Assembly: GCA_036390755.1 (NCBI GenBank)
Contig: DASWBH010000020.1
Coordinates: 1 to 59,821, forward strand
DNA from: Thermoanaerobaculia bacterium
GTDB taxonomy: Bacteria; Acidobacteriota; Thermoanaerobaculia; Gp7-AA8
Direction of reading: 5' to 3'
DNA: 59,821 nucleotides
Shown here: positions 1-59,821 of the stretch, piece by piece
How the letters are laid out: the number at the start of each line of letters is the position of its first letter
Position numbering within the stretch: position 1 is the first letter of the stretch
Translations under genes and position numbers: made by a program
The notes under the pieces: generated by a model
What the model was told of the DNA's origin: nothing
What the model saw: only the letters and a program-made list of their open reading frames with translations
The model's database searches: none

Positions 1-272
1 CGCTCCTCCGGCAGATGCCGGACGTTGATCAACATGACGACGAAGAGAAACAGCACCATGATGCCGCCGGCGTAGACGAGCACCTGGACGGCCGCGACGA
101 ACTCCGCGGACTCGAGCACGAACAGGACGGCAACGCACAGAAACGTGAGCAGGAGGAACAACGCCGAGTGCACCGGGTTGCGCATCGCGATCACGAGGAT
201 CGACGAAGCCACCGCGATCGTCCCGATGACGAGGAACACCAGCAGAGGCATGTTCTGCGTTAATGCGTCCAT
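1..272 (-). CDS. nuoJ: NADH-quinone oxidoreductase subunit J, 5' part (runs off window edge)
   Basis: Manual translation MDALTQNMPLLVFLVIGTIAVASSILVIAMRNPVHSALFL...AEFVAAVQVLVYAGGIMVLFLFVVML matches the NuoJ/ND6 motif; follows nuoI. Confidence 0.93.
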   Translation of the reverse strand, partial: MDALTQNMPLLVFLVIGTIAVASSILVIAMRNPVHSALFLLLTFLCVAVLFVLESAEFVAAVQVLVYAGGIMVLFLFVVMLINVRHLPEE

Positions 273-287
273 TCCGTTCCTGTCCAA

Positions 288-377
288 AGGATGACGGATG
301 AAGGATGAAGGATGAATCCGATGCGGCGGTCGGTGCGTCGATTCATCTTTCAGCCTTCATCCTTCATCCTTCATCCT
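288..377. repeat. Inverted pair of heptamer arrays, (AGGATGA)x4 ... (TCATCCT)x5, long hairpin overlapping the nuoI stop
   Basis: Units read directly at 288-315 and 343-377. Confidence 0.9.
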
Positions 378-910
378 TCGATGAGCTTCTGCCCTTCGAT
401 CGCGCGAGGCTCCTCCCCTTCTTCCGGCGGCAGGCCCGTGTAGCGCGGCTTGTCGTCCCAGTATTCGAGCTCCTGCATATTGAAGTAGAGATCGTTGCGA
501 TCGTACGTCGCGAGCTCGTACGTCTTCGACGTCAGCCAGATCGACTTCGGCTTTGTCGGGCACGCCTCTTCGCAGAGCGCGCAGAACATGCATCGCTTGA
601 CGTCGATGTCATAGCGGTCCAGCACCTTCATCTTTTTCTGCTTGCCGTCGACGTCGCGCATCTCGTCGTGGACGTCGATGTAGATGATGTCGATCGGGCA
701 CGCCACCGCGCAGAGCTTGCACGCGATGCAGCGGTCATACGAGAAGCGGAACATTCCGCGGAAACGGTCCGCGGGTTCCATCCGCTCTTCCGGATAACGG
801 ATCGTCACCTTCGGCTTGAACAGCTCCTTGAACGTCGTCTTCAGACCTTCGAGGAGGTCGAGCAGAAGGAAGCGGTCGGTCCAGCTAGACTTCGGATACT
901 CGACTTGCAT
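371..910 (-). CDS. nuoI: NADH-quinone oxidoreductase subunit I
   Basis: TIRYPEE motif; two 4Fe-4S motifs CIACKLCAVACP and CMFCALCEEACP; start moved to MQVEYPK at 910. Confidence 0.95.
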   Translation of the reverse strand: MQVEYPKSSWTDRFLLLDLLEGLKTTFKELFKPKVTIRYPEERMEPADRFRGMFRFSYDRCIACKLCAVACPIDIIYIDVHDEMRDVDGKQKKMKVLDRYDIDVKRCMFCALCEEACPTKPKSIWLTSKTYELATYDRNDLYFNMQELEYWDDKPRYTGLPPEEGEEPRAIEGQKLIEG

Positions 911-2048
911 GAGCCACCTGGCGCGGCGCCGCTCTTGGCCCGCGCACCACGAGTGCAATGGTTGCGATGAGAACGACCGCCCCGAATACCGACAGCAGCC
1001 ACTCTGCACCGGCGAGAACGAGAATGCCCGTCACGGCGATATTGCCCAGTGCGAGCGGGATCAGCCACTTCCATCCTAGATCCATGAGTTGATCGAACCG
1101 GAAGCGCGGGAACGTCGCGCGGAACCAGATGTAGACGACCATGAAGATCATCACCTTCACGGTGAAGATCACGGTCCCGATGATGCCGCCGAGAAGGCCC
1201 CAGCTTTGGAGCACCGCCGTCGTCAATCCGATCTGATGGTGCGCGCTGCCGACGACGCCTCCGAGGGTCCAGCCGCCGAAGTAGAGGCTGACCATCAGGC
1301 ACGAGTTCACGAGCATCATCGAATACTCGGACAGCATGAAGAAGGCGAACTTCATTCCGGAGTACTCGGTGTGGAATCCGGCGACGAGCTCCGATTCCGC
1401 TTCCGGCAGATCGAATGGCGTGCGGTTGTTCTCCGCGTTCATCGCCACGAAGAAGATGAAGCAGGCCACGAGCTGCGGGAGCACGTTCCAGACGTTGCGC
1501 TCCTGATACTCGACGATCTTCACAAGGTCGAGCGACCCGCAGAGCATCAGCACCCCGATGATCGACAGTCCGAACGGCACTTCGTACGAGACCATCTGCG
1601 CCGCGGAGCGCAGGCCGCCCATCAGCGAGTATTTGTTGTTCGATGCCCAGCCGCCGAGGATGATGCCGTACACGCCCGTCGAGGTGAGGGCGAGGATCAG
1701 CAGCAGCGCGACGTTGACGCGCGCGGCGATGAACGTCGGCGGCGGACCGAACGGAATCAGACAGAACACCACGAACGCCGGCAGCAGCGGCAGCATCGGC
1801 CCGAGGAAGTACGCGACCTTCTCCGCGCTGCTCGGAAGGATGTCTTCCTTGAGCAGCAGCTTCACCGGATCGGCGATCGCCTGCAGCAACCCGTACGGCC
1901 CGACGCGGTTCGGTCCGAGGCGCGCCTGAATGAATCCGAGCATGCGGCGCTCGATCCAGGTCATCGCCATCACGATCAGCTGAACGATGACGAACGCGAT
2001 GAGGAACTTGACGAGAGGGAAGACGAGGTAGCGGAGCCAGGGGTTCAT
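885..2048 (-). CDS. nuoH: NADH-quinone oxidoreductase subunit H
   Basis: ERRMLGFIQARLGPNRVGPYGLLQAIADPVKLLLKE; NRTPFDLPEAESELVAGFHTEYSG. Confidence 0.97.
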   Translation of the reverse strand: MNPWLRYLVFPLVKFLIAFVIVQLIVMAMTWIERRMLGFIQARLGPNRVGPYGLLQAIADPVKLLLKEDILPSSAEKVAYFLGPMLPLLPAFVVFCLIPFGPPPTFIAARVNVALLLILALTSTGVYGIILGGWASNNKYSLMGGLRSAAQMVSYEVPFGLSIIGVLMLCGSLDLVKIVEYQERNVWNVLPQLVACFIFFVAMNAENNRTPFDLPEAESELVAGFHTEYSGMKFAFFMLSEYSMMLVNSCLMVSLYFGGWTLGGVVGSAHHQIGLTTAVLQSWGLLGGIIGTVIFTVKVMIFMVVYIWFRATFPRFRFDQLMDLGWKWLIPLALGNIAVTGILVLAGAEWLLSVFGAVVLIATIALVVRGPRAAPRQVAHASRVSEV

Positions 2049-3160
2049 CGGTCCACCTCGCCCAGCACAATATCAATGGTCCCGATTAGCGCGACGAGAT
2101 CCGATACGAGGTGCCCGCGCGCCATGGCCGGCAGCGCCTGCAGGTTCACAAACGACGGCGGCCGCACATGGCAGCGGTACGCGTTCTGCGATTTTCCGTC
2201 GGAGATGATGTAGTAGCCGAGCTCGCCCTTCGGCGACTCGATCGAGTGGTAAACCTCGCCTTCCGGCGGACGCACAACGCGCGAGATCTTCGCTTTGATC
2301 TCGCCTGGATTCGTCGCGCGGATCATCGGCATGCACTGCTTGAGGATCCGGTTCGACTGCCGCATTTCCTCCATGCGGACGAGGTAGCGGTCATACGTGT
2401 CGCCGTTCTTCCCGATGGGGATGTCGAATTCGATGTCGGGATAGCACTCGTACGGCTGCGCGCGGCGGAGGTCCCACTCGACCCCGGATCCGCGCAGCGG
2501 CGGTCCCGTGATGCCCCAGTCGATTGCCTCTTCCGGCGAGAGCACGCCGATGCCGACCGTGCGGCGCTTCCAGATGCGATTGTTGGTCAGCAGCGACTCG
2601 TATTCGTCGACCGCCGCATCGAACTTCGCGCAGAACTTCTCGAGGTCCTCGAGCCAGCCCGGCGGAAGATCGTCCGGCATGCCGCCGATGCGCATGCAGT
2701 TGAGCGTCAGGCGCGCGCCGCAGTAGCTCTCGAAAAGATCGAGCACCTCTTCGCGCTCGCGGAAGCAGTAGAAGAACGGCGTCATCGCGCCGATGTCGAT
2801 CGCGTGCGTGGCCAGCCAGAGCAGATGCGATGAGATCCGCTGCAACTCCGAAAGCATGACGCGCATGAGCTGGGCGCGCTTCGGAATCTGCGCGGTGACG
2901 CCCATCAGCTTCTCGACCGCTTCGACGAACCCGAGGTTGTTGGTGGCGGAGGCGACGTAGTCCATGCGGTCCGTGTGCGGTATGCACTGCGGATACGCCA
3001 TGTGCTCGAAGAGTTTTTCGGTTCCGCGATGGAGATAGCCGATGATCGGCTTCGCTTCGATGATGCGCTCGCCGTCGACTTTGAGCAGCACCCGCAGCAC
3101 GCCGTGCGTGGACGGGTGCTGGGGACCGAAGTTGACCTCCATCTCGTGTACGTCGAACAT
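2045..3160 (-). CDS. nuoD: NADH-quinone oxidoreductase subunit D
   Basis: NFGPQHPSTHGVLR, GYLHRGTEK, DRMDY, C-terminal IDIVLGEVDR; no NiFe-binding CxxC. Confidence 0.97.
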   Translation of the reverse strand: MFDVHEMEVNFGPQHPSTHGVLRVLLKVDGERIIEAKPIIGYLHRGTEKLFEHMAYPQCIPHTDRMDYVASATNNLGFVEAVEKLMGVTAQIPKRAQLMRVMLSELQRISSHLLWLATHAIDIGAMTPFFYCFREREEVLDLFESYCGARLTLNCMRIGGMPDDLPPGWLEDLEKFCAKFDAAVDEYESLLTNNRIWKRRTVGIGVLSPEEAIDWGITGPPLRGSGVEWDLRRAQPYECYPDIEFDIPIGKNGDTYDRYLVRMEEMRQSNRILKQCMPMIRATNPGEIKAKISRVVRPPEGEVYHSIESPKGELGYYIISDGKSQNAYRCHVRPPSFVNLQALPAMARGHLVSDLVALIGTIDIVLGEVDR

Positions 3161-3169
3161 AGGTACCGG

Positions 3170-4174
3170 TTACCCTTTGCCCTCCGCGACCAGCTTCTTC
3201 AACATGCTCTCCGTTTCCTCCTCACCGGGAACACACAACGTGAGGTCCTTCGTCTCTCCTGTCGCAATCGCGGCAGCGTAGCCTTCGCAGTCCCAGCCGC
3301 AGGCGGTGCAGTCGGTCTGCGCCATCGCGGCGAACAGCTTGTCTTTGAGCGATCCCTTCTCCGCCATTTTCATCCGGTCGGGCATCGGCAGATCGGGGTT
3401 GTGCCACGGCGCTTCTTCGCTCGGCTTCGCAGTTTCGGCGACGACCGCGGCGAGCTCCGGCGAGGGCGGCTGCTGGGTCTTCGCAGCGGCGCGCTGACCG
3501 GCGATCTCCGCGATCGGCCACGTGCCGTACCGGTTCCAGTCACCTTTATAGATGTTGACGTCTTTGACGTCCTTCCCCGTCGATCCCGCTTTCGGTCCGC
3601 CGCCGGCGGGAAAGACTTCGGGATAGATCCGGGCGCCGGTGTCGATGCCGCGGACGGGGAAGTCTTTGCGCAGCGGATGTCCGTTGAATCCTTCCCACAT
3701 CAGGATGCGCTCGAGATTCGGATGCCCGTCGAACTGGATGCCGAACATGTCGAACGTCTCGCGCTCGTGCCAGTTCGCCGTCTTCCAGACCGAGGAGACT
3801 GAGGGGACCGGAGTGGCTTCGTCGGTGAAGACGCGCAGTCTCACGCGCTTGTTCTTCTCGAACGAATAGAGCGTGTAGGTCACGCCGAAGCGCGGGCCGG
3901 CGTACGCGGGATATTTCGAGTAGTCGACCCCGCAGAGATCGACGAGATATGTGAAGCTTTCCTCTTTGAAGATGCGGCAGACCTCCGCGAGTCGCTCGCG
4001 TTTCACGACCAGCGTGATCTCGCCGGCGAACTCCTTCGCGTCCGAAACCGCATCCCACGCGCGCGACACCGGGATCACGACGAGCGGATCGCGCTTGATC
4101 TCGCTCGGATCGCGCTTCGGCGGTCCGGCCGGCGCGGCCGGCTTCGGTGCCGGAGTGTGCGGCGCGTCCGTCAT
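3170..4174 (-). CDS. nuoC: NuoC with C-terminal 4-Cys putative Fe-S domain
   Basis: [48 protein letters not shown]; tail [36 protein letters not shown]. Confidence 0.95.
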
Positions 4175-5208
4175 GAGCCGCCTTCGAACTCCTTCCCGGC
4201 TTCGGTCATGAGCTTCTTCAGCATGTCGAGCGTTTCAGTTTCGCCCGGGGTGCAGAGCGAGATGTCCTTCGTCTCGCCCGAGGCGAGTGCCTTCGCGTAA
4301 CCCTCGCAATCCCAACCGCACGCGGCGCAGTCGGTCTGAGCCATCGCGGCGAACAGCTTCGTCTCCAGCTTGCCGCCCATCTCGTCGGCCATCTGCATGC
4401 GCTCGTCGAGCGTGAGCGTGTCCTTGTGGAACGGAACGGCGGGCGATGCGACATCCTTCGCTTCGCCGGGAACGACTTCGGGCGCGGCCGCTTCCAACAC
4501 CGCCGTCGCAGTGCCAGCGCTCTCCGCTTGTGCAGCGGACGCGGCCGCAGCTGCCGCCGCTGGTGGTGCAGGCTTCGGCGCCGGCTTCGGCGTCGCATCG
4601 CGCTTCACGCCGGAAATCGGCGCCGGGCGCAGTTGCGCCTGCGCTTGTTCGACGCGAAGTGCCGGACCTTCGTGCACCGGCCGGATCGAGTCGCGGACCG
4701 CAGCGCGTGCGAAGTCGTATGCTTCGCCGCCTTTCCGCAGGATGTGCATCTTCTCGATCTTTTTCTGCAGCTCCATCAGTCCCCAGATCAACGCTTCCGG
4801 TCGCGGCGGACAACCGGGGATGTAGACGTCGACAGGAATCAGGCGATCGACTCCCTGCGTCACCGCGTAGGTGTCGTAAGGTCCGCCGCAGGTCGCGCAG
4901 GAGCCCATGGCGATGACCCACTTCGGCTCCGGCATCTGGTCCCAAAGGCGGCGGACGATCGGCGCCATCTTCTCGGTCACCGTTCCGGAGACGATCATCA
5001 GATCGGCCTGCCGCGGAGTGGCGCGGAACACTTCTGCGCCGAAGCGCGCCATGTCATGCCGCGGGTCGAGAACGGCCATCATCTCGATGGCGCAGCACGC
5101 CAGGCCGAACTGCATCGGCCACAGCGACGACTTACGGGCCCAGTTGAAGAATTTATCGACGGTGGTGGTGAGGACGTTCGAGTCGAAGCGATTCTCGATC
5201 AGACCCAT
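4171..5208 (-). CDS. nuoB: NuoB with Ala/Pro linker and C-terminal 4-Cys putative Fe-S domain
   Basis: [39 protein letters not shown]; tail [36 protein letters not shown]; start MGLIENRF at 5208. Confidence 0.95.
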
Positions 5209-5558
5209 GTGAGGACCTTCCTCTTCCAGGCGTAGAAGTAACCGATCAGGAGAATCGCAAGAAAGATTGCCATCTCGACAGCTCCGAACCAGCCGAGCTG
5301 CCTGAACCGGATCGCCCACGGGAAGAGGAACACCGTCTCCACATCGAACACGATGAACAGAACCGCGATGAGGAAGTACCGCACGGAGAAACGATGGTCG
5401 AACGCCAGCGACGTCGCCGGCACACCGCATTCGTACGGCTCGAGCTTGACCTTGTTCGCGCGCGAGGCGCGAATCAGAGGAGTGATGATGAAAAGCGTGA
5501 GAACCGGTACGGAAATGACGATGAGGAAAGCAATTGGAATGACTGAATAGTTCGCCAT
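5199..5558 (-). CDS. nuoA: NADH-quinone oxidoreductase subunit A
   Basis: [34 protein letters not shown]. Confidence 0.96.
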
Positions 5559-5588
5559 GCAAAGGGCCGTGGGGCCGAGACCGCCGGT

Positions 5589-5616
5589 ATTGTAAACGCG
5601 AGGGCTCCGGAGTCAA
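5589..5616 (-). promoter_or_regulatory. sigma70-type promoter of the nuo operon, TTGACT-N16-TACAAT
   Basis: Read on the minus strand 31 nt upstream of the nuoA start. Confidence 0.7.
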
Positions 5617-5621
5617 TTGCG

Positions 5622-6707
5622 TCAGTAGAGTTTCCGCTGGAACGTCCACCCGTCCCGCGGAACGGCGCGGGCCTGCACGAGGACCCGGATGTCCTCTCCG
5701 ATCCCATCGGGCAAAATCAGCCGGCGAGCGTTTTCCTTCTGATGCAAACCTTCGACGGAGTCGGGCTGACCCTGAATCAGCCGATGTTCGGCTGCGCCGA
5801 GCGCGAGGAGAAACTTCGCCTGGCGGTCGAAGAAGAGAGTGTGAAACGCCGCTTGCTCGCCCGCCCGGATCAGATCGGTGAAGTTGATATGCGCAGTGAT
5901 GTCCTGCTCGCCCGGTGACGCGAGCAGGTCCCGCGTCACCCGCTGCGCGTGGTACGACGCCGCCGTTCCGAACCTTCGAATGCGGCTGCTGAAGAGCTGC
6001 TCCTGCGGAAAACCGTAGTCGAACGTGACGATCAGCCCACGGCGCACGAAGGCGCAGAGGTCGCGGTAGTACGCCTCCCATTCGAGCGAGATATCGGCGA
6101 ATTGACCGTCGCTCAACGCGATTCGGCGCGCCGAGAAGTAATCCTCGTACGCACCGGGCGCCTCATGCTCGGTCCAGTCGAGCTCGCCGTCTCGATCGGT
6201 GACCCACAGCTCGTGCAGGTGCTCGTCGCGCTGAACGAGTCGCGCGAACGGCAGCGCGTCAAACAGCTCGTTCGCCAGGACGAGATGCGCGCCATCCCGG
6301 GGCACCTCCTCAATCGTTCGCACAAAGTGAAGCGCCGCATTCGATTGCGCTTCAGGCGAGAGTCGCTCGAGCGAACGGTCAACGCCATAGAACCGAACCG
6401 AGGACCGAGGACCGAGGACCGAGGACAATGAGAGGAGGAGCGAACCGTCGCCGCAGCCGACGTCCACGACCGTGGACACCACGTCGCCTGCGCGGCTCGA
6501 AAGATCGCGGATGAGGACGCTCAGACTATCGGCGAATAGCGGGCTGAGGCGCGGGGAGGTGACGTAATCAGCTTCAGGCCGCGCCCGCTTCGCGTAATAG
6601 CCGAAATCGGGATGATAGAGGGCCAGCTCGACGAAGTCGCGGAACGGTAAGTCATTGTCGCGGAGCAGGTTGTGAATGACAGCGGCCAGCGGTCCCGACC
6701 CGGGCAT
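5622..6707 (-). CDS. SAM-dependent methyltransferase, MidA/NDUFAF7 (DUF185) family
   Basis: [62 protein letters not shown]. Confidence 0.9.
6397..6424. repeat. (ACCGAGG)x4 heptamer array inside the methyltransferase CDS
   Basis: Four perfect tandem units; encode [10 protein letters not shown] on the minus strand. Confidence 0.9.
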
Positions 6708-6780
6708 CGCTGCATCTTACACGCGCTGTGACCCCGGCCGTCCCGGCTGAGGCGGCTTGCGCGACAGTTATTTCGAACCG

Positions 6781-6795
6781 TGGCATTTCTGTTGC
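6781..6795 (+). promoter_or_regulatory. Putative sigma54 promoter TGGCATTTCTGTTGC
   Basis: GG-N10-GC spacing correct; 60 nt upstream of the OmpA gene start; overlaps inverted repeat CTGTTGC-GAT-GCAACAG. Confidence 0.6.
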
Positions 6796-6854
6796 GATGC
6801 AACAGGTAGTCGAGCGGGCGCAAAGGGGCTTCCGCTACGGTTCAGGGAGGAAAC

Positions 6855-7505
6855 ATGAAGCAGTTCATCGCAGCAATTCTCGCCATCATGCTCGTCGCTC
6901 CGGCGGCGTTCGCACAGACGGTCGACGACCACGCCAAAGCGAAGCGCGGCGCGGCAATCGGCGGAGTCGCCGGCGCCATCGTCGGCGGCGTTCTCGGCAA
7001 CAACCGCGGAAAGGGCAACGGAACGCGCGGTGCCGTCATCGGCGGCGCCGTTGGCGTAGCGACCGGCGCGATCGTCGGCGCGATGATGGACAAGCAGGAG
7101 CGCGAGCTCCGGCAGATCGAAGGCGTCAACGTGCAGCGCGTCGGCAACGACGAGCTGAAGGTCACGGTCAAGAACGAAGTGCTCTTCGACTTCAACTCCG
7201 CTGCTCTGCGCAGTGCGTCGCGTGACTCGCTCACCCAGATGGCCGATGTGTTCCAGAAATATCCCGACACGACGATCAACGTTGAGGGTCACACGGACTC
7301 GATCGGCTCCGCGTCGTACAACCAGCGCCTCTCCGAGCGTCGCGCCGAATCGGTCGCCCGCTACCTCGAGAACCTCGGCGTCCGCAGTTCGCGCATCAAC
7401 GCGATCGGCTACGGTAAGTCGCAGCCGCGCGCGTCCAACAGCACGGCCAACGGCCGCCAGCTCAACCGGCGCGTGGAGATTCACGTCAAGGCCAACGCCG
7501 CGTAA
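6855..7505 (+). CDS. OmpA-family protein with glycine zipper (YiaD-like), SPI-type signal
   Basis: GAAIGGVAGAIVGG zipper; EGHTDSIGSASYNQRLSERRA and GRQLNRRVEI motifs; RBS GGAGG. Confidence 0.93.
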   Translation: MKQFIAAILAIMLVAPAAFAQTVDDHAKAKRGAAIGGVAGAIVGGVLGNNRGKGNGTRGAVIGGAVGVATGAIVGAMMDKQERELRQIEGVNVQRVGNDELKVTVKNEVLFDFNSAALRSASRDSLTQMADVFQKYPDTTINVEGHTDSIGSASYNQRLSERRAESVARYLENLGVRSSRINAIGYGKSQPRASNSTANGRQLNRRVEIHVKANAA

Positions 7506-7531
7506 TGCGATAGGTACTGATCGTGAATGAG

Positions 7532-7566
7532 AAAGGGACGCTCGGCGACGAGCGTCTTTTTCTTTT
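7532..7566 (+). terminator. Rho-independent terminator between the two OmpA genes
   Basis: GACGCTCG-GCGA-CGAGCGTC followed by TTTTTCTTTT. Confidence 0.8.
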
Positions 7567-7578
7567 CTGGAGGACGTG

Positions 7579-8229
7579 ATGATCCGTAAAGCATCTGTCG
7601 TACTCGTGGCAACCTTGCTCGTGATGGCCTGCTCCAGCACCAAGGACGATCCGAACGAGAAGGCCAAGCGCGGAGCCGGCATCGGGGCGGCCGCCGGTGC
7701 CGTGGCCGGAGCGGTGATCGGCAATCAATCGGGAAACAACCGGACCGGCGCAGTGGCCGGCGCGGCGGTGGGTGCCGCCGTCGGTGCGGCGATCGGCCAT
7801 CGCATGGACAAGCAGGAGCAGGAGCTCCGCCAGATTCAGGGCGTCGAAGTGACGCGTCCGTCCCAGGGTGAGATCGACGTACGCCTCACGAGCGACATCC
7901 TTTTCGATGTCGACTCGGCGGCGTTGCGTCCCGAATCGCGAACGACGCTTCGCGAGCTCGCGACCAACTTCCAGCGATATCCGGACGAATTGGTCGACGT
8001 CGAGGGACACACCGACTCGACCGGCACGACCGAGCACAATCAGGGCCTGTCGGAGCGCCGCGCCGGCTCCGTTCGCGACTATCTGGTCGATCAGGGGGTC
8101 GCCGCGCGGGACATCACCGCTGTCGGGTACGGTGAAACCCGGCCGAAGGCGTCGAACTCGACGCCGGAAGGGCGGCAGCTCAACCGCCGCGTGGAGATTC
8201 ACATTCGCGCGAATCCAACTGCAAGTTAG
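7579..8229 (+). CDS. OmpA-family lipoprotein with glycine zipper (YiaD-like)
   Basis: Lipobox LVMA-C; EGHTDSTG...NQGLSERRA; GRQLNRRVEI. Confidence 0.93.
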   Translation: MIRKASVVLVATLLVMACSSTKDDPNEKAKRGAGIGAAAGAVAGAVIGNQSGNNRTGAVAGAAVGAAVGAAIGHRMDKQEQELRQIQGVEVTRPSQGEIDVRLTSDILFDVDSAALRPESRTTLRELATNFQRYPDELVDVEGHTDSTGTTEHNQGLSERRAGSVRDYLVDQGVAARDITAVGYGETRPKASNSTPEGRQLNRRVEIHIRANPTAS

Positions 8230-8268
8230 CGTGTAACGATCACGGCGCGCGCCGCGTCATACTCTCGC

Positions 8269-9507
8269 ATGATGCGGCGCGCGCTGGCCTTGGTCCTTCT
8301 CCTCCCGGCCTGTGTCTCGTCGCCGCCGGCGGATCCGCGCGTCGACGATCAGGCCCGCATCACCATCGAGAGCCTGCGCAATACCATCGCTGCGAATCCG
8401 GACGACGGCGCCCGCATCTACGTCCTGGCGCAATATCTCGATCAGACCGGCGACACCACCGAAGCAATGCAGTGGCTGCGCGAGCTCGAGCGTCTTCACT
8501 GGCGGCACGGCGTCAACGATCACGACTTTCGCCACAGCGTCCCGCTTCACGAATACCGGACGATTCGCAATAGGCTGAACGCAGCCGAGCCGCACGTCGT
8601 CGCGAGCACGAAAGCGTTCACGATCCCGCAGCCGGATCTCGTCCCGGAAGGCATCGCCTGGGATGCGGCGACGGGAGACTTCTACGTGAGCAGCATCCAT
8701 CTGCGAAAGATCGTTCGCGTGTCGCGCGACGGAAAGTCGGCCGACTTCGTGCGTCAGGCGGAGGACGGAATCTTCGCGACGCTGGGCATGAAGGTCGACG
8801 CGCAGCGCCGGCTGCTGTGGGTCGCATCGAACGCGACTGAAGAGATGGCCGGCTACTCCCCGGCCGTCGACGGCCAATCGGCTCTGCTCGCGTACGATCT
8901 GCGCACGGGTCGCCTGGCGACGAAAGTCACGTTCGGCAGCGCGACCGAGCCGTCACTGCTCAACGATCTGGTCGTGCTCGACGACGGGTCGGTACTGATC
9001 ACCGACAGCGACGGCGGCGGCATCATGCGCGTGCGCCTCGGATCCGAGTCGATCGAACCGTGGATCCCGCCGCGCACGTTCCTGTTCCCGAACGGCATCG
9101 CGCGCACCGAGGGAGAGCCGTTCGTCTATGTTGCGGACTTCAACGGAGTATCGCGCGTCGACGTTCGCAGCCGCACGGTGACACCGGTCCGCGTGCCGGA
9201 GCCCGAGACACTCAGCGGCATCGACGGCCTGTACTGGTATCGCGGTGCGCTCATCGGAATTCAGAACGGCGTCGGCCGCGCGCGGGTGATCCGCATGAGT
9301 CTGGACGAGCCGCGCGAGTCGATCACGTCGATCGATGTCCTCGAGGAAGGCAACCCGCAATTCGACGAGCCGACGACCGGTGCGATCGCGGACGGCGCCT
9401 TTTTCTTTCTGGCGAACCCGCAACTGCGCTCGTTCGATGCGGACCACCGCATCTGGCCGCAGTCGCGTCTCCATGACGTCATCGTGCTGCGGTTGCAGCT
9501 CGACTGA
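8269..9507 (+). CDS. Lipoprotein with TPR-like N-terminus and SMP-30/gluconolactonase-like beta-propeller
   Basis: LLPA-C lipobox; PEGIAWD, LNDLVV, PNGIA, GIDGLYW, PTTGAI propeller motifs. Confidence 0.75.
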   Translation: MMRRALALVLLLPACVSSPPADPRVDDQARITIESLRNTIAANPDDGARIYVLAQYLDQTGDTTEAMQWLRELERLHWRHGVNDHDFRHSVPLHEYRTIRNRLNAAEPHVVASTKAFTIPQPDLVPEGIAWDAATGDFYVSSIHLRKIVRVSRDGKSADFVRQAEDGIFATLGMKVDAQRRLLWVASNATEEMAGYSPAVDGQSALLAYDLRTGRLATKVTFGSATEPSLLNDLVVLDDGSVLITDSDGGGIMRVRLGSESIEPWIPPRTFLFPNGIARTEGEPFVYVADFNGVSRVDVRSRTVTPVRVPEPETLSGIDGLYWYRGALIGIQNGVGRARVIRMSLDEPRESITSIDVLEEGNPQFDEPTTGAIADGAFFFLANPQLRSFDADHRIWPQSRLHDVIVLRLQLD

Positions 9508-9597
9508 CAAAGCCGGCTGAATCGGCTAGAATCCGCCCGCCCTTTCGGGTGCCGGGATGCGATTCGGCGCCCTTTCAGCACAATCAACGGAGGCACC

Positions 9598-12117
9598 ATG
9601 AAGCCCTGGATCATGCGCGCGCTGCTGCTCGCGATCGTTACGGTTCTCGCGACCGGCACCGTCGCGATGGCGCAGGAGTCTCACCCCGCGGCGAACCCCG
9701 CTGTCGCTCCGAACGAGTCCCAGCCGGCAGCGCATCCGACCGAAGCACGGAGCGAAGCGAGCCTGGTGCTGCCGGATTTGCGGAGCGTGTCGTTTCTCGG
9801 CATCAGCGGCCAGGCCCTCCTCACGGCCGGTCTCTTCATCTGCTTCCTCGGACTCGTGTTCGGTCTCGTCATCTACACCCAGCTCAAGAACCTCGCCGTG
9901 CATCGCTCGATGCTCGAGATCTCCGAGCTGATTTACGAGACCTGCAAGACGTACCTGATCACTCAGGGCAAGTTCATCCTGCTGCTGGAAGTCTTCATCG
10001 GCACGATCATGGTCGTTTACTTCGGCTTCCTGCGGCACTTCGAGCCGCTGCGCGTCGTCATCATCCTTCTCTTCAGCCTCATCGGCATCGGCGGCAGCTA
10101 CGGCGTGGCGTGGTTCGGCATCCGGATCAACACCTTCGCAAACTCGCGCACCGCCTTCGCGTCGCTGCGCGGCAAACCGTATCCGACCTACTCGATCCCG
10201 CTGAAAGCCGGCATGTCCATCGGCATGCTCCTGATCTCGACCGAGCTCGTGATCATGCTCTGCATCCTGCTGTGGGTGCCGCGCGATTACGCCGGACCGT
10301 GCTTCATCGGCTTCGCCATCGGCGAGTCGCTCGGCGCGGCCGCGCTGCGCATCGCCGGCGGCATCTTCACGAAGATCGCCGACATCGGCTCCGACCTCAT
10401 GAAGATCGTCTTCAACATCAAGGAAGACGACGCGCGCAACCCCGGCGTCATCGCCGATTGCACGGGTGACAATGCCGGCGACTCGGTCGGACCGACCGCC
10501 GACGGTTTCGAAACCTATGGCGTGACCGGCGTCGCGCTCATCACGTTCATCCTCCTCGCGGTGACCTCGCCGGGGGTGCAGACGCAGCTCCTCGTCTGGA
10601 TCTTCGCCATGCGCGTCATCATGATCATCACCGCCGGGCTGTCGTACTTCATCAACCAGGCCTTCGCCGGCGCGCGCTACGGCAACGCCGACTCGTTCAA
10701 CTTCGAAGCGCCGCTGACCACGCTGGTGTGGCTGACGTCGATGATCTCGATCGCCCTCACGTACGCGATCTCGTACGTGCTGATTCCGATCGTCGGCGGC
10801 GATCCGACGATGTGGTGGAAGCTGTCGACGATCATCACCTGCGGCACGCTGGCAGGCGCGATCATCCCCGAGCTCGTGAAGGTCTTCACCTCGACCGAGT
10901 CGCGTCACGTTCAGGAAGTCGTGACGGCGTCGCGTGAAGGCGGCGCATCGCTGAACATCCTGGCGGGCTTCATCGCCGGAAACTTCAGCGCCTATTGGAT
11001 GGGCCTCACCATCACCGTTCTGATGGGCGTTGCGGCGTGGATCAGCAGCCAATTCCCGACCGGCGCAGGAGCGCTGATGATCGCTCCGGCCGTCTTCTCC
11101 TTCGGTCTCGTCGCGTTCGGATTCCTCGGCATGGGGCCGGTGACGATCGCAGTCGACTCGTATGGTCCGGTCACCGACAACGCGCAGTCGGTCTTCGAGC
11201 TTTCCACCATCGAGACGCTCCCCGGAATCGAGGAGGAGATCCAGCGCGACTTCGGTTTTCGCCCGCAGTTCGAGCGCGGCAAGCAGTTCCTCGAGGAGAA
11301 CGACGGCGCCGGCAACACGTTCAAGGCCACGGCCAAGCCCGTGCTCATCGGCACAGCCGTCGTCGGCGCAACGACGATGATCTTCTCCATCATCGTCATC
11401 CTGACCAAGGGCCTCACGGTCGACATGGACAAGCTCTCGATCCTCCACCCGCAATTCCTCCTCGGACTCATCATGGGTGGTGCGGTGATCTACTGGTTCA
11501 CCGGCGCGGCCACGCAGGCCGTATCGACGGGCGCCTATCGCGCGGTCGAGTTCATCAAAGCGAATATCCATCTCGAATCCGGCGCGACGAAAGCTTCGGT
11601 CGAAGATTCGAAGAAAGTCGTCGAGATCTGTACGCAGTACGCGCAGAAGGGCATGCTCAACATCTTCCTGACCATATTCTTCTCGACGCTCGCCTTCGCC
11701 TGTTTCGAGCCATTCTTCTTCATCGGCTACCTGATCTCGATCGCGCTGTTCGGCCTCTACCAGGCGATTTTCATGGCCAACGCCGGCGGCGCGTGGGACA
11801 ACGCCAAGAAGATCGTCGAGGTCGAGCTGAAGGAGAAGGGTTCCGCGCTTCACGCTGCGACGATCGTCGGCGACACGGTCGGCGATCCGTTCAAAGACAC
11901 GTCGTCGGTGGCGATGAACCCGGTCATCAAGTTCACAACGCTGTTCGGACTGCTCGCCGTCGAGTTGGCGGTCGAGATGACGAAAGCCGGACAAGAAGGG
12001 CTTACTCGCATTCTGTCGGCGATTTTCCTGGCAATCGCGCTCGTGTTCGTCTATCGGTCGTTCTACGCAATGCGCATTCAAAGCGAGGAGCCCCAGCGCA
12101 AACCAGTCGTCGCTTAG
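9598..12117 (+). CDS. hppA: Membrane-bound pyrophosphatase, K+-independent type, probably H+-pumping
   Basis: GGIFTKIADIGSDLMK, EDDARNPGVIAD, GNTFKA (Lys at the Ala/Lys determinant), NAGGAWDNAKK, GDTVGDPFKDT. Confidence 0.95.
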   Translation: MKPWIMRALLLAIVTVLATGTVAMAQESHPAANPAVAPNESQPAAHPTEARSEASLVLPDLRSVSFLGISGQALLTAGLFICFLGLVFGLVIYTQLKNLAVHRSMLEISELIYETCKTYLITQGKFILLLEVFIGTIMVVYFGFLRHFEPLRVVIILLFSLIGIGGSYGVAWFGIRINTFANSRTAFASLRGKPYPTYSIPLKAGMSIGMLLISTELVIMLCILLWVPRDYAGPCFIGFAIGESLGAAALRIAGGIFTKIADIGSDLMKIVFNIKEDDARNPGVIADCTGDNAGDSVGPTADGFETYGVTGVALITFILLAVTSPGVQTQLLVWIFAMRVIMIITAGLSYFINQAFAGARYGNADSFNFEAPLTTLVWLTSMISIALTYAISYVLIPIVGGDPTMWWKLSTIITCGTLAGAIIPELVKVFTSTESRHVQEVVTASREGGASLNILAGFIAGNFSAYWMGLTITVLMGVAAWISSQFPTGAGALMIAPAVFSFGLVAFGFLGMGPVTIAVDSYGPVTDNAQSVFELSTIETLPGIEEEIQRDFGFRPQFERGKQFLEENDGAGNTFKATAKPVLIGTAVVGATTMIFSIIVILTKGLTVDMDKLSILHPQFLLGLIMGGAVIYWFTGAATQAVSTGAYRAVEFIKANIHLESGATKASVEDSKKVVEICTQYAQKGMLNIFLTIFFSTLAFACFEPFFFIGYLISIALFGLYQAIFMANAGGAWDNAKKIVEVELKEKGSALHAATIVGDTVGDPFKDTSSVAMNPVIKFTTLFGLLAVELAVEMTKAGQEGLTRILSAIFLAIALVFVYRSFYAMRIQSEEPQRKPVVA

Positions 12118-12126
12118 GAGGTTCAC

Positions 12127-12579
12127 ATGAGGCGTCTCACCGTTCTTTTCATCGTTCTTCTTGCAGCATCTGTTGTTCTCGCTTCCGACGTCGTGAAGCG
12201 GGGCGCAGCGATCGCGCCGGATTCGAAACTCGTTCCGCTTGCGGACGTGATCGCGAAACCGGCTGACTACGCGAAGGCGCCGGTCGTCGTCGAAGGCGTC
12301 GTCGCGAAAAATTGCGAGCATCGCGGCTGCTGGATGGAGCTCGCGCCTGCCGAGAAGACGGCCGGCATCCACGTCGAGTTCAAAGACGAAGGATTTTTCA
12401 TCCCGCTGAATTCGAAAGGAATGAAGGCGCGCGCCCAGGGAGTGGCCGAGGTGAAGGTGATTTCGAAGGAAGAGGCGGACGAGCTCGAGCACGACGGCGC
12501 GAAGATCGCGCGCAATGCCGACGGCACGGCGCAGCAGATCACGTTCGTCGCAACGGGCGTCGAGCTTCGGCGCGAGTAA
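12127..12579 (+). CDS. Secreted DUF4920-like protein
   Basis: Signal peptide; C-x4-C-W motif (NCEHRGCWMEL), FKDEGFFIP, FVATGVEL. Confidence 0.7.
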   Translation: MRRLTVLFIVLLAASVVLASDVVKRGAAIAPDSKLVPLADVIAKPADYAKAPVVVEGVVAKNCEHRGCWMELAPAEKTAGIHVEFKDEGFFIPLNSKGMKARAQGVAEVKVISKEEADELEHDGAKIARNADGTAQQITFVATGVELRRE

Positions 12580-12582
12580 CGA

Positions 12583-12951
12583 TTACCCGCCGTTGCGGAC
12601 TTCTTCGAAGAACGCGACGAGCTTCGGCGAAAAGGCGTTCCGGTTCAGCCGGAGCGCCTTTTTCATTTTGAGCGCAGCGCGGAAATCGTTCTTCGCCGCG
12701 CCGAGCATCGGATCCGGGTCCCTCGACAGCATCGCGCGCGTGTAGCGCACGGCCCCGCGCAGCAGATACGCCTCGGCTGAAGGACGCGAGCGGAGCATCG
12801 ACGTAAGCGCGCGATCCGACGCGTCGACATTCCCCGCTGCAAACGCCTGATACGCCGACTGCAGTTGCGCGTGCGCCGGATCGACATGCGGCTGTGCGAT
12901 CGCCACCGCGCCGAACACGACCAGAAACGCCATCACGATCACGCGTTTCAC
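12583..12951 (-). CDS. Secreted helical (TPR-like) hypothetical protein
   Basis: Signal peptide MKRVIVMAFLVVFGAVAIA; AYLLRGAVRY helix pattern; FSPKL tail. Confidence 0.6.
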   Translation of the reverse strand: MKRVIVMAFLVVFGAVAIAQPHVDPAHAQLQSAYQAFAAGNVDASDRALTSMLRSRPSAEAYLLRGAVRYTRAMLSRDPDPMLGAAKNDFRAALKMKKALRLNRNAFSPKLVAFFEEVRNGG

Positions 12952-13391
12952 CGAGACTCACCTTCGAGATCCGGCAACGGAGCGCGCGCGCCGTCTTCGA
13001 ACTGAACGTTGATCGATGCTTCCTTCCCCGGTGCGACGTCGATGACCCGCTGGACGGGCTCGCCGTATTCGGCATTCGCGAGCATCACCTGATAGCGCCC
13101 GGGCGCGAGGTCGACTGCGGACGGTGTCACGAACGACGTGTCGATCTCGACGGCGATTCCCGTCGACACGTTGCGGATGCTGGTCACGTTCGCCCACGGA
13201 TAGGCGTTGATGACGAGCCGGCCCGAGGTGGTCATGACGCTGGCCTGGACCGCGCGTGCTCTGTGGCGGACCCGATGCGCTCGCGTGAGCATGGCTGTGC
13301 CGCCGGCCCCGATTGCCAGGACGAGAACCACCGCGGCGGCCACGCCCGACATCGATCGGCTCCTTACACCGGCGAGCATCCCGTTGACCAT
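12948..13391 (-). CDS. Membrane-anchored PEGA-like hypothetical protein (start uncertain)
   Basis: TM segment then GRLVINAYPWANV...TPSAVDLAPGRYQV; 4-nt overlap with the next gene. Confidence 0.55.
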   Translation of the reverse strand: MVNGMLAGVRSRSMSGVAAAVVLVLAIGAGGTAMLTRAHRVRHRARAVQASVMTTSGRLVINAYPWANVTSIRNVSTGIAVEIDTSFVTPSAVDLAPGRYQVMLANAEYGEPVQRVIDVAPGKEASINVQFEDGARAPLPDLEGESR

Positions 13392-13485
13392 GCGGATAGT
13401 TCCTTGCCGCGCTACGCCCGACATTACATCGTGGCTTTCAACTGCGTTCCCAGCTGGATTTGTGCAGCAATTATATCCTCCGCGG

Positions 13486-13881
13486 ATGAACGAGAGGACC
13501 TTTTCCGTCCGAACGGCGCAGCGCGAGCAGATCCTCATCATCACGGATCACGTGCAGCGCGCTCTCGGCGAGCTCACCAGTAGCGACGGCGTGTGCACGA
13601 TCGTGACGCCGCACACGACGTGCGCGATCTCGGTCAACGAGAACGCCGATCCCGATGTGCCGGCCGATCTGACGAAAGCGCTGCGCGCGATGGTGCCGGA
13701 CATCTCGTTCCGGCACGGCGAAGGAAACTCCGACGCTCACCTGCTCTCGATGATCATCGGCACGTCGCTATCGTGGCCTTACCGGCGCGGAGAACTGGTC
13801 CTCGGAACGTGGCAGGGCATCTACTTCATCGAGCTCGACGGACCTCGGGAGCGAAAGGTGACCGTCTACGTGAATGACTGA
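13486..13881 (+). CDS. yjbQ: YjbQ/UPF0047 family protein
   Basis: PHTTCAISVNENADPDV, EGNSDAH, LGTWQGIYFIELDGPRER. Confidence 0.92.
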   Translation: MNERTFSVRTAQREQILIITDHVQRALGELTSSDGVCTIVTPHTTCAISVNENADPDVPADLTKALRAMVPDISFRHGEGNSDAHLLSMIIGTSLSWPYRRGELVLGTWQGIYFIELDGPRERKVTVYVND

Positions 13882-13899
13882 GGCCGGTTACCATGAGTC

Positions 13900-15450
13900 A
13901 TGCGTTCAATCTTGTTTGGCGTGGCCGTCGCGCTCTGCGCGACGTTGAGCGCGTCCGCACAAACCGAAACCGCGATCGGGAAGCTGTTGACCGCCGTCTC
14001 GCAAGGTGATGCGAAGAGCGCCGAAACCGCCGTCAGCATCGCCCTGAAATCGGACGATCCGCGCCTGCGCGCCGTGGCCGCGCGCGTCGCGAACGTCCGG
14101 CGCATGACTCCGCTCGCCGGCGCGATCAGCGCACTTGCCGATCGGGAGCCTGACGTCAACGCCGCACGCGAAGAGCTGCGCGCGATGGTCATGCTCGGCG
14201 GCTTGCGGCAGGTCGACCGCGCGTTCTACATCAGCGATCGTTTCAGCAAACGCCTCGACCCGGAAGTCGCGACCGCCGCGGCGCACGTCGGCGGGGCGGC
14301 AGCGGTTGACGCGTATTTCGCCGCGATGCTGAAGCGGAACATCGATCGCTACGACTTCTTCCTCGCCGCGCTCTGGAATCGCCCCGAGGCTGTTCCGGCT
14401 GTCGCGTCGCGCCTGCTGGCGAACGACGCCGACGGATTCGAGACGCTCCTGTACATGAACCGCTTCGAGCCGCGACTCCTCATCGACACGAACACACTGA
14501 AAGCTGCGCTCGTCAGCACGAATCTCGAACTGCGCGGCGATACGGTCTGGTATCTCCTCCATCAGGCGCTGAAGCCGAACGCGAACCTCGATCCGCAGCT
14601 GAAGGACGCCGTTGCGGCGATGCGCGTCCCGCGCGACGACGCCAGCCTCATCGCCTCGGTCGAGCTGCTCCGCCGCGCGATCGGTCTGCCCCATCGCGAG
14701 TTCAACGAATTCCGTTTCGCGCTGGCCAACGACACCACGCAGGTGCGCATTTATCTCGCGCCGAAAAACATCCTGAACCTGATGAGCGAGGGCGAGCGCC
14801 GCGCCGCGACGGCGCTGATCGGAGAAGACAAAGAAGGACAGAGCATCAATCTCCCGCCATTCGTCCTGCCCTCCCCGCTGCCGGAAGGAATGGCGGCTGC
14901 CATCATGAGCATCACCGGATGCCGCGAGGGATGGCTCGGCAACGCGAAAGTGAAGATCGACGAATCGGGCTACGTGACCTCGCGTGATCTGTCGAGCGTC
15001 AGCACGAGCGACGCCTGCAGGCGCGCGCTCGACATGCTGATGCAGTATTCGATCGTCGAGAACAGCCTGATCACGGCGCCGCGGCAGAGCGATTCGGTGT
15101 CGCTCGTTCGGGCGGCGAGCGGACCGATGTGCTTCGATGAAGCGCGCGTCGCATCGATTCCGATCGCTTACGTTTACGGCTCCCCGTCCATGCGGCTGCC
15201 GCGCGTCAGCCGTCGCGCGAATGTCGTCTGGCCGGCCGGCGTACCGAAGAGCTCCATCGACGTCGTCGTCGAGACGATGGTTACGGCGCAGGGCTGCGTG
15301 CGCGCGGCGAGGCTCATCAAGCCTGCTGCGAATGCGGCCGTCAACGCCGCGGCGCTCGTCGCGGCGCAGCAGTGGCAGTTCGAGCCGGCCATGATCAACA
15401 CGTTCCCGATCGATATGCTGTATGACGTGACGGTCGAGTTCCGGCCGTGA
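13900..15450 (+). CDS. Secreted protein with HEAT-like repeats and C-terminal TonB-C domain
   Basis: Signal peptide; helical repeats; C-terminal AALVAAQQWQFEPAMIN...V...VTVEF typical of TonB-C. Confidence 0.6.
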   Translation: MRSILFGVAVALCATLSASAQTETAIGKLLTAVSQGDAKSAETAVSIALKSDDPRLRAVAARVANVRRMTPLAGAISALADREPDVNAAREELRAMVMLGGLRQVDRAFYISDRFSKRLDPEVATAAAHVGGAAAVDAYFAAMLKRNIDRYDFFLAALWNRPEAVPAVASRLLANDADGFETLLYMNRFEPRLLIDTNTLKAALVSTNLELRGDTVWYLLHQALKPNANLDPQLKDAVAAMRVPRDDASLIASVELLRRAIGLPHREFNEFRFALANDTTQVRIYLAPKNILNLMSEGERRAATALIGEDKEGQSINLPPFVLPSPLPEGMAAAIMSITGCREGWLGNAKVKIDESGYVTSRDLSSVSTSDACRRALDMLMQYSIVENSLITAPRQSDSVSLVRAASGPMCFDEARVASIPIAYVYGSPSMRLPRVSRRANVVWPAGVPKSSIDVVVETMVTAQGCVRAARLIKPAANAAVNAAALVAAQQWQFEPAMINTFPIDMLYDVTVEFRP

Positions 15451-15469
15451 CGATCCACTCAGCCTGGTC

Positions 15470-16900
15470 ATGGCCGATCGATTCGATGTCGTAGTCGTCG
15501 GCGGCGGCACAGCCGGCCTCGTCACCGCATCCGGCTGCGCGCGCCTCGGCCGGGCGGTCGCGCTGATCGAGAAAGAAGAGCTGGGCGGCGACTGCCTCTG
15601 GACCGGCTGCGTGCCGACGAAAGCGCTCGTCGCAAGCGCCAGGCTCGCTCACCAGATGCGCAACGCCAGCGCGTACGGACTCGAAACTCACGAGCCGAAG
15701 ATCGCGCCGGCGGCGATCATGGACTCGATGCGCGAAGCGCGTCTCGTTGCTTCGAAGAACGACGATCCAGAGAAGTTCCGCAAGCTCGGCGTCGAAGTCA
15801 TCAAAGGAAAGGCCCGGCTAGTCTCGCGCAGCCAGGTCGATGTCGACGGACGGCGATTGACCGGGAAGGACATCGTGATCGCCACCGGCTCGCGCACCTC
15901 CGTGCCGCCGATCCAGGGGCTCGCCGAGACCGGATTCATCGATCACGTCTCCTTCCTGCAGCGCAACGACTTCCCTTCTTCGCTCCTGATCCTCGGCGGC
16001 GGCTACATCGGAGTCGAATTCGCGCAGATCTTCCGCCGCTTCGGCTGCGACGTGACGGTCATCGAAATGGCCAGCGAGATCGTGAACAAGGAGGACCGCG
16101 AAGTCATCGCGCGCGTCCACGAGATCCTCACAAGCGAAGGCATCGAGATCCGTACCGGCTGGGCAGTGAAGTCGGTCCGGCGGGACGGCGGCAGGAAAGT
16201 CGCGGTCATCGAGAACAAGAACGGCGAGAGCCGCGAAGTCGCAGCAGCCGAGGTATTCGTCGCGTCAGGACGACGCGGAAACATTGAGAACCTCGGGCTG
16301 GAAGAAGCCGGAGTGAAGACGGACCGCACGTATGTCGTCGTCGACAAATATCTTCAGACCTCCGTTCCGCGCATCTGGGCGTGTGGCGACGTTCATGGCG
16401 CGCTGCAATTCACGCATGTCGCGGCATACGAAGCGGTGAAACTCGTGCGCAACATGCTCTTCCCGGGCCGCTCAGCCGTCGATTACAACGACGTGCCCTG
16501 GGCGCTGTTCACGGATCCTGAAGTCGGCCACATCGGGATGACCGAACAGCAGGCGATCGACGCGCTCGGAGCAGAGGGCGTCCGCGCGTACTGCGTCGAG
16601 ATGGAGGATGTCGATCGCGCCGTCGTCGATCGCGCGACCGCCGGCTTCGTCAAGATCGTTTGCGACCGCAAAGGCGCCATCCTCGGCGCGCATGTGATGG
16701 CATCGAACGCGTCGACGCTGATCGAAGAGATCGTGCTGGCGCGCAGAAAGGGCATTCGCGTCCAGACGCTCGCCCAGCTCGTCTCGCCGTATCCGTCGAT
16801 GGCCGACGCGATCCAGAAAGCGGCTGCGATGCACTACCAGCAGCTCGGCGAAAGCTGGATCGGAAGAGTGGGAAAGCGCATTGCTGCGCTTTCCCAGTAG
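15470..16900 (+). CDS. Pyridine nucleotide-disulfide oxidoreductase, class I (DLD/MerA-like, no C-terminal Cys pair)
   Basis: GGGTAG, GGDCLWTGCVPTK, GGGYIGVE, WACGDV, FTDPEVGHIG. Confidence 0.9.
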   Translation: MADRFDVVVVGGGTAGLVTASGCARLGRAVALIEKEELGGDCLWTGCVPTKALVASARLAHQMRNASAYGLETHEPKIAPAAIMDSMREARLVASKNDDPEKFRKLGVEVIKGKARLVSRSQVDVDGRRLTGKDIVIATGSRTSVPPIQGLAETGFIDHVSFLQRNDFPSSLLILGGGYIGVEFAQIFRRFGCDVTVIEMASEIVNKEDREVIARVHEILTSEGIEIRTGWAVKSVRRDGGRKVAVIENKNGESREVAAAEVFVASGRRGNIENLGLEEAGVKTDRTYVVVDKYLQTSVPRIWACGDVHGALQFTHVAAYEAVKLVRNMLFPGRSAVDYNDVPWALFTDPEVGHIGMTEQQAIDALGAEGVRAYCVEMEDVDRAVVDRATAGFVKIVCDRKGAILGAHVMASNASTLIEEIVLARRKGIRVQTLAQLVSPYPSMADAIQKAAAMHYQQLGESWIGRVGKRIAALSQ

Positions 16901-16904
16901 CGAA

Positions 16905-19229
16905 TTACCAGCGATACGTTCCCGTGATATAGAACGCGCCGCCGTTGTACCCGAGGTCGTTCGGAGCGAGGAAGAATCCGCCGGGGAGGTACTGCTGTGT
17001 GCCGGTGTTGAGCAGATCCTTCAGCGTGTACTTCTCGTACCAGGCTCCGACGGTGACGTTCCAGGTCGTCGTGAGCGTGTAGGTCGCCTCGGCGAGCAGA
17101 CTGCCGAGGCGCGTGTCGTCGACGTTCGGGATCGAGAACGCGCCTTTCGTGATGCCGTTGGGATCGGCGCTGAGAGCGGCGAAACCGTGCACGCGCTGCG
17201 TTCTGCCGGTGACCCGGAAATCGAGCTTGTCGGGGATGATGCCGACCGTGAAGCCGAGTCCGACCGCATCGGCTTTGTCGCTGTTGTCGGCCGTCCAGTT
17301 GTCGCGCGGATCGGTCGAAGGCGTCGCGCCGCTCTGCCGCCCGACCTGCAGACCGTCCCAGAGCTCATGGCTGTAGAACGCGAACGTGCTCCAGCGCTGC
17401 GCCGGCGAATAGTCCGCCTCGGCGGTGAACGTCTGATTGCGCCACTTCTGCAGACCGAGGTCGGAATGGTTGTAGTTGTCGAAGTAGCGCGTGTAGTTCA
17501 ACGTGACGTCGAACGGGCCATTGAACGGATTCATGTTCAGGATGCTGATGATCCGGTTCGACTTGCGCTCGGCGACATCGAAACGGCGCAGGCCCTCCGG
17601 CAACACCGTCGGCTGCGGCTGCTGGAACGTCGCATCCTCGGCGCGCTCGACGTCGTAACCGTCGATGGAGCGATTGCCGAATTCGAAGCTGTTGCGCCAG
17701 GTGAGCCACGTCGAAGGCCGTGCGTCGAGCGCGATGTGGGCGATGTTCTCGGTCGTGCGATTCACTTCGCGGAAATTCCGGTTCATCCGCTCGTTGCGCA
17801 GTCCCCCTTCGACGGAGAACTTCGTCCCGATGTCGTAGTTCGCGAGGACCTCCGCGCGGTTGTTCTTGTAGCTGTATGGAACGGTGATGCGCGGGATCGG
17901 CTCCCAGACGGCGTCGAAACGGACGTACCCGGGGAAGTCGATGCGCGGTGAGCGGTTGTCGTTGTCGTAGAAACGGTAACGTGCCGTCAGGCTGAAATTC
18001 TTGACGGGCCGGCTCGTGAAGTTCACGAATGCTGACGTCGTGTTGATCCTGCCGTCGAAGCTGTTCACCGGCAGATGATTCGTGTCCGGCACCGTCGCGA
18101 GGATCGCGGTGTTCGTCGTGTACGGCATCAGGTCGTTGCTCGACCGAAGCTGGCCGAAGCTGAGATCCGCGGTGAGACGCGAATTCATCGGCAGCTTGTA
18201 GATGCCGCCGATCGCGGCGCTCAACCGGCTGTTATCCGGCGGCAGAGCGAGCCGGCCGGTCGCCGCGCCGCCGACCGATCCTGTTCCGGGCCCGGTGTAC
18301 GCGTTCGGGTCCGTCGAGTCGGTCACGCGGAACGGGTTGTCGAACGTGTAGCTCTCGAAGTGGTTGTTGAACTGATTGATCGAGAGCGTTCCGCGCAACA
18401 TCAGATTCGTCGCGACGGGCACTTCCATGCGCGCGCCCACTTCGCGCGTGCGGAAGTCGATGGGCTCAGGCGTTTCGACGACGTTGCCGAACCCGAACGA
18501 TGTTCCGGCGCTTCGCGTGCCGCTGCGGTTCTCCTGAAAGTAGCTGATGGTCGTGTTGACCGGTGCGTCCGGAAAGAGCTGCAGAGAGAGGAAGGCGCGG
18601 TTCCGCTGGAAGCCGAGGTCGAACACTTCGGGCGTGTTGATGAGAGGCTCGACGAGGCTTCTCAGAAGTGGAAATCCGAGCGAGCGCTGGTTGGCCGTGA
18701 CCGCGTTCTGCAGCGAAGCCTGAATGAAGTCGGAAATGCCGAGTGCGTCGCGGCCGACGACTTTCTCAGGCGACTTGGCGTTGTCGCCGAGGCGGTGCGG
18801 GATCTGGTCGTAAAGAGCATCGATCCGCAGCGTGCCGGTGTCGGTCCAGACGGAGAAGCGGCGATCGCGCGAAGTGATGTTCTCACCGGAGACGAGGAAC
18901 GGACTTCCCTTCGTGTCGCTGAAGACGCGGAAGGCCGGTCCGCTGATGCCGCTCGGCACGTCGCGGTATTCGATGAATTTCGATGAGCGGCCGGAGTCCT
19001 GATTCGCGTCCTGCAGTCCGGCGTTGATGAAGTTGCCGAAGAGATTGGGAACGTAGGCCGGCGCGGGCGGCGCGACTTCGGTCTTTTCAGAGCCCTGGCC
19101 GGCGGGAGGCTGCGTCGTTGGCGGCGGCGTCTGGGAAGTTCCGGTCGATGCAGGTTGTGAGGACGACTGCGCGAGCAGCGGCAAGGCGAGCATCAAGGCG
19201 ACGATCGTGATCGTAGTCTGTCGTTTCAT
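16905..19229 (-). CDS. mtrB: MtrB/PioB-family outer-membrane porin
   Basis: 774 aa; SSKFIEYRD, YDQIPH, EPIDF, ALPPDNS, RRFDVAER; directly downstream of the decaheme cytochrome. Confidence 0.88.
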   Translation of the reverse strand: MKRQTTITIVALMLALPLLAQSSSQPASTGTSQTPPPTTQPPAGQGSEKTEVAPPAPAYVPNLFGNFINAGLQDANQDSGRSSKFIEYRDVPSGISGPAFRVFSDTKGSPFLVSGENITSRDRRFSVWTDTGTLRIDALYDQIPHRLGDNAKSPEKVVGRDALGISDFIQASLQNAVTANQRSLGFPLLRSLVEPLINTPEVFDLGFQRNRAFLSLQLFPDAPVNTTISYFQENRSGTRSAGTSFGFGNVVETPEPIDFRTREVGARMEVPVATNLMLRGTLSINQFNNHFESYTFDNPFRVTDSTDPNAYTGPGTGSVGGAATGRLALPPDNSRLSAAIGGIYKLPMNSRLTADLSFGQLRSSNDLMPYTTNTAILATVPDTNHLPVNSFDGRINTTSAFVNFTSRPVKNFSLTARYRFYDNDNRSPRIDFPGYVRFDAVWEPIPRITVPYSYKNNRAEVLANYDIGTKFSVEGGLRNERMNRNFREVNRTTENIAHIALDARPSTWLTWRNSFEFGNRSIDGYDVERAEDATFQQPQPTVLPEGLRRFDVAERKSNRIISILNMNPFNGPFDVTLNYTRYFDNYNHSDLGLQKWRNQTFTAEADYSPAQRWSTFAFYSHELWDGLQVGRQSGATPSTDPRDNWTADNSDKADAVGLGFTVGIIPDKLDFRVTGRTQRVHGFAALSADPNGITKGAFSIPNVDDTRLGSLLAEATYTLTTTWNVTVGAWYEKYTLKDLLNTGTQQYLPGGFFLAPNDLGYNGGAFYITGTYRW

Positions 19230-19244
19230 GTTCGTCCTCCTTCC

Positions 19245-20207
19245 TCACCGCCCGAAGTACGGGCCTGACGGCGCATTCGTGCCGTGAACGTTGTTGTGGC
19301 AGTTGCGGCAGCCGTGCTCGATCGCGCGGTTGCTCGTATTCGAGCCGACTGTCGTGTTGCGCAGGTCGTACAGCGATCCGGGATGTCGCGTGCTGAGATG
19401 GCAGCGCTGGCAGAGCCACGGCAGTTTCGCCACGAGAAGGCGCTCGTGATTCGAGCCGTGCGGGGTATGGCAGTTCGTGCAGTTTTCGCGGACCGGCGAA
19501 TGCTCCCAGAGGAACGGTCCGCGCTTGTCGGTGTGGCAGGTGTAGCAAAGGTCGTTGATCGACTCGGCCTTCAACAGACCGCGCTGGGCGTTCGAATGCG
19601 GATCGTGGCAGCTCCCGCAATCGAGCTTCCCTTCGCGCACGGGATGGTGGCTCTGACGCATTCCCTGCGCGCGAACCTGCGGATGGCAGTTGTAGCAGGT
19701 CTCGGCGGCACGCGGAGTCTTGAGCTGCGCACGCTGTGACTGGAAGGCGTGAATGCTGTGGCAGGTGGTGCAGGAGAGGCCGCGCCGCTCGTGCACGCCG
19801 CCGTGGAAGTTCGCCTGGCGGCCGCGATCGTGACAGCTCATGCACTTCGCGTTGACCTGATCCGCCGCCATCGTCTTCATCGAGATGACGGGACCTCGTC
19901 CCTCGCCGGCGAGCTCCATCCGCGCGTGCGTCGCGACATCGCCGTGACACTCGGCGCAACTGCGCGCGATCTTCCTGGCGTGATACGTGTGCTGGAAATT
20001 CGTGAACAGCGTGTCCGCATGACAGGCCTGACACTCGGCGATGTCGAATCCCGGTCCGGATGCCGCGGGCGCTTCCGCTGTCGTTTTCGCACCGGGAGGA
20101 GGTGCGGGTGGTGATGCAGTCGATGTTGCAGGGGGAGTCTGCGCGCCGGCACTGAAGGTCAGGGCCACGAACGCGAGGGCAACGAACCACGGGAACGACT
20201 TGGTCAT
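19245..20207 (-). CDS. mtrA: Decaheme cytochrome c, MtrA/DmsE/PioA family
   Basis: Ten CxxCH counted (CQACH, CAECH, CMSCH, CTTCH, CYNCH, CGSCH, CYTCH, CTNCH, CQRCH, CRNCH); GPFLWEH, HGSNH, HGTN; signal peptide from MTKSFPW. Confidence 0.93.
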   Translation of the reverse strand: MTKSFPWFVALAFVALTFSAGAQTPPATSTASPPAPPPGAKTTAEAPAASGPGFDIAECQACHADTLFTNFQHTYHARKIARSCAECHGDVATHARMELAGEGRGPVISMKTMAADQVNAKCMSCHDRGRQANFHGGVHERRGLSCTTCHSIHAFQSQRAQLKTPRAAETCYNCHPQVRAQGMRQSHHPVREGKLDCGSCHDPHSNAQRGLLKAESINDLCYTCHTDKRGPFLWEHSPVRENCTNCHTPHGSNHERLLVAKLPWLCQRCHLSTRHPGSLYDLRNTTVGSNTSNRAIEHGCRNCHNNVHGTNAPSGPYFGR

Positions 20208-20314
20208 ACGCGCTCCTTTGCTCGACGAGGGACGTTCCGTTGCGGTGATATGGTAACTGGCGAAGCGAACTTGAGTCAGCAAAGACGTATAGCGTTCTTG
20301 AGAGGAGATTCGAG

Positions 20315-20845
20315 ATGAAGCGAATGTTCACAATGCTGCCGGCGCTCGTCTTCGCGCTCGCGTGCGCACACACGAAGAGCGGCCCGATGGCGATGGCGAT
20401 GCTCACGCCGATCAGCGGATCGACTGCAAAAGGAATGGTGCACTTCCAGGAGCTTGCCGACGGAAGCGTCGACGTGACCGCCGACCTGCAGCGCGTTCCG
20501 CCCGGCGTTCACGGCTTCCACGTGCACGACAAAGGTGATTGCAGCGACAACGGCAACGCCGCCGGCGGCCACTTCAACCCGATGAACATGCAGCACGCCG
20601 GACCAGACGCGCAGTCACACCACGCCGGTGATTTCGGCAACGTGACCGCCGACGCGAACGGCGAAGTTCACGCGCAGTTCAACACGCGTGCGATCACGGT
20701 GGGACCCGGACCGCTGTCGGTCGTCGGCCGCTCGATCGTGCTGCACGCGAACCCGGACGACCTGACGACGCAGCCGAGCGGAAACTCCGGACCACGGATC
20801 TCCTGCGGGATCATCACGGCGATGGCAGGTGAGATGCACCACTAG
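20315..20845 (+). CDS. sodC: Cu/Zn superoxide dismutase, lipoprotein
   Basis: HGFHVH, AGGHFNP, HAGDFGN, VLHANPDD, GPRISCG; lipobox ALA-C. Confidence 0.95.
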   Translation: MKRMFTMLPALVFALACAHTKSGPMAMAMLTPISGSTAKGMVHFQELADGSVDVTADLQRVPPGVHGFHVHDKGDCSDNGNAAGGHFNPMNMQHAGPDAQSHHAGDFGNVTADANGEVHAQFNTRAITVGPGPLSVVGRSIVLHANPDDLTTQPSGNSGPRISCGIITAMAGEMHH

Positions 20846-20850
20846 CGCGC

Positions 20851-21321
20851 ATGCGCGCCAGGTTTCTTCTTCTCGCCCTCATCGTCACAGCATGCGCCGG
20901 AGGCCGCGGCAGCGTCGGGAACACGGCGCTGCCCGGTCACGGCGCGATCACGATCGCGATCAATCCGAATCCCGTCGTCGCAACGCGCGTCAGCGGAAGC
21001 ACGTACGACTTCCCCTTCGAAGTCGTCGTGCGCGAAACGGGCGGACACCCTGTCGAGGTCACCTCTGTCTCCGCCACCGTCTTCGCCCTCGGCGGCATTC
21101 AGATCGCGTCGGAGAGCTACGACGCCGCGAGGATCGCGCAGCTCGGCTACTCGACGCATCTGCCGGCGAACGGCGAGGTGCGGTACCGCTTCAATCCGCG
21201 GCGCGACGTCACGGACGAACGGCTGTTCAGCGGCGTGTCGGCCGACGTTCGCGTCGACGGACACGACGACAGCGGCGCGCCGACGACGGCCGGCACGCGG
21301 GTGACCGTGACTCGCGGTTGA
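20851..21321 (+). CDS. Hypothetical lipoprotein, beta-rich
   Basis: Lipobox VTA-C; normal codon pattern; same strand as sodC with 5-nt gap. Confidence 0.65.
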   Translation: MRARFLLLALIVTACAGGRGSVGNTALPGHGAITIAINPNPVVATRVSGSTYDFPFEVVVRETGGHPVEVTSVSATVFALGGIQIASESYDAARIAQLGYSTHLPANGEVRYRFNPRRDVTDERLFSGVSADVRVDGHDDSGAPTTAGTRVTVTRG

Positions 21322-21329
21322 TTCTTGAT

Positions 21330-21791
21330 TTACAGCAGGCCGTAGTCGCGCATGCGGCGCCAGAGCGTGGCGCGGCTGATGCCGAGCGAGCGCGCGGCTG
21401 CGCTGCGGCGCCAGCGGTGCTCTTCGAGCGCGTGACGGATCCGCTCGAAGTCGTCGCTGTCGCCGTTCCGGCTGCCGTTCTCACGGAGCTGCACGGTGAG
21501 CGCGTATCGCACCGGCGCCTCGAAGACGCCTTCCGGCAAACGAGCGGCGGTAATGTCGACTGCGGCTGCGGAGCTGACCACTTCGCAGTGGCCGCCGCAG
21601 CGTTCGCCGGCGCGCAACTTGTCGGCGATCGGTGTCAGGTCGATGAAGTCGGACATGTGGTGCTGGTCGACGTCCGCCGTTCCGACGAGACCCCTGAATG
21701 CGGGCGACGCTTCGACAATTTGTAAATCGTCATCGAGGAGAGCGACGGCGTGGCCGAGGGACTCGAATGTTGCACTGACGGCTGAGAACAT
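21330..21791 (-). CDS. PAS-like domain plus Fis-type HTH protein, no AAA+ domain
   Basis: VALLDDDLQIVEAS PAS-like N-terminus; RIRHALEEHRWRRSAAARSLGISRATLWRRM HTH. Confidence 0.75.
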   Translation of the reverse strand: MFSAVSATFESLGHAVALLDDDLQIVEASPAFRGLVGTADVDQHHMSDFIDLTPIADKLRAGERCGGHCEVVSSAAAVDITAARLPEGVFEAPVRYALTVQLRENGSRNGDSDDFERIRHALEEHRWRRSAAARSLGISRATLWRRMRDYGLL

Positions 21792-21837
21792 AGCGCGCCT
21801 CACAGGTGCGACACTGCCGTGCAAGGTGTCGCTGGGC

Positions 21838-21853
21838 AGTGACTGCGGTCACC
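21838..21853. promoter_or_regulatory. CRP-like box AGTGA-CTGCGG-TCACC
   Basis: 8/10 match with GTGA-N6-TCAC core intact; upstream of the PAS-Fis gene. Confidence 0.45.
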
Positions 21854-21862
21854 CGTCGACGT

Positions 21863-22546
21863 TCACGCCGCCAGAATCCTGCGAAGCCCGGCTGGGTCCG
21901 GGATGCGAAATCCACTCTTTTCGGTGAGTACGATCGCGTCTTTCTGCCACCGGCTCATGAGGCGGATCGCGGTCTCCAGCGTGGTTCCGATCAGGTCCGC
22001 GATCTCCTGCCTCGAGAGCGGGAGCGGGATGATGACCTCGCTCCCCTTGGACAATCCGACGCGATCGGCGAGCGTCATGAACAGCCGCGCCGCGCGCTGC
22101 TCGGCCGATCCGGTCATGTCGGCGAGGCGCTTGTTCACCATCATCAAGCGGTAGGTCAGGCCCGCGAGCAGGGGCCGCATCATCTCCGGCCGGCGCTCCA
22201 GAAGCGCAAAGAACTCGCGCTCCGGGATCGAGACGATGCTGCTCGGCTCGAGCGTGATCGCGCTCGCCGGGAACGGGCGCTGCTCGAAAACGGCCACCGC
22301 GCCGACCGGCTCGCCGGGTCCCAGGAGCTCGATGATGACGTCGCGGTCGCCGGCGGACTTCACGACTTTGACGCGGCCGAGGTAAACGAAATAGATCCGG
22401 TCGGCCGGCTCGCCTTCGCGAAAGATTGCGTCGCCTTTGTCGTAGCCGTGGATCCGGCACAGCGGCGCGACGGCGTCGCGATCACTCTTCCGTAGCGACG
22501 CAAGCAGCGGAATCGAGTCGAACGGAATCGTCGCTTCGATCGCCAT
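21863..22546 (-). CDS. Crp/Fnr-family regulator (DNR/NnrR-like)
   Basis: cNMP-like domain (IFREGEPA...GRVKV...GEPVG); HTH LSRQEIADLIGTTLETAIRLMS. Confidence 0.9.
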   Translation of the reverse strand: MAIEATIPFDSIPLLASLRKSDRDAVAPLCRIHGYDKGDAIFREGEPADRIYFVYLGRVKVVKSAGDRDVIIELLGPGEPVGAVAVFEQRPFPASAITLEPSSIVSIPEREFFALLERRPEMMRPLLAGLTYRLMMVNKRLADMTGSAEQRAARLFMTLADRVGLSKGSEVIIPLPLSRQEIADLIGTTLETAIRLMSRWQKDAIVLTEKSGFRIPDPAGLRRILAA

Positions 22547-22562
22547 CCAGGTGACAGATCCT

Positions 22563-22576
22563 ATGACAAAAGTCAT
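22563..22576. promoter_or_regulatory. FNR/DNR-like palindrome ATGAC-AAAA-GTCAT between the divergent regulator and ric
   Basis: Perfect 5-4-5 palindrome in the 79-nt intergenic region. Confidence 0.65.
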
Positions 22577-22625
22577 GTTCGCGCCGGTGCCCGCTCCGCA
22601 GAATGAATCTCGGAGGAACACAGCA

Positions 22626-23393
22626 ATGGAAGCGAACGTGAAGAACACGACGGTCGGAAAGCTCGCTCTCGATCAGCCGACGGCGATTGCAGTTTTCGAG
22701 AAGTGGCATATCGATTACTGCTGCCGCGGCAACCGCACCCTGGCGCAGGCTTGCGACGAGGCGGGCATCGCGATCGACGAGGTCGTCGCCGCGATCGGAC
22801 CGTCGCGCACGAACGCCCCAACTTCGGAGCTGCGGCGAAAGAACCTCACCGAGCTGCAGAAGTACATCGTCGCGACGCATCACCTCTTCACGCGCGAGGC
22901 ACTCGAGACGGTCGGCATGCTCTCCGAGAAAGTCGCCACGCGTCACGGCGCAAACCACGCCGAGACGACGGAAGTGCGCACGATCGTGGCGCAGCTCGTG
23001 GCGGATCTCCTCCCGCACATGCTGAAGGAAGAGCAGGTCATCTTCCCCTACGTCGAAGCGCTCGAAAAAGCATCGCGGAACGGCCAGTCCGCGCCGGTAC
23101 CATTCTTCGGGACGGTGAAGAATCCGATTCGCATGATGATGATGGAGCACGACGCGGTCGGCGTTCTTCTCGCCGATCTGCGCGTCGTAACGTCCAACTA
23201 CACGCTTCCCTCCGATGCGTGCCTCAGCTTCCGCGCGCTGTACGAGCGGCTGGCCGAGCTCGAAGAAGACCTGCACCGGCACATTCACCTCGAGAACAAC
23301 CTCCTTTTCCCGCGCGCCGCGGAGCTGGAGGAAACAGCCGGGTCGTCTCCCGCTTTCGAGGTCAAAGGTGAGCACTGCTCCTGCACAGGATAG
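22626..23393 (+). CDS. ric: Iron-sulfur cluster repair di-iron protein (Ric/YtfE/ScdA)
   Basis: IDYCCRG, HHLFTRE, HMLKEEQVIFP, PIRMMMMEHD, HIHLENNLLFP. Confidence 0.95.
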   Translation: MEANVKNTTVGKLALDQPTAIAVFEKWHIDYCCRGNRTLAQACDEAGIAIDEVVAAIGPSRTNAPTSELRRKNLTELQKYIVATHHLFTREALETVGMLSEKVATRHGANHAETTEVRTIVAQLVADLLPHMLKEEQVIFPYVEALEKASRNGQSAPVPFFGTVKNPIRMMMMEHDAVGVLLADLRVVTSNYTLPSDACLSFRALYERLAELEEDLHRHIHLENNLLFPRAAELEETAGSSPAFEVKGEHCSCTG

Positions 23394-24168
23394 GATCGTC
23401 GCGGCGCCGCGGCCGGCACTCCGGCCGCTGGCGCTGCCGAACGAGCACGGCGGCTGGGGTTTTCTGCTCGAGCCGCTCCTGCTGGGACTCCTGGTCGCGC
23501 CGTCGATCGGCGGTGCGTTCATCGGCATCGCGGCCCTCTTCGGATTCCTCACACGCCAGCCGCTGAAGTACGCGCTTCAGGACGCGTTGCGCGGCAAGTC
23601 GTATGCGCGGACGCCGTGGTGCTGGATGTTCGCGGCGACATACGCGACCGTTGCCGCCGCGGCGTTTGCGGGTGCGATCCTCGTCAGCCGGATCGCGTTC
23701 GTGATTCCGTTCGGCCTCGTCGCGCCGCTCGCTGTCACGGTTGTTCTCTATGACGCGTACAACCGCAGCCGCTCGCTCTTTCCCGAGCTCATCGGCGCCG
23801 CGGCGATGTCGTCGACTGCCACGGCGATCGCAATCGCCGGCGGAATGCGGATGCTCCCGGCGTTCGCGCTATCCGGCATCATCCTCGCGCGTTCTCTTCC
23901 GTCGATCCTGTACGTTCGCACGCTGCTGCGCCGCGCACACCGACAGACCGCCGCGTCATGGCCGGCGCTCGTCGCCCAGGTCGCCGCGGCGATCGCCGTC
24001 GCTGCATTCGCGCCGCTGCTGGCTGTCGTGGCGATGGTGATTCTCATCGCGCGCGCGGCGTGGGGTCTCGCGCACGAGCCGCCGCGCGCGAAAACGATCG
24101 GCTGGTCGGAAGTCGCGATCGGAACGATCACGATCGTACTCGCCGCCGCCGGCTATCGATTCTTCTAG
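23368..24168 (+). CDS. YwiC-like membrane protein
   Basis: LPNEHGGWG motif, multiple TM helices, KTIGWSE; GTG start overlapping the ric 3' end. Confidence 0.8.
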   Translation: MSTAPAQDRIVAAPRPALRPLALPNEHGGWGFLLEPLLLGLLVAPSIGGAFIGIAALFGFLTRQPLKYALQDALRGKSYARTPWCWMFAATYATVAAAAFAGAILVSRIAFVIPFGLVAPLAVTVVLYDAYNRSRSLFPELIGAAAMSSTATAIAIAGGMRMLPAFALSGIILARSLPSILYVRTLLRRAHRQTAASWPALVAQVAAAIAVAAFAPLLAVVAMVILIARAAWGLAHEPPRAKTIGWSEVAIGTITIVLAAAGYRFF

Positions 24169-26990
24169 TCGACCCAGCGGGCGATGAAGAGATTCGTGAT
24201 GTAGCCGCCCTCGCTCGCGCGGTTTGACGCGAACACCAGCCACTGCCCGTCCGGGCTGAATACCGGGAATCCGTCGAATCCGGGCGAGAACGTGATGCGC
24301 TCCGGCGTGCCGCCGTTCTTCGCGATCACGAACAGATCGAACTCGCGTCCCTGTGAATCGCCGAGGTTCGAAGAGAAGATGATGCGCTTGCCGTCGGGCG
24401 TGAAGTACGGGCAGAAATTCGCCGCTCCGTTCGACGTGATCTGCCGCGCGTTCGAACCGTCGGCATTCGCGACGAACAACTCCATCACGGTCGGCTTGAC
24501 GAGATTGCGCTTCAGCAGATCGCGGTACTCGTCGAGCGCTGCACCGGTCGGGTGATTCGCGCGCCAGACGATCTCCTTGCAATCGGCGCTGTAGAACGCG
24601 CCGCCATCGTAGCCCGGCGTGTTGGTCAGCCGTCGCGTGACGTTGCCGCTCTCGTCCATCTCGTACAGATCGAGATCGCCGTCGCGCATCGACGTGAAGA
24701 TGATCTTCCCGCCCTGATGGCACCACGTCGCCTCGGCGTCGTAGCCGTTGGCCGTGACGATGCGGTGCGCGTTCGAGCCGTCAGGATTCGCAGCATAGAT
24801 GTCGTACGAGGGATACACCGGCCAGACGTATCCATGAGATTTATCCGCGGGCGGCGGACAATCGGGCGATGCCGCCTCGGTCGATGAATAGATGATGCGA
24901 TCGCCTTTGGGATACGAGAAGTAGCCGCAGGTCGTCCGCCCTTTGCCGCTCGACACGAGCCTGGACTCGCCGGTCGTGAGATCGAGAACGTACTGCTGAT
25001 CGCAGCCGCCGCTCGCGCCGTGCGCCTGGTAAATCAGCTTCGTTCCGTCGGGGCTGAAGTAGCCCTCCGCGTTTTCACCGCCGAACGTCAGCTGACGGAT
25101 GTCCTTCAGGTGCTTTTCGCCTTCGAACGTCTTCTCGAACGGCTTGCCCGCGCTGATCGGCTTCGGCGCTGCGGGCTTCGGCTGCTCCGCGGTCGCGCCG
25201 CGCGTGCCGAGCGTCGCGCGCAGATTCACGCGCTCGCCTTTGCGCAGCACCGCGACGTCGACCGTCTCCCCAGGCCTGTGGTCCTGCAGCGCGTACGTCA
25301 TGTCGTAGAGGTTCTCGATCTTCGTTCCGGCCATCGACACGATCGTGTCGCCGCCGCGAATGCCGGCCTTTTCAGCCGGACTTCCCGGACGAACGTCGGC
25401 GAGCTTCACGCCGCCGGTCTCCGCTTCCATCGCGCCGTAATCCGGAACCGTGCCGAGGTATGCGCCGTAGCCGCGGCTGTCGCCTTCCTGCGCTGGAGCA
25501 GCGGACGCGCGCGCGTACTGCGGCGACGTCGTCGCGAGCGCCACGTCGCGCATCACATCCGTCCCGAAATCGACGACGCGGTCGATTCCGGCGTAGTTCA
25601 AGGTATCCGCCTTGTCTTCCGGCGTGTGATAGCGCTCGTGCGCACCGGTGAACAGATGCAGCACCGGGATCCGTGCCGCGTAGAAGCTGGTCTGATCCGA
25701 CGGACCGTAGCCGTCGCCTTTGGACGTGATGTTGAGCTTCGTCGCGACCGTGGCATGCGAGATGACGTTGGGCCATTCCGGCGCCGAGTCGGTGCCGAAG
25801 ACGATCAGCTTGTCATCGCGCATCTGCCCGACCATGTCGAGGTTCACCATCGACACCATGTGCGACACCGGCACCGGCGAATGCGACACGAAATACGCCG
25901 ACCCGCCCAGTCCCACCTCCTCGGCCGAGAAGAGCATGACGAGCACCGTGCGGCGGTCCGGCGCATCGCGCAGCTCGTTCTGCAGCCGCTGCGCGATCGC
26001 GAGCACGGCCGCGGAACCCGACGCGTTGTCGTCCGCTCCGTTGTGTATAGCGTGCACGTTGGGCTTCATCGAGCCGGCGCCGCCATAGCCGAGGTGATCG
26101 TAATGCGCGCCGAGGACGACGATTTCGTCCGCGTGAGAACCACGACCGGGGATGATGCCGGCGAGGTTCTCCGCATGCGCGAAGCTCGCTTCGACGTCGA
26201 CGCTGCCTTCGAGGCGAACTCCGGCCGGCTTCGAGCGCGGCTTCAAATCGGCGTCGACATCCTTCTGAAATTGGGCGAGGTCGATTCCGGCTGACGAAAG
26301 CCACTTCTGCGCGACCGAGGTCTTCACCTGCAGCACCGGAATTCCGGCCGGACTTTCAGGGCCGTCGTTTTTCAGAACGGGAACGCGATCCTTTTCATCC
26401 GCCTGCAGCGGCCCGGTCGTAAAGATCACCGCCGCCGCGCCGCGCTCGCGCGCCTGCAGAACCTTGTAACGCATCGCCGACCAGCGGCTCGGCTTCCGTC
26501 CGTCGAAGATCGACTTCTCGTCTTTCTCCTGCGGTTCGTACCGAAGCATCAGCGCGACTTTGCCTTTCAGGTCGACGCCATCGAGCTCGCGGTAGTTCAG
26601 CGGCGGTGCTTCGATGCCGTAGCCGGTGAAGACGATCTCGCCGGCGAACTTGCCCGGACTGGAGAATCCGAGCGGCGTCCAATCTTCTCTGCTCACGCCC
26701 TGCAGCGAGTTGCTCGGGCCGAGCGACACGCCCGTTTTCACCGGAAACTGCTGACGAAACGACTTGCCGAACGCCGGCTGCAGTCCGATCGCCCGCATGC
26801 GTTTCTCGAGATACGACGCCGAGCGCGCGAGACCTTCAGTTCCGAGGCCGCGGCCTTCCTGTGCGTCGGCGGCGAGGAATTCGACATCGTGTTTGAGTTG
26901 CTGGTTGTCGGTTGCTGGTCGCGGAGGCGCGGCTGCAGCGACGAGCAACAGCAAGAGCGACCAGCGACCAGCAACTAGCAACTTTTTCAT
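24165..26990 (-). CDS. Secreted M28 peptidase with PA and PDZ domains fused to a TolB/PD40 beta-propeller
   Basis: GAHYDHLG, HNGADDNASG, FSAEEVGLGGS, YHTPED; GAYLGTVPDY PDZ; GENAEGYFSPDG, GYDGGAFYS, FDGFPVFSPDG. Confidence 0.88.
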   Translation of the reverse strand: MKKLLVAGRWSLLLLLVAAAAPPRPATDNQQLKHDVEFLAADAQEGRGLGTEGLARSASYLEKRMRAIGLQPAFGKSFRQQFPVKTGVSLGPSNSLQGVSREDWTPLGFSSPGKFAGEIVFTGYGIEAPPLNYRELDGVDLKGKVALMLRYEPQEKDEKSIFDGRKPSRWSAMRYKVLQARERGAAAVIFTTGPLQADEKDRVPVLKNDGPESPAGIPVLQVKTSVAQKWLSSAGIDLAQFQKDVDADLKPRSKPAGVRLEGSVDVEASFAHAENLAGIIPGRGSHADEIVVLGAHYDHLGYGGAGSMKPNVHAIHNGADDNASGSAAVLAIAQRLQNELRDAPDRRTVLVMLFSAEEVGLGGSAYFVSHSPVPVSHMVSMVNLDMVGQMRDDKLIVFGTDSAPEWPNVISHATVATKLNITSKGDGYGPSDQTSFYAARIPVLHLFTGAHERYHTPEDKADTLNYAGIDRVVDFGTDVMRDVALATTSPQYARASAAPAQEGDSRGYGAYLGTVPDYGAMEAETGGVKLADVRPGSPAEKAGIRGGDTIVSMAGTKIENLYDMTYALQDHRPGETVDVAVLRKGERVNLRATLGTRGATAEQPKPAAPKPISAGKPFEKTFEGEKHLKDIRQLTFGGENAEGYFSPDGTKLIYQAHGASGGCDQQYVLDLTTGESRLVSSGKGRTTCGYFSYPKGDRIIYSSTEAASPDCPPPADKSHGYVWPVYPSYDIYAANPDGSNAHRIVTANGYDAEATWCHQGGKIIFTSMRDGDLDLYEMDESGNVTRRLTNTPGYDGGAFYSADCKEIVWRANHPTGAALDEYRDLLKRNLVKPTVMELFVANADGSNARQITSNGAANFCPYFTPDGKRIIFSSNLGDSQGREFDLFVIAKNGGTPERITFSPGFDGFPVFSPDGQWLVFASNRASEGGYITNLFIARWVD
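26896..26983. repeat. Inverted pair of 4-unit heptamer arrays (AGTTGCT-type / AGCAACT-type) within the signal-peptide coding region
   Basis: Units at 26896-26923 and 26956-26983 are approximate reverse complements. Confidence 0.8.
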
Positions 26991-26992
26991 GT

Positions 26993-27967
26993 TCACCATC
27001 CCAGGATGTACGCGAAGATGAGCGGCGCGACGATGGCCGCGTCCGATTCGATGACATGACTCGGCGTGTCGACACCGAGCTTGCCCCACGTGATCTTTTC
27101 GTTCGGCACAGCACCCGAGTACGAGCCGAAACTCGTCGTCGAGTCGCTGATCTGACAGAAGTAGCCCCACAGCGGCACGCTCGTGCGGCGGAGGTCCTGG
27201 TGCAGCATCGGCACGACGCAGATCGGGAAGTCGCCGGCGATGCCGCCGCCGATCTGGAAGAAGCCGATCGACGATTCGCCGGAAATCTTCGTGTACCACT
27301 CGGCGAGCTCGATCATGTACTCGATGCCCGTGCGCACGGTGTGGACGTTCTTCACATCGCCGGAGATGCAGTGGCCCGCGTACATGTTGCCGAGTGTGGA
27401 GTCTTCCCAACCCGGGACGAACATCGGGAGGTTCTTCTCCGCGGCTGCGACCATCCAGCTGTCTTTCGGATCGATCTGGTAGAACTCCTTGATCGATCCG
27501 TCGCGCAGGATCTCGTACATGAATTCGTGCGGGAACAGCCGCTTGCGCTCTCCGTCCTTCTTCTCCCAGTGCCGCAGGACCGCCGTCTCGATCCTGCGCA
27601 TCGCCTCCGCTTCCGGGATGCAGGTGTCGGTGACGCGGTTCATGTGGCGGTCGAGCAGCGCCTTCTCGTCGACCGCGCTCAGATAGCGGTAGTGCGGGAC
27701 GCGCTCGTAGCAGTCGTGAGCGACGAGGTTGAAGATGTCTTCCTCGAGATTCGCGCCGGTGCAGCTGATCGCGTGGACCTTGCCGCGGCGGATCATCTCG
27801 GCCAGTGAGATGCCGAGCTCGGCTGTGGACATCGCGCCGGCCAGCGTCACGAGCATCTTCCCGTTGCGCTCGAGGTGCCGGTTGTAGTCGTCCGCGGCCA
27901 CACGCAACGCGGCGGCGTTGAAGTGACGATAGTGGTGCTGAACGAACTGCGTGATTGGACCGGACAT
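26993..27967 (-). CDS. Deoxyhypusine synthase-like protein
   Basis: LAGAMSTAELG, CTGANLEED, DSTLGN, IGGGIAGDF, SYSGA, ITWGK. Confidence 0.9.
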   Translation of the reverse strand: MSGPITQFVQHHYRHFNAAALRVAADDYNRHLERNGKMLVTLAGAMSTAELGISLAEMIRRGKVHAISCTGANLEEDIFNLVAHDCYERVPHYRYLSAVDEKALLDRHMNRVTDTCIPEAEAMRRIETAVLRHWEKKDGERKRLFPHEFMYEILRDGSIKEFYQIDPKDSWMVAAAEKNLPMFVPGWEDSTLGNMYAGHCISGDVKNVHTVRTGIEYMIELAEWYTKISGESSIGFFQIGGGIAGDFPICVVPMLHQDLRRTSVPLWGYFCQISDSTTSFGSYSGAVPNEKITWGKLGVDTPSHVIESDAAIVAPLIFAYILGW

Positions 27968-28035
27968 GCTCGCTCCTGCAACCGAAGTGGCCGAAGCATC
28001 GTACATGAGGCAGATGTCACATTTCTGTAGAGCGG

Positions 28036-28064
28036 TTGACAGAGCGGCCCGCGCCAGCTATTTT
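28036..28064 (+). promoter_or_regulatory. sigma70 promoter TTGACA-N17-TATTTT for blaI
   Basis: Exact -35 and correct spacing. Confidence 0.7.
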
Positions 28065-28072
28065 TCCAGCAC

Positions 28073-28090
28073 ATGCTAAAAATTTAGCAT
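28073..28090. promoter_or_regulatory. Candidate BlaI operator ATGCTAAA-AA-TTTAGCAT
   Basis: Perfect 8-2-8 palindrome just downstream of the predicted TSS; AT-rich in a high-GC genome. Confidence 0.7.
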
Positions 28091-28109
28091 CAAAGCAGAG
28101 GTCGCCTGA

Positions 28110-28493
28110 ATGCCCAAAGCCGCCGAAGCACTGAGCCGCCGCGAACGCGAAATGATGAACATCATCTTTCGCCACGGCCGGGCCACAGCCACCGAAGTCA
28201 TGGAGCAGATGAACGACGCTCCGAGCTACTCCGCCGTTCGCGCAACGTTGCGCGTTCTCGAGCAGAAGGGACACGTCCGGCATCAGCATGACGGAACGCG
28301 CTACGTCTACATTCCGACGCTGGCGCGGGAGAAAGCGCGCGCGAATGCGCTCGATCAACTCCTCAACACGTTTTTCGACGGATCGGCCGCGAATGTCGTG
28401 GCGACACTCCTGGAAAGAAGAGAACGGCTAACTTCAGAAGAGCTCGAGCGTCTATCGGGCATGATCGACGCCGCACGGCGAGAGGGACGCTGA
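28110..28493 (+). CDS. BlaI/MecI/CopY-family repressor
   Basis: LSRREREMM, SYSAVRATLRVLEQKGHV, FFDGSAANVV. Confidence 0.92.
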   Translation: MPKAAEALSRREREMMNIIFRHGRATATEVMEQMNDAPSYSAVRATLRVLEQKGHVRHQHDGTRYVYIPTLAREKARANALDQLLNTFFDGSAANVVATLLERRERLTSEELERLSGMIDAARREGR

Positions 28494-28494
28494 C

Positions 28495-30840
28495 ATGTCC
28501 ATGATCGAATTTGCTACCCGCGTACAATCCCTCGGCCTCATTCTTCCAGCGCTCCTCGTGCTGCTGAAGGTGACGCTGATCCTCGTGGTCGCGCGCCTTC
28601 TGCTCCTCGCGGTGCCGCACACCTCCGCAGCCGCCAAGCACCTCGGAATCACGCTCGCGCTCTGCAGCGTCATCGCCATTCCGGTCATCGGCATCGCCGT
28701 GCCGGCCTGGCGTCTGGCCGTGTTCCCGGCTCGCTCCGCTACGGCGGCGGCCGAGCAGGCGAAAGTGATCGGCGCGACGGGCGACGAAGACGAAATGCCG
28801 GGCACCGTGGCCACAGCGATCACGGTTGCGAAAGCGGCGCACGTCGTGCCCGCAGAGAAACTCGACGCGCTCTCGCGTGCGGTGGACGCGGTGAAGAGCA
28901 GCTGGCAGGGCTTCCTGCTGATCGCGGTCTCGTCTGTGTCGCTGCTGCTTCTGCTGCGCATGATCGCCGGCGTGGTCGGCGTCGGAGCCGTGGCCCGGCG
29001 CAGCGTCGAGATCACCGATGAAGAATCGCTGCGCGAGCTCGATCGTGCATGCGATTACCTCCGGCTGCCGCGCGAAGTCCACCTGCTCCGCTCCGAGACG
29101 GTGAGCGTGCCTGTCGTGTGGGGCTTCTTCAAACCGATTCTGCTTCTGCCCGGCGGCTCTGTCGAATGGCCTGCCGAACGTCTCCGCGTCGTGCTTCTGC
29201 ACGAGCTCGCGCATGTGAAGCGCTGCGACGGGGTCACGCTCCTCATCACGAAGGCGGCGGTGGCGATGTTCTGGTTCCATCCGCTCGCGTGGTCGCTCGA
29301 GCGGATCGCACGCGCTGAATGCGAGCGCGCGTGCGACGACCTCGTGCTCGACAGCGGGACGAAGCCGTCGGACTACGCCGAGCACCTTCTGTCGATCGCG
29401 AAGACGCTCCCGCGCGTCGACCCGTTCCGAAACGTCACGCTGGCGATGTCGCGCCGCTCGCAGCTCGAAGGCCGCCTCCTCTCGATCCTGCAGCCGCACG
29501 TCCGCCGCGGGAACTTCACTCTGAAGTCGGTGGCGACCGTGGCGGTGCTCTCGATCCTGATGCTGGTCCCGTTCGCGTCGATCCGCCTGGTCGCGGCGCC
29601 GCAGCCGTCTTCCTCGACGGTCACGGTGGTCGCTGACAAGAGCGAGAAGCCGGCCACGTTCGACCTCGAGAAGCTCGTCGATACCTCCAACGTGCTGCTC
29701 GCGAAGTACGACCACCTCGTCAACCGGCGCGCGCCGCAGAGCGGAAAAGAGTGGTACCAGCACGGATACGAGCTGCACAACCACGATCACTTCCGCGAGG
29801 CGATCGAGTCGTTCAAACAGGCAATCGCTCACGGTTATCGCGTCGAAGACTCGATGTACAACATCGCCTGCGGCTACGCGCAGCTCGACGATCCCGTCAA
29901 CGCCGTGACGTGGCTGCGCCAGGCCATCAACGCCGGCTACGACAACTACAGCCACATCGCGTCAGACTCCGACTTCGATCCGATTCGCTCGAACGAAGCG
30001 TTCAAGCAGGTGATGACCGAGGCGCCGGAGCACGAGCGGCACGCGAGCGAGGACCGCCTCGACTCCGCCACGCGCGAGTACCAGGAGCTGCGCAGTCTTC
30101 CTGCCGCCGACGGCGAGGCATGGTTCAGCCTCGGAATGAAGATGCTGCCGCTCCGTCAGTTCGACACGAGCATCGAAGCGTTCAAACAGGCGCTGGCGAA
30201 AGGGTTCAAGCCGGCGACGTCGATGTACAACATCGCCTGCGGTTACGCGCGCAAAGGCGATGTCGCCAGCGGCCTGCAATGGCTGCAGAAGTCGGTCGAA
30301 GAAGGATTCGACTCGGTCGACCACTTCGACGACGACTCGGACCTCGACAACCTTCGCAGCAATCCGCGCTTCGCAGAGATCCGGCGCCTCGCCGAAGATC
30401 TCCGGCTGCAGCCGTCCGACGGCCTGCTCGGCAACATCGCGAACGCAATGTTCAAGAACAACGAGGGATGGGTCGACGCGCTCCCCCGCTTCCGCGCCGC
30501 CACGCAGCAGCACCCGAACCTCGGCCGCCCCTGGTTCAACCTCGGATTCGCGGCGCTGCAGGCCGGCAACAACACCGAGAGCATCAACGCGTTCAAGCGC
30601 GCTCTCGATCTGAACTATCGCGCGCCTACGACGATGTACAACATCGCCTGCGGCTACGCGCGTTCGAATCAGGCCGATGCGGCGATCCAGTGGCTGCAGA
30701 AATCCCGGGCCGCGGGGTTCCAGCTCTCGAACTACATCGATCATGACAACGATCTGGACAACCTGCGTTCGGACGCGCGCTTCCGCGACCTGCGCCGTCA
30801 GGTGAGGGCCGACAAAGAAGCGGAGAAGGACGACAACTAG
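28495..30840 (+). CDS. M56 (BlaR1-like) metallopeptidase with C-terminal TPR repeats
   Basis: VLLHELAHVKRCD, WFHPLAW, ECERACDD; three YNIACGYA...D-D-D-LR modules. Confidence 0.9.
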   Translation: MSMIEFATRVQSLGLILPALLVLLKVTLILVVARLLLLAVPHTSAAAKHLGITLALCSVIAIPVIGIAVPAWRLAVFPARSATAAAEQAKVIGATGDEDEMPGTVATAITVAKAAHVVPAEKLDALSRAVDAVKSSWQGFLLIAVSSVSLLLLLRMIAGVVGVGAVARRSVEITDEESLRELDRACDYLRLPREVHLLRSETVSVPVVWGFFKPILLLPGGSVEWPAERLRVVLLHELAHVKRCDGVTLLITKAAVAMFWFHPLAWSLERIARAECERACDDLVLDSGTKPSDYAEHLLSIAKTLPRVDPFRNVTLAMSRRSQLEGRLLSILQPHVRRGNFTLKSVATVAVLSILMLVPFASIRLVAAPQPSSSTVTVVADKSEKPATFDLEKLVDTSNVLLAKYDHLVNRRAPQSGKEWYQHGYELHNHDHFREAIESFKQAIAHGYRVEDSMYNIACGYAQLDDPVNAVTWLRQAINAGYDNYSHIASDSDFDPIRSNEAFKQVMTEAPEHERHASEDRLDSATREYQELRSLPAADGEAWFSLGMKMLPLRQFDTSIEAFKQALAKGFKPATSMYNIACGYARKGDVASGLQWLQKSVEEGFDSVDHFDDDSDLDNLRSNPRFAEIRRLAEDLRLQPSDGLLGNIANAMFKNNEGWVDALPRFRAATQQHPNLGRPWFNLGFAALQAGNNTESINAFKRALDLNYRAPTTMYNIACGYARSNQADAAIQWLQKSRAAGFQLSNYIDHDNDLDNLRSDARFRDLRRQVRADKEAEKDDN

Positions 30841-31478
30841 GGAACGTAGCTGCGCAGCATCCCGTGCCTGAGGATGCGCGAGATTTCGTGGACCACTTCG
30901 TCAGTTCCTTTGCCGAAGTGGTCCTTCACGCCGAAGAGGATCTCGATCGAGAAGTAGTTGTAGAAAATTCTCGTCGCCAGCATGACCGCTGAGATCGGCG
31001 ACAGTCCTTCCTGCAATCTGCTCTTCAACGGCTCTTCCATCCCGTGCTCTTTTAGGAACGCGTCGAAGCGGTCGGCCATCTCTGCGTAGAACTTCCGGAC
31101 GTGCGAGCCGTCGAACTCGACGACGTCGACGTAAATCAACGCGACGTATTCCCGGTAGTCGCGCACGGTGTCACGCGCCGCGCGTCCGAGAGCTTCGAGA
31201 TTGTCGGGAAACGTGCCTGACGCGAGAGCGCGATTGAACGGGAACTCGGGCGTCGACATCGCCTGGAAATAGCGGTCGAGCAGCGCGCGGAAGATCGTCT
31301 CCTTGTCCGGGAAATGGTGGTAGACGTTTCCCTTCGACAACCCGGCTTCTTCAGCGATGTCCCGGACGCTCGTCGCGCCATACCCGCGATGCGAGAACCA
31401 TTTCAGCGCGGCGTCGAGGATCTGCTGGCGGCTGCGCTCCGAACGCTCGCCCTGCGTCTGCGGAGGTCGTTTCACCAT
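30837..31478 (-). CDS. TetR/AcrR-family regulator
   Basis: ILDAALKWFSHRGYGATSVRDIAEEAGLSKGNVYHHFPDKE. Confidence 0.93.
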   Translation of the reverse strand: MVKRPPQTQGERSERSRQQILDAALKWFSHRGYGATSVRDIAEEAGLSKGNVYHHFPDKETIFRALLDRYFQAMSTPEFPFNRALASGTFPDNLEALGRAARDTVRDYREYVALIYVDVVEFDGSHVRKFYAEMADRFDAFLKEHGMEEPLKSRLQEGLSPISAVMLATRIFYNYFSIEILFGVKDHFGKGTDEVVHEISRILRHGMLRSYVP

Positions 31479-31488
31479 CACTCGCGGT

Positions 31489-32949
31489 TCAGAATAGCTG
31501 GTCACGAAGTTTTCCCTTCTCGACTTTTCCGTACGGCGTGCGAGGCAGCACGTCGACGAACACGAACTGCTTCGGCACCTTGTATTTCGAAATGCGCAAC
31601 GTGAGATAGGAGCCCAGGTCGGCCGGGGAGACGTCGTGCGCGACGACGAAGGCGACGCCGACTTCGCCCCACGTCTCGTCCGGAATGGCAACGACGGCAG
31701 CATCGCTGACGGCCGGATGCTGCACGAGCTCCGCTTCGATCTCGGCCGGATAGACGTTCACTCCACCCGTGATGAACATCTCTTTCCGCCTGCCTGCGAT
31801 GTAGAAGAAGCCGTCCTCATCCCGGCGCGCCAGGTCGCCCGTCCGGAACCAGCCATCGTGGCTGTACGCATCGTTCGTCGCGGCCTCGTTCTGCCAATAG
31901 CCGAGGCTGACGTGAGGGCCGCGGATGTACATCTCGCCGATCTCGTCGGTCTTCACTTCGCGACCTTCGCTGTCGAGCAAGCGGACATCGGTGAACATCA
32001 TCGGCCTGCCGATCGAGCCCGGCTTCCGATACGAGTCGCCGACGCTCATCGTGAAGCAGTTCACGCCGACCTCGGTCATGCCGTAGCCCTGTTTGAACAC
32101 GACGCCGCGCTCCTGATACGCGTCGATGATGTACGCGGGAAGCGGCGCGCCGCCGCTGATGAACCAGCGCACGTGATCGAGCCGCGCAGTTGCGAACTCC
32201 GGCGCGTCCATCAACATCTTCCAGATCGTCGGAACGCCCAGGACGACCGTGCATCGCTCGCGCTCGATCGTCCGCCAGATCTCGGTGACATCGAAGCTCT
32301 TGTGCAGGACGACGGTGCCGCCCGCGCAGAAGATCGGAATCAGGAACGCGGCAAGTCCGCCGGCGTGGTACATCGGCGTGAAGACCGGGCTGACGTCGTC
32401 GTCGCGCAGCCCCCAGTTCATCACCGTGTTGTAGCCGTTCCAGAGCAACTGCCGGCGCGGAATCATCACACCTTTCGGCTTGCCCGTCGTACCGCTCGTG
32501 TAGAGCAGGCAGTGAACGTTTTCCCCCTCTCCCGCGCGCGGGAGAGGGTGGCGCGAAGCGCCGGGTGAGGGCACGGTTAACGGTTGACGGTTAACGGTTA
32601 ACGAAGCGGAGATGGCGGCGAACTCCGGCCCATACCAGAGTGCTTTCATGGCGCAGTCTTCGACAACGTGCTCCAGCTCGTGCGCCGTCGCGCGCGTCGA
32701 GAGCGGAACGACGATCGCCCCTGTGCGTGCCGCGGCGAAGAAGAACGCCAAGTAGTCGGCGCAGTTGTGCGCCAGAATTCCGTAGCGATCGCCCGCGCCG
32801 ACTCCGGCAGCGCGAATCGCCGCTGCGGCGCGTTCGGTGCGCTCGTGGAGGTGCGCGTAGGTCAGGCGCTCGCCGGTTGCGATCTCGATGATCGCGATTT
32901 TTTCCGGCGTGATGCGCGCCCGCTCCGCTATGAGGTCGCCATCAAACAT
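31489..32949 (-). CDS. Acyl-CoA synthetase / AMP-binding enzyme
   Basis: YTSGTTGKPKG, QGYGMTE, TGDLA, GRRKEM; start MFDGDLIAERA at 32949. Confidence 0.92.
   Translation of the reverse strand: MFDGDLIAERARITPEKIAIIEIATGERLTYAHLHERTERAAAAIRAAGVGAGDRYGILAHNCADYLAFFFAAARTGAIVVPLSTRATAHELEHVVEDCAMKALWYGPEFAAISASLTVNRQPLTVPSPGASRHPLPRAGEGENVHCLLYTSGTTGKPKGVMIPRRQLLWNGYNTVMNWGLRDDDVSPVFTPMYHAGGLAAFLIPIFCAGGTVVLHKSFDVTEIWRTIERERCTVVLGVPTIWKMLMDAPEFATARLDHVRWFISGGAPLPAYIIDAYQERGVVFKQGYGMTEVGVNCFTMSVGDSYRKPGSIGRPMMFTDVRLLDSEGREVKTDEIGEMYIRGPHVSLGYWQNEAATNDAYSHDGWFRTGDLARRDEDGFFYIAGRRKEMFITGGVNVYPAEIEAELVQHPAVSDAAVVAIPDETWGEVGVAFVVAHDVSPADLGSYLTLRISKYKVPKQFVFVDVLPRTPYGKVEKGKLRDQLF
32525..32600. repeat. 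REP-like palindrome plus (ACGGTTA)x4 array, in frame in the acyl-CoA synthetase
   Basis: CCCTCTCCC-GCGCGC-GGGAGAGGG, GGCGC-GAA-GCGCC, GGGTGAGGG at 32525-32571; heptamers at 32573-32600. Confidence 0.85.
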
Positions 32950-33725
32950 TCGACGAATCGCTCCGGCTGCTGCAGATGCGGAACGTGCGCGGCCGCGTTG
33001 ATGACGCTCAGCTTCGCTCCGGCGATCCCCTTCTGCAGCGCTTCCGCATACGCGAGCGGCAGAACGCCGTCGTCCGCGCCCCATACCAGCGTCGTCGGCG
33101 CGCTGATCAGCGACAGCCGCGAGTCGACGAAGCTCTGCATCGCGCCAGTGAGACGAAGCATCGGCGAATCGCTCGATCGCAGCAGCAGCGAGTCGATCAC
33201 CCAATCCTGCGGCACGTAATTCGGACCGTGCACGGCGCGAAGAATCGTCATCGCCGTGGCGCGGTCGCCGGCGGTCAGCGGAACGGCGAGCGGTCTGGCC
33301 AGCCCTCCACCCGATTCCAGCACGAGTCGTTTGACGCGGCCGGGATGCGCGAGCGTGTACAGGATCGCGATCCACGCACCAAACGAGTTGCCGGCCAGCA
33401 CGATGTTGTCGGCGTGCTCGCGATCGAGGACGCGATGCAACTGGTCGACGACGAGCGAGAACGGAATCGGGCCGCTCTTCGGATCGCTGTCGCCGTGGCC
33501 AGCGAGATCGGGAATGATCAGTCGGTACTTTCCTGCCAGCAGCGGCGCGACGCGCGCCCACGTGCCTGCCTGATCGTTCGTGCCGTGCAGGAGCACGAGC
33601 GCCTCCGTTCCCTTGCCTCCCACCCAGTACACCGAGCCGGAAAACTGTTCGCGCGCGAGGCCCGACGCATTGAGCATCGCCCGCATCGTGCGAATCAGTT
33701 CCACTGCGGGATCAGTTGCGCTCAT
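32928..33725 (-). CDS. Alpha/beta hydrolase
   Basis: LLHGT, PDLAGHGDS, GNSFG nucleophile elbow, WGADD, AAHVPH. Confidence 0.9.
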   Translation of the reverse strand: MSATDPAVELIRTMRAMLNASGLAREQFSGSVYWVGGKGTEALVLLHGTNDQAGTWARVAPLLAGKYRLIIPDLAGHGDSDPKSGPIPFSLVVDQLHRVLDREHADNIVLAGNSFGAWIAILYTLAHPGRVKRLVLESGGGLARPLAVPLTAGDRATAMTILRAVHGPNYVPQDWVIDSLLLRSSDSPMLRLTGAMQSFVDSRLSLISAPTTLVWGADDGVLPLAYAEALQKGIAGAKLSVINAAAHVPHLQQPERFVECLMATS

Positions 33726-34734
33726 AAAGCCGCTTCTCCTTGACGGGCATACGGAACGCCGCTGCGGCCTGGTTGTATCCGACGCCCGAGCCGACCATCA
33801 CCACCAGGTCGCCGGGCTTGATTTTCCTCTGATTCAGCGCGTCGTCGAGCGCCATCGGAATGCACGCGGAGCCGGTGTAGCCCTGCTGCTCCATGATCGT
33901 GTGCGTCTTCTCCATCGGCAGCCCGAGGTCGTTCATGACGAGCTCGATGGTCGGCTTGCGCACCTGCGTGAAGATCGCAAAATCGATGTCCTTCACCTCG
34001 AAACCGCCGTTCTTCGCGACCTGACGCACCAGCTTCGGCCAGCCTGCGTTGTTGATCTCTGCCGGATAGCGTTCGATCATCTTCACTCTCGTGCGGCCGC
34101 CGCGGATCGCTTCCTCGCTGGCCGGTTCCACGGTGCCGCCGGCCGGAATGAGCCAGTTCTTGTGATACGAGCCGTCCGCTGCGAATGCTGATGCGATAAA
34201 GCCCGGCTCGTCGCTGCGCTCGAGAATCGCGGCTCCGGCGCCGTCGCCGTAAAAAAAGATCATCGGGTCGTCACACGTCGCCAGCTTGTGCATCATGTAG
34301 ACGCCCACGACGAGCACGGTTTTCAGCCCGGCATTCGACGACATCAGACCGGATGCCGTCGAGATCGCCGTCGGGAATGACGCGCACGCGCAGCCGACGT
34401 CGAACGTGCCGGCGTTCTTCGCGCCCAGCTTGCTCTGCAGCACGACCGACGTTGCCGGCGTAATGTAATCGGGCGAGTCCGTTCCGAGGATGATGAGATC
34501 GAGATCGTCGGGAGTCTTGCCGGCGCGTTCGAGCGTCTGACGCGCCGCCCGCAGCGCCAGATCCGACGCCGCCCAATCCTCCGGCGCGTACCAGCGTCGC
34601 GTGATACCGCTCGACGCCTCCATCTTGTCGACGAAATCCGGCACCTCCGCGTCGAACCGCGCGCGGAGCATGTCGTTGGTCACTTCGATCTCCGGCAGAT
34701 AGGCGCCGGTGCTCACAATGTTTGCGTAGGCCAT
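33712..34734 (-). CDS. 3-oxoacyl-ACP synthase III (FabH)-like enzyme with altered His/Asn residues
   Basis: DVGCACASF Cys; YGDGAGA; IFTQV replaces PHQAN; GYTGSA replaces GNTS; GSGVG. Confidence 0.88.
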   Translation of the reverse strand: MAYANIVSTGAYLPEIEVTNDMLRARFDAEVPDFVDKMEASSGITRRWYAPEDWAASDLALRAARQTLERAGKTPDDLDLIILGTDSPDYITPATSVVLQSKLGAKNAGTFDVGCACASFPTAISTASGLMSSNAGLKTVLVVGVYMMHKLATCDDPMIFFYGDGAGAAILERSDEPGFIASAFAADGSYHKNWLIPAGGTVEPASEEAIRGGRTRVKMIERYPAEINNAGWPKLVRQVAKNGGFEVKDIDFAIFTQVRKPTIELVMNDLGLPMEKTHTIMEQQGYTGSACIPMALDDALNQRKIKPGDLVVMVGSGVGYNQAAAAFRMPVKEKRLYERN

Positions 34735-35459
34735 CACGTCCCCAGGACCAATCCTCCGTCGACAGACAGAACTGCGCCAGATACGAACTTCGCCGCGTCA
34801 CTGGCGAGCCACGCGTAGGCGTTCGCGATGTCTTCCGGCTCGCCCATCTTCCCGAGCGGAGTCTTCGCCGTCATCGAGTCGAGCACCTTCGGCGGCATCG
34901 ACTTCACCATCTCCGTGGCGATGAATCCCGGCGCGACGGCGTTCACTCGGATGTTGTACTTGCCGAGCTCGCGCGACCACGTCTTCGTGAAGCTGATCAC
35001 GCCGGCTTTCGTTGCCGCGTAGTTGGTCTGTCCGAAATTTCCGTACAACCCGACGATCGACGACGCGTTGAGGATCACGCCGCGCCCCGCTTTGATCATG
35101 TGCGGCACGACTGCGCGCGTGCAGAGGAACACGCCCTTGAGGTTCACGCCGATGACCTCGTCGAACGCTGCGTCGCTCATCGTCGCGACCACAGCACCGT
35201 CCTTCCAGCGCACGAGTTGTGAATCGCGAAGAATGCCGGCGTTGTTCACGAGCACGTCGATGCGGCCGTGTTTCGATACGACGTCAGCGGTCGAGGCTTC
35301 GACCGATTCGCGCTTCGTCACGTCGATCCTCGGATCACTCGTCACGTCCCACACGACGACGCGCGCCCCTTCCGCTGCGAACCGCTCCGCGGTGGCGCGA
35401 CCGATGCCGGCCGCGCCACCGGTGATCACAACAACTTTGTCGCGGAGCCCAAGCTCCAC
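34734..35459 (-). CDS. FabG-like short-chain dehydrogenase
   Basis: TGGAAGIG, NNAGI, GQTNYAATKAG, NAVAPGFI. Confidence 0.93.
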   Translation of the reverse strand: MELGLRDKVVVITGGAAGIGRATAERFAAEGARVVVWDVTSDPRIDVTKRESVEASTADVVSKHGRIDVLVNNAGILRDSQLVRWKDGAVVATMSDAAFDEVIGVNLKGVFLCTRAVVPHMIKAGRGVILNASSIVGLYGNFGQTNYAATKAGVISFTKTWSRELGKYNIRVNAVAPGFIATEMVKSMPPKVLDSMTAKTPLGKMGEPEDIANAYAWLASDAAKFVSGAVLSVDGGLVLGT

Positions 35460-35460
35460 G

Positions 35461-38211
35461 CTAGAACACCCACCGCAATCCGAGCTGGAACTCGCGCCCG
35501 GGCAGCGTCGCGCTGAACAGTCCGAACCGCGGATTCTTCACCGGCTGTGTATTCGGGTTTGCCGCAGTCGGACCGCTGAGGAACTCGCCGCTGTTGATCG
35601 ACTGCACATCGAAATTCGTCACGTTCGTAATGTTGAACGCTTCGGCGATGGCTTCGAGCTGGCCGAATCCGCCAACCGCGAATCCCTTCGTCAGACGCAG
35701 CGAGAGCTGGCGGAACGGAGGACCGTCCATCGTGTTGCGGCCGATGCCGGGCGCGCGGTCGGAATTGAACGAATCACCGTTGAAGTCATAGCCGAGGCGA
35801 TGCGTCCACGGCTGGCCCGAGCCGTACTCGTAGATGGGAGCGATCATGAAGCCCGCCGGCAGATGGAAGACACCGCTGACCACGACGCGGTAACGCTCGT
35901 CGCCACGCCCACGGCCGTACTCCGCCGCCATGTTCGCCGGGTCGTTCGGATATCCGGACGTGAAGTCCGGACTGAAGTCATCGCTGATGTTTTTCTTGTT
36001 CGCCAACGTCACGGAAGCCGTGAGCAGATCGTTCGAGCGCACGTTTCCGTTCAGCGAGAAGACGAACGCCGCGTACTTCGAGTGCCCGCTGTTGTCGTAC
36101 ATGTTCACGACGTTGTACTGCGGGTAAATCGGCTTGCGCGTGTCGTTGCCGGTCCAGTTGATGTTGTGAATGGTGATTTCCTTCTCACCCTTCGCGTACA
36201 CCGCCTCGGTGTCGAGGAAGACCCGCGACTGGCCGAGCTTCATCGTGTAGCCGACGGAAGCCTGCGTCGCCTCCGGGTTCACGAGATTCGGCGAGAGAAG
36301 CACGATCGACGGCTTCGAGACGATGCCCGTCGTCGTCGGATTGTTCGGGTCGAGCGCCAACTGCGGAAGGCCGAACAGCGCGCCGTTGAGACGCGAGAAG
36401 GTCACGCGGCCAGTCACGCCGTTCTGCTGCAGCTCGCTCAGCGCCGGCACGAGGAGGAACCGTCCGGTGAACCGGCCGACGCCGCCGCGGACGACATTCG
36501 TTCCGTTCCCGGCGATGTCGTAGCTGAACGAGACACGCGGCTGGTAGTTGTTGGTGTCGCGTTTGCGCGGATTCGGAATCAGAGGATGCGTGAATCCGGC
36601 GTTGTTGCCGTTGGTGTCGAGGTCATAACGGAGTCCGGCATTGATGAGGAGCTTCATCGTCGGATGCCACGAGTCTTCGAGGAACGCGCCCCAGAGGTTC
36701 GTGTTCGTGCTGACATCCGAAGAACCGACGCCGTAGAAGTACGCGAGCGGCAGGGCGCGCGTGTCGGTCAGGTAAAGGAAGAGGCCGTACTGGTAGGTGT
36801 CGAGGCGGAAGCGCTCGTGAACGTGCTGCACTGACAGACCGGCCTTCAGATCCTGAGCGGCGAAGTGCTGGTGCCATGCGTCGCGAAGCTCGACGGTGTT
36901 TCCGTCGCCGAGAAGGTTGCCGAGGATGTTGCCGCCGGTCTGGAGCGTGTTGCCGCTCGAGAACCACTCCGCGACGCTCTGCGAGTTCGTCGGTTCGAAG
37001 AAGCGGCGCGTGCCGTATTGCAGGCGCGCCTCGTTGAACGCGTCGTTCGACACCGACCAGTTGTGCTCGAACGTGCCGTTCCAGTTGCGGCGCTCGAGCG
37101 TCTGTCCGTACGACGGATCCGACACGCCGCCGACGCGGAAGTTGTCTTCGTTGTAGTTCTCGTAGACGCCCTTGAAGCCGCCGGTCATCTGCGAGTTGAA
37201 GTTCATGTCGAGGCTGCCGAAGAGCAGCGTCTGATCGAATGGATGCGAGACGTCGGCGGCGCGGCCTGCATAGGCACCACCCGGGCGGAACAGAACGATG
37301 TTCTTCTCGTTGATCTGCTCGACTGAGCCGAAGTAGAAGAGTTTGTCGCGAACCAGCGGACCGCCGAGCGTGAAGCCGAGCTGGTGGCGCGAGTAGTCGT
37401 TGTTCTTCTCGAGATCGAGCGCGCCTTTCGAGCGCAGCGCCGCATCGCGGAAGAATCCGAACACGTTGCCGTGCATGTTGTTCGTGCCCGACTTGGTCAC
37501 GATCGACATCGCACCGCCGGCCGACCCGCCGATCTCGCTGTCGAACCGGTTGTTGATGACGCGGAACTCGCGCACCGCGTCCTGCGAGAAGCGGGCGCGC
37601 GCGAGACCGTTCACGTCGTCCGTCATGTCGACACCGTTGACGAAGATCGTCGCCTGCGAGGCGTTGCCTCCCGAGCCGATCACCGGACCGCCGTTGATGA
37701 AGCGGAAACCTCCGCGCTCACGTTCGACGCCCGGCGCGATGAAGGCCAGGCGCTCGAACTGACGATCGGCAACGGGGAGTGCCTCGATCTGTTCGGGGAC
37801 GATGTTCGTCGACGAGTCCGTCTTGTGAACGTCGACGACCGGCACGTCGGCGCTGACCGTGATCGTCTCGCTCGACGACGCTTTCATCGTCACGGCGAGC
37901 TTTGCGTTCTCGCCGACGCGCAGCACGAGCTTCTGCTCCTTGATCGGAGCGAAACCTTCGAGCGCGAACTGCACCTGGTAGCCGCCGGGCGCAAGCGCGG
38001 TAAAGCGCGCAAAGCCGGCCGAGTCGGTCACGGCGGTCGTTTCGAAGCCGGTCTCAGGCCGCCCCACTGTGACCGTGACGCCGGGCAGCGGCGCCTTCGA
38101 CTGGTCGAGTGCGACGGCTTCGATCGACGCCTTGTCGACCTGAGCGATTAACGGAACTGCAAGAAAGCAGAGGAGTAATACACCGAGGAGTGCCAGCGGA
38201 CGACGGACCAT
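35461..38211 (-). CDS. TonB-dependent receptor, Oar-like, with carboxypeptidase-regulatory N-terminus
   Basis: Signal peptide; LPGVTVT, KSGTN, GGPLVRDKLFYF, FQLGLRWVF C-terminus. Confidence 0.9.
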   Translation of the reverse strand: MVRRPLALLGVLLLCFLAVPLIAQVDKASIEAVALDQSKAPLPGVTVTVGRPETGFETTAVTDSAGFARFTALAPGGYQVQFALEGFAPIKEQKLVLRVGENAKLAVTMKASSSETITVSADVPVVDVHKTDSSTNIVPEQIEALPVADRQFERLAFIAPGVERERGGFRFINGGPVIGSGGNASQATIFVNGVDMTDDVNGLARARFSQDAVREFRVINNRFDSEIGGSAGGAMSIVTKSGTNNMHGNVFGFFRDAALRSKGALDLEKNNDYSRHQLGFTLGGPLVRDKLFYFGSVEQINEKNIVLFRPGGAYAGRAADVSHPFDQTLLFGSLDMNFNSQMTGGFKGVYENYNEDNFRVGGVSDPSYGQTLERRNWNGTFEHNWSVSNDAFNEARLQYGTRRFFEPTNSQSVAEWFSSGNTLQTGGNILGNLLGDGNTVELRDAWHQHFAAQDLKAGLSVQHVHERFRLDTYQYGLFLYLTDTRALPLAYFYGVGSSDVSTNTNLWGAFLEDSWHPTMKLLINAGLRYDLDTNGNNAGFTHPLIPNPRKRDTNNYQPRVSFSYDIAGNGTNVVRGGVGRFTGRFLLVPALSELQQNGVTGRVTFSRLNGALFGLPQLALDPNNPTTTGIVSKPSIVLLSPNLVNPEATQASVGYTMKLGQSRVFLDTEAVYAKGEKEITIHNINWTGNDTRKPIYPQYNVVNMYDNSGHSKYAAFVFSLNGNVRSNDLLTASVTLANKKNISDDFSPDFTSGYPNDPANMAAEYGRGRGDERYRVVVSGVFHLPAGFMIAPIYEYGSGQPWTHRLGYDFNGDSFNSDRAPGIGRNTMDGPPFRQLSLRLTKGFAVGGFGQLEAIAEAFNITNVTNFDVQSINSGEFLSGPTAANPNTQPVKNPRFGLFSATLPGREFQLGLRWVF

Positions 38212-38231
38212 CGTTCCCTCCGATTTACCGG

Positions 38232-38243
38232 CCGACCGGTCGG
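38232..38243. promoter_or_regulatory. Candidate TetR operator CCGACCGGTCGG
   Basis: Perfect 12-bp palindrome between the promoter and receptor start; resembles common TetR-family operators. Confidence 0.65.
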
Positions 38244-38261
38244 TTTGTTGGTTTGAACCGC

Positions 38262-38290
38262 AATATATGAATATGGATGAGCCATGTCAA
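38262..38290 (-). promoter_or_regulatory. sigma70 promoter TTGACA-N17-TATATT for the receptor operon
   Basis: Near-consensus, read on the minus strand. Confidence 0.8.
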
Positions 38291-38300
38291 TGGCTCCGTC

Positions 38301-38336
38301 GGAGTTCAGAGTTCGCGGTTCGGGATTCGGGGTTTC
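38301..38336. repeat. Degenerate heptamer array (GGAGTTC, AGAGTTC, GCGGTTC, GGGATTC, GGGTTTC)
   Basis: Five related 7-mers in the intergenic region. Confidence 0.6.
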
Positions 38337-38339
38337 GCG

Positions 38340-39083
38340 ATGGATAATGGCGGCGTGTTCCAGCGCCTTCGCTACCTGCTCCGAGGCTTTCTGAGTCTCT
38401 TCATCGGCGGGCTCGAGCGTCGTAACCCCGAAGCGCTCCTCGAAGCGGAGAAGGAGAATTTCCGTAAGCAGATCTCGAACTACAACGGCGGCCTGGCCGC
38501 GCACGCGGGCCTTTGCGAGCGGCTGATGGCGCAGGTGCGGAAGCTCGAGAACGACGACCGCGACCTGCGCGCCAAGACGACTGCGAACCTGCGCGCCGGC
38601 AATCGCGAGGCCGCGGCGCAGTACGCATTGCGATTGCAGACCGTGCAGCGCGAGCTGACCGAAAACCGCGTGCAGCTCGAGCAGGCCGAGAAGACCTACC
38701 GCGAGCTGCTGAAGGCGCGCGACGTGTCGATCCGCGCGGCGCAGGCGAAACTCGAGTCGCTCAAGCAATCGATCGACGACCTGAAGATCAAACGCGCGAC
38801 CGCCGAGCTGACCGAGATGGCAGCGTCGATGATCGGCAACATCGGCGGATCCGGCGACACACTCAATCGGCTGGAAACGATGGTCGAGGACGAGCGCACC
38901 AAGGCGGCCGGCCGGGCGCGTCTCGCACGTGACACGCTCAACACCTCCGAGATCGCCATGAAGGAAGGCGAGCAGCGCGCGCTCGCCGATCAGGCGCTCG
39001 CCGACTTCGAGCATCGTGAAGGCCTCGCTGTGTCCGGCGACGATCTCGATCGCGTCAAACTACTCGGACCTTCGCAGGAGTAG
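38340..39083 (+). CDS. PspA/IM30-family coiled-coil protein (start may be GTG 38355)
   Basis: LERRNPEALLE, long coiled coil, LNRLETMVEDE, ALADFE. Confidence 0.8.
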   Translation: MDNGGVFQRLRYLLRGFLSLFIGGLERRNPEALLEAEKENFRKQISNYNGGLAAHAGLCERLMAQVRKLENDDRDLRAKTTANLRAGNREAAAQYALRLQTVQRELTENRVQLEQAEKTYRELLKARDVSIRAAQAKLESLKQSIDDLKIKRATAELTEMAASMIGNIGGSGDTLNRLETMVEDERTKAAGRARLARDTLNTSEIAMKEGEQRALADQALADFEHREGLAVSGDDLDRVKLLGPSQE

Positions 39084-39085
39084 TC

Positions 39086-40441
39086 ATGGACTTTCACCAG
39101 TTCTATCTCGGCTGCCTCGCGCACGCCTCGTACCTGGTCGGGTCCGACGGCGAAGCGGCGATCGTCGATCCGCAGCGCGATGTGGAGCAGTACATTGCCG
39201 AAGCGGAGAAGCGCGGGCTGCGCATTCGCTATGTCATCGAGACACATCTGCACGCCGACTTCGTCAGCGGTCATCGCGAGCTCGCCGAGCGCACCGGAGC
39301 GGAGATCGTCCTCGGCGCGAACGCCGAGGCGCAGTTCCCGCACATGCCGGTGAGGCAAGGCGACGTCCTTCGGCTCGGCTCCGTCGAGTTGCGCGCGATC
39401 GAGACGCCCGGCCACACGCCGGAGAGCATCTCCTGGCTCGTCGTGGAGAACGGACGCGCGGTGAAAGTGCTGACAGGAGACACGCTGTTCATCGGCGACG
39501 TCGGCCGCCCGGACCTTGCCGGCGCGAAAGGCTACACGCCCCGCACGATGGCGGGAATGCTGTACGACTCGCTGCACAACAAGCTGATGAAGCTCGGCGA
39601 CGACATCGAAGTCTGGCCGGCACACGGCGCAGGCTCGGCGTGCGGCCGCAACATCTCCACCGAGACGTGGTCGACGATCGGCGTGCAGCGGCGAACGAAT
39701 TACGCGCTGGGGCCGATGTCGCGCGACGATTTCATCACGATCATGACGACGGACCTGCCGGATGTACCGCCGTACTTCATGCGCGACGCGGAGATCAATC
39801 GCATCGGCGCACGTGCGCTCTCCGAGATCACGGCGAAACCGCTCACGACGCGCGATGTGAAGTCGGCGCTGCACCGCGGCGCGATCGCACTCGACGTCCG
39901 CGACAGCGATGCGTTCGGCGCAGGCCACATCGGCGGCGCCATCAATATCGGTCTGGCCGGGCAATACGCGTCGTGGTGCGGAACGCTTCTGAACGCGACC
40001 GACGATGTCGTCGTTGTCGCTGACGGTGCCGAAGCATCGCGCGAGGCCGTGATACGCCTCGCCCGTGTCGGCATGGAGAACGTCATCGGATACCTCGACG
40101 GTGGCGTGCTCGCGTGGTCGAACGCAGGCTACGCGACCGCGCAACTGCCGCAGATCACCGCGCGCGCGCTCAGCGAGTCGCGCCTCCCCGTGATCGACGT
40201 CCGCCGAAAAGCGGAGTACGCGACCGGCCACGTGCCGGGCGCGCGGAACATTCCGCTGAACGAGCTCGCACAGCGCGAAGACGAGATAAGGACCGACGAG
40301 CCGCTGGCAGTCATCTGCGCTGGTGGTTATCGCTCGTCCATCGCGGCGAGCATCCTCGCGCGGAGCGGCGTCGCCGATCTCACGAATGTGGCCGGCGGCA
40401 CGTCAGCCTGGATCGCGGAGAAGTTGCCGCTCGAAGTGTGA
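39086..40441 (+). CDS. MBL-fold persulfide dioxygenase-like protein with two rhodanese domains
   Basis: ETHLHADFVSG, TPGHTPES, TGDTLFIGDVGRPDL, PAHGAGSACG; VICAGGYRS. Confidence 0.9.
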   Translation: MDFHQFYLGCLAHASYLVGSDGEAAIVDPQRDVEQYIAEAEKRGLRIRYVIETHLHADFVSGHRELAERTGAEIVLGANAEAQFPHMPVRQGDVLRLGSVELRAIETPGHTPESISWLVVENGRAVKVLTGDTLFIGDVGRPDLAGAKGYTPRTMAGMLYDSLHNKLMKLGDDIEVWPAHGAGSACGRNISTETWSTIGVQRRTNYALGPMSRDDFITIMTTDLPDVPPYFMRDAEINRIGARALSEITAKPLTTRDVKSALHRGAIALDVRDSDAFGAGHIGGAINIGLAGQYASWCGTLLNATDDVVVVADGAEASREAVIRLARVGMENVIGYLDGGVLAWSNAGYATAQLPQITARALSESRLPVIDVRRKAEYATGHVPGARNIPLNELAQREDEIRTDEPLAVICAGGYRSSIAASILARSGVADLTNVAGGTSAWIAEKLPLEV

Positions 40442-40468
40442 TCTGGAGAGCGACGGCTCGCCGCCGCC

Positions 40469-41386
40469 TCAAGTCCTCGAGTTCGTCGGCGGGGCCTCGG
40501 TCACGCTCAATTCCCGCGGTACTCGCGTGTCTCCTGATTCCGTCACGCGCCTGGTCATCATCCGCTCGACCATGGCCAATCGTGCCAGCAGTTCGGCCTG
40601 GCCGCGCATCAGCGCGCCGATCTCCATCTCCGCTTTGCGGTTCACCTGATAGTCGTTCTCGGCGAGCAACTTGTCCTTCGCAGCCTGCCGGTTCTGACTC
40701 ATCATGATGATCGGCGCCTGGATCGCGGCGATCGTCGACAGCGCGAGGTTGAGAAGAATGAACGGATAGGGATCGAAGTGCGCGACGTGGATGATGTTGA
40801 TCCCCATCCAGACGAACATCACCGCGCCGAAGAGGCCGATGAACGGCCACGAGCCGCCGAATGTCGCCACTCGATCGGCGATGCGCTGACCGAACGTCAG
40901 CCGCTCCTCCTCCTCTTCGAGGACGTTGCGCGAGACCTGGCGCGACATCAGCTCGTTGGTCTGCCGCAGGCGCTCGCTCATTTCCGCGATGATGCGCAGC
41001 GCGGCTGAAGGGTTCTTGTTCACGAAGTCGACGAGGTCGTCGCGATCGAGACGCACGAGGCGCGACTGACGCGTCGCCGTCGCCGTTGCCGATCGTGGCG
41101 CGCCGTCGAACACCGACAACTCGCCGAAGTACTGTCCGGGAAAGAGGTGCGCGAGCAGGACCTTCGCCTTTCCGTCGCCGTACGAGATTTCCACCGCGCC
41201 GTCTTCGATGAGGAAGAGCGACGATCCGACGTCGCCCTGCCGGAAGATCACGCCGCCTTCGGTGAAGTCCTCCATCTCCAGCCGCCGCGCCAGCGAGCGC
41301 AAATCGTCGGGCGTCAACGACTCGAAAAGAGGGATGGTGCCGAGGAGCTCTTCGCGCCGGCGGGTACGGACGGTGTCGTCCTGCAT
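40469..41386 (-). CDS. cNMP-binding domain plus DUF1003 membrane protein
   Basis: IFRQGDVG, GELSVFDGAPRSATA; TFGQRIADRVATFGGSW, FDPYPFILLNL, IIMMSQNRQ. Confidence 0.9.
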   Translation of the reverse strand: MQDDTVRTRRREELLGTIPLFESLTPDDLRSLARRLEMEDFTEGGVIFRQGDVGSSLFLIEDGAVEISYGDGKAKVLLAHLFPGQYFGELSVFDGAPRSATATATRQSRLVRLDRDDLVDFVNKNPSAALRIIAEMSERLRQTNELMSRQVSRNVLEEEEERLTFGQRIADRVATFGGSWPFIGLFGAVMFVWMGINIIHVAHFDPYPFILLNLALSTIAAIQAPIIMMSQNRQAAKDKLLAENDYQVNRKAEMEIGALMRGQAELLARLAMVERMMTRRVTESGDTRVPRELSVTEAPPTNSRT

Positions 41387-41452
41387 CCGGTAAGAATGCA
41401 ACAGGCTGGCGCATCCCGCAATGCTAGAATCGCAACACGCCTGAGGACTCGA

Positions 41453-41668
41453 ATGGCCCGGTATCTCCAAAAAATCTCCCTCCGTCCTTACGCCGATACC
41501 GAGATCTGGACGGGCTGGGAGCTCGAGGGCCGGAGCGGCGAAATCGAGGGACTCGTTCTCGCCGAGCACATGACCGACGACGAGCTTGCGCGGCTCGGCG
41601 TGACCGAGTTCCACAAGATCCCCGCCGAGTACATCGACTCGGGTGAGTTCATCCCGAAACGGAACTAG
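41453..41668 (+). CDS. Small acidic hypothetical protein (71 aa)
   Basis: GAGGA RBS, good codon bias, fills the gap before the methyltransferase. Confidence 0.6.
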   Translation: MARYLQKISLRPYADTEIWTGWELEGRSGEIEGLVLAEHMTDDELARLGVTEFHKIPAEYIDSGEFIPKRN

Positions 41669-41670
41669 CG

Positions 41671-42264
41671 CTGATCAAACGCTACGACCGCGCTTACTTC
41701 GACAAGTGGTACCGAAGCCGCTCGCATCGGGTGCACGAGCAGGGCGATGTTCGCCGGAAAGTCGCGCTTGCCGTCTCAACCGCCGAGTACTTTCTCCGCC
41801 GGCCGATCGAAGACGTTCTTGACATCGGGTGTGGCGAAGGTGCGTGGCTGAAGCATCTGCGCGCGCTGAGACCGCGCGCGATGTACGCCGGGATCGACTC
41901 GAGCGATTACGTTGTTGAACGATTCGGCGCCGAGCGCAACATCAGGAAAGGTTCGTTCTCCGATCTGCGAAAGTTCCACGGCTCGTTCGATCTCGTCGTC
42001 TGCGCAGACGTGCTGCACTACATTGGCGATCGCGAGCTGCAGCGCGGCATCTCGCATCTCGAGCGACTCACCGACGGAATCGCGTTCATCGAGATTCTGA
42101 CGACCGGGGACGATATCGTCGGAGACACGGAAGAACTGATCCGCCGTCCGGCGGAGTGGTACCGGCAACTGTTCGAGCGAGCGGGATTCGTGCAGGCGGG
42201 CCCGTATTGCTGGTTGCCGGAGTCGATGCACGACGTGGCGGCGGAGCTCGAGATCGTCCGCTAA
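41671..42264 (+). CDS. Class I SAM-dependent methyltransferase (probable CTG start)
   Basis: VLDIGCGEG, FDLVVCADVLHY; frame open back to 41647 and encodes YDRAYFDKWY upstream of the tracked start. Confidence 0.8.
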   Translation: MIKRYDRAYFDKWYRSRSHRVHEQGDVRRKVALAVSTAEYFLRRPIEDVLDIGCGEGAWLKHLRALRPRAMYAGIDSSDYVVERFGAERNIRKGSFSDLRKFHGSFDLVVCADVLHYIGDRELQRGISHLERLTDGIAFIEILTTGDDIVGDTEELIRRPAEWYRQLFERAGFVQAGPYCWLPESMHDVAAELEIVR

Positions 42265-44945
42265 TACGCGATGCGTCGCGTCGGCGGCCGCGGCACCACG
42301 GCCTCGATTTTCACGCGCGCGTCGACGATCATCGCGCCGTGCTCGAGCACCTTCAGCGGGTTGATGTCGAGCTCGCGGATCTCCGGACAGACTTCGAGAA
42401 GCATGGAGACCCGCAGGATGACGTCTTTCAGCGCTTCCTTGTCCGACTTCGGAGAGCCGCGGTAGCCGTCGAGCAGACGCGAGAATCGAACTTCGCGGAC
42501 CATGTCATCGGTGTCGGCATCGCTCAGCGGATGGATGCGGAACGAGATGTCGCCGAGAAGCTCGACGAGAGTGCCGCCGGCGCCGTAGACGACGACATGG
42601 CCGAACGTCGGGTCCTCGGTCGCGCCGATCATCACTTCCACTCCGCCCGGAATCATCTGCTGCACGATCGCGCCGGTCATGCTCTCGCTGAGGCGGCCCT
42701 GCATCTCGAGGTAAGCCTCGCGGACTTCTCGTTCGTCCTGCAGCGAGAGCTTCACACCGCCCGCTTCGGTTTTGTGCAGCAGAGTCGGACCTTGCGCCTT
42801 GAGCACGACGGGGAAACCCATGCGCATGGCGGCCTCCACCGCCTCGTACACGCTGCCGACTCGTTCGACCAGCGCACTCGGAATGTTGGCGGCCAGTAAC
42901 AGCGCATGGACATCGAGCGCGTCGAGCCAGCCACCACCCGCCGTGAGCTTGCGATCGACGATCGTGCGCATCTGATCGCGGTCGATATCGTCATAGAGGA
43001 TTCGGGAGCCGACCGGACGCCGCCGCCACTCCGCGTAATTCGTCGCCCGCGCCAGCGCTTTCACGGCGCGTTCGGGGAACGGGAACGAAGGCACGGGGTT
43101 CAGCGCGGCGGGCATGCGCTGCGCGGCGCTCATGAACGTCGCCATCATCGTCTTGCCGTTGGAGTCGGCCGCGCATCGCCGCACGGCCTGCGCAACGGCA
43201 AGCGCCTCGGTCGCGAACACCGGGATGTAGATGATCATCAGCGAGTCGACGTTCGGATCGTCGAGCAGAAGCCGCATCGCGCGGCCGTATTGTTCCGCCG
43301 AAGCGCTCGCGATCATGTCGACGGGATTGCCGACGCTGGCCGCAGCCGGCAGAAACGATCGCAACTCCGCGGTCGTCGCTTCGGAGACTTGCGCGAGCGT
43401 GAGTCCGTTGGCCTCGCACGCATCGGCGGCGAGGATGCCCGGCCCGCCCGCGTTCGTCAGAAGTGCCACGCGGGGGCCGCGCGGCTGCGGCTGATTCGCG
43501 AGCAAGGCAGCAACATCGAACAGCTCCTCGAGCGTGTCCGTGCGGATGATGCCGGCCTGCCGGAACAGATCGCCGACGATCGCATCGCTCGTCGCGAGCG
43601 CGCCGGTGTGCGACGACGCGGCGCGAGCGCCACCCGTCGAACGGCCGGCTTTCACCGCGATGATCGGTTTGCGCTTGGCGACCCGCCGAGCGATCTCGCC
43701 GAACTTCCGAGGATTTCCGAAGCTCTCCAGATACAGCAGCATCACGTCCGTCTTCGGATCCTCGGCCCAGTACTGGATGAGGTCATTGCCCGAAACATCG
43801 GCCTTGTTGCCGACGGAGATGAATGTCGAGAAGCCGATGTTCAGCGTGCGTGCGTAATCGAGAATCGCCAGTCCGAGAGCACCGCTCTGGCTCGACATGG
43901 CGACGTTGCCGCGCGGCGGAAAGATCGAGGAGAACGTCGCGTGCATGTTCACGGCCGGATCGGTGTTGATCACACCCATGCAGTTCGGACCGACCATGCG
44001 GATGCCCGCGGCGCGCACTTTGTCGACGAGGCGGCCCTCGGCTTCGCGGCCGGCTTCACCCGTTTCGCCGAAGCCGGCGGTGATGACGACGACGGCGCCG
44101 ACACCCTTCGTGACGCACTCATCGATGATGTTCTCGACATTCTCTGCGGGGACGACGATGACGCCCAGGTCGATCGGTCCGGGAACGTGACTCACCGACG
44201 CGAACGCCGGGATGCCGTCGATCTCGACCGCCTTCGGATTGATCGGGTAGAGCGCGCCGTGGAAACCGGTCGTGCGCAGGTTGCGCAGAATCTCGTAACC
44301 GATCGTGCCGGGACGGCGGCTCGCACCGACGACCGCGATGGAGCGCGGCTCGAAAATCGACTTCATCGACGCGTACGCCGCCTTTTGCGATCGCTCCGCA
44401 GCTTTGTCCTGGAATTCTTCCGTCGCCGCGATCGGGAAGGAGACGTGGACCGCGCCGTCGGAGGAGCGGCTCTTCACGTCGAAACCGGAGAGCAGAAAGA
44501 CGTCGAGCATCTTCTGGTTCTCCGGCAGCGTCTCGGCGCGGAACTCATCGATGCCGTGTGTGCGCGCGATGTCGGCAAGCTTCTGCATCAGATGCGTGCC
44601 GATGCCGAAGCCCTGTGCCCGGTCCGCAATCGCGAACGCCACCTCGGCGATGCGCGGATCGCGCCGCGAGCGGAAGTAGTGCGCGATTCCGGCCAGCGAG
44701 CCGCCGAGCTCACCGACCACGCCGAACTCGCCGACGTAATCGACGGTGGTCGGGGAATCGTGAACCGCCGACTCCGGCGTGCGCACGTCGAAGAAGCGCA
44801 TGTAGAGGCTGTCCTTCGACATGCCGCGATAAAAGTCGAGCAAAGCGGCGCTGTCCTCCGGCCTCACCGGACGGATGTGCAGCGTGCGCCCGTTGCGCAG
44901 AACGACGTCGGATTCGAAGTGGGCCGGATAAGCGGCTGCGGTCAC
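42261..44945 (-). CDS. N-terminal GNAT fused to ADP-forming acyl-CoA synthetase domains (Pat/PatA-like)
   Basis: AEVAFAIADRAQGFGIGT; GPNCMG, SQSGALG, SVGNKAD, AASSHTGAL, NAGGPG, ELDINPL. Confidence 0.9.
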   Translation of the reverse strand: MTAAAYPAHFESDVVLRNGRTLHIRPVRPEDSAALLDFYRGMSKDSLYMRFFDVRTPESAVHDSPTTVDYVGEFGVVGELGGSLAGIAHYFRSRRDPRIAEVAFAIADRAQGFGIGTHLMQKLADIARTHGIDEFRAETLPENQKMLDVFLLSGFDVKSRSSDGAVHVSFPIAATEEFQDKAAERSQKAAYASMKSIFEPRSIAVVGASRRPGTIGYEILRNLRTTGFHGALYPINPKAVEIDGIPAFASVSHVPGPIDLGVIVVPAENVENIIDECVTKGVGAVVVITAGFGETGEAGREAEGRLVDKVRAAGIRMVGPNCMGVINTDPAVNMHATFSSIFPPRGNVAMSSQSGALGLAILDYARTLNIGFSTFISVGNKADVSGNDLIQYWAEDPKTDVMLLYLESFGNPRKFGEIARRVAKRKPIIAVKAGRSTGGARAASSHTGALATSDAIVGDLFRQAGIIRTDTLEELFDVAALLANQPQPRGPRVALLTNAGGPGILAADACEANGLTLAQVSEATTAELRSFLPAAASVGNPVDMIASASAEQYGRAMRLLLDDPNVDSLMIIYIPVFATEALAVAQAVRRCAADSNGKTMMATFMSAAQRMPAALNPVPSFPFPERAVKALARATNYAEWRRRPVGSRILYDDIDRDQMRTIVDRKLTAGGGWLDALDVHALLLAANIPSALVERVGSVYEAVEAAMRMGFPVVLKAQGPTLLHKTEAGGVKLSLQDEREVREAYLEMQGRLSESMTGAIVQQMIPGGVEVMIGATEDPTFGHVVVYGAGGTLVELLGDISFRIHPLSDADTDDMVREVRFSRLLDGYRGSPKSDKEALKDVILRVSMLLEVCPEIRELDINPLKVLEHGAMIVDARVKIEAVVPRPPTRRIAY

Positions 44946-44966
44946 AACCGCGACATTATCGCGGAA

Positions 44967-45380
44967 TCAGGCGATCGCGACTTCCTGGCCTGTCACCTGG
45001 AAGTAGAATTTCGCGAGCTGTTCGTTCGTGAAGTCACTCCAGCCGCGGCACGTGTCGCGCACGGTCTGCTGGACGTCGCACGCGATCGGAAGCTCATAGA
45101 CCTCCTGCTGCGCGAGCTGCCAGTCGTTGGCGATCACTTCGAGCTGCTCGCGGTTCAGGTCCGGACGTTTCTTCACGATCCAGTCGTAGCGCCGGCGCAG
45201 ATCTTCGTCGCCGTACTGATTGAAGCCATTGCAGAAAATGCCGCGTTCCGCTGCGACTTTGCAGATCGAGTTTTCGATGTCGGTGAACTTCGCCAGCGCG
45301 TTGCGAAGTCTGATGACGAGCTCGGTCCGCGTGATCGTCTCGAGCTTCGGTGCCGACTGTTTCTTGAGAGGTTTGGGCAT
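44967..45380 (-). CDS. Hypothetical protein with two C-x9-C-x-G-[FW] repeats
   Basis: GGAGG RBS; CKVAAERGIFCNGF and CDVQQTVRDTCRGW. Confidence 0.7.
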   Translation of the reverse strand: MPKPLKKQSAPKLETITRTELVIRLRNALAKFTDIENSICKVAAERGIFCNGFNQYGDEDLRRRYDWIVKKRPDLNREQLEVIANDWQLAQQEVYELPIACDVQQTVRDTCRGWSDFTNEQLAKFYFQVTGQEVAIA

Positions 45381-45449
45381 AGCGCCTCCGTCTTCCTCGG
45401 ATGATGCTACCGAGGCAAACCGGGAGCGGTATGACGGCTCACATGCCGG

Positions 45450-45465
45450 TGTGATGAACAACACA
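45450..45465. promoter_or_regulatory. CRP-like box TGTGA-TGAACA-ACACA
   Basis: 9/10 consensus in a divergent intergenic region. Confidence 0.7.
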
Positions 45466-45500
45466 CCACCCTGTGGGTCGCGGAGAGTTCACTAGCCGCC

Positions 45501-46727
45501 ATGTTGAAACCGGTGGAGCTCGAGATCGAACTCTTCTGCCGCGGCATGCGCATCGGCGAGTCATGCCACGCCGGTGAAGTCGGCCGCAGGATCACCCGCA
45601 CGCGGGCCGGCCTCGGTTCGGGTCTCGAGATCGTCATCCCCGGCCCGAAGGACATCTGGGTCAACGTTCCGGTGATCGAGCGGTTCGCGCAGCACTCGGC
45701 TTTCACGCTTCACGAGACGAGCGACGGCTTCTTCGTCGCCGACGTGCGAAACGGCATCGAATACCCGGTTTCGATTCCGGCTGAACCGGCGTGGTATTCG
45801 CGGAACACCTCCTCCGACGTTCCGATGAGCCGCATCGGCGTCCTGCAAGGGAACTACCTCGGCATCTACGTTTCGGCGCGATGTCTGTACTGGAGCTCGA
45901 CGATCGACGCGGCGTGCAAATTCTGTACGACGGGAAAGAACGTCGGGACCGCTGAGGAGTCGCGCAAGCGGGTCGAAGACGTCGTCGAGGTCGCGCGCGC
46001 GGCGCGCGATGAGTCAGGCGCGATCTTCACGCATTTCAACACCGGCTATCACTACGAGGATCGTGACGAACGCGAGAACATGCACGGCCTGCACATGTGC
46101 GAACCGTACGTGCGCGCCGTTCGCGAACACGTCGGCGGATTCATCGGCGTGCAGGCTGTTCCCGTGCCGCGGCGGAAGTTCTACGAATATGACTCGCTCA
46201 TCGAAGCGGGCACCGACCACTTCTCGTTCTGCTATGAGTTCGAGGATCCGGAAGTCTTCGCACGCATCTGCCCGGGCAAAGCGCAGACGCTCGGGCAGAG
46301 CGCGTTTTTCGAGGCGATGGAGTACACCGCGAAAAAACTCGGACGCGGCCGCGTATCGGGCGAGATCATCGCCGGAGTGGAATCGATCGAGGCGACGAAG
46401 CGCGGGATCGACCGGATCGTCGACGCCGGAGCGTTCCCGACCGTGTGCATCTTCCGTCCGACGATCGGCAGCGAGATGGAAAACGATCCGCCTCCCGATC
46501 CCGAACCGATGCGCGAAGTCTTCGCCTACCTTCACGAAAGCTGCCGTCGCGCCGGTCTGCCGGTCGGCATCCTTCCCATCGAAGTGTCGCTCGTCGTTCA
46601 GCCGGAAGAGACCGCAGCGCTCGTCGAGCCGACGTTCGCCGGCCACGCGTACCACTTCAAGAACTGGACACTGCGCCAGCTCGCGAAGCCGTACGTCGCC
46701 TGGAAGAAACGGCCCCAGGCCGCGTAA
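45501..46727 (+). CDS. Radical SAM protein with expanded C-x10-C-x2-C motif (MSMEG_0568-like)
   Basis: CLYWSSTIDAACKFC; CPGK; GEIIAGVE; PTVCIFRPTIGS. Confidence 0.75.
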   Translation: MLKPVELEIELFCRGMRIGESCHAGEVGRRITRTRAGLGSGLEIVIPGPKDIWVNVPVIERFAQHSAFTLHETSDGFFVADVRNGIEYPVSIPAEPAWYSRNTSSDVPMSRIGVLQGNYLGIYVSARCLYWSSTIDAACKFCTTGKNVGTAEESRKRVEDVVEVARAARDESGAIFTHFNTGYHYEDRDERENMHGLHMCEPYVRAVREHVGGFIGVQAVPVPRRKFYEYDSLIEAGTDHFSFCYEFEDPEVFARICPGKAQTLGQSAFFEAMEYTAKKLGRGRVSGEIIAGVESIEATKRGIDRIVDAGAFPTVCIFRPTIGSEMENDPPPDPEPMREVFAYLHESCRRAGLPVGILPIEVSLVVQPEETAALVEPTFAGHAYHFKNWTLRQLAKPYVAWKKRPQAA

Positions 46728-46748
46728 GCGATTACCATTCCGCGCAGT

Positions 46749-47201
46749 TTGATCAACGCAAGGTTCGGCCACACGAATCTCGTCGCGCAGGACTGGCGTG
46801 TCCTCGCCGGCTTCTATCAGCGCGTGTTCGGCTGCACTCCGGTCCCGCCGGAGCGGGACTTCCGCGGCGCCGATCTCGACGCCGGCACGGGACTGACCGG
46901 CGCGCATCTCACCGGCGCACACCTCAGGCTGCCCGGCCACGGCGCGAACGGCCCGACGCTCGAGATTTTTCACTACGACGAGCTCGAGCCGCGTTCGCCG
47001 TCGGCCGTGAACCGGCCGGGGTTCGCGCATATCGCGTTCGCGGTCGACGACGTCGCTGCGGCGCGCAAGGAAGTGCTCGCGTCCGGCGGCCGCGCGATCG
47101 GCGAGATCGTCACGCTGCGCGTCGCGACCGGCGCACGCGTGACGTGGTGCTACGTCACCGATCCGGAAGACAACATCGTCGAATTGCAGAGCTGGAGCTA
47201 G
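46749..47201 (+). CDS. VOC/glyoxalase family protein
   Basis: HTNLV, LEIFHY, GFAHIAFAVDD, YVTDPEDNIVEL. Confidence 0.88.
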   Translation: MINARFGHTNLVAQDWRVLAGFYQRVFGCTPVPPERDFRGADLDAGTGLTGAHLTGAHLRLPGHGANGPTLEIFHYDELEPRSPSAVNRPGFAHIAFAVDDVAAARKEVLASGGRAIGEIVTLRVATGARVTWCYVTDPEDNIVELQSWS

Positions 47202-47210
47202 GAGGACGCA

Positions 47211-47705
47211 ATGGCCATTGCCGATTCGCTGCTTCCGGAGTTCGATCGTGAGATGAGCGTCACGCGCAAACTTCTCGATCGCGTACCCGAGGACAAGATT
47301 GCCTGGAAGCCCCATCCGAAGTCGTACTCGCTCGGCGATCTCGCGATCCACGTCGCGAACATCCCGACGTGGATCAGGTTCATCGTGAACGACGACTTGT
47401 TCGACACAGCGGCACCATTTCAGCGGCCGGCGCCGTTTTCGACGCGCAGTGCAGCGCTCGAATTTTTCGACAACAACGTACTCACCGCGCGCGCCGCTCT
47501 GGCGTCGGCCTCGGACGCTCGGCTAATGGGCCCGTGGTCGCTCAAGCACGGCGAGCAGACGCTCTTCACGATGCCGCGCGTCGCGGTGCTCCGCTCGTTC
47601 GCAATGAACCACCACATCCATCATCGCGGACAGCTCACCGTTTACCTGCGCATGCACGACGTTCCGCTGCCGAACATGTATGGCCCGACAGCCGACGAGC
47701 GTTAG
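47211..47705 (+). CDS. DinB family protein
   Basis: WKPHPKS, LAIHVA, NHHIHHRGQL. Confidence 0.9.
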   Translation: MAIADSLLPEFDREMSVTRKLLDRVPEDKIAWKPHPKSYSLGDLAIHVANIPTWIRFIVNDDLFDTAAPFQRPAPFSTRSAALEFFDNNVLTARAALASASDARLMGPWSLKHGEQTLFTMPRVAVLRSFAMNHHIHHRGQLTVYLRMHDVPLPNMYGPTADER

Positions 47706-47709
47706 GCAC

Positions 47710-48171
47710 CTAGTGATCGCGCTTCACCAGCGCTGACGAGAGCCGCGACACGCGCCCGCCCGCGATCGACGTGAATCGCGCCAGCGCGCCGAACTCGCGG
47801 TTCGTCATGCGGCGTCCGAGGTCGGATTGAGCAAGGATGCCGACGAGGGTGCCGTCGGCGAGGATCACCGGCAGGTGATGGATCGCGTTCTCCTCCATCA
47901 GCTCGATCGCTTTCTCGATCGGCTCGTCGGCCTCGACGGCGATCACCGGTCTGGTCATGCAGGCATCCGCACTCAAACCGGACGCGTCGAGCCGCGGCGC
48001 CACACCGCGCAGCGCGATGTCGCGATCCGTGATGATTCCGATGAGCTTTCCCGACTCGGTCACCGGAATCGCGGCGCAGCCGTGGTCGGTCATGAGCTGC
48101 GCGACCAGACGAAGGCTGGTCTTCCGGTCGCAGGCAGCGGGGTTGGGCGTCATAGCATCGCGAACTCTCAT
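47710..48171 (-). CDS. CBS-pair protein
   Basis: VRDAMT, GIITDRDI, CMT, HHLPVI, GILAQSDL. Confidence 0.9.
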   Translation of the reverse strand: MRVRDAMTPNPAACDRKTSLRLVAQLMTDHGCAAIPVTESGKLIGIITDRDIALRGVAPRLDASGLSADACMTRPVIAVEADEPIEKAIELMEENAIHHLPVILADGTLVGILAQSDLGRRMTNREFGALARFTSIAGGRVSRLSSALVKRDH

Positions 48172-48238
48172 GGGAGCCTCCACCCGGCAGTCTTGTTCCG
48201 GGCACAGCGCTACGCAGCGGCGGCCGGTGCGAGGCTGG

Positions 48239-48254
48239 TGTGACCGGCGACACA
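48239..48254. promoter_or_regulatory. CRP-like box TGTGA-CCGGCG-ACACA
   Basis: 9/10 consensus, centred about 76 nt from both divergent starts (CBS, hypC). Confidence 0.7.
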
Positions 48255-48323
48255 GGGTCTGGTGAGCACAGTCATTAGGGCAATTCCGGAGCAGACGTAG
48301 CCTGCGATCTACGGAGGTAGCGT

Positions 48324-48617
48324 ATGTGTCTCGGCGTGCCCGGCCAGATTGTCTCGATTCAAAAGAACGTTGCGTCTGTTGAATTCTGGGGAACGCGGAA
48401 GAGCGTCAGGCTCGTGGGTTTGACCGACCACGTGCTCCCCGGCGACTACATCATCGAACACGCAGGCTACGCGGTGCGGCGCATTCCCACCGCGGACGTG
48501 GCCGATACTCTCGCGCTCTACGAAGTGCTCCTCACTGAAGCGGGAGAGGATCCCATCGCGCGCGACATCATCGACGAGCTTTCAGAGGAGCGCGAGCTCG
48601 ACGAAGTGCTCGTCTGA
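48324..48617 (+). CDS. hypC: HypC/HupF-family chaperone with acidic C-terminal extension
   Basis: MCLGVPGQI N-terminus, GDYIIEHAGYA; GGAGG RBS. Confidence 0.85.
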   Translation: MCLGVPGQIVSIQKNVASVEFWGTRKSVRLVGLTDHVLPGDYIIEHAGYAVRRIPTADVADTLALYEVLLTEAGEDPIARDIIDELSEERELDEVLV

Positions 48618-48623
48618 TTTGAA

Positions 48624-49454
48624 ATGCGCGACTACGAGTTCCGCCCGACACGGATTGCTGTCCTCACGTCTTTTTCAGCGCCCGGTATTACCGATCTTCT
48701 GGCAAGCTCCTCACGCGGAACGGCGTTCGAGATCGCTGGCGTGATCTCGTCCGAGACTTCGCTACAGGCGCAGGACGTGATCGAAGCGGCGGGTGTTCCC
48801 GTCGTCATGCATCCAATCCGCCGATTTCATTCGGACAATCGCCTGCCGCTGCGCAACCTGCACGCGCGCGTGGAGTACGACTATAAAACCGCCGAGATTC
48901 TTCAAGGCCTGAAGGCGGAGTACGTCATTGCGGCGGGCTACCGGTTCATCATGACCGCGCCGCTGCTTTCCGAGTTCCCGCGGCGCATCATCGCGATCCA
49001 GGACGCTGATCTGACGGGAGTCGATGTGCATGGCGGACGTCCGCACGCCGGCCTCGACGCCGTCCGCGATGCGATTCTCGGCGGTGCGGAGTCGACCCGC
49101 TCCACCGCGTATTTCGTGACCGAGGACGTCGGCCGCGGGCCGTTGTTCATGGTCAGCGCGCGCTATCCGGTCGCGCCGCTCGCGCGCGAAGCGCTGGCGC
49201 GCGGCGCGTACCAGGAGCTAGACACATACGCGGCGCTGCACCGCTGGTGGATGCGCGTGTCCGCGTTCGGCGAGATGATGCCGCGCATCGCGGAGATCGT
49301 AGCCGCCGGTACGATGCAGATCGTCGGCGACGTCGTCTGGATCGACGGCGTTCCCGGTCCCTGCCGCATGGGCGAAGCCGCTTCGATCTGCGCCGATCGA
49401 CAGGCGCCCCTCGGTCCGGGCGTTCCTGAGAGCTGCCCCTACATCAAGCGATAA
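48624..49454 (+). CDS. PurN-like formyltransferase-fold protein with substituted catalytic residues and Cys-containing tail
   Basis: RIAVLTS, AAGYRFIM, IAIQDADL (vs NIHPSLL), YFVTEDVGRGP (vs HFV..LDxGP). Confidence 0.75.
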   Translation: MRDYEFRPTRIAVLTSFSAPGITDLLASSSRGTAFEIAGVISSETSLQAQDVIEAAGVPVVMHPIRRFHSDNRLPLRNLHARVEYDYKTAEILQGLKAEYVIAAGYRFIMTAPLLSEFPRRIIAIQDADLTGVDVHGGRPHAGLDAVRDAILGGAESTRSTAYFVTEDVGRGPLFMVSARYPVAPLAREALARGAYQELDTYAALHRWWMRVSAFGEMMPRIAEIVAAGTMQIVGDVVWIDGVPGPCRMGEAASICADRQAPLGPGVPESCPYIKR

Positions 49455-49674
49455 CGCGCCGGCACGGGCAGAAATCGCCACTCGCTGGTCGGCACATCCG
49501 CACGTTCACGTGTTTCGATCGCGCGTGCCCGCACTGCCCGCACATCGCCGCGGATTCGCCTGCCGTGAATCCGGTGCAGACGCACGGGTAGTCTTCCGAC
49601 GGGTAATGAATCATCACCTCGCAGATGTTGGCGATGTGGTGCTCGACCTCGGTGTGCGGACAGGGATCGGTCAT
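49444..49674 (-). CDS. Small Cys/His-rich protein (76 aa, 9 Cys, 6 His)
   Basis: Two C-x-H-x4-H-x5-C...C-x-C repeats; GAGG upstream; fills the gap. Confidence 0.65.
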   Translation of the reverse strand: MTDPCPHTEVEHHIANICEVMIHYPSEDYPCVCTGFTAGESAAMCGQCGHARSKHVNVRMCRPASGDFCPCRRVIA

Positions 49675-49690
49675 GCGGCGAACACCCTCA

Positions 49691-49706
49691 TGTGCGCGAA
49701 GTCACA
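49691..49706. promoter_or_regulatory. CRP-like box TGTGC-GCGAAG-TCACA
   Basis: 9/10 consensus between divergent genes. Confidence 0.65.
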
Positions 49707-49785
49707 GGGCCGTGTGCGTGCAGTCATCGGCCCGCCGCCGCTGCGGTGTTGTGATCGGCGAGAAAGAAAAGGACGGATACCGCCG

Positions 49786-50787
49786 ATGGAAACGAACCGT
49801 GCCCATATCGTGGTGTGGGAGTTGACCCGCGCATGTAAGTTGTCCTGCACCAATTGCGCGATCGGAGCCCTGCCCCGGCGCGCGCCGATGGAGCTTTCAA
49901 CATACGAAGCATACAAAACCATCGACCAGGTCGTCGCGCTCAGGCCGGAAGAACTGATCCTGACCGGCGGCGATCCGCTCGAGCGGGCAGACATTTACCA
50001 GTTGATCGATTACGCGCGGCGCCGCGGCCTGCGGCCCTCGATGATGGTCAGTCCGACCGCGCTTCTGACCGGCGCCTCTGTCGGAAAGCTGAAGAGAAAC
50101 GGCCTGGCGCGCCTCATCGTCAGTGTCGATTCGTCCACGCCCGACCGCCACGATTCGATCCGCGGCGCCCACGGACAGTTCGCGGCCACGCTGCTGGCGA
50201 TCCGCTGGGCGCGCACGGCCGCGCTGCCGGTCGAGGTGAACACTCTCGTCTCGCATCGCAACATGGGCGACCTCGACTCCCTCGCCTCCCTTCTTGGTGA
50301 TCTCGGCGTCGAGCGCTGGAGCGTTTACTTCGTCGTTCCTATCGGCGGATCCAAGCATCTCGAAACGCTGTCGCCGGAGGAATCGGAACGGGTCCTCGAG
50401 AGGCTGCAGACCATGCGCACAAAGGTGCCGTTCACGATCCGGACGTTTGAAGCGCCGCAATACCGTCAGATCGAGCGCATGGACACGCTCTTCATCTCGC
50501 ATACCGGCGAAGTCAGCATCAGCCCGTTCCTGCCGGTGACGGCGGGCAACATCCGCTATCAGCCGCTGTCGTCGCTCGATCGCTCGAGCGATCTGCTGAT
50601 CGCTCTGCGCGATGATTCGAACCTCAAGGGAAAATGCGGCCGGTGCGAGTACCGCCGCACGTGCGGCGGGTCCCGGGCACGCGCGTACGCGATGACCGGC
50701 GACGTATTTGCCGCCGACCCGCTCTGCAGCTATCAGCCCGGAACGGCCACCGGTACGCCGCTGGTCGATCGCGGAGGAGCGGCGTGA
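49786..50787 (+). CDS. Radical SAM/SPASM protein, Ahb/NirJ-like (BA_1875-type)
   Basis: VWELTRACKLSCTNC, LTGGDPL, CGRCEYRRTCGGSRARAYA...DPLC. Confidence 0.85.
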   Translation: METNRAHIVVWELTRACKLSCTNCAIGALPRRAPMELSTYEAYKTIDQVVALRPEELILTGGDPLERADIYQLIDYARRRGLRPSMMVSPTALLTGASVGKLKRNGLARLIVSVDSSTPDRHDSIRGAHGQFAATLLAIRWARTAALPVEVNTLVSHRNMGDLDSLASLLGDLGVERWSVYFVVPIGGSKHLETLSPEESERVLERLQTMRTKVPFTIRTFEAPQYRQIERMDTLFISHTGEVSISPFLPVTAGNIRYQPLSSLDRSSDLLIALRDDSNLKGKCGRCEYRRTCGGSRARAYAMTGDVFAADPLCSYQPGTATGTPLVDRGGAA

Positions 50788-51818
50788 CGGTTTACGATCC
50801 TCGAGCGACGCCGTGGCAGATCGATGAGAGCGAGTTCTATGAGCTCGACGATCGCCGGGCGCAGCTCGAGTTTCTGGTCCGCTACGCGATCCTCGCGCCG
50901 TCGGGCCACAACACCCAGCCGTGGTCGTTCAACATCGTCGGCGACGGAATCGAGATCTTCGCCGACTTTACGCGCAGGCTGCCGGTCGCCGATCGTGGGA
51001 ATCGCGAGCTCCTGATGAGCATCGGCGCCGCGATCACGAACCTTCGCGTCGCAGCGGCTCACTTCGGATACGAGACGACGGCTCTCTATCACCGCGGCGT
51101 GGATGACGATCCGGCCGTCGCGCGGGTCGCACTGCGGGAAACCTGCTCGGCTGATTCGTCGCTGCGGAAGCTGTTTCCGGCGATCGTCGCACGTCGCACG
51201 AACCGGCAGCCGTTCGATGGTCGTCCGATTGACGAATCGGTGCTCGCGGCGGTGTGCGACCTCATCGAGGAGCAGCCGGAAATGATGCGCTTCGTCCAGC
51301 CGCACGATCGCGCGCGAGCCGCGGATCTCGTTGCCGAGGGCGATCGCCAGCTCATGACGAATCCCGCGTTCCGGCAAGAAGTCGCGGCATGGATGCGGCC
51401 GAACGAAACGTTCGCCGGCGACGGCGTCTGCGGCGACGCGTTCGGAATCCTCGGCCCGGTCTCCGCGCTGGGCTCGTGGCTCGTGCGCAGCGTCGACCTC
51501 GGTCCGGCGCAGGCGAAGCACGATCGCGATCTGGCTGCGAACGCATCCGGTCTGATCGTGATCACTGGCGATGACGACCGTCGGTCCCTGATCCGCTCCG
51601 GCGAAGCGCTGGAGCGGCTCCTGCTGCTCCTCACGACCCTCGGAATCCAGTACTCGTTCCTCAACCAGCCGGTCGAAGTCGAGCAGTTGCGCAACGAGCT
51701 CTGGTCGATGATCCGCTCGCCGAAGCCGCCGCAGTTGATGGTCCGTATCGGCTACTCGACGCCTGTGCGCCGCCCGATGCCGCGCCGGCCGATCGAGACC
51801 GTTCTGGCGTCATCCTGA
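50784..51818 (+). CDS. Acg-family FMN-binding nitroreductase-like protein
   Basis: AILAPSGHNTQPW, SIGAAITNL, RRTNR, YSFLNQPVE, PQLMVRIGY, PRRP. Confidence 0.88.
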   Translation: MTVYDPRATPWQIDESEFYELDDRRAQLEFLVRYAILAPSGHNTQPWSFNIVGDGIEIFADFTRRLPVADRGNRELLMSIGAAITNLRVAAAHFGYETTALYHRGVDDDPAVARVALRETCSADSSLRKLFPAIVARRTNRQPFDGRPIDESVLAAVCDLIEEQPEMMRFVQPHDRARAADLVAEGDRQLMTNPAFRQEVAAWMRPNETFAGDGVCGDAFGILGPVSALGSWLVRSVDLGPAQAKHDRDLAANASGLIVITGDDDRRSLIRSGEALERLLLLLTTLGIQYSFLNQPVEVEQLRNELWSMIRSPKPPQLMVRIGYSTPVRRPMPRRPIETVLASS

Positions 51819-51846
51819 GCCGCGAAGACGGCGCTCAGGATGACGC
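51807..51846. repeat. REP-like 14-bp-stem hairpin GCGTCATCCTGAGC...GCTCAGGATGACGC between convergent genes
   Basis: Perfect stem, 12-nt loop; includes the nitroreductase stop codon. Confidence 0.85.
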
Positions 51847-51852
51847 TTCGCG

Positions 51853-54800
51853 TCACTTCAGTGCCGCGAGGTAGCTGTACATCTTCCACCGCGCGTCCAC
51901 ATCGTGCTGCGCCGCGGCGATGAGCTCCTGCGCCTCTTCCGCATCGCCTTTCAGCAACTGGTTGAACCGGTTCTCGGTCTTGAGGAACTGCTCGACCGGC
52001 ATCTTGATGCCGCGCGAATCGAGCTGCAGCGGGTTCTCGCCGGTCGCGTTGCGATCGGGGTTGTAGCGGTACAGGAGCCACTGACCGGCGTCGACCATCG
52101 CCTTCTGATGCTGCAGGCCCGACGCAATGTCGATTCCATGCGCGATGCAGTGGCTGTACGCGATGATCAGCGACGGTCCGTCGTACGCCTCAGCCTCGAT
52201 GAAGGACTTGAGCGTGTGCTCATCTTTCGCGCCGAGAGCAACGCTGGCGACATAGACGCTGCCGTACGTCATCGCGATCAGTCCCAAGTCTTTCTTGCCG
52301 GCAGGCTTGCCGCCCGCCGCGAATTTCGCGACCGCGCCGCGCGGTGTTGCCTTGGACGCCTGCCCTCCGGTGTTCGAGTAGACCTCGGTGTCGAGGACCA
52401 GGATGTTCACGTTCCTGCCGCTGGCGAGGACGTGGTCGAGTCCACCGAATCCGATGTCGTATGCCCATCCGTCCCCGCCGACAATCCAGACGCTCTTCTT
52501 CACGAGGTAGTCCGCCAGCATGAGCAGCTGCTGCTCATCGGTCGGGTCATCCTTGTGCATCCGCGTGGCGAGCTCGGTGCGGCGCAGGCGCGACTTCAGA
52601 AGCTCGACGCGCTCGCGCTGCTCGGCGATTTCCGCTTCGTCCTTCTGCTCGCACTCGACGATCGCCTCGACCAGGCTCTCCCCGAGTTGCGGAGCGAGCT
52701 TCTTCGCGAGGTCGGTCGCAAAGTCGCGCTGCTTGTCGATCGAGACGCGGAAGCCCAGCCCGAATTCGGCGTTGTCTTCGAACAGTGAGTTGCACCACGC
52801 CGGCCCGCGGCCGTCGGCGTTCGTGGTCCAAGGAGTCGTCGGCAGATTGCCGCCGTAGATCGACGAGCACCCGGTCGCGTTGGCAACGACCACGCGATCG
52901 CCGAAGAGCTGCGTCATCAGCTTCAGGTACGGCGTTTCGCCGCAGCCGGTGCACGCGCCGGAGAACTCGAACAGTGGTTGCGCGACCTGCACGCTGCGGA
53001 TCAGGTTCGGAATGATCGTGCGGCGATCGAGCTCCGGGATGCCCAGGAAGTAATCCCAGTTCTTCGCCTCAGGTTCGCGGAGCGGCGCCTGCGGCTGCAT
53101 GTACAGCGACTTGCGCGTGGGAGCGGCCTTGCTCTTCGCCGGGCAGACATCGACGCACAGCGTGCAGCCGGTGCAGTCCTCCGGTGCAACCTGGATCGTG
53201 TAGGCGAAACCTTTCCACTCTTTGTGAATCGGCTGCAGCGACTTGAACGTCGGCGGCGCCGTATGCGTCAGCGCTTCGTCGTAGACCTTGATGCGGATCG
53301 CGGCGTGCGGACACACCATGGCGCACTTGCCGCACTGAATGCAGCCTGACGTATCCCACACCGGGATTTCCTGCGCGAGATTGCGCTTCTCGAATTTCGT
53401 CGTGCCCGGAAGGAATGTGCCGTCGCACGGGAGAGCGCTGACTGGCAGATCGTCGCCGCGGCCGGCGAGCATCACACCGAGCGGAGTCCCGTCGATCACG
53501 CTCGCTGCGTGGAACGGCTCGACCGCGACCGTGGCCGGCAGGGCAACTTCGTGCAACGCGGCCAGCGCGTTGTCGACAGCCTTGAGGTTCTTCTCGACGA
53601 TCGCGTCACCCTTCGAGCCGTATGTCTTGCGAATCGATTTGCGGATCGCTTCGAGGGCTTCGTCGGCAGGCATGACGTTCGCCAGCTTGAAGAAGCAGAC
53701 CTGCATGATCGTGTTGATGCGCGAGCCCATGCCGCTTTCGCGCGCGACTTTGGTCGCGTCGATGACATAGAGGTGCGCCTTCTTCTCGATCAGCTCGCGC
53801 ATCACGCGCGGAGGAATGGCCTCCTCGCTCCCGTTGAACAGGAACGTGCCGCCCGGAACGAGCTCCTTGACAACGGCGTAACGCTCGATCAGCGACGGCT
53901 GATGACAGGCGACGAAGTTCGCTTCGCCGATCAGATACGGCGCGTGAATCGGCCGCGGACCGAAGCGGAGGTGCGACACGGTCGCCGCGCCGGACTTCTT
54001 CGAGTCGTACACGAAGTAGCCCTGCGCGAAGTGTCCGGCGTCGCCGAGAATCTTGCAGGAGTTCTTGTTCGCACCAACGGTCCCGTCAGCGCCAAGGCCG
54101 TAGAACATCGCCCGGACGACGTCGTTCGCTTCGATCGAGAACGAAGGATCGTAGTCGATGCTGTTGTTCGTGATGTCGTCGTGGATGCCGACGACGAAGT
54201 GATTTCGCGGAGTGTCCTTCTTGATCTCGTCGAAGACACCCTTGACCATCGCCGGCGTGAATTCCTTCGACGACAGTCCGTACCGCCCGCCGACGACTCT
54301 CATCAGCCGTTGCGCTTCGAACAGCGCGGTGACGACGTCGAGATACAGCGGCTCGCCGTTGCTGCCCGGCTCTTTTGTGCGGTCGAGGACCGCCAGCGTC
54401 CTGGTCGTCGCCGGAATCGCGTTGACGAAGCCGGAGATATCGAACGGCCGATACAACCGGACCTTCAACACGCCGACCTTCTCGCCTCGCGCGGTGAGCG
54501 CGTCGACTGTTTCCTGCACCGTCTCGCAGCCGGAGCCCATCAGCACGATCACGCGATCTGCGTTCGGCGAGCCGTAGTACTCGTACGGCTTGTAGGTGCG
54601 GCCGGTGACGGCGGCGAATTTCTCCATCGCCACGCCGACGTGCTTCGCGCATTCGGCGTAGAACGGGTTCGATCTCTCTCGCGCCTGGAAGAAGACATCG
54701 GGATTCTGCGCGGTGCCGCGGACGACGGGGTGATCCGGCGACAGTGCGCGCGAGCGGTGCTCGAAAACGAGGCGGAGATCGATCATGGCGTGCATCTGCT

Positions 54801-55368
54801 CATCTGTGAGCACCACGATCTTCGAGACCTCATGCGACGTGCGGAAGCCGTCGAAGAAGTGGACGAACGGGATGCGCGATTCGAGCGTCGCCGAGTGCGC
54901 GATCAGAGCGAGATCGTGCGCCTCCTGGACGCTCGCGGAAGCCAGCATCGCCCAGCCGGTGGAGCGCACGGCCATGACGTCGGTGTGGTCGCCGAAGATC
55001 GACAGCGCGTGCGTTGCGATCGTTCGCGCCGCGACGTGCAGCACGGCAGGCGTCAGCTCGCCGGCGATCTTGAACATGTTCGGGACCATCAATAGCAGTC
55101 CCTGGGAGGACGTGAAGGTGGTGGCGAGGGCACCCGTCTGCAGGGCTCCGTGGATGGCGCCGGCGGCGCCCCCTTCGCTCTGCATCTCGATGACCGAAGG
55201 GATCGTGCCCCAGAGGTTCGGGCGCTTCTCGGCGGCCCAAGCGTCCGACCACTCGCCCATCGGCGACGAGGGGGTGATCGGGTAGATGGCGATGACTTCG
55301 TTCAGGGCATACGCGACGCGCGCGACGGCTTCGTTGCCGTCGAGCATGGCGTATTTTTCTGCAGACAT
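51853..55368 (-). CDS. nifJ: Pyruvate:ferredoxin (flavodoxin) oxidoreductase, single chain
   Basis: IYPITPSS, EMQSEGGAAG, CIQCGKC/CTGCTLC ferredoxin motifs, FSGACTGCGE, GGDGWAYDIG. Confidence 0.97.
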   Translation of the reverse strand: MSAEKYAMLDGNEAVARVAYALNEVIAIYPITPSSPMGEWSDAWAAEKRPNLWGTIPSVIEMQSEGGAAGAIHGALQTGALATTFTSSQGLLLMVPNMFKIAGELTPAVLHVAARTIATHALSIFGDHTDVMAVRSTGWAMLASASVQEAHDLALIAHSATLESRIPFVHFFDGFRTSHEVSKIVVLTDEQMHAMIDLRLVFEHRSRALSPDHPVVRGTAQNPDVFFQARERSNPFYAECAKHVGVAMEKFAAVTGRTYKPYEYYGSPNADRVIVLMGSGCETVQETVDALTARGEKVGVLKVRLYRPFDISGFVNAIPATTRTLAVLDRTKEPGSNGEPLYLDVVTALFEAQRLMRVVGGRYGLSSKEFTPAMVKGVFDEIKKDTPRNHFVVGIHDDITNNSIDYDPSFSIEANDVVRAMFYGLGADGTVGANKNSCKILGDAGHFAQGYFVYDSKKSGAATVSHLRFGPRPIHAPYLIGEANFVACHQPSLIERYAVVKELVPGGTFLFNGSEEAIPPRVMRELIEKKAHLYVIDATKVARESGMGSRINTIMQVCFFKLANVMPADEALEAIRKSIRKTYGSKGDAIVEKNLKAVDNALAALHEVALPATVAVEPFHAASVIDGTPLGVMLAGRGDDLPVSALPCDGTFLPGTTKFEKRNLAQEIPVWDTSGCIQCGKCAMVCPHAAIRIKVYDEALTHTAPPTFKSLQPIHKEWKGFAYTIQVAPEDCTGCTLCVDVCPAKSKAAPTRKSLYMQPQAPLREPEAKNWDYFLGIPELDRRTIIPNLIRSVQVAQPLFEFSGACTGCGETPYLKLMTQLFGDRVVVANATGCSSIYGGNLPTTPWTTNADGRGPAWCNSLFEDNAEFGLGFRVSIDKQRDFATDLAKKLAPQLGESLVEAIVECEQKDEAEIAEQRERVELLKSRLRRTELATRMHKDDPTDEQQLLMLADYLVKKSVWIVGGDGWAYDIGFGGLDHVLASGRNVNILVLDTEVYSNTGGQASKATPRGAVAKFAAGGKPAGKKDLGLIAMTYGSVYVASVALGAKDEHTLKSFIEAEAYDGPSLIIAYSHCIAHGIDIASGLQHQKAMVDAGQWLLYRYNPDRNATGENPLQLDSRGIKMPVEQFLKTENRFNQLLKGDAEEAQELIAAAQHDVDARWKMYSYLAALK

Positions 55369-55439
55369 GGGCGGGCTTCCTCCGCCCAGAACGTTAAATC
55401 GGCCGCGAACAACGGGTCATGCGGCTGATCATACGTCGG

Positions 55440-55455
55440 TGTGACGAACGTCACT
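55440..55455. promoter_or_regulatory. CRP-like box TGTGA-CGAACG-TCACT upstream of PFOR
   Basis: 9/10 consensus, centre about 80 nt upstream of the start. Confidence 0.75.
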
Positions 55456-55889
55456 CAGCGGGCGCCGCTGATCGCGCGCATGCAGTCCCAGCAGGCGTTC
55501 ACTTCTTCGCTGATGTAGTGCAGAACCTGCAGCCACAGAGCGGGTTGCTCGTCGAGCAGGGTCTCGAGCGTCTCGCGATCGACGAAGCCGATGGTGCACG
55601 GCGTACGGGTCGTGGCGGTGCAGTCGTTCGGGCAGCGCGAGACGATGCAGCTGAGGCCGAGGATCTGTCCCGGCTCGGCGACGCGAAGCGCTTTTGCTTC
55701 GCCGCTCTTCGCGGCAAACACGAGATCGACTTCGCCGGCGCGAAGGAAGTAGACACCGGCCGGCTCTCCCCCTTCACGGTAAAGCACATGCCCCTTAGGC
55801 ACATTCTGAACGCGCTCGTGCGGAATGAATGCATCCGTTACGACTGAACTCGATGCAGACTGCGGCTGTACATCGATGTCTGTCCTCAC
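55455..55889 (-). CDS. Stand-alone Crp-type effector domain protein, no HTH, Cys-rich
   Basis: LYREGGEPAGVYFLRAGEV, PGQILGL; ends ACWDCMRAISGAR. Confidence 0.85.
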   Translation of the reverse strand: MRTDIDVQPQSASSSVVTDAFIPHERVQNVPKGHVLYREGGEPAGVYFLRAGEVDLVFAAKSGEAKALRVAEPGQILGLSCIVSRCPNDCTATTRTPCTIGFVDRETLETLLDEQPALWLQVLHYISEEVNACWDCMRAISGAR

Positions 55890-55953
55890 TCGGTCACCTC
55901 AACGATATGCGACTTCCAGTGTCAGACGGTAGCGGCTGGGCAAGTCGACCTGC

Positions 55954-55969
55954 TGTGATATTCAGCACA
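55954..55969. promoter_or_regulatory. CRP-like box TGTGA-TATTCA-GCACA
   Basis: 9/10 consensus upstream of the HTH-less Crp gene. Confidence 0.65.
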
Positions 55970-56066
55970 CGCAAACGTGAGTCAGTGACGTGATCTGCAC
56001 GATCTTGTCACCAACAAAAACGGCGAGGTCGAAGCCTCGCCGTTTTTGATCACAAATCGATGTGCA

Positions 56067-56786
56067 CTAAACGCTGACCATGCTCTCGAGCTGCGGCTTG
56101 TTCGTAACGAACATGCTCGAGCCCTTCACGTCGATGATCTTCTTGCGCTTGAAATCGCTGAGCAGGCGCGTCACCGTCTCACGCGTGGTGCCGATCATCT
56201 GCGCGATCTCTTCGTGCGTCAGAAGCACCTTCAGGCGGACGCCCTTCGTGGTCTGCTCGCCGCCGCGGTCGCACCAGTCGAGGAGCAGGCGGGCCAGCTT
56301 CTCGGAGGTCGTCGCCGACAGGCCGAGCGAACGGATCTCGCGCTGCGCGGAGTGATACTTCTCACTCAGCTGCTGCGCCGTATGCATGCATGCCTCGGCA
56401 TGACCGCCCAGAAACTTCAGGAAGTCCTCGCGTTTGATGAAGTTCAGCTGCGATGGCTCGATCGTCTCGGCAGAAACTTCGTACGGCTTGCCGAGGATCG
56501 TGGCGCTCGCGCCGAGAACCTCACCCGGCTCGGCGATCTTCACGATGAGCGTCTTGCCTTCTGTGGAAGAAGTCGTGAGCTTTGCCCGACCACTGCACAG
56601 AATGAACACCCCGCGCGGCTCCTCGCCTTCGACGAACAGCAGCGATCCTTTCGGATAGAGACCGGTGAACTTCACCGAGTCCAGGGCATTGACGGTTCCA
56701 TCGGACATGTTGCAGAACAAGCGCTCGGCTCGGACCCGGCACTCACTGCAGTTGTATTCGACTTCGAGGTTGTAGGGCGACGGCAT
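56067..56786 (-). CDS. Crp/Fnr regulator with N-terminal Cys cluster and CRP-type recognition helix
   Basis: CSECRVRAERLFC; LFVEGEEPRG; LTHEEIAQMIGTTRETVTR. Confidence 0.92.
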   Translation of the reverse strand: MPSPYNLEVEYNCSECRVRAERLFCNMSDGTVNALDSVKFTGLYPKGSLLFVEGEEPRGVFILCSGRAKLTTSSTEGKTLIVKIAEPGEVLGASATILGKPYEVSAETIEPSQLNFIKREDFLKFLGGHAEACMHTAQQLSEKYHSAQREIRSLGLSATTSEKLARLLLDWCDRGGEQTTKGVRLKVLLTHEEIAQMIGTTRETVTRLLSDFKRKKIIDVKGSSMFVTNKPQLESMVSV

Positions 56787-56866
56787 AACTGCCTCCGATT
56801 TCTTCTAACGTCACATAATCTAGAAGCTGGGATCGCAATTCCGCATGGATGCAGGTCACGTGTTCG

Positions 56867-56882
56867 TGTGACAGTCATCACA
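56867..56882. promoter_or_regulatory. Perfect CRP box TGTGA-CAGTCA-TCACA
   Basis: 10/10 consensus upstream of the Crp/Fnr gene. Confidence 0.8.
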
Positions 56883-57507
56883 TCGTCGCCGCAACATCGT
56901 GCTCGCGCGTGGGAAAGCGGACCGTGAACTCCGCACCGCCGCCGGCACCGTTCTCCAGCGCGAACGGAAACCCGTGATTCCGCAGGACTTCCTGCACAAC
57001 AGTCAAGCCGATTCCGCGTCCCTCGCGTTTCGTCGTGAAGAACGGAGTAAACAGGTGCGGCCGATCGGAATCCGCAATTCCGGGTCCGCTGTCGGCGATC
57101 GTGAGCGTGCCGTCATGCAACGCGATGCGCACGGTCCCGTCCTCCCCCGCCGCATCCATTGCATTGCGGAGAACGTTCAGGACGACTTGCTCGAGCTGCA
57201 GCGCGTCAGCGTTGACGGTCTCATTGCCGTTGATGTCGATCTCCAGTTGAATTCGCCTCGCCTCGGCTTCCGGTGTGATCAACGCGATGAGGCCGCGGAG
57301 CGTGTCGGTGAAGTTCATCGTCGCGCGATGTGGCGAAGGAATGCGCACGACATCCGCGAAGCCGCTGACGAATCGTCCGAGCGCGTCGATGCGCCGCGAC
57401 GCCACTTCGAGCGCGGTCACGAAATCTTCGCGATCCTCGCTGCGCACGTCGCCCGTGTACCGCAACAACGACTCGAGCAGCGAGCGCACGGCGGCGACGC
57501 TGTTGGC
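56878..57507 (-). pseudogene. 5'-truncated sensor histidine kinase (HATPase_c intact, H-box lost)
   Basis: LEQVVLNVLRNA, IADSGPGI, FTPFFTTKREGRGIGL present; sequence before NSVAAVRSLL has no phospho-His and no sensor domain. Confidence 0.7.
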
Positions 57508-57627
57508 TCGAATCCGGACGCGACTGTCCGATAGCGGACACCCGATCACAAACACATGTGATGCGCTTGCTCGCCGCCTTCGCTTTCGCGACATACGTAA
57601 CGACTGGAGTCAACAAAGGAGGTACGT

Positions 57628-58104
57628 ATGAACAACCTGATGACTCGCTTTGACCGCGTTGATCCGTTTGATGAGCTGACCACGCTGCGCAATCGCTTCG
57701 ACCGGATCCTGAACCGCTTCACCGGAGAGAACGTCGAAGAGCCGATGATGACCGCGAAGTGGGCTCCCGCGGCTGACGTGCTCGAGACCAAAGACGCCTA
57801 TGTCGTCAAGGCCGAGCTGCCCGGAGTCGAGGAGAAGAACATCAACGTCGAAATCGAGAACGGCGTTCTGACCCTCAAGGGTGACAAGATGTTCGAGAAG
57901 GAGACGGAAGAAAAGGGCTATCGCCGCATCGAGCGGGCGTATGGCAACTTCCTCCGCACGTTCACCTTGCCGCAGAACGTCTACACCGACAAGATCACGG
58001 CGACGTTCTTCAACGGCGTCCTCGAAGTGACCGTTCCGAAGAAGGAAGAAGCGAAGCCGCGCAAGATCACGCTCGACATCAAGAAGAAACTTGCTGCGGC
58101 GTAA
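57628..58104 (+). CDS. Small heat-shock protein Hsp20
   Basis: PAADVLE, AELPGV, ERAYGNFLRTFTLP, NGVLEVTVPK; GGAGG RBS. Confidence 0.95.
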   Translation: MNNLMTRFDRVDPFDELTTLRNRFDRILNRFTGENVEEPMMTAKWAPAADVLETKDAYVVKAELPGVEEKNINVEIENGVLTLKGDKMFEKETEEKGYRRIERAYGNFLRTFTLPQNVYTDKITATFFNGVLEVTVPKKEEAKPRKITLDIKKKLAAA

Positions 58105-58129
58105 GAACCGCGTGAGTCACGCTCATCGG

Positions 58130-58157
58130 AGGCGGCCTGAAGAAGGCCGCCTTTTTC
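58130..58157 (+). terminator. Rho-independent terminator after hsp20
   Basis: AGGCGGCCT-GAAGA-AGGCCGCCT-TTTT. Confidence 0.85.
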
Positions 58158-59751
58158 ATTTGCGGTCGCGCACGTCCGCCTCGGGCAGTTGCTGCTCGGG
58201 GTTGAATTCGGGTGGCGACGGAGCGCCCGCGGCGCCGTGAGGACGTCGCAGCCGGCTGTGCCGGTAGCCGTACGTCACGTAGATGACGAGTCCCGCGCCG
58301 AGCCAGTACACGAACCGCCACCACGACTTCGGCGGCAGATAAACCGCGAGAACCAGACACGAGATCACGCCGAGGATCGGCAGCAGGAACGGACCGCCGG
58401 GAACTTTGAATGAGCGCTCGCGGTGCGGGTCGCGCACGCGAAGAATCATGATGCCCAGACAGACGAGGATGAACGCGAAGAGCGTCCCGATGTTCGTCAG
58501 GTCGACCATTGCGTCGAGCGACGTGAACATCGCCGTGACGCCGACAAGAACGCCGGTGATGATCGTGCCGACGTGCGGCGTGCGGAACCGTCGATGCACT
58601 TTCGAGAAGAACGGCGGCAGAAGACCGTCGCGCGACATCGCGAAGAAGATGCGCGGCTGGCCCAGTTGAAACACGAGCAGCACGGCTGTGTGCGCGACCA
58701 CGGATCCGAACGCGACCACGCCGACCATCCAGTTCGGCATGGACACGTACTTCATCGCCATCGTCAGCGGCTCGGCCTGCTCGCTCGACAGCGTCTTCAC
58801 GAGATCGCTGTACGGGACCATGCCGGTGAAGACTGCCGCGATCAGCGCATAGATGATCGTGCAGATGATCAGCGAGCCGATGATGCCGATCGGCATGTCC
58901 CGCTTCGGATTGCGCGCTTCCTCCGCGGTCGTCGAGACTGCGTCGAAGCCGATGTAAGCAAAGAAGACGATCGCCGCGCCGGTGATCACGCCGTGGACTC
59001 CGTTCGGTGCGAACGGATGCCAGTGCGCCGGCTTCACGTATTTGAAGCAGACCAGCACGAAGAAGCCGAGGACGACGAGCTTGATGGCGACCATGCCGAA
59101 GTTGAAGTTGGCCGACTCGCGGATGCCCCACACGAGCACAATCGTGATCACGGCGACGATCGCCACGGCCAGGATGTTGAATACGATCGGGATGCCGAGG
59201 ACATGCGGCGCGTGCGCGACGAGGTCCGGCATCTTCTGCGAAGCCGTGTCGTAGTCGATCGTCAGCCACGGCGGGAGCTTGATCCCGAAGCCCTCCAGAA
59301 GCGTGTTCATATAGTTCGCCCAGGAGATGGCCACGGCGACGTTGCCGATCGCGTACTCGAGGGTAAGGTCCCAGCCGATGATCCACGCCACGAGCTCGCC
59401 CAGGGTCGCGTAGGAGTACGTGTACGCGGAGCCGGCGACGGGAACCATCGACGCGAACTCGGCGTAGCAGAGCGCGCTGAATCCGCAGACGACCGCGGTC
59501 AGCACGAACGACAGCATGAGCGCGGGTCCGGCGCCGGGGCGCGACGGATCACCCGCGGCAGCGGTGCCGATCGTCGCGAAAATGCCGGCGCCGATGATGG
59601 CGCCGACGCCGAGGGCGATGAGGTTCCAGGGACCGAGGACTTTCTTGAGCTGGTGGCCCTCTTCCTGCGTCTCCGCGACGAGGTCGTCGAGCGATTTCGT
59701 GCGGAAGAGTTCGCGGAAAACCGCCATCGGTTCGCGAATCATGCGTGCCAC
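58156..59751 (-). CDS. APC-family amino acid permease
   Basis: LGVGAIIGAGIF, CYAEFASMVPVAGSAYTY, FFAYIGFDAVST, QPRIFFAMSRDGLLP. Confidence 0.95.
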   Translation of the reverse strand: MARMIREPMAVFRELFRTKSLDDLVAETQEEGHQLKKVLGPWNLIALGVGAIIGAGIFATIGTAAAGDPSRPGAGPALMLSFVLTAVVCGFSALCYAEFASMVPVAGSAYTYSYATLGELVAWIIGWDLTLEYAIGNVAVAISWANYMNTLLEGFGIKLPPWLTIDYDTASQKMPDLVAHAPHVLGIPIVFNILAVAIVAVITIVLVWGIRESANFNFGMVAIKLVVLGFFVLVCFKYVKPAHWHPFAPNGVHGVITGAAIVFFAYIGFDAVSTTAEEARNPKRDMPIGIIGSLIICTIIYALIAAVFTGMVPYSDLVKTLSSEQAEPLTMAMKYVSMPNWMVGVVAFGSVVAHTAVLLVFQLGQPRIFFAMSRDGLLPPFFSKVHRRFRTPHVGTIITGVLVGVTAMFTSLDAMVDLTNIGTLFAFILVCLGIMILRVRDPHRERSFKVPGGPFLLPILGVISCLVLAVYLPPKSWWRFVYWLGAGLVIYVTYGYRHSRLRRPHGAAGAPSPPEFNPEQQLPEADVRDRK

Positions 59752-59821
59752 CGCTGCGGCAGGTCAAGTAATGATCGCGGGATTGAGCGCGCGGAGCGCG
59801 GTCACGAACCGGGCCTTGTCG

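Follow-up and report, generated by a model that had tools for sequence, protein, structure and literature searches.

The nuo operon and its two tailed subunits

The window, by which we mean the whole 59.8-kb stretch of DNA analysed, carries the genes nuoA-B-C-D-H-I-J up to its edge (Table 1). They form the start of an operon for an 11-subunit NuoABCDHIJKLMN complex I-like enzyme in a soil bacterium of the Thermoanaerobaculia (Acidobacteriota), the operon order being midA-nuoABCDHIJ(KLMN). The MidA-type methyltransferase gene is found in the equivalent position in about 50 related loci. The nuoB product is matched by NCBIfam NuoB models at E<=1e-70, and the ligand motifs of cluster N2 in NuoB and of clusters N6a/N6b in NuoI are intact.

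The original prediction held that nuoEFG were missing, which is true of the operon: no nuoE, nuoF or nuoG lies between nuoD and nuoH, and neither the window nor any of the 84 loci examined has a tblastn match (E<=1e-6) to E. coli NuoE/F/G. A recent survey reported complete complex I in most Acidobacteriota. Searched by tblastn with the FNR portions of three FeS-FNR proteins, the window and the 84 loci yielded no FNR-like gene. A search for RNA-seq runs covering the region found none. No candidate donor gene is kept beside the operon; its syntenic neighbours are H+-PPase (H+-pyrophosphatase), OmpA-like genes, SGL and UPF0047.

Table 1. Features of the nuo locus (nucleotide positions in the window; residue numbers refer to the protein products)
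Feature	Position	Strand	Remarks
MidA/NDUFAF7-type SAM methyltransferase gene	5622..6707	-	PF02636 (Methyltransf_28), E=3.4e-28; directly upstream of nuoA
nuoA	5199..5558	-	ORF; mapped by tblastn in all related loci; homologue in locus L003 carries PF00507
nuoB, 345 aa	4171..5208	-	Core, Ala/Pro linker and FeS domain; PF01058 at residues 38-147 (E=1.2e-29), PF04060 at 291-321
NuoB core, residues 1-160	4729..5208	-	Motifs matching cluster N2 ligands: CC38-39, GSC104, GC133PP
NuoB linker, residues 161-256 (96 residues)	4441..4728	-	30% Ala, 14% Pro
NuoB C-terminal FeS domain, residues 259-345	4174..4434	-	Cys 294, 297, 301, 319 at 4252-4329; last residues CTPG
nuoC, 334 aa	3170..4174	-	Core, conserved extension, short linker and FeS domain; PF00329 at 56-176 (E=9.3e-46), PF04060 at 286-316
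NuoC conserved post-core extension, residues 177-224 (48 residues)	3503..3646	-	Near-invariant in 40 orthologues
NuoC variable linker, residues 225-255 (~31 residues)	3410..3502	-	From orthologue comparison
NuoC C-terminal FeS domain, residues 256-334	3173..3409	-	Cys 289, 292, 296, 314 at 3233-3310; last residues CVPG
nuoD	2045..3160	-	ORF; mapped in all loci; directly after nuoC and directly before nuoH
nuoH	885..2048	-	Immediately after nuoD
nuoI	371..910	-	Fer4 families; two CxxCxxCxxxCP motifs (residues 61, 107), clusters N6a/N6b
nuoJ, 5' part, cut at window edge	1..236	-	E. coli NuoJ tblastn match at 24-236

Both NuoB and NuoC end in a domain of ~80 residues with four cysteines spaced Cx2Cx3Cx17C. 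That the two subunits share the same C-terminal domain had been noticed on first inspection, and the two tails are indeed 51% identical over 121 residues (BLASTP, E=5e-32). The likeness claimed at the DNA level is also borne out, with 74% identity over 149 nt between positions 3192-3340 and 4211-4359.

Long Ala/Pro-rich linkers had been ascribed to both subunits. This description fits NuoB, with its 96-residue linker; in NuoB orthologues the linker is likewise Ala/Pro-rich and of variable length (74-104 residues, median 92). It does not fit NuoC, where a conserved segment of 48 residues is followed by a variable one of ~31. Each of the 120 best NuoC homologues is 314-336 aa long. The conserved NuoC extension has low pLDDT when the chain is modelled in isolation.

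Domain family, fold and charge

Profile searches identify the tails as four-Cys domains of the PF04060 type, the [4Fe-4S] domain family of RnfB and CoFeSP. They are also homologues of the domain with which CysJ-like FeS-FNR proteins begin. The spacing of the cysteines had been thought to resemble PF04060. Searched alone, both tails score above the gathering cutoff of 23 bits (26.4 for NuoB and 27.0 for NuoC); for the full-length proteins the scores are 24.9 bits for NuoB and, marginally below the cutoff, 22.9 for NuoC. The similarity to CysJ-like flavoproteins, originally proposed, was recovered as well: positions 33-146 of the 539 positions of NF004859 (PRK06214), at the N-terminus of the model, match the tails with E=2.6e-27 (NuoB) and 8.3e-31 (NuoC). 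Still, the tails are not members of this family, with 95.7 and 107.2 bits against a cutoff of 432 and neither FAD_binding_1 nor NAD_binding_1. Nor are they RnfB: TIGR01944 (rnfB) gives a local match (E=1.7e-8 for the NuoB tail), with 34.2 and 34.9 bits against a cutoff of 68.7 and only positions ~29-90 of 190 matched. Pfam showed no Fer4 domain in either tail.

In a search of the PDB with a profile of the domain we found RnfB of the A. vinelandii Rnf complex (8ahx_B, residues 26-87) at E=0.037, with all four cysteines aligned. An AlphaFold2 model of the NuoC domain has five helices and a mean pLDDT of 90.1. As Foldseek gave no PDB match with E<1 for this model, the fold-level tie to RnfB and CoFeSP comes from sequence profiles, whose E-values are modest. 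The Nuo-linked domains carry a net negative charge (-5 to -11) and in this acidity resemble ferredoxins; one FNR-linked example has a net charge of -1.

Distribution across relatives

We found the domain in ~65 nuo loci from species genomes of Thermoanaerobaculia/Acidobacteriota, a sample of loci of 20 kb each that were located through the FeS domain itself, so that it cannot give the share of Thermoanaerobaculia without the domain. All these loci have the order (midA-)nuoABCDHIJKLMN and no match to NuoE/F/G; complete nuoA-N sets are present in L007, L010, L013 and many other loci. In Planctomycetota the domain forms a separate protein of ~250 aa, encoded by a 12th gene right after nuoN in operons without nuoEFG; in loci L086-L088 no nuoE, nuoF or nuoG was found by Pfam. 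The association with the absence of nuoEFG, proposed at the outset as something to look for, was seen throughout: every nuo operon recovered with the architecture, in the ~65 Acidobacteriota loci and in Planctomycetota, lacks nuoEFG. We rejected an assembly or frameshift artefact because the fused genes are seen again in dozens of separate MAGs.

The number of domains and the subunit that carries them vary. One domain on each of NuoB and NuoC was seen in 30 loci, a domain on NuoC only in 20 and on NuoB only in six, while a single locus has two on NuoB and one on NuoC. One NuoB (L058) has at least four tandem domains separated by Ala/Pro linkers of ~45 residues, and a complex may have from one to at least five domains in all. 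We also observed a NuoI-FeS fusion (P0223) and, in another lineage, NuoC-FeS beside a plain NuoB. Together with the Planctomycetota protein, these architectures independently link the domain to complex I. The picture of two tethered clusters, as first proposed, is changed by these data: two is not a constant number, since a complex can have its domains on NuoB, NuoC, NuoI or a separate subunit.

Some other proteins were considered in the same survey. P0217 (590 aa, with ‘9 stretches’) proved to be spurious: it is a coiled-coil repeat protein that has no Cys. P0200, with three tandem domains, seems to stand alone; its end resembles the tandem NuoB tail of L058, and it is probably a fragmentary gene call rather than an architecture of its own. 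A set of 221-aa FeS proteins of Acidobacteriota has GAPDH, metallo-beta-lactamase, DAG kinase and DsbD as neighbours, which give no functional clue.

Conservation of the tail cysteines in orthologues had been named as a critical check. All four are present in every domain recovered, and both in 19 diverse domains and in 40 NuoC orthologues the four cysteines and about 20 other positions are invariant. The Cx2Cx3Cx17C pattern is shown by nearly all of the representatives listed and by 94 domains of orthologues, with a Cx2Cx4Cx16C variant in tandem arrays.

Among 37 B-type and 57 C-type domains the identity is 0.76 within the B type, 0.78 within the C type and 0.62 between the types. The last value is the same within one genome and between genomes, and we therefore reject both a tandem duplication of recent date and gene conversion of one tail by the other. 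Judging by these identities, the B-type and C-type tails are old paralogues that have been maintained separately.

These patterns bear on whether the domain has a redox function at all. Four cysteines can bind Zn, and the tails might be structural Zn knuckles or inert appendages. We consider this very improbable, given that characterised members of the matched family bind [4Fe-4S], that about 20 positions other than the cysteines are strongly conserved across phyla and that the two paralogues have been retained separately. A role outside the electron path, in redox or oxygen sensing or as an aid to the assembly of Fe-S subunits or cluster delivery to them, finds some encouragement in the MidA gene, which encodes a methyltransferase of the complex I assembly type within the operon, and four-Cys [4Fe-4S] domains elsewhere serve as O2 or redox sensors. 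From such a role one would not expect tandem copies, several carrier subunits and, in two phyla, a strict tie to operons that lack the N-module. Every known homologue, too, is an electron carrier; we therefore hold this role to be distinctly improbable.

Proposed role in electron entry

Our preferred interpretation, to which we assign a probability of roughly 55%, is that the FeS domains are tethered ferredoxin-like [4Fe-4S] carriers that feed complex I in place of the N-module. Four points of this reading are inferred: that the domain binds a cluster, where it docks, what reduces it and which way the electrons move. Each tail domain would bind one [4Fe-4S] cluster and act as a built-in ferredoxin on a tether. 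It would accept electrons one at a time from a cytoplasmic donor or from several, candidates being 2-oxoacid:ferredoxin oxidoreductase, hydrogenase, an FNR-type NAD(P)H oxidoreductase and soluble ferredoxin. The loaded domain would then dock near N6a, the outermost NuoI cluster, and pass its electron into the chain N6a-N6b-N2-quinone. With its Ala/Pro linker of ~95 residues the NuoB domain could serve as a long-range swinging arm, while the NuoC domain, on a short linker behind the conserved extension, may lie closer to the complex.

The domains could also act as a fixed adaptor or relay, permanently linking or docking a separate dehydrogenase module (NuoEF/HoxEFU-like, FNR-like or a hydrogenase) to NuoI with no shuttling. 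In favour of such a relay, the place of the NuoC domain behind a near-invariant 48-residue extension and a short linker of ~31 aa suggests a defined position on the complex, and in NF004859-type proteins the same domain natively partners an FNR module. However, from one to at least five domains carried by NuoB, NuoC, NuoI or a separate protein are hard to square with one fixed site; the NuoB linkers are long, Ala/Pro-rich and of varying length, and no partner gene is conserved near the operon. The variation in domain number and carrier subunit is better explained by mobile carriers on flexible arms than by two fixed relay clusters; by analogy, a variable domain dosage is typical of swinging-arm carriers. 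We regard a fixed relay as unlikely.

Tethered carriers could, alternatively, serve for output. Running in reverse, the complex would use quinol and the proton-motive force to reduce a low-potential acceptor, and the domains would supply cytoplasmic enzymes, as Rnf/Fix do for nitrogenase. The direction is not fixed by anything in the sequence. Complex I is reversible, as is Rnf, and the RnfB homologue works both ways (PMC9588780). Against this, no low-potential consumer (nitrogenase, CO2 reductase etc.) is linked to the operon, and the related 11-subunit enzymes studied so far are quinone reducers (PMC11238625). Output thus seems to us a distinctly unlikely use of the domains, if a shade less so than the non-catalytic role considered above.

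A wider proposal is that, in at least two bacterial phyla, electrons enter N-module-less complex I through a modular swinging-arm ferredoxin, in which between one and five tethered [4Fe-4S] domains, or more, are placed on NuoB, NuoC or NuoI or on a 12th subunit. We advance it tentatively, at a little short of even odds.

The original prediction knew of no complex I of this architecture, and in the literature searched we likewise found none and no description of a PF04060-type domain on NuoB or NuoC. The electron donor of bacterial 11-subunit complex I-like enzymes is acknowledged to be an open question, and an attempt to find a donor protein common to them did not succeed (PMC11238625). Here a candidate input device is written into core subunits and conserved over many species, and in another phylum it appears as a separate operon-encoded subunit. 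If tethered carriers do feed the complex, the pump would take low-potential electrons straight from cytoplasmic oxidoreductases without a soluble carrier, and there would be, for these lineages, a testable answer to the question of what feeds 11-subunit complex I. The enzyme would then join Rnf/Nqr as a second respiratory machine in which a mobile Fe-S domain is carried on a tether. As a genomic marker, PF04060 can be sought in fusion with PF01058 or PF00329, or encoded after nuoN; it marks a separate class of complex I, found in Planctomycetota and in abundant Acidobacteriota of soil. The ~80-residue domain is a defined target for study. One and the same domain has also been exchanged between FNR-type reductases and complex I.

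Comparison with known systems

The closest sequence relatives of the tails are the CysJ-like FeS-FNR proteins (NF004859/PRK06214, annotated as ‘sulfite reductase subunit alpha’), with about 50% identity over ~75 residues and the shared motifs WHD..RM..AE and AAMAQ.DC..CGY. In those proteins it precedes FAD_binding_1 and NAD_binding_1, where it occupies the place of CysJ's mobile FMN domain, whereas the Nuo tails have no flavin domain. The Nuo-linked subclass is distinguished by AAMAQTDC[TG]ACG[YW]DCEGY and is more acidic.

Like FdI of RnfB (PF04060), the Nuo domain is small and, in its model, helical, with four cysteines, all of which can be aligned. FdI has a flexible, solvent-exposed linker on either side; cryo-EM shows it to be highly mobile, and it has been proposed to shuttle electrons by swinging (PMC9588780). 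RnfB differs in having an N-terminal TM anchor and Fer4 domains, while the Nuo domain is C-terminal and occurs alone or in tandem. The Cys spacing differs too: in the RnfB of 8ahx_B four residues separate the second cysteine from the third and sixteen come before the fourth, compared with Cx2Cx3Cx17C in the Nuo tails.

The N-terminal [4Fe-4S] domain of the CoFeSP large subunit (CdhE/AcsC) is a founding member of PF04060 and is related in fold to RnfB FdI (PMC9588780). It gave no direct sequence match in the PDB profile search, and unlike the Nuo tails it is joined to a TIM-barrel/corrinoid protein rather than to a respiratory complex. The CoFeSP cluster domain is flexibly tethered and mediates one-electron transfer. 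Small carriers on Ala/Pro-rich linkers in variable tandem number are also known from the E2 lipoyl domains of 2-oxoacid dehydrogenases; their likeness to one to at least four tandem FeS domains is an analogy only, since cofactor and chemistry differ and there is no homology.

A lineage-specific device in place of the N-module has precedents. In Campylobacter the electron source of the N-module-less complex I is flavodoxin; in archaeal Fpo the input is FpoF, and FpoO is encoded by an extra last gene, which parallels the 12th gene of Planctomycetota. Unlike the domain described here, these devices are unrelated in sequence to PF04060 and none is known to be fused to NuoB or NuoC.

Photosynthetic complex I (cyanobacterial/chloroplast NDH-1) is a complex of 11 core subunits without NuoEFG to which ferredoxin donates electrons at the NdhI end (PMC7021789, PMC8433477). 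The Nuo complex shares with it the 11 core subunits, the lack of NuoEFG and, if the role proposed for the tails is correct, input through a small acidic Fe-S protein. The ferredoxin of NDH-1 is soluble and bound via the extra subunits NdhS/V/O, while the Nuo complex has its ferredoxin-like module attached by a covalent tether, and this module is of another fold family.

The nuo operon and its FeS tails

In the window operon nuoH directly follows nuoD, and no nuoE, nuoF or nuoG lies between them; the operon is therefore without nuoE, F and G. The NuoB core is normal (PF01058, with CC38-39, GSC and GCPP motifs matching the ligands of cluster N2), and the closest relatives of the window proteins carry the label Thermoanaerobaculia (a class within Acidobacteriota). 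The two window proteins are true NuoB and NuoC. The nuoB-nuoC nucleotide sequence is also contained in soil metagenomes; a search of RNA-seq runs for the region gave no match.

Features of the window operon, its surroundings and selected related loci (L-numbers: genomic loci with the FeS domain)
Feature	Location	Strand	Remarks
nuoA	5199-5558	minus	
nuoB	4171-5208	minus	345 aa; core PF01058 and FeS tail; C294/297/301/319
nuoC	3170-4174	minus	334 aa; FeS tail; C289/292/296/314
NuoC residues 177-224	3503-3646	minus	post-core segment
nuoD	2045-3160	minus	
nuoH	885-2048	minus	
nuoI	371-910	minus	two CxxCxxCxxxCP motifs
nuoJ start	window edge	minus	gene cut by edge
MidA/NDUFAF7-type SAM methyltransferase	5622-6707	minus	PF02636; directly upstream of nuoA
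Two paralogous OmpA/Gly-zipper lipoprotein-like genes; H+-translocating pyrophosphatase	6855-8229; 9598-12117	plus	divergent from midA-nuo
12th-gene FeS protein, L086	10001-10759		
12th-gene FeS protein, L073	9464-10231		
NuoB, L058	1-1040		cut by contig end
221-aa FeS proteins, L062-L064, L066, L067, L070-L072, L075, L077-L079, L081, L084	around 9570-10245		

The midA-type gene keeps its position in ~50 Thermoanaerobaculia loci (L007-L083). The mitochondrial NuoD homologue has an Arg that NDUFAF7 methylates; as window NuoD has an HGVLR motif near its N-terminus, a bacterial counterpart of this modification may exist here. The OmpA-like pair and the pyrophosphatase are syntenic with the operon in 30-41 related loci.

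As the original prediction had it, both NuoB and NuoC end in a module of ~80 residues with the spacing Cx2Cx3Cx17C. The tails share 51% identity across 121 residues (E=5e-32), and the claimed similarity at DNA level was found as well (74% identity across 149 nt). Both are members of PF04060, scoring in isolation 26.4 (NuoB) and 27.0 bits (NuoC) against a cutoff of 23. The likenesses to the PF04060 domain and to CysJ-like proteins in the original prediction proved correct: the tails match NF004859/PRK06214 (‘sulfite reductase subunit alpha’; E=2.6e-27 for NuoB, 8.3e-31 for NuoC), covering N-terminal positions 33-146 of 539, and rnfB models give local matches to both. The tails are neither RnfB nor NF004859 proteins, because the scores are far under the cutoffs and the remaining domains are missing. 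The long Ala/Pro-rich linkers described for both subunits exist in NuoB (96 residues, 30% Ala, 14% Pro) but not in NuoC, where a 48-residue segment near-invariant among orthologues comes after the core, then ~31 variable residues and the FeS domain. The 48-residue segment (near-invariant among 40 orthologues, with low model confidence in isolation) may be an interface element particular to this complex type.

The family of this domain has few members and clear limits: an exhaustive HMMER search with the NuoC tail against 1.84 billion cluster representatives gave 429 proteins at E<=1e-3, of which 241 also passed E<=1e-10. All real members have the pattern WHD..RM..AE....L.AAMAQ.DC..CG..C..Y..A...G.....L..C.PG..ET with the four Cys; these Cys and ~20 other positions are invariant among 19 diverse complex I-linked domains and among 40 NuoC orthologues. 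In a comparison of 37 NuoB-type with 57 NuoC-type domains, mean identity was 0.76 within the former and 0.78 within the latter, while between the types it was 0.62, whether the domains came from the same genome or from different genomes. Thus, judged from sequence identity, the tails are old paralogues maintained separately, and recent duplication or gene conversion between them is rejected.

AlphaFold2 gave a confident five-helix model of the isolated domain (mean pLDDT 90.1, pTM 0.80). A Foldseek search with it against PDB produced no significant match, a not uncommon outcome for a domain of 75 residues that depends on a cofactor. A sequence profile matches Azotobacter vinelandii RnfB in the solved Rnf complex (8ahx_B residues 26-87, E=0.037), and all four Cys line up in the alignment. 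Modelling of full-length NuoC gave moderate confidence for the core, mostly pLDDT <50 for residues 154-251 and intermediate values for the tail; the low-confidence segments are consistent with being disordered, or ordered only inside the complex.

Association with nuoEFG-less operons

Using a profile for the complex I-linked subclass, we scanned GTDB species, each represented by one genome, and confirmed 242 stretches. The best 80 of these (78 loci) came almost all from Thermoanaerobaculia/Acidobacteriota MAGs, with one from Phycisphaeraceae. Loci were mapped by tblastn, with NuoE/F/G/J-N queries from Escherichia coli and queries for the other subunits from the window. At every nuo locus the gene order was (midA-)nuoA-B-C-D-H-I-J-K-L-M-N. 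NuoE, F and G had zero matches in any of the domain-bearing loci, which were chosen through the FeS domain itself and are 20-kb stretches. The tie between the domain and complex I lacking the N-module is systematic. A recent survey found complete complex I in most Acidobacteriota.

Among loci with complete genes, 30 had one domain on each of NuoB and NuoC, 20 had one on NuoC only, six had one on NuoB only, and a single locus had two on NuoB and one on NuoC. The truncated NuoB of L058 has at least four domains in tandem, with Ala/Pro linkers of ~45 residues between them, and NuoC of this locus bears a further one; P0200, a cluster representative listed as stand-alone with three domains, is probably a piece of a tandem-domain NuoB. 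The tandem NuoB domains of L058 and L060 (two in the latter, besides the NuoC domain) are of a Cx2Cx4Cx16C subtype. In another lineage (P0208/L003) the domain is on NuoC only. Where NuoB has no FeS domain (e.g. L008, L019, L026, L029-L032), it usually still has a post-core extension of 62-89 residues, which looks like a linker that either outlasted domain loss or predated domain gain.

Other proteins with the domain

In Planctomycetota nuo(A)BCDHIJKLMN is directly followed by a 12th gene for an FeS protein of ~250 aa (L001, L005/6, L073, L086-L088); there too nuoH comes directly after nuoD. This family (helical N-domain and acidic linker) comprises ~55 clusters, all unnamed or ‘(Fe-S)-binding protein’; one member, P0215/L002, is not called beside annotated nuo genes. 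Together with NuoC-FeS, NuoB-FeS and NuoI-FeS (P0223, 348 aa) it makes up a separate complex I-linked subclass with the motif AAMAQTDC[TG]ACG[YW]DCEGY, which is more acidic (net charge -5 to -11 versus -1 for one FNR-type example). In P0223, from a metagenome contig, NuoI is joined through a ~170-residue Ala/Pro/Lys-rich linker to the same FeS domain at its C-terminus, and mreB-mreC, not nuoJ, comes after it; the nuo genes of this organism may be split.

Most of the listed representatives that are long enough to judge have the domain at the N-terminus (FeS-FNR proteins, the CysJ-like family), in front of FAD_binding_1 and NAD_binding_1 in 3/3 proteins scanned. In CysJ-type reductases this position is held by a mobile FMN domain. 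The same FeS domain occurs in ~221-aa Acidobacteriota proteins whose N-domain, marked by CPQD...CP[RK]C, is uncharacterised; these are not near nuo, and nothing about their function can be read from the genes around them (GAPDH, metallo-beta-lactamase, DAG kinase, DsbD). Database names of domain-bearing proteins are ‘NADH-quinone oxidoreductase subunit C’, ‘(Fe-S)-binding protein’, ‘hypothetical protein’ or a misleading ‘sulfite reductase flavoprotein’.

Possible mechanism and known systems

In the proposed model each domain would bind one [4Fe-4S] cluster and work as a tethered ferredoxin, taking up electrons from cytoplasmic donors and feeding the NuoI-NuoB cluster chain at its exposed end. 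Five features together favour this model: Ala/Pro-rich linkers that differ in length, a domain number that also varies, differing carrier subunits of the peripheral arm, acidity and strict occurrence in nuoEFG-less operons. One could speculate that the NuoC domain, on its short linker, may stay close to the complex, whereas the NuoB domain(s), on long linkers, range further. Two main rivals are less probable but plausible: the domains could form a fixed adaptor, for docking or relay, to a dehydrogenase encoded by separate genes, or the complex could run in reverse, with the domains as output. Less likely still, the domains could act as sensors or in assembly, or be inert Zn sites. We saw no FNR-like gene in any locus and no syntenic electron-donor gene, the kept neighbours being the H+-pyrophosphatase and the two OmpA-like genes.

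For the tethered-ferredoxin model the homologous RnfB PF04060 domain (FdI) of the Clostridium tetanomorphum Rnf complex is relevant: its fold is related to the [4Fe-4S] domain of the corrinoid iron-sulfur protein, it sits between two flexible solvent-exposed linkers, was too mobile for modelling in the cryo-EM map, and is proposed to swing, shuttling electrons from one site to the other, namely a fixed cluster and the Fe site in the membrane (PMC9588780). For the 11-subunit enzyme, the literature still describes the direct electron donor as unknown (PMC11238625). We found no literature description of complex I with such NuoB/NuoC tails, and this form of the enzyme is apparently undescribed. 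The closest analogues in function are three: photosynthetic NDH-1 receives electrons from soluble ferredoxin, Campylobacter complex I depends on flavodoxin, and Rnf/Nqr use mobile Fe-S domains.

Follow-up and report, generated by a model that had tools for sequence, protein, structure and literature searches.

A decahaem cytochrome gene and a porin gene form an operon between a disulfide reductase gene and sodC

The 59.8-kb stretch of DNA that we analysed (referred to below as the window) carries on its minus strand a two-gene operon in which a decahaem cytochrome gene is followed, after a gap of 15 nt, by a porin gene, as read directly from the sequence. The first-pass annotation had reported ten CxxCH motifs and a 774-aa porin in one operon, with sodC and a disulfide oxidoreductase gene as its flanks; our analysis confirmed these elements and their positions. 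The features of the locus are as follows:

15470..16900, plus strand: class-I FAD/NAD(P) pyridine-nucleotide disulfide oxidoreductase gene, left-hand flank (Pyr_redox_2, 227 bits; Pyr_redox_dim)
16869..16896, no strand: perfect 12-bp inverted repeat with a 4-nt loop, in the last codons of the disulfide reductase gene
16905..19229, minus strand: mtrB-like gene; predicted 774-aa outer-membrane beta-barrel sheath, MtrB/PioB family
19230..19244, minus strand: intercistronic spacer, 15 nt, with the GGAAGGAGGA ribosome-binding site ahead of the porin gene
19245..20207, minus strand: mtrA-like gene; predicted 320-aa periplasmic/trans-outer-membrane decahaem c-type cytochrome, DmsE/MtrA/MtoA/PioA family
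20208..20314, no strand: divergent mtrA-like/sodC intergenic region, 107 nt; presumed promoters
20315..20845, plus strand: sodC, periplasmic Cu/Zn superoxide dismutase gene, right-hand flank (Sod_Cu, 144 bits)

The disulfide oxidoreductase gene converges on the porin gene, the two stop codons lying 4 nt apart; its product contains a CLWTGC redox-active disulfide, scores 438 bits against NF004991 (under the cut-off of this model), and has orthologues with 67–77% identity in related genomes. The 12-bp inverted repeat, positioned 8 nt from the porin stop codon and missing at the corresponding site of a relative that lacks the pair (G001), possibly acts as a bidirectional transcription stop. In the 107-nt intergenic region we found neither a sigma-70-like promoter nor a box for FNR, CRP or Fur (best matches 5/10, 6/10 and 8/19 positions, respectively). 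The neighbours also include genes for a Crp-family regulator and for ScdA/RIC, and the window further contains genes for PFOR and complex I, together with an H+-PPase-like ORF that was recognised by reading only. No RNA runs carrying this stretch were found; the matching runs were all DNA, from soil and groundwater metagenomes.

The cytochrome and the porin resemble the MtrA and MtrB components of outer-membrane conduits

Ten in-frame matches to the pattern TGY-N6-TGY-CAY (CxxCH) are present on the minus strand between positions 19296 and 20033. Over both strands of the window about 2.2 occurrences of the pattern are expected, but 14 are observed, a number reached by none of 100 shuffled sequences (0/100); the other four matches are isolated, and the window has no multihaem gene besides this one. 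The motifs span residues 59–300 of the 320-aa protein and contain all 20 of its cysteines, while the 15 histidines outside the motifs would be sufficient in number to provide ten distal ligands, as bis-His ligation of every haem would require. The gene is preceded by an AAAGGAG ribosome-binding site and encodes a Sec-type signal (MTKSFPWFVALAFVALTFSAGAQ), with only about 33 residues separating the first haem from the signal peptide. Against TIGR03508 the protein scores 227.5 bits (cut-off 192.2; profile positions 4–258 of 258), and its best PDB match is 6r2q_A (E 1.4e-51), the MtrA protein of S. baltica (6R2Q), with which it shares 39% identity over 237 aa. By its sequence, it is a member of the DmsE/MtrA/MtoA/PioA family (NCBIfam TIGR03508) and groups with the EET decahaems.

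The porin has an N-terminal linker of about 45 aa, which is disordered and rich in Pro and Thr, ends in ...GTYRW, and is about 77 aa longer than Shewanella MtrB. An N-terminal CXXC is a mark of MtrB in metal-reducing Gammaproteobacteria; this motif is missing here, the whole porin sequence being devoid of cysteine. The protein scores 282.3 bits against PF11854 (cut-off 23) and 214.9 bits against the narrower TIGR03509, which is under the cut-off of 240.05; hence, we regard it as a divergent member of the family. An AF2 model (pLDDT 82, pTM 0.77) has about 26 strands, and its top Foldseek match is 6r2q_B, Shewanella MtrB (E 4.7e-37; TM 0.74/0.87), to which it is 18% identical in the structural alignment; the next matches are 22-strand TonB-dependent barrels with TM values of about 0.38/0.44. 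MtrB is a 26-strand antiparallel beta-barrel that accommodates a decahaem (PMC7198977), and the model fits a barrel of this type that would be wide enough for such a protein. The porin's close homologues are assigned to the MtrB/PioB family in NCBI and JGI naming.

These profile and fold matches bear out the earlier assignment of the porin to the beta-barrels of the MtrB/PioB family and of the two genes to the MtrAB/PioAB type. They show an MtrAB-type outer-membrane electron conduit in which the decahaem would be threaded through an MtrB-like barrel of about 26 strands. As such, the pair is an unremarkable representative of a family that is already known and covered by automated annotation, and it adds no new mechanism; its homologues already carry MtrB/PioB and DmsE family labels in public annotation.

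The pair is a dispensable cassette at a fixed site

The two genes constitute a 3.4-kb cassette inserted in antisense orientation between the disulfide reductase gene and sodC. In five relatives (G001, G003, G009, G007 and G006) the site is empty, and the disulfide reductase gene directly adjoins sodC. Since both genes are adjacent in relatives without the pair, they are not members of the operon; they are a conserved gene pair split by the cassette. The pair is present in 10/61 relatives, with the decahaem gene immediately upstream of the porin gene in all relatives examined, and the insertion site is conserved among homologues down to 51–54% porin identity. Collectively, these comparisons show a dispensable two-gene cassette at one fixed site. 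Direct or inverted repeats flanking the cassette were not found, nor does it display a G+C anomaly, and we therefore rejected the idea of a recognisable transposon or recent foreign insert.

Further homologous loci were assigned to clades from the porin tree. Within the window's own clade, tetrahaem c3 genes adjoin the pair. Other clade members carry it in unrelated contexts, for example haem biosynthesis genes, ccm genes or bc-type complexes. In the sister clade, locus L061 combines genes for an ImcH-like protein, the decahaem, MtrB and a tetrahaem c3 in this order in a single operon; an ImcH-like gene likewise adjoins the pair in L062 and in the congener G002. A 2018 survey had found neither mtrAB nor mtoAB beside imcH. 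In the more distant loci L063 and L064, genes for a monohaem c and for a 209-aa NapC/NirT (CymA-like) protein are situated upstream in the same operon. A DmsAB-like or other reductase gene was found beside the pair neither in the window nor in any of the 12 related loci that were examined.

Candidate redox partners are encoded elsewhere in the genome

The pair had initially been described as lacking MtrC and a quinol dehydrogenase. This description holds locally, as the pair has no mtrC, cymA or mtoD gene for a neighbour, but fails for the genome (MAG) as a whole: a search for partner cytochromes revealed an MtrC-family protein and candidate quinol oxidases on other contigs. The former, a 707-aa OmcA/MtrC-family protein (C289:297-2417(-)), scores 444 bits against TIGR03507 (cut-off 209), is the sole match to this model in the genome, and has MtrF, OmcA and UndA as its best PDB matches. 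It belongs to a second cluster, spread over contigs C289 and C265, comprising mtrC, a second decahaem gene and the gene for a second, divergent MtrB-like barrel. A PF11854 search of the genome matches the window's porin alone; a BLASTP comparison of the two porins was not significant, their hhalign match was marginal (44%, E 2e-4), and the MtrB likeness of the second was revealed by fold search only. The mtrC cluster is present in 28–31 of the 61 relatives versus 10/61 for the pair, and in relatives MtrC and the pair reside on different contigs. Strict co-occurrence of the two was not found (MtrC in 4/6 strong holders of the pair versus about half of all genomes). These data show that the pair is a second, accessory conduit beside a class-wide mtrC-decahaem-porin cluster. 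In this genome, MtrC is physically linked to that different decahaem and porin, and neither it nor the ImcH-like and CbcL-like genes are linked to the pair.

The candidate quinol oxidases are two inner-membrane cytochromes encoded on contig C280, one ImcH-like and the other CbcL-like. ImcH has been defined as a protein of 495–519 aa with three N-terminal TM helices, six CX2CH motifs and an atypical CX3CH beside the TM region (PMC6295460). The 517-aa candidate, whose counterpart in L061 is 64% identical, contains TM-like segments at residues 36–54, 70–88 and 117–135, a CX3CH at residue 149 and CX2CH motifs at residues 174, 223, 333, 450, 470 and 508; judged from these features, it fits the definition. 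The CbcL-like protein combines 11 haems with a cytochrome-b membrane domain. The genome also encodes two tetrahaem c3-type proteins (C137 and C360), NrfAH, a haem-copper oxidase (COX1) and, on contig C269, a Cyc2-like fused cytochrome-porin with the family motif; a RuBisCO large subunit was not found in it. The combination of haem-copper oxidase and Cyc2-like cytochrome-porin makes Fe(II) oxidation by the organism plausible.

Direction of electron flow

We consider that this accessory conduit probably runs outward, with ImcH/CbcL feeding it by way of periplasmic tetrahaems. Electrons from the menaquinol pool would enter by way of the ImcH-like and/or CbcL-like cytochromes (C280), cross the periplasm on the small tetrahaem c3/c7-type cytochromes (C137, C360) and be passed to haem 1 of the decahaem. 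This Sec-exported protein would provide a chain of ten c-haems that the barrel insulates in the outer membrane, and at the cell surface electrons would be delivered to Fe(III)/Mn(IV) in soluble or chelated form, to humics or to shuttles, either directly or via further large multihaems that are secreted, among them the unlinked OmcA/MtrC-type decahaem. Outward (reductive) flow as such is our best guess, held at little better than an even chance; the same wire could run inward.

In favour of outward flow we counted the linkage of ImcH-like and tetrahaem c3 genes to the pair in relatives and, as lifestyle indicators, the failure to find RuBisCO and the presence of PFOR, complex I genes and the H+-PPase-like ORF. 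ImcH homologues are so far known from Fe(III) reducers only (PMC6295460), and in Desulfobacterota that combine clustered mtrAB with ImcH/CbcL and with an mtrC at another locus, these systems are expressed on anodes (PMC12133095). Against it we counted the two-gene layout, which is that of MtoAB/PioAB, the monohaem c and CymA-like genes of L063 and L064, which recall mtoD/cymA of Sideroxydans, the unlinked ImcH/CbcL and MtrC genes, the haem-copper oxidase and Cyc2-like cytochrome-porin of the genome, and the co-occurrence with MtrC in only 4/6 holders. That direction cannot be read from sequence, as the first-pass annotation had cautioned, is borne out by MtoA, which is 39% identical to PioA and 42–44% to MtrA (PMC3274759); the 39% identity of the window's decahaem to S. 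baltica MtrA is therefore silent on this point.

An inward conduit of the MtoAB/PioAB kind, which we regard as unlikely, would take electrons from an extracellular donor, be it Fe(II) in solution or in minerals or some other compound, and pass them via periplasmic cytochromes to the haem-copper oxidase and nitrite reductase of the respiratory chain, for a mixotrophic gain of energy or for Fe(II) detoxification. Such a conduit would be in keeping with two genes without an adjoining mtrC, with the L063 and L064 operons, whose monohaem c and CymA-like genes are comparable to mtoAB-mtoD-cymA, with the presence of COX1, NrfAH and the Cyc2-like protein, and with a Cys-free porin that consequently has no N-terminal CXXC. 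Like MtoB and PioB, this porin exceeds Shewanella MtrB in length (PMC3274759). The adjoining sodC could be brought into the same picture, as Fe(II) plus O2 chemistry yields superoxide; however, the insertion site, and not co-function, accounts for this adjacency. Moreover, RuBisCO, the sole CO2-fixation marker searched for, was not found, the sister clade has ImcH-type genes, so far known from Fe(III) reducers alone, in one operon with the pair, and OmcA/MtrC-type outer cytochromes are plentiful in the genome.

We view as decidedly doubtful a more far-reaching proposal, namely that soil Thermoanaerobaculia possess an ImcH-type-fed MtrAB without a dedicated surface cytochrome, a Geobacter-inner/Shewanella-outer hybrid whose wire is gained or lost as a clean cassette at a fixed site within a gene pair for periplasmic oxidative stress; in its stronger form, SodC and the conduit may be functionally tied, for instance in the mopping up of superoxide from haem leakage to O2.

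It is very improbable that the pair is a redox-stress valve within an island of disulfide reductase, sodC, Crp and ScdA stress genes, venting surplus periplasmic reducing power to the cell surface or reducing oxidants there (e.g., H2O2) without respiration-linked growth. While the fixed insertion site, conserved down to 51–54% porin identity, and the sodC, Crp-family and ScdA/RIC neighbours would suit such a role, and a reduction of H2O2 that depends on MtrCAB has been reported (PMC9732548), other clade members carry the pair in unrelated gene contexts, a shared regulatory box was not found, and vertical descent is the simpler account of the conserved synteny. Least probable of all, and hardly credible, is a DmsEF-like conduit serving a non-cytochrome extracellular or outer-leaflet reductase or oxidase (e.g., a molybdoenzyme) instead of metals: the top NCBIfam model carries the DmsE name and S. 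oneidensis has additional mtrAB-only operons (FeGenie paper; PMC7005843), but no reductase gene accompanies the pair at any locus inspected, and its redox-active neighbours are always cytochromes.

Neighbourhood calls of the type "MtrAB without MtrC means oxidiser" can thus mislead, both through unlinked partners and through a porin too divergent for Pfam. The presence in one genome of two conduits across the outer membrane, of inner-membrane oxidases of the Geobacter type and of a Cyc2-like protein marks the lineage as likely to cycle iron in both directions. Soils, in which the availability of carbon and phosphate is governed by iron redox cycling, harbour Thermoanaerobaculia and other Acidobacteriota in abundance.

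Comparison with known systems

The closest structural reference is Shewanella MtrCAB (PDB 6R2Q; Edwards et al., 2020; PMC7198977), in which a decahaem of about 320 aa is likewise held in a barrel of about 26 strands; the cytochrome-then-porin gene order is the same, and its components are the best sequence and structure matches of both window proteins. The window pair differs in having no adjoining mtrC and no CymA, in its acidobacterial host, and in a porin that is longer than Shewanella MtrB, Cys-free and endowed with the Pro/Thr-rich disordered N-terminus.

In the Mtr systems of Desulfobacterota (Desulfuromonas acetexigens and relatives; PMC12133095), mtrAB is also clustered with mtrC elsewhere, and ImcH and CbcL homologues replace CymA, giving a similar hybrid of a Geobacter-type inner and a Shewanella-type outer part. 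The system described here belongs to another phylum, and its unlinked mtrC is part of a further mtrC-decahaem-porin cluster that is complete in itself.

MtoAB(-MtoD-CymA) of Sideroxydans lithotrophicus ES-1 and PioAB(C) of Rhodopseudomonas palustris TIE-1 share with the pair a two-gene core without a gene for an extracellular cytochrome, and MtoA, with 317 aa and 14 extra histidines (PMC3274759), is close to the window's cytochrome with 320 aa and 15. However, genes for the monohaem MtoD and the NapC/NirT-type CymA do not adjoin the window pair, its cytochrome lacks the N-terminal extension of about 200 aa typical of PioA, there is no adjoining HiPIP gene (pioC), and the host resembles a heterotrophic soil acidobacterium in which RuBisCO was not found. 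In contrast to DmsEFAB, dmsAB-type molybdoenzyme genes do not adjoin the pair, whose neighbours are sodC and the disulfide reductase gene.

Group 5 MtrCAB of Acidobacteriia (Bryobacterales; Baker et al., 2022; PMC8805035) stems from the same phylum. These clusters are three-gene mtrCAB modules, whereas the window module, from the class Thermoanaerobaculia, has no mtrC; both are without an adjoining gene for an inner-membrane quinol oxidase, and the Group 5 clusters often adjoin a periplasmic tetrahaem gene, as do members of the window's clade.

The gene pair and its protein products

The MtrAB/PioAB-type pair consists of two genes that are read in the same direction:

19245-20207, minus strand: decahaem cytochrome gene; 320 amino acids, Sec signal peptide, ten CxxCH motifs
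16905-19229, minus strand: MtrB_PioB porin gene; 774 amino acids, signal peptide, Cys-free, C-terminus ...GTYRW

Re-reading of the open reading frames (ORFs) reproduced exactly the coordinates and counts of the first-pass annotation (ten CxxCH motifs, a 774-amino-acid porin). The ten codon-level motif matches span 738 bp, against about 2.2 expected across the whole window. All 20 Cys residues of the cytochrome lie within CxxCH motifs, 15 extra His residues are available as distal ligands, and the protein also has a linker, about 33 residues long and rich in Pro, Ala and Thr. The porin gene starts 15 nt 3' of the decahaem gene and is preceded by a GGAAGGAGGA ribosome-binding site.

The cytochrome scores 227.5 bits against TIGR03508 (DmsE-family decahaem; cut-off 192.2), and its closest solved structure is chain A of the Shewanella baltica Mtr complex (6R2Q; E 1.4e-51; 39% identity over 237 residues); hence, it does not group with non-EET multihaems. 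The porin matches the Pfam family MtrB_PioB with 282 bits and the narrower TIGR03509 with 214.9 bits, slightly below the cut-off of 240. Its AlphaFold2 model, built with 71 homologues as input, shows a barrel with about 26 strands (pLDDT 82, pTM 0.77); the best Foldseek match is 6r2q_B (E 4.7e-37; TM 0.74/0.87), followed by 22-strand TonB-dependent barrels (TM about 0.38/0.44). MtrB sheathes MtrA with 26 antiparallel strands (PMC7198977). Both the recognition of the pair as MtrAB/PioAB type and the placement of the porin in this β-barrel family are thus borne out. Many close homologues are present in metagenomes, existing annotations include "DmsE family decaheme c-type cytochrome", and Acidobacteriota have already been reported to carry such genes (PMC8805035, PMC10654088). 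The pair is an ordinary added member of the MtrAB/MtoAB/PioAB family.

Elsewhere in the window, Pfam matches mark the complex I genes nuoH, nuoD, nuoC and a nuoB-like gene (885-6081, minus strand), the NuoB-like ORF being unusually long (636 amino acids). By reading, an 839-amino-acid membrane ORF (9598-12117, plus strand) is a candidate H+-pyrophosphatase. A candidate PFOR ORF is found at 51853-55368 (minus strand); at L062, a locus examined for comparison, a PFOR gene lies less than 6 kb from the pair.

Candidate partners and a second conduit in the genome

The metagenome-assembled genome (MAG) containing the window as contig C20 (4.18 Mb, 503 contigs, 92.7% complete) has a Thermoanaerobaculia (Acidobacteriota) MAG from soil as its nearest named relative, and soil metagenome runs contain the window's stretch. 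It encodes NrfAH, alternative-complex-III-like cytochromes and one haem-copper oxidase. A scan that required three or more CxxCH motifs per ORF revealed 15 multihaem proteins. The genome-wide search for partner cytochromes proposed in the first-pass annotation yielded MtrC-family, ImcH-like, CbcL-like and tetrahaem candidates. Loci found in the genome were:

C289:297-2417, minus strand: OmcA/MtrC-family decahaem (L031); 707 amino acids, TIGR03507 444 bits (cut-off 209)
C265:1-2828, plus strand: second decahaem and porin 2 (L030), joined to C289
C280:383-3977, minus strand: ImcH-like and CbcL-like tandem genes (L032); candidate menaquinol oxidases for EET
C269:912-2282, plus strand: Cyc2-like fused monohaem cytochrome-porin; 456 amino acids, signal peptide, Cyc2 family motif
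C112:2146-5208, plus strand: large secreted multihaem; 9 haems, 1021 amino acids, weak MtrC/MtrF domain matches
C434:2481-4124, plus strand: large secreted multihaem; 9 haems, broken off at the contig end
C11:11207-13135, minus strand: large secreted multihaem; 11 haems, 551 amino acids, C-terminal transmembrane anchor

The C289 decahaem has MtrF, OmcA and UndA as its nearest solved structures. An exact 141-nt overlap joins the end of C289 to the start of C265, giving the gene order mtrC-like, second DmsE-family decahaem (193 bits; 33% identity to the window's decahaem) and a 641-amino-acid outer-membrane ORF, porin 2. Porin 2 has no PF11854 match; its similarity to the window's porin is not significant by BLASTP and marginal by profile-profile comparison. 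Its AlphaFold model is nevertheless a barrel of about 26-28 strands (pLDDT 80) with MtrB (6r2q_B) as top PDB match (E 3e-14; TM 0.65). Of 61 relatives, 28-30 have an MtrC-family gene and 31 have porin 2, with about 1 kb between the two genes in each case where they were located on a single contig. About half of the 61 Thermoanaerobaculia genomes carry this mtrC-decahaem-porin 2 cluster, which is the usual conduit of the class.

The 517-amino-acid ImcH-like protein, with three N-terminal transmembrane helices, one CX3CH and six CX2CH motifs, fits the published definition of ImcH (PMC6295460); contig C280 ends 382 bp past its gene. The CbcL-like protein (676 amino acids) combines 11 haems with a cytochrome-b-like membrane domain and is of the CbcL/MtrH/MtoC type. 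Possible periplasmic carriers are two small tetrahaem c3/c7-type proteins (C137, C360), and the multihaems of C112, C434 and C11 may be extracellular or periplasmic partners. The Cyc2-like protein is a candidate Fe(II) oxidase: it has no Pfam match, ends in ...LRFAF and contains the defining motif AXPXFAR[K][Y]...CxxCH...PxL as AIPAFARKY-ATS-CQTCH-VGF-PKL.

Collectively, these data establish a secreted decahaem, an MtrB-type barrel, their operon structure and the presence of candidate partners in the genome. The interest of the pair had been seen in the absence of both MtrC and a quinol dehydrogenase; this fails at the genome level because the C289 decahaem and the C280 ImcH-/CbcL-like candidates are encoded elsewhere in the genome. 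Locally, the statement holds. Window-type pairs, found in only 10 of 61 relatives (six strong), never lie beside mtrC.

The insertion site of the pair

The flank order disulfide reductase, porin, decahaem, sodC, followed by a small lipoprotein-like ORF, an HTH_8 protein, a Crp-family regulator, ScdA/RIC and YwiC, is kept, and the same flanks recur in a congener (G005), in another genus (G008) and on contigs from metagenomes with porins of 51-54% identity. Five relatives without the pair (G001, G003, G006, G007, G009) have the disulfide reductase gene immediately next to sodC, both read in the same direction; at three of these empty sites, 10-50 bp separate the two:

G001:C661 226-1653 and 1678-2196: reductase and sodC
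G009:C1 109444-110859 and 110912-111409: reductase and sodC
G003:C2:103445-104646: reductase and sodC, adjacent

The pair therefore forms a 3.4-kb cassette placed antisense in this intergenic spot. The flanking genes noted in the first-pass annotation are indeed present, but since they adjoin each other where the pair is missing, their position is an accident of the insertion site and not operon evidence.

Neither flanking repeats nor a G+C anomaly marking the cassette were found. Identities to the window's disulfide reductase (G005 75%, G001 77%, G008 67%) and porin (G005 74%, G008 54%) follow a similar rank order across relatives. The history of the cassette is most simply explained by an old insertion that was later lost cleanly several times; alternatively, the cassette may have been gained by recombination.

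Within the final codons of the disulfide reductase gene, 8 nt away from the stop codon of the convergent porin gene, lies a perfect 12-bp hairpin (16869-16896; 4-nt loop) that the empty site of G001 lacks; it may stop transcription in both directions, having arisen or been kept after the insertion. Directly 3' of sodC, a 156-amino-acid lipoprotein-like ORF with a LIVTAC lipobox (20851-21321, plus strand) has no family match; an ORF of the same size occupies this place at the examined loci L060 and L066. The adjoining stress-island-like run (21330-24168) encodes an HTH_8 protein, a Crp-family regulator lacking an FNR-type Cys cluster, the di-iron Fe-S repair protein ScdA/RIC and a YwiC-like membrane protein, assigned by synteny with L060 and L066, where the gene order is conserved.

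Porin phylogeny and gene neighborhoods

In a midpoint-rooted tree of 71 porins with SH-aLRT support, the window's porin falls into a 22-member clade whose sampled contexts are either the sodC island or an adjoining tetrahaem c3 gene. Its sister clade (support 100) includes a JGI metagenome contig on which ImcH-like, decahaem, MtrB porin and tetrahaem c3 genes form a tight operon (L061:5612-10670), surrounded by haem-biosynthesis genes; the ImcH-like protein is 64% identical to that of C280. In the other half of the tree, an ImcH-like gene adjoins the pair in the clade of congener G002 (L024) and L062. Another clade there (L063, L064) carries genes for a monohaem cytochrome c and a 209-amino-acid NapC/NirT protein upstream within the operon, a layout resembling mtoD/cymA.

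Direction of electron flow and comparison with known systems

Outward electron flow is, in our estimation, slightly favored, because ImcH is linked to the pair in the sister clade, the genome encodes many OmcA/MtrC-type proteins, no RuBisCO large subunit was found in the MAG, and Thermoanaerobaculum aquaticum, a cultivated member of the class, reduces Fe(III) and Mn(IV). ImcH/CbcL-like proteins would then oxidize quinol, the electrons would pass onto periplasmic tetrahaems, and the decahaem wire would carry them to the cell surface. Speaking against a firm call are the MtoAB-like layout of the pair, the mtoD/cymA-like neighbors in some relatives, the oxidase and Cyc2-like protein of the genome, and the mutual identity of about 40% between MtrA/MtoA/PioA-family members of opposite physiological direction (PMC3274759). 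For the same reasons, the FeGenie label for such a pair would be "probable iron reduction" or "possible oxidation/reduction" (PMC7005843).

Noteworthy side results are the Pfam-invisible porin of the second conduit, the clean empty sites, the Cyc2-like gene and the ImcH-mtrAB operons of relatives. A 2018 survey of quinol oxidases found neither mtrAB nor mtoAB beside imcH, and ImcH in Fe(III) reducers only (PMC6295460), a picture to which these operons are a modest addition. The nearest published precedent is provided by Desulfobacterota with clustered mtrAB, unlinked mtrC and expressed ImcH/CbcL (PMC12133095).

Follow-up and report, generated by a model that had tools for sequence, protein, structure and literature searches.

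What does a KASIII-fold enzyme whose active site lacks the residues for malonyl decarboxylation contribute to an operon that starts with an outer-membrane receptor and ends with a regulator? The operon is found in a 59.8-kb stretch of DNA (59,821 nucleotides, the entire sequence analysed here and hereafter called the window) of a soil acidobacterium, a Thermoanaerobaculia bacterium. We suggest that it is a TetR-repressed operon for the import and catabolism of a carboxylic acid that probably arrives as an ester, lactone or oligomer, with a KASIII that would catalyse a retro-Claisen reaction, a reading for which we estimate the probability at about 0.5. The literature yielded no characterised member of the Asp-Cys-Thr-Tyr clade to which this KASIII belongs, nor any paper on the clade.

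Organisation and distribution of the operon

Pfam and NCBIfam profiles identify a six-gene operon on the minus strand, from 38290 to 30837, with a promoter and an operator ahead of the genes. The first gene (35461..38211) codes for an outer-membrane receptor of 916 aa, in which a signal peptide is combined with a CarboxypepD_reg domain and a barrel of the TonB-dependent-receptor type, and it is separated by a TAG-C-GTG junction from the gene of a classical SDR of 241 aa (34734..35459; adh_short_C2, 4e-61). The SDR gene overlaps at GTGATG with that of the KASIII-fold enzyme (33712..34737; 341 aa from the GTG, or 340 aa from the ATG at 34734), which in turn shares 14 nt with the gene of an alpha/beta-fold serine hydrolase of 265 aa (32928..33725; Abhydrolase_1, 5e-23). 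An overlap of 22 nt joins the latter to the gene of an AMP-forming acyl-CoA ligase of 486 aa (31489..32949; AMP-binding, 5.6e-89, followed by AMP-binding_C). After a gap of 10 nt, the operon ends with the gene of a TetR-family regulator of 213 aa (30837..31478; TetR_N, 2.3e-20), all six genes being on the minus strand. The 3' end of the tetR-type gene overlaps the stop codon of a convergent BlaR1-like gene. The profiles and coordinates thus confirm the six identities and the overlapping or near-abutting junctions of the original prediction, which had also noted the lack of an ACP. This holds for the contig, on which a profile search gave no PP-binding (ACP) match, the three matches of the genome being located on other contigs. 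Pfam detected no fab gene in the operon.

The strong sigma-70-type promoter (38262..38290, minus strand) is composed of a -35 hexamer TTGACA (38290-38285), a 17-nt spacer and a -10 hexamer TATATT (38267-38262). It fits the consensus at 11 of 12 positions and is the sole promoter-like site within 30600-38500. A putative TetR operator, the palindrome ACCGACCGGTCGGCCGGT (38227..38244, minus strand), lies between the -10 hexamer and the ribosome-binding site GGAGGGA (38221-38215, minus strand); its perfect 12-mer core, CCGACCGGTCGG at 38243-38232, has a single occurrence in the window. The palindrome is kept upstream of the receptor gene in 8/8 close loci, and the TTGACA and TAnnnT hexamers are conserved in an alignment of 9 upstream regions. 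Apart from the palindrome and the promoter hexamers, no block is conserved in the diverged upstream regions of the 8 related loci; some more distant loci have a related motif resembling ACCGA-N4-TCGGT. Both control elements that had been predicted are therefore present and conserved in related loci. As for the regulator, its orthologues are 77-88% identical in close loci, and its gene is found upstream of that of the receptor in other lineages. An N-terminal TetR HTH and a palindrome at the promoter are, at the sequence level, the features of a TetR repressor with its operator, and the regulator would thus be the protein that binds the palindrome.

The KAS gene is present in all 80 acidobacterial loci that we collected, with genes for the SDR in 72, the ligase in 65 and the hydrolase in 64 of them, in several gene orders. 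The receptor and TetR accompany this SDR-KAS-hydrolase-ligase set in most of the loci. The module has a patchy distribution, being found in 28 of the 301 Acidobacteriota genomes that were sampled. The set is also found, together with other importers, in Chloroflexota, Bacteroidota, Caldisericia and Anaerolineales; the members from other phyla are just 35-63% identical, yet they are found alongside the same enzyme types. One cultured carrier of the module is Chondrinema litorale WSW3-B12, on plasmid NZ_CP111049.1. An unconserved gene order would have spoken against the original prediction, but the set does recur, despite rearrangements, in most of the acidobacterial loci, and also in other phyla. 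Together with the gene identities, this recurrence supports the view of an uncharacterised operon for uptake and CoA-dependent processing.

The receptor matches PF25183 (OMP_b-brl_4, 3.7e-55), PF13620 (CarboxypepD_reg, 5.8e-15) and PF00593 (TonB_dep_Rec_b-barrel, 1.4e-7). As Pfam detected no Plug domain in it at E<=1, only the barrel domains justify the label 'TonB-dependent'. In Acidobacteriaceae, a larger counterpart has a weak Plug match (2.2e-4), and a TonB-box-like ETITVSA was spotted by eye in the receptor. Orthologues occupy the same position in 52 of the 80 loci (51-80% identity), and some loci harbour a classical receptor with Plug and barrel domains instead. The importers linked to the module differ in kind, as they include TonB-type receptors, LIV-type ABC systems with a binding protein and a Na+/solute symporter, the latter with 56% identity between the copies at one Bacteroidota and one acidobacterial locus. 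All linked transporters of known polarity are importers, with no recognisable exporter among the transporters linked to the module; some loci also have an MFS transporter, which might work in either direction.

The active site of the KASIII-fold enzyme

The KASIII-fold enzyme has both domains of the family, ACP_syn_III (PF08545, 2.3e-15) and ACP_syn_III_C (PF08541, 1.2e-23), and the best fold match of its AF2 model (pLDDT 91.4) is the FabH structure 4dfe, with a TM score of 0.87-0.92. It shares about 30-35% identity with FabH/KAS III (E. coli 1hn9, B. xenovorans 4dfe), as well as the GDGAGA and G-x-G loops. Relative to E. coli FabH, the nucleophilic Cys112 is retained in FDVGCACASF, whereas Thr replaces His244 in IFTQVR and Tyr replaces Asn274 in QGYTGS. 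In HMMER alignments to four solved FabH structures, the Thr and Tyr residues fall exactly in the His and Asn columns, as they do in two MAFFT alignments, one of 96 and one of 33 sequences. The motifs described in the original prediction, a retained Cys with FTQV for the His motif and GYTG for the Asn motif, are thus correct, as is its claim that the decarboxylation pair is missing: with these two replacements, the canonical His/Asn mechanism for the decarboxylation of malonyl thioesters is unavailable to the enzyme.

The resulting tetrad is Asp87-Cys118-Thr257-Tyr287; the original prediction had mentioned neither this conserved tetrad nor the NAD type of the SDR (see below). These four residues, along with N229, W233 and C292, are invariant in 17 clade sequences, query included, and S317 is found in 15 of the 17. 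Cys118 is common to the clade and to canonical FabHs, but the clade replacement residues are found at their positions in none of the 72 canonical FabH representatives. Eight clade-specific positions besides Asp87 and Cys118 are invariant or nearly so. In the tree, the clade has an SH-aLRT support of 100 and nests within the FabH radiation. Its motifs TD[TS]P, FD[VIL]xxxC, FTQ and GYTGSAC, together with N229 and W233, are all present in the window protein; 16 cluster representatives (clustering at 50% identity) and another 7 proteins of other phyla have them as well. The clade spans at least four phyla. Judging from these alignments, the Thr/Tyr replacement is not a sign of decay but the mark of a well-supported clade, which looks like that of a selected, active enzyme.

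Several features in addition to the tetrad distinguish the protein from FabH/KAS III (EC 2.3.1.180), of which it has the fold without the Cys-His-Asn triad. Its scores are below the cut-offs of the curated FabH models (182.2 bits vs 292.1 for TIGR00747; 204.5 vs 249 for NF006829), and it is encoded in an importer-linked setting rather than next to ACP or fab genes. The CoA-adenine-stacking residues W32 and R151 of E. coli FabH, and also R36, are not retained, and we thus deduce CoA use by this KASIII from its context only. Similarly, the alignment has Pro, Asn and Asp in place of the ACP-docking Arg249 and Lys256/257.

In the alignment, Asp87 occupies the column in which HMG-CoA synthase-type proteins have their catalytic Glu; the tetrad of these enzymes is E-C-H-N (PMC12960953). 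An acidic residue and a Cys are thus common to this KASIII, HMG-CoA synthase and the HMGS/ACAT/DUF35 complexes (archaeal mevalonate pathway, PhlABC, SmaATase; PMC12960953), and in some lineages the KAS gene adjoins that of an archaeal-type thiolase, with or without DUF35, as in those complexes. However, the protein has no match to Pfam HMG_CoA_synt, has Asp-Cys-Thr-Tyr in place of E-C-H-N, and is separated from HMG-CoA synthases by a branch length of 3.6 in the tree. As it is a FabH derivative far from those enzymes, the acidic residue is convergent.

Partner enzymes and the proposed pathway

The SDR retains the N-S-Y-K tetrad, and an NAD-type Asp (Asp38, at the end of beta-2) is present in 73 of 74 orthologues. 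Its best solved relatives are 4nbw (305 bits), 4nbv, 4nbu and 2et6 (207 bits); 4nbu, from a study of NADH-dependent FabG, shows a FabG with bound NAD, and 2et6 is the (3R)-hydroxyacyl-CoA dehydrogenase of MFE-2. Both the sequence match and the NAD-type Asp liken it to the NADH-dependent 'FabG' set (PDB 4nbt-4nbw) and to 2et6, but compared with its own orthologues it lacks a stretch of 20 residues between beta-2 and beta-3. It scores below every FabG equivalog cut-off and above that of just one FabG-named subfamily model (NF009466, 228 bits vs 222). Because of the NAD-determining Asp and the best solved relatives, we consider it to be of the oxidative type, probably an NAD-type (3R)-hydroxyacyl-CoA dehydrogenase of FabG-like fold.

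The hydrolase has a GNSFG nucleophile elbow and no signal peptide, which predicts a cytoplasmic location. Its likeness to the models of PcaD, MenH, HsaD, BioH and scl-PHA depolymerase is weak and sub-threshold; among solved structures, it is closest to the esterase 5egn and the C-C hydrolases MhpC and BphD, with E-values of about 1e-17. As for the ligase, its nearest solved enzymes are all CoA ligases, namely the feruloyl/fatty-acyl-CoA synthetase 8wev/8weu (357 bits), FadD13, MatB and MenE. Its nearest relatives include long-chain and aromatic-acid ligases, which counts against fixing a chain length. In five loci (L101, L103, L105, L055 and L078), a protein of the acetyl-CoA hydrolase/transferase family, closest to butyryl-CoA:acetate CoA-transferase, replaces the ligase or adjoins the KAS. 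This interchange points to carboxylate activation as the ligase step. The enzymes of the operon are small and soluble-looking.

The alternation with CoA-transferases, along with the Na+/solute symporter and LIV-type ABC importers, suggests a small carboxylate as the substrate. Thus, while uptake and CoA-dependent processing are supported, the same observations make the 'lipid-like' substrate of the original prediction doubtful. The best reading is a hydroxy-acid or ester of short or medium length that is not evidently a lipid; (R)-3-hydroxyalkanoates and esters of these (PHA oligomers, for instance) are no more than candidates.

The pathway direction, the order of steps, the KASIII chemistry and the substrate class that we infer would combine as follows. 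The receptor would carry the compound over the outer membrane, the cytoplasmic hydrolase would cut an ester-type bond, and the ligase would form the CoA thioester. The NAD-dependent SDR would then oxidise a (3R)-hydroxyacyl-CoA to the 3-oxoacyl-CoA. KASIII would act without decarboxylation, via an acyl-Cys118 intermediate, with Thr257 and Tyr287 forming an enolate/oxyanion hole and Asp87 serving as acid/base, and its step would most likely be a CoA-dependent, thiolase-like retro-Claisen cleavage that yields acetyl-CoA. In favour of cleavage, the operon encodes no other C-C-cleaving enzyme; an SCPx-type thiolase is found alongside the set in only 31 of the 80 loci, and this genome yielded no close homologue of it, nor any DUF35 in those of its loci that were examined. 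On the other hand, thiolase-like cleavage should, by microscopic reversibility, profit from the lost His and Asn, and their loss alone is therefore no pointer to cleavage. Loci that do have such a thiolase (with DUF35 in Chloroflexota) would moreover not depend on the KAS for thiolysis.

Alternative roles and significance

Among the alternatives, KASIII might be an acyltransferase that takes up, at Cys118, the acyl group of the ligase's acyl-CoA product and passes it to a hydroxyl, amine or thiol, in which case the operon would salvage or modify an imported acid. The logic would be that of CerJ-type enzymes or of the acyl-CoA:ACP transacylase half-reaction of FabH, whose His244 and Asn274 mutants lose decarboxylation and retain transacylation. 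An invariant Cys without the decarboxylation pair, the conserved linkage with a CoA-activating enzyme and an Asp87 that might serve as general base for the acceptor all fit this possibility. Nevertheless, no gene that would supply an acceptor (ACP, sugar or amine pathway) accompanies the module, the FabH residues for ACP docking are not retained, and both the tight SDR-KAS pairing and the NAD-type SDR would be left without explanation, which makes this role rather unlikely. The analogy to CerJ/ChlB6 in the original prediction is weak. CerJ and ChlB3/ChlB6-type acyltransferases likewise have a KASIII fold without malonyl decarboxylation and an acyl-Cys intermediate, but they keep the His residue, in a Cys-His-Asp site, and belong to polyketide or glycoside clusters, not to uptake operons. 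Here, Thr occupies the His position, the matches to CerJ and ChlB3 are remote (3s3l, 1.2e-10; 7eqi, 1e-9), and the neighbours are transporters and catabolic-type rather than natural-product enzymes.

A biosynthetic route similar to those of OleABCD or beta-lactone synthetase clusters appears improbable. In such a route, KAS would perform a non-decarboxylative head-to-head Claisen condensation with Asp87 as base, the SDR a reduction, the AMP-dependent 'ligase' lactone formation and the hydrolase decarboxylation or release, turning an imported acid into a lipid, hydrocarbon or signal. The thiolase-fold, SDR, AMP-dependent and alpha/beta hydrolase superfamilies are indeed those of OleA, OleD, OleC and OleB, Asp87 is located where HMG-CoA synthase has its carbanion-forming base, and OleA chains are among the remote PDB matches (3row, 3s21 and others; E-values of about 1e-15, for the N-terminal part only). 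However, OleA has a Cys-His-Asn site with a Glu base, and OleD is an extended NADPH-type SDR, whereas this KAS has neither His nor Asn and the SDR is of the classical, NAD-dependent type. Genuine CoA ligases are the closest relatives of the ligase, whose place, that of OleC, is repeatedly filled by a CoA-transferase, which is unable to make a lactone. The clusters also contain a TetR gene and importers, without a recognisable exporter.

It is still less probable that KASIII has no catalytic activity and acts as a scaffold or partner subunit, comparable to PhlA/MucA of HMGS/ACAT/DUF35-type complexes and to PqsB of PqsBC, with a thiolase or another partner as the catalyst. Inactive partners are on record among HMGS-like subunits that have lost the E-C-H-N tetrad (PMC12960953), a Chloroflexota plasmid encodes, together with the KAS, a DUF35 protein and a thiolase of the archaeal type (PRK06064, over its cut-off with 451 bits), and there are tandem KAS paralogues at loci L105 and L008. 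In contrast with PhlA-like dead subunits, which lose the Cys (PMC12960953), this clade keeps Cys118 and Asp87 invariant along with its eight further positions, and a KAS identity of 65-78% across acidobacterial classes denotes strong constraint; a close thiolase partner is also missing from this genome. Finally, an ordinary FabH that initiates fatty-acid synthesis, with misalignment as the source of the motif differences, would agree with the fold and the public name, but it is contradicted by the concordant HMMER and MAFFT alignments, the sub-threshold FabH scores and the Cys-His-Asn paralogues on contigs C144 and C237 of the same genome, and is hardly credible.

The names in public annotation, 'ketoacyl-ACP synthase III' for the KASIII clade and 'FabG' for its SDR partner, are misleading, as they wrongly imply fatty-acid synthesis. 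If the module does serve catabolism, it represents a nutrient niche common to abundant, poorly cultured soil and sediment phyla, and Asp-Cys-Thr-Tyr would be a fourth kind of active site in the thiolase superfamily, beside the well-studied Cys-His-Asn, Cys-His-His and Glu-Cys-His. It is tempting to go further, although only tentatively, and to speculate that Asp-Cys-Thr-Tyr enzymes form a new catalytic class in this superfamily, built on a FabH scaffold and dedicated to non-decarboxylative enolate chemistry (CoA-dependent C-C cleavage or its reverse) with a Tyr/Thr oxyanion hole and an Asp base. Together with an NAD-dependent (3R)-hydroxyacyl-CoA dehydrogenase, they might perform an R-specific 'mini beta-oxidation' of (R)-3-hydroxy-acid esters taken up from outside, with PHA oligomers and lipid-derived 3-hydroxy acids as examples. 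Were this true, Acidobacteriota, Chloroflexota, Bacteroidota and others would feed on such imported esters.

Operon layout and control region

The window derives from a MAG assigned to the Thermoanaerobaculia (Acidobacteriota), which totals 4.18 Mb over 503 contigs at 92.7% completeness. Six co-directional genes on the minus strand (38211-30837) code successively for an outer-membrane receptor (916 aa), a classical SDR (241 aa), a KASIII-fold protein (341 aa; 33712-34737), an alpha/beta hydrolase (265 aa), an AMP-forming ligase (486 aa) and a TetR protein (213 aa). The receptor comprises CarboxypepD_reg, OMP_b-brl_4 and TonB_dep_Rec_b-barrel domains; a search for a Plug domain in it found none. 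The gene junctions are, in order, TAG-C-GTG, a GTGATG overlap, overlaps of 14 and 22 nt, and a 10-nt gap. A convergent BlaI/BlaR1-like pair forms the downstream border of the operon and a divergent PspA-like gene its upstream border.

As for these neighbours, the pair (28110-30840, plus strand) encodes a BlaI-like repressor of the Penicillinase_R type together with an M56 peptidase that resembles BlaR1 and carries a long TPR tail. It runs toward the TetR gene, with overlapping stop codons between the BlaR1-like and TetR genes, and it also adjoins the operon in related genomes. On the other side, the longest ORF of the PspA/IM30-family gene (38277-39083, plus strand) begins within the receptor promoter. 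Since its Pfam match starts at residue 26, translation probably begins with the second ATG, near 38340.

The only promoter-like site within 7.9 kb, TTGACA-17-TATATT (38290-38262), matches 11 of 12 positions. Between its -10 element and the ribosome-binding site GGAGGGA lies the palindrome ACCGACCGGTCGGCCGGT (38244-38227), the perfect 12-mer core of which occurs once in the window. When the regions upstream of the receptor gene were aligned for eight related loci, nearly everything had diverged save the -35, the -10 and the palindrome, and more distant loci have an ACCGA-N4-TCGGT-like variant of the latter. Such selective conservation is a phylogenetic footprint and marks both promoter and operator as real, upholding the original prediction of a promoter and a TetR-type palindrome ahead of the receptor gene. 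The palindrome is thus a putative operator, to which we infer that TetR binds.

A KASIII clade with an altered active site

HMMER alignments of the KASIII-fold protein (hereafter KAS) to solved FabH proteins and two MAFFT alignments agree that Cys118 corresponds to the catalytic Cys112 of Escherichia coli FabH, and that His244 and Asn274 are replaced by Thr257 and Tyr287, respectively. The expectation that this KASIII keeps the Cys but not the His/Asn pair was therefore correct. In the HMMER alignment, the CoA-adenine residues W32, R36 and R151 of E. coli FabH and the ACP-docking residues R249 and K256/257 are also replaced. The AF2 model, predicted with confidence (pLDDT 91.4), has the FabH fold. 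Cys-His-Asn KAS paralogues are encoded on other contigs of the genome, and ACP genes are found elsewhere in it. KAS thus shares fold and ancestry with FabH but lacks the defining triad and the ACP context and scores below the curated FabH cut-offs. For these three reasons KAS should not be filed as FabH, and the canonical FabH reading was rejected.

Sixteen full-length proteins, representatives of 50%-identity clusters, share the Cys-Thr-Tyr combination down to 35% identity, beyond which canonical Cys-His-Asn proteins start. We compared the residues of this clade with those of 72 canonical FabH representatives. Asp87, Tyr147, Pro225, Asn229, Trp233, Thr257, Tyr287 and Cys292 are invariant or nearly so in the clade and occur in none of the 72, and Gly289 and Ser317 are strongly enriched. 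In a maximum-likelihood tree, obtained by a quick search after exclusion of four chimeric or truncated representatives, the clade and one Asp-Cys-Asn-Tyr member form a group with an SH-aLRT of 100, nested inside the FabH radiation; HMG-CoA-synthase-like proteins are distant. Judging from these sequence comparisons, the family is a conserved clade rather than a decayed FabH copy. The original prediction of an uncharacterised pathway still holds, as our literature search found no paper on the clade, neither a characterised member nor any Thr/Tyr KASIII, and matches in the ESM Atlas carry only 'KAS III' cluster names.

In an L-INS-i alignment, Asp87 lines up with the catalytic Glu (GTE[ST]) of acidobacterial HMGS-like proteins, a residue that in HMG-CoA synthases belongs to an E-C-H-N tetrad (PMC12960953). 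The KAS site thus reads Asp-Cys-Thr-Tyr; given the distance of the HMGS-like proteins in the tree, its acidic residue was gained convergently. KAS itself fell outside the HMG-CoA synthases in a membership test, and no HMG-CoA synthase was found in this genome. Among the 301 Acidobacteriota genomes sampled, 14 have HMG-CoA-synthase-type genes with a GTETAVDMSRP motif (loci L095-L100); one match sits within a 3168-aa open frame and is probably a PKS beta-branching domain.

Some loci harbour two tandem KAS genes. Both copies are Asp-Cys-Thr-Tyr in L008 (327-2319), a locus from another genome; in another such locus, L105 (10013-11026), the second copy is Asp-Cys-Leu-His and lacks N229, W233 and C292. 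The tandem copies might form heterodimers. A contig binned as 'Methanomassiliicoccales archaeon' (CAWDCQ010000008.1) encodes a KAS 68% identical to that of the window, with hydrolase and ligase alongside in the acidobacterial order. It looks like a mis-binned bacterial contig, so its value as evidence for the family in archaea is low.

Gene neighbourhoods and partner enzymes

A scan for the GYTGSAC pattern found relatives of KAS encoded in at least 598 genomes. We sampled the contexts of the 80 best loci, all of Acidobacteriota type, which span Thermoanaerobaculia, Vicinamibacterales, Terriglobia, Holophagales and Bryobacterales (KAS 67-84% identical). They contain the SDR gene in 72 cases, the ligase in 65, the hydrolase in 64, TetR in 53 and the receptor in 52, in several differing orders. 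Lack of a conserved gene order had been named as grounds against the original prediction; as the enzyme set recurs in linked form, albeit in varying order, that objection fails. Linkage that outlasts such reshuffling points to a functional unit. It belongs to the accessory genome: an orthologue (E<=1e-90) is present in 28 of the 301 genomes sampled from the phylum.

Outside the phylum, we considered members carrying the same motifs as the clade. KAS is accompanied by hydrolase, SDR, LIV-type ABC importer and TetR in Caldisericia, and by ligase, hydrolase, SDR and LIV binding protein in Anaerolineales. A Chloroflexota plasmid combines SDR, CoA-transferase, archaeal-type thiolase, DUF35, hydrolase and LIV ABC genes; tblastn with the Chloroflexota DUF35 protein found none in acidobacterial loci. 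In the cultured Bacteroidota Chondrinema litorale, a plasmid encodes FabG-like SDR, Na+/solute symporter, ligase, hydrolase and TonB receptor, and a sediment contig encodes hydrolase, second KAS, CoA-transferase and LIV ABC. Two further loci have a CoA-transferase or ligase gene immediately upstream of KAS. Every KAS-linked transporter of known polarity, a category that leaves out an MFS transporter at some loci, is an importer, and three unrelated kinds are represented. The LIV-type binding proteins of L101 (14263-15624; another locus outside this genome) and L105 (3578-4762) belong to distant clusters, yet their closest matches among solved structures are shared (PDB 3n0x and 3nnd), suggesting a single transporter lineage dedicated to the module's substrate. 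Both structures are described only as possible ABC-transporter substrate-binding proteins, and a literature search found no paper on either.

In SDRs, an Asp at the end of beta-2 specifies NAD(H). The operon SDR has such a residue, Asp38, kept in 73 of 74 orthologues, which indicates that it uses NAD(H). Its nearest solved relatives are 4nbw (presumably from Plesiocystis pacifica), 4nbv and 4nbu, and a (3R)-hydroxyacyl-CoA dehydrogenase of yeast comes close as well. Structure 4nbu is cited in another paper as an NAD-bound FabG from a study of an NADH-dependent FabG. Together, Asp38 and these relatives favour an oxidative, catabolic direction. In this genome and its closest relatives, about 20 residues are missing from the 241-aa SDR between beta-2 and beta-3 (35340-35350, residues about 38-45); orthologues outside the phylum and in other acidobacterial classes, at about 258 aa, have the stretch.

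The hydrolase lacks a signal peptide, and its relatives are generic only (esterases, C-C hydrolases). The nearest relatives of the ligase are genuine CoA ligases. Across loci, the 'ligase' step is filled by either a CoA ligase or a butyryl-CoA:acetate-type CoA-transferase; this alternation identifies the step as carboxylate activation. It also makes a small substrate more probable than a long-chain lipid, which casts doubt on the lipid-like substrate first proposed. Residues 128-145 of the ligase (32515-32568), just ahead of the LLYTSGTTGKPKG P-loop, are highly variable in length and sequence among orthologues and form a tolerant linker.

Proposed reaction sequence

In the best-supported scheme, import would be followed by ester or lactone opening, CoA activation and NAD-dependent oxidation of a 3-hydroxyacyl-CoA, and KAS would act last via an acyl-Cys118 intermediate. 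(R)-3-hydroxyalkanoates or their esters fit the enzyme set, although they are only a candidate substrate. The KAS site fits non-decarboxylative enolate chemistry, as the Tyr/Thr pair could hydrogen-bond an enolate and the Asp could shift a proton. A thiolase-like retro-Claisen reaction is favoured because KAS is the sole candidate for C-C cleavage within the operon.

Alternatively, KAS might perform acyl transfer. The original prediction had likened it to CerJ/ChlB6, a likeness that is weak; KAS fell outside the CerJ-type enzymes in the corresponding membership test. KAS might also be a scaffold beside a thiolase. An SCPx-type thiolase gene lies downstream of the ligase gene in 31 of the 80 loci; in this genome (92.7% complete), we found no close homologue and one weak partial match. 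Ole-like condensation is a further, improbable alternative. The Ole-type reading was rejected on several grounds: a CoA-transferase repeatedly occupies the place that OleC would have, the ligase is closest to CoA ligases, the SDR is classical and NAD-type, the linked transporters of known polarity import, and KAS fell outside OleA in its membership test. Overall, KAS is a real, conserved and uncharacterised enzyme variant, and its host operon is of an ordinary regulated uptake type.

Follow-up and report, generated by a model that had tools for sequence, protein, structure and literature searches.

Which protein acts at six closely similar palindromes lying within 11.4 kb of an acidobacterial contig, which genes it controls from them, and to what signal it responds, are the questions raised by this locus. 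The sequence originates from a Thermoanaerobaculia (Acidobacteriota) soil MAG, that is from an uncultured soil acidobacterium, and the whole stretch analysed, 59,821 nucleotides long, is termed the window here. In the initial annotation, six matches to TGTGA-N6-TCACA were interpreted as the regulon of an oxygen-sensing regulator with CRP-like specificity encoded in the same island. This interpretation as a whole is partly supported: the neighbouring CRP/FNR-family protein, designated REG, probably induces pyruvate:ferredoxin/flavodoxin oxidoreductase (PFOR) and further oxygen-sensitive enzymes upon oxygen depletion, as judged from sequence comparison. The term island is not apt, since in G+C content the region resembles its surroundings in the window and its gene order reflects conserved chromosomal synteny. 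The genes concerned are the following.

56067..56786, minus strand: REG, CRP/FNR-family regulator, 239 aa (Pfam cNMP_binding, HTH_Crp_2 and Crp)
55455..55889, minus strand: 144-aa protein with a cNMP-binding domain only (Pfam), resembling the sensor part of CRP but lacking a DNA-binding domain
51853..55368, minus strand: PFOR, 1171 aa (TIGR02176, 1741 bits; Pfam)
49786..51818, plus strand: two-gene operon for a radical SAM/SPASM protein and an Acg-family FMN oxidoreductase, genes overlapping by 4 nt
49786-50787, plus strand: radical SAM/SPASM protein (TIGR04053, 343 bits, NCBIfam cut-off 395; AhbD/NirJ-like, below family cut-offs)
50784-51818, plus strand: Acg-family FMN oxidoreductase (NF047509, 295 bits)
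48624-49454, plus strand: formyltransferase-like protein (Pfam Formyl_trans_N), 6 nt after the HypC gene
48324-48617, plus strand: HypC-family chaperone (Pfam HupF_HypC; TIGR00074)
47710..48183, minus strand: CBS-pair protein (Pfam CBS), divergent from HypC
47211-47705, plus strand: DinB-family protein (Pfam), in the operon of the variant radical SAM gene, gap 9 nt
46749-47201, plus strand: glyoxalase/VOC protein (Pfam), same operon, gap 21 nt
45501-46727, plus strand: variant radical SAM protein (NF045502, 178 bits), first in the operon 45501..47705
44967-45380, minus strand: 138-aa protein with four invariant Cys, first in the operon 42261..45380
42261-44945, minus strand: GNAT and ADP-forming acyl-CoA synthetase-like protein behind the 138-aa gene, gap 21 nt

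An Hsp20 gene adjoins the cluster. The gene content of the cluster fits a low-oxygen response. Among RNA sequencing runs, none was found to contain the sequence.

At a tolerance of one mismatch, the window contains exactly six sites, namely those previously listed (45450, 48239, 49691, 55440, 55954 and 56867); the one at 56867 is a perfect match, the other five have one mismatch each, and the remaining 47.8 kb of the window contain none. By chance 0.79 sites (sd 0.9) are predicted, and none of 100 dinucleotide shuffles gave six or more. In a scan with a weight matrix trained solely on the boxes upstream of REG orthologues in other genomes, the six sites occupied ranks 1-6 with 15.1-21.4 bits, followed by a gap before rank 7; the best score of random sequence was 12.9 bits on average, with a 95th percentile of 17.4 bits. 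After start-codon correction all six are intergenic, in agreement with their earlier placement at gene boundaries, and the asserted distance of 72-89 nt to at least one start codon was measured as 72.5-88.5 nt. Box density amounts to 0.53/kb in the cluster versus 0.175/kb across 71 REG loci and 0.014/kb in control contigs of related organisms (210 kb). Of 202 boxes, 172 are located upstream of genes and no more than 16 are purely coding. The six boxes are thus confirmed as a real, local set of predicted binding sites. The weaker site that had been added at 21838 (AGTGACTGCGGTCACC) exists, yet with two mismatches and 10.6 bits it falls below the random mean best score, and a comparable site occurs at this position in just three of 34 related loci.

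Conservation was assessed in the 71 related loci, covering about 10 kb on either side of each REG orthologue, a box being counted as present upstream of an orthologue at 12 bits or more with the REG matrix. REG itself is preceded by a box in 64 of 70 orthologues spanning two acidobacterial classes. The same holds for PFOR (26 of 27), radical SAM/SPASM orthologues or paralogues (22/32), HypC (9/14, at a fixed 76.5-79.5 nt), the CBS gene (7/11), the variant radical SAM gene (7/7) and the 138-aa Cys protein (5/5), so that PFOR, HypC, both radical SAM genes and the small Cys protein can be retained as predicted targets because their boxes are kept in other genomes. The cNMP-only gene, which directly follows REG in conserved synteny and encodes partly conserved Cys residues, has a box in just two of 16 orthologues; that site is not conserved. 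Across dozens of genomes the boxes keep orthologous positions while spacers and flanks differ, and the linkage of REG and PFOR survives rearrangement from tandem to divergent orientation. Further genes found behind boxes in relatives encode a multihaem cytochrome, tandem USPs, RIC and a second 2-oxoacid oxidoreductase.

The arrangement of the promoters differs from that expected earlier, when transcription was assumed to start about 41.5 nt from the site centres. Among 143 promoters, which belong to five unrelated gene families and include orthologous promoters that are not statistically independent, 47% possess a TAnnnT hexamer at p60/p61, starting 51.5-52.5 nt downstream of the strong-box centre, versus a frequency of 2% or less at other positions; at p60 it is present in 17/26 PFOR and 8/8 HypC promoters. 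A second box follows at exactly +22 bp at 23% of the sites (background 0.05%), whereas spacings of 21 or 23 bp do not occur. Because the TAnnnT hexamer lies at a fixed distance from the box, the strong box is predicted near -63.5 and the degenerate second box, 22 bp downstream, at -41.5. What is new here is this placement of the strong box near -63.5 rather than at -41.5, the latter position being left to a degenerate partner; tandem boxes 22 bp apart are, to our knowledge, no feature of Bacillus Fnr promoters. A search of positions 45300-57700 for a sigma-70 -35/-10 pair found none, and the absence of a -35 element from the target promoters points to activation rather than repression. The elements assigned in the window are given below, the strong boxes without strand.

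56867..56882: box 6, TGTGACAGTCATCACA, perfect, strong and putatively autoregulatory; 21.4 bits, predicted near -64.5, with its centre 88.5 nt before the ATG of REG
56845..56860, minus strand: CGTGACCTGCATCCAT, degenerate proximal partner of box 6 in the REG promoter, centred 22 bp downstream of it and predicted near -42.5
56817..56822, minus strand: TAGATT, putative -10 hexamer for REG, at the TAnnnT peak (p60/p61)
56809..56815, minus strand: half-site TGTGACG directly past the REG -10 hexamer, candidate autorepression site
55954..55969: box 5, TGTGATATTCAGCACA, 16.9 bits, 72.5 nt upstream of the cNMP-only gene, lineage-specific
55440..55455: box 4, TGTGACGAACGTCACT, strong site for PFOR; 16.3 bits, predicted at -63.5, with its centre 79.5 nt before the PFOR ATG
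55418..55433, minus strand: TATGATCAGCCGCATG, degenerate proximal partner of box 4 in the PFOR promoter, predicted at -41.5
55391..55396, minus strand: TAACGT, putative -10 hexamer for PFOR, after which come GGAGG and the start codon (ATG 55368)
49691..49706: box 3, TGTGCGCGAAGTCACA, 15.1 bits, centre 87.5 nt before the radical SAM/SPASM start (ATG 49786)
49713..49728, plus strand: proximal element of the radical SAM/SPASM promoter, TGTGCGTGCAGTCATC, 22 bp downstream of box 3
48239..48254: box 2, TGTGACCGGCGACACA, 15.1 bits, between the divergent CBS and HypC genes
48261..48276, plus strand: proximal element of the HypC promoter, GGTGAGCACAGTCATT, predicted at -41.5
48298..48303, plus strand: TAGCCT, putative -10 hexamer for HypC, TAnnnT at p60
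45450..45465: box 1, TGTGATGAACAACACA, 15.9 bits, between the divergent 138-aa and variant radical SAM genes
45428..45443, minus strand: proximal element of the 138-aa gene promoter, TGTGAGCCGTCATACC
45404-45409: -10-like TAGCAT of the 138-aa gene promoter, 3 nt nearer than usual
45488..45493, plus strand: TTCACT, 7 nt before the variant radical SAM ATG (45501), without Shine-Dalgarno sequence

With -2 to 5 bits, the window's proximal boxes are weak; the left half of the REG one, nGTGAC, is kept across REG promoters. The half-site behind the REG -10 hexamer is the counterpart of a full third box in Terriglobia. No clear -10 hexamer was found in the window's radical SAM/SPASM promoter. The centre of box 2 is 77.5 nt from the HypC ATG (predicted -63.5 for HypC) and 63.5 nt upstream of CBS, that of box 1 is 77.5 nt from the 138-aa gene (ATG 45380) and 43.5 nt from the variant radical SAM gene. 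For the latter, the box centre is found 39.5-43.5 nt from the ATG in six of seven orthologues and TTCACT 6-7 nt before the ATG in five of seven; TTCACT is a candidate -10 element, in which case the promoter would be leaderless and of class II and would have box 1 near -42.5.

REG is a member of an uncharacterised, highly conserved acidobacterial CRP/FNR subfamily. Its recognition helix T-R-E-T-V-T-R, already recognised in the initial annotation, comprises residues 201-207, and 68 of 69 orthologues have R202, E203 and R207 unchanged. Because this R-E-x3-R helix is invariant and a box precedes its own gene in nearly all orthologues, REG is most likely the factor acting at the boxes and by far the best candidate. 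Cys13, 16, 25, 64 and 133 are invariant in the 69 orthologues. The description of the N-terminal Cys residues as FNR-like applies to Cys13 and Cys16, which align with FNR Cys20 and Cys23, but not to the third one, which follows with a spacing of x8 instead of x5, nor to the position of FNR Cys122, which is Ser or Ala in the REG clade. The cAMP-contacting residues E72, R82 and S83 of CRP align with A93, K100 and P101 and are not conserved. Identity to any solved structure is at most about 30%, and two AlphaFold models of REG gave pLDDT values of 52 and 51. Oxygen sensing is a plausible function predicted for REG.

The combination of a CRP-type box with such a sensor already exists in Bacillus Fnr and Desulfovibrio HcpR1, and the pairing of oxygen sensing with CRP-type specificity has its precedent in Bacillus Fnr. 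Like REG, Bacillus Fnr is a CRP/FNR-family protein with a TGTGA-N6-TCACA box. Bacillus Fnr senses oxygen and activates anaerobic genes; its cluster Cys are C-terminal (227, 230 and 235), whereas REG has none there and carries its conserved Cys N-terminally and internally, the sequence similarity being at family level only. Escherichia coli FNR (22-23% identity) shares with REG the Cys-rich extension before the beta-roll, the class II position at -41.5, autoregulation and an anaerobic regulon, but differs in its helix (E-x2-S-R versus R-E-x3-R) and box (TTGAT-N4-ATCAA), and REG has its strong box at -63.5 and a weak one alone at -41.5. E. coli CRP, Mycobacterium tuberculosis CRP (Rv3676) and Corynebacterium GlxR, which are among the solved structures closest to REG, have the same box and helix residues without the N-terminal Cys extension. 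The mycobacterial DosR regulon is alike in content alone (Acg nitroreductase of NF047509, the Rv3131 family, CBS pair, Hsp20 and tandem USPs, families that are hypoxia-induced in M. tuberculosis); DosR is a NarL-type response regulator with another DNA motif and without PFOR and HypC as targets, whereas REG is a CRP/FNR protein. HcpR1 resembles REG in box, helix residues (R/E/R at helix positions 1, 2 and 6), autoregulation and a regulon predicted from DNA (PMC5701242); HcpR targets are hcp and nitrosative-stress genes and haem is thought to be involved, whereas REG has PFOR, radical SAM and HypC targets and a conserved Cys set.

In the model that we consider fairly probable, REG would bind tGTGAy-N4-rTCACa boxes via its R-E-x3-R helix, two dimers lying side by side, possibly cooperatively, with the proximal dimer as class II activator of RNA polymerase at promoters having a high-affinity box near -63.5, a degenerate box at -41.5 and a TAnnnT -10 hexamer without -35 element. 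Targets in the window would be its own gene, where the half-box at the start site may add autorepression, PFOR, HypC with the formyltransferase-like gene, radical SAM/SPASM with the Acg-type nitroreductase, CBS, the variant radical SAM/VOC/DinB operon, the 138-aa Cys protein with the GNAT/acyl-CoA-synthetase-like gene and, in this lineage only, the HTH-less cNMP-domain protein. The signal would probably be loss of oxygen or a reducing state, perceived by a putative iron-sulfur cluster in the N-terminal extension ligated by Cys13, 16 and 25 plus Cys64, Cys133 or a non-Cys ligand; the gene cluster would then be a hypoxia/anoxia module inducing oxygen-labile, ferredoxin-linked metabolism. Such a circuit is of an ordinary kind, but regulation in this phylum is almost unstudied.

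Other readings of the boxes differ in weight. Chance matches or a repeated intergenic element without regulatory role could supply single sites of 15-17 bits, which are within the best-random-match range for 60 kb, but not six against 0.79 expected, intergenic, clustered and conserved in dozens of genomes, and no Rfam family matches the boxes; this origin is effectively refuted by shuffles, conservation and control density, and its probability is negligible. The NADH-sensing repressor Rex typically controls PFOR and fermentation genes, and its consensus TTGTGAA-N4-TTCACAA is very similar (PMC2883068), but Rex prefers A at box position 6, where 87% of the sites have C or T and 3% A; moreover the box travels with REG, the promoter geometry is of the activator type and the annotated genes of the window showed no rex, which renders Rex operators very improbable. 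REG acting mainly as a repressor, with the boxes as operators blocking RNA polymerase, would agree with the repression possible for CRP/FNR proteins, the box or half-box at the predicted start site of the REG promoter and the modelling of HcpR2 as a repressor (PMC5701242); it is distinctly unlikely, as the boxes precede the -10 hexamer by a fixed distance, the proximal box occupies precisely the place of class II activators, and a repressor needs neither this phasing nor a promoter lacking -35. The window encodes a second CRP/FNR paralogue (21863-22648; helix TLETAIR, unlike REG) with a different box, yATGAy-N4-GTCATr, which is kept in front of the paralogue gene itself in at least 21 of 36 loci (25-bit copy at 22562). 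REG might therefore occupy the strong box alone in a class I-like manner, with another CRP/FNR protein such as this paralogue at -41.5. In six of 26 genomes the PFOR proximal element reaches at least 8 bits with the paralogue matrix (e.g. CATGACGCCGGTCATG), and in the proximal elements of HypC and radical SAM the right half, GTCAT(C/G), is closer to the paralogue box than to TCACA. Two-regulator promoters are nevertheless rather unlikely: the window's PFOR element scores just 2.1 bits with that matrix, the proximal elements of REG, the 138-aa gene and Terriglobia are clearly of the REG (GTGA) type, 14 REG and nine radical SAM promoters reach 8 bits or more with the REG matrix but not one does so with that of the paralogue, and the simplest way to account for the rigid 22-bp spacing is a pair of identical proteins.

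It is possible, though we tend to doubt it, that REG and its boxes serve another signal, i.e. NO or nitrosative stress, thiol-disulfide redox, a metal or a small ligand of the beta-roll, instead of oxygen perceived by an FNR-type [4Fe-4S] cluster. Thiol-disulfide redox is sensed by Lactobacillus FLP via two Cys. The Ser or Ala at the fourth FNR ligand position and the Cys spacing unlike that of FNR favour such a signal, as do a gene for RIC/ScdA, typical of NO regulons, behind a box in one Terriglobales locus and the same-box protein Desulfovibrio HcpR1, thought to be an NO sensor (PMC5701242). However, hcp, nor and nir genes are absent among the conserved targets, the RIC gene of the window adjoins the second paralogue and its different box, and Bacillus Fnr sets a precedent, as the oxygen-sensing cluster of the Bacillus subtilis/Paenibacillus protein is ligated by three Cys and a non-Cys ligand (bioRxiv 10.1101/2020.01.03.894683). 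It is oxygen lability that defines the conserved core of the regulon (PFOR, the radical SAM enzymes and HypC).

When at most one mismatch is allowed, the palindrome TGTGA-N6-TCACA occurs exactly six times in the 59,821-bp window, at 45450, 48239, 49691, 55440, 55954 and 56867; the expectation from shuffled sequence is 0.79, and none of 100 shuffles attained six. All six boxes lie inside 11.4 kb, the remaining 47.8 kb being devoid of boxes at this threshold, and allowing two mismatches adds 11 matches, nearly all of them genic, one of which is located at 21838. A weight matrix trained solely on boxes 5' of orthologues, from other genomes, of the CRP/FNR-family regulator encoded in the same region (56067-56786; here termed REG) placed the six boxes at ranks 1-6 of the window with 15.1-21.4 bits, whereas the match at 21838 followed at rank 7 with 10.6 bits, short of the 12.9 bits that the best match in random sequence of the same composition scores on average. 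The six near-perfect boxes reported by the initial annotation are thereby confirmed, also in the matrix scan against a random background which it had proposed as a check. The weaker site at 21838, which it had added to the regulon, is indistinguishable from chance and is conserved at only 3 of 34 loci, so that its membership is unsupported. The reported position at gene boundaries, 72-89 nt from a start, likewise holds: all six boxes are intergenic and each centre is 72.5-88.5 nt away from at least one start codon, the start codons having been set from alignments and by eye. There is little doubt that the boxes are functional sites. The region contains the following genes:

42261-44945, reverse strand, GNAT plus ADP-forming acyl-CoA-synthetase-like protein
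44967-45380, reverse strand, 138-aa protein with four invariant cysteines
45501-46727, forward strand, variant radical SAM protein (NF045502)
46749-47201, forward strand, VOC/glyoxalase protein
47211-47705, forward strand, DinB-family protein
47710-48183, reverse strand, CBS-pair protein
48324-48617, forward strand, HypC
48624-49454, forward strand, formyltransferase-like protein
49786-50787, forward strand, radical SAM/SPASM protein, AhbD/NirJ-like
50784-51818, forward strand, Acg-family FMN oxidoreductase
51853-55368, reverse strand, PFOR (TIGR02176, 1741 bits)
55455-55889, reverse strand, cNMP-binding domain protein without helix-turn-helix (cNMP-only protein)
56067-56786, reverse strand, CRP/FNR regulator REG (239 aa)
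56878-57594, reverse strand, small histidine kinase
57628-58104, forward strand, Hsp20
58156-59751, reverse strand, amino-acid permease

The G+C content is 60-66% across the window and does not shift at the cluster; together with the conserved synteny, this unchanged composition speaks against a genomic island, as which the genes had originally been described. The small histidine kinase, which lacks a sensor domain, has its 3' end inside the box at 56867, and the gene for Hsp20 is divergent from it at a distance of only 33 nt; in some relatives (e.g. the REG loci L016 and L021), Hsp20 is directly divergent from REG and the box is common to both.

Scanning one genome per GTDB species yielded 71 acidobacterial loci with a REG orthologue (50-94% identity), about 10 kb around each of which entered the analysis, the nearest relatives being annotated as soil Thermoanaerobaculia (Acidobacteriota) MAGs. 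The density of boxes with at most one mismatch in these loci is 0.175 per kb, compared with 0.014 per kb, which equals the chance level, in 210 kb of control contigs of related soil organisms around an unrelated gene. With regard to a similar match density in coding DNA, named initially as an outcome that would speak against a regulon, purely coding boxes number just 16 of the 202 in related loci, and 172 fall within -60 to +350 relative to a called start.

Orthologues preceded by a box of at least 12 bits at most 300 nt upstream
REG: 64 of 70
PFOR: 26 of 27
Radical SAM/SPASM protein: 22 of 32
HypC: 9 of 14, at a fixed distance of 76.5-79.5 nt
CBS protein: 7 of 11
Variant radical SAM protein: 7 of 7
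138-aa protein: 5 of 5
cNMP-only protein: 2 of 16

Since upstream boxes are kept in the orthologues, five of the six window boxes are phylogenetically footprinted. In Thermoanaerobaculia the order is REG, cNMP-only gene, PFOR, radical SAM/SPASM, formyltransferase-like, HypC, CBS, variant radical SAM and 138-aa gene; REG and PFOR are divergently oriented in Terriglobales and Sulfotelmatobacter-type genomes, with linkage and boxes retained. More than 100 metagenomic clusters contain REG at 85-96% identity, and its linkage to PFOR is kept across two classes. Further genes preceded by boxes in relatives encode a multihaem cytochrome c-cytochrome b fusion, a second 2-oxoacid oxidoreductase, tandem universal stress proteins, RIC/ScdA and YwiC.

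REG belongs to the CRP/FNR superfamily (PF00027, 1.2e-17; PF13545, 4.3e-19; PF00325, 1.1e-10) and is composed of an N-terminal beta-roll of the cNMP-binding type and a C-terminal Crp-type helix-turn-helix; it matches the solved structures of CRP, NtcA and FNR, its identity to solved proteins not exceeding about 30%. Specificity for CRP-type boxes is conferred by a recognition helix that has Arg in positions 1 and 6 and Glu in position 2 (PMC5701242). The corresponding helix of REG reads R202-E203-T-V-T-R207, and the CRP-type R-E-x3-R signature that had been noted in the window proved invariant at R202, E203 and R207 in 68 of 69 orthologues; boxes are enriched 5' of the linked genes and of REG, whose own upstream box is the best conserved of all. 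Two other factors have to be weighed. A second full CRP/FNR paralogue is encoded at 21863-22648 on the reverse strand, but its helix is T-L-E-T-A-I-R, and a palindrome of its own, yATGAy-N4-GTCATr, differs from the REG box. This palindrome is present as a perfect copy (TATGACAAAAGTCATG) at 22562-22577 between the paralogue and RIC/ScdA; of 36 related metagenome loci, at least 21 conserve it upstream of the paralogue. Rex binds a similar repeat, with A favoured at box position 6 (PMC2883068; PMC5701242), corresponding to the operator TTGTGAA-N4-TTCACAA (A6, T11). Position 6 of the REG boxes is C in 47%, T in 40% and A in only 3%, and the box is co-inherited with REG, both of which argue against Rex operators. 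Given the CRP-type helix, the conserved box of its own gene, the different box of the paralogue and the mismatch to Rex at position 6, REG is, judged from these sequence features, very likely the factor that binds the six boxes. The divergent neighbours of the second paralogue (region 21863-24168) are RIC/ScdA (about 22630-23393) and a YwiC-like gene, and the box of this paralogue probably defines a separate regulon for nitrosative stress or iron-sulfur cluster repair.

For the analysis of promoter architecture, 143 orthologous promoters were oriented to their genes and numbered from the first base of the TGTGA-N6-TCACA box (strong box). A TAnnnT hexamer begins at position 60 in 32% of these promoters and at 61 in a further 15%, and at every other position from 17 to 99 in at most 2%; the peak recurs in five unrelated promoter families, comprising 19 of 26 PFOR, 8 of 8 HypC, 28 of 64 REG, 9 of 22 radical SAM and 3 of 7 CBS promoters. 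The putative -10 hexamers in the window are:

48298-48303, TAGCCT, HypC promoter
55391-55396, TAACGT, PFOR promoter
56817-56822, TAGATT, REG promoter
45404-45409, TAGCAT, promoter of the 138-aa gene, 3 nt nearer than usual

A clear hexamer was not found in the window's radical SAM/SPASM promoter. The aligned promoters lack a -35 consensus, and a sigma-70 scan of 45300-57700 revealed no -35/-10 pair. As an independent observation, exactly 22 bp downstream of the strong box (centre to centre), a second box-like element is present in 23% of cases against a background of 0.05%, and never at 21 or 23 bp; in the window's lineage, the left half of this proximal element (nGTGAc) is conserved and the right half (GTCAtc) degenerate. 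Its centre precedes the hexamer, measured to the first base, by 29.5 nt, a spacing which, relative to the predicted start, corresponds to class II geometry (-41.5) for the degenerate proximal box and therefore places the strong box at about -63.5. The -10 peak at positions 60/61 thus argues against the strong boxes themselves being the class II sites, and the transcription start, which had been expected about 41.5 nt from their centres, is predicted at about 63.5 nt; at the strong boxes, a check for starts at 41.5 nt would consequently fail in spite of a real regulon. Activation with this tandem geometry appears rather likely. The predicted leaders measure 13-25 nt and carry GGAGG.

Two promoter types have additional features. 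For the variant radical SAM gene, six of seven orthologues have an upstream box centred 39.5-43.5 nt from the ATG, and five of seven show a conserved TTCACT 6-7 nt before this codon (within the region 45488-45503 in the window) and no Shine-Dalgarno sequence, which suggests a leaderless class II promoter and mRNA. In REG promoters, a half-box TGTGACG follows directly after the -10 hexamer at the predicted transcription start (56809-56815), and Terriglobia REG promoters carry a full third box there (e.g. 9925-9940 of the REG locus L046). The half-box is a candidate autorepression site, suggesting combined positive and negative autoregulation.

With respect to the signal, Cys13, Cys16, Cys25 and Cys64 are invariant in REG orthologues down to 50% identity, and Cys133 is present in 66 of 69. 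The FNR-like N-terminal cysteines proposed earlier are in part borne out: Cys13 and Cys16 align with Cys20 and Cys23 of FNR (BLASTP, hhalign), but the spacing is C13-x2-C16-x8-C25 compared with C-x2-C-x5-C in FNR, Cys25 lying three residues past the position of FNR Cys29, and the position of FNR Cys122, residue 112 of REG (about 56451-56453), is occupied by Ser, Ala or Gly in every one of the 41 sequences from the window's clade. In 23 of 28 distant orthologues residue 112 is Cys; most Terriglobia orthologues have Cys there and all those of Thermoanaerobaculia Ser or Ala, so that the two clades may ligate a cluster differently; Cys64 and Cys133 are invariant alternatives to the Cys122-equivalent ligand. 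The cAMP contacts E72, R82 and S83 of CRP pair with A93, K100 and P101 (hhalign; the loop alignment is somewhat uncertain), and the E-x2-S-R helix and TTGAT-N4-ATCAA site of E. coli-type FNR are absent, REG having RETVTR and TGTGAy-N4-rTCACa. With the cAMP contacts lost and the Cys122 equivalent replaced, REG is neither CRP nor canonical FNR. Fnr of Bacillus ligates its cluster by three cysteines and an aspartate and binds TGTGA-N6-TCACA (bioRxiv 10.1101/2020.01.03.894683), and this protein and HcpR1 of Desulfovibrio are known precedents for the combination of CRP-type boxes with oxygen or NO sensing. The Bacillus-type C-terminal cysteine cluster (C227, C230, C235) plus Asp141 is not found in REG, which has no cysteine after residue 172. 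The cysteine pattern makes it plausible that REG ligates a cluster by Cys, with a fourth ligand other than that of FNR. Oxygen can be named as the signal of REG only tentatively, and REG may instead be a thiol switch or an NO sensor.

In the best-supported model, REG would be an autoregulated, FNR-like activator which acts as tandem dimers at its target promoters and switches on a compact module under oxygen limitation. This module would comprise oxygen-labile, ferredoxin-linked functions (PFOR, two radical SAM enzymes and a HypC-centred maturation set) and stress proteins (the Acg-type nitroreductase and the CBS protein); that the downstream acyl-CoA-synthetase-like gene completes a route from pyruvate via acetyl-CoA to acetate and ATP is speculation. 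The protein families are reminiscent of the mycobacterial DosR dormancy regulon, whose regulator is unrelated. A more far-reaching reading, which we regard as doubtful when taken as a whole, would make REG a new class of FNR-like sensor and the master hypoxia switch of abundant soil Acidobacteriota, a functional analogue of DosR from a different regulator family. It would ligate its cluster by the three N-terminal cysteines and Cys64 or Cys133, with no Cys122 equivalent, and would bind as an obligate pair of dimers to boxes exactly 22 bp apart, the high-affinity anchor at -63.5 loading the low-affinity class II site at -41.5, so that switching on would be steep and cooperative; it might be tuned by the cNMP-domain paralogue without helix-turn-helix.

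The latter protein corresponds to a CRP-like sensor domain (beta-roll and C-helix) without DNA-binding domain; its gene is located directly downstream of REG in Thermoanaerobaculia and Terriglobia (e.g. 10868-11293 of locus L001 and 10817-11293 of locus L044), its cysteines are partly conserved (C133 in 26 and C90 in 21 of 28), and it could heterodimerise with REG and modulate it. The genes at 48324-51818 for HypC, the PurN/formyltransferase-like protein, which is reminiscent of the N-terminal module of HypX, the AhbD/NirJ-like radical SAM/SPASM protein and the Acg-type nitroreductase constitute a conserved set in whose vicinity there is no hydrogenase structural gene, and may serve the maturation of an unknown metal cofactor.

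In soil, Acidobacteriota rank with the most abundant bacteria, and oxygen is often lost in soil aggregates; to our knowledge, almost nothing is known about gene regulation in this phylum and its response to oxygen loss. REG, with its readable box, predicted promoter geometry and defined targets, offers a testable model of the anoxia response in uncultured soil bacteria. The box motif can be used for regulon annotation in acidobacterial MAGs, and the target genes as a marker set for the metatranscriptomic detection of anoxic microsites. Our literature search found no paper on an acidobacterial CRP/FNR regulator, a transcriptome study of A. capsulatum under nanoxia (PMC11636273) does not mention CRP, FNR or PFOR, and the only papers retrieved for tandem -41.5/-63.5 promoters were clinical ones. 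Oxygen and NO sensors of the CRP/FNR family with CRP-type boxes are already known, reading a regulon from DNA is standard comparative genomics, and the mechanism is an expected extension of the CRP/FNR paradigm rather than a surprise; new are the REG subfamily, distant as it is from solved proteins, the phylum, the pattern of cysteines and the rigid pairing of a strong -63.5 with a weak -41.5 site. The window's sequence is present only in DNA runs of soil metagenomes and in no RNA run, and its intergenic regions gave no Rfam match for structured RNA.

Several other loci of the window deserve mention. A complex I-like operon without REG box (371-6081, reverse strand) encodes NuoB-like, NuoC, NuoD, NuoH and NuoI proteins and lacks NuoE/F/G between D and H. 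Ferredoxin-dependent or 11-subunit complexes are arranged in this way, which would suit electrons from PFOR. An MtrB/PioB-type outer-membrane porin (16905-19229) adjoins a multihaem cytochrome c (19245-20282), forming an extracellular electron-transfer module (region 16905-20845) with a Cu/Zn superoxide dismutase gene alongside. A BlaI/MecI-type repressor and, next after it, a BlaR1-like M56 peptidase with TPR repeats (28110-30840, forward strand) constitute a signal-transducing pair, and a membrane protein with a cNMP-binding domain and DUF1003 (40469-41614, reverse strand) is the fourth cNMP-domain protein encoded in these 60 kb.
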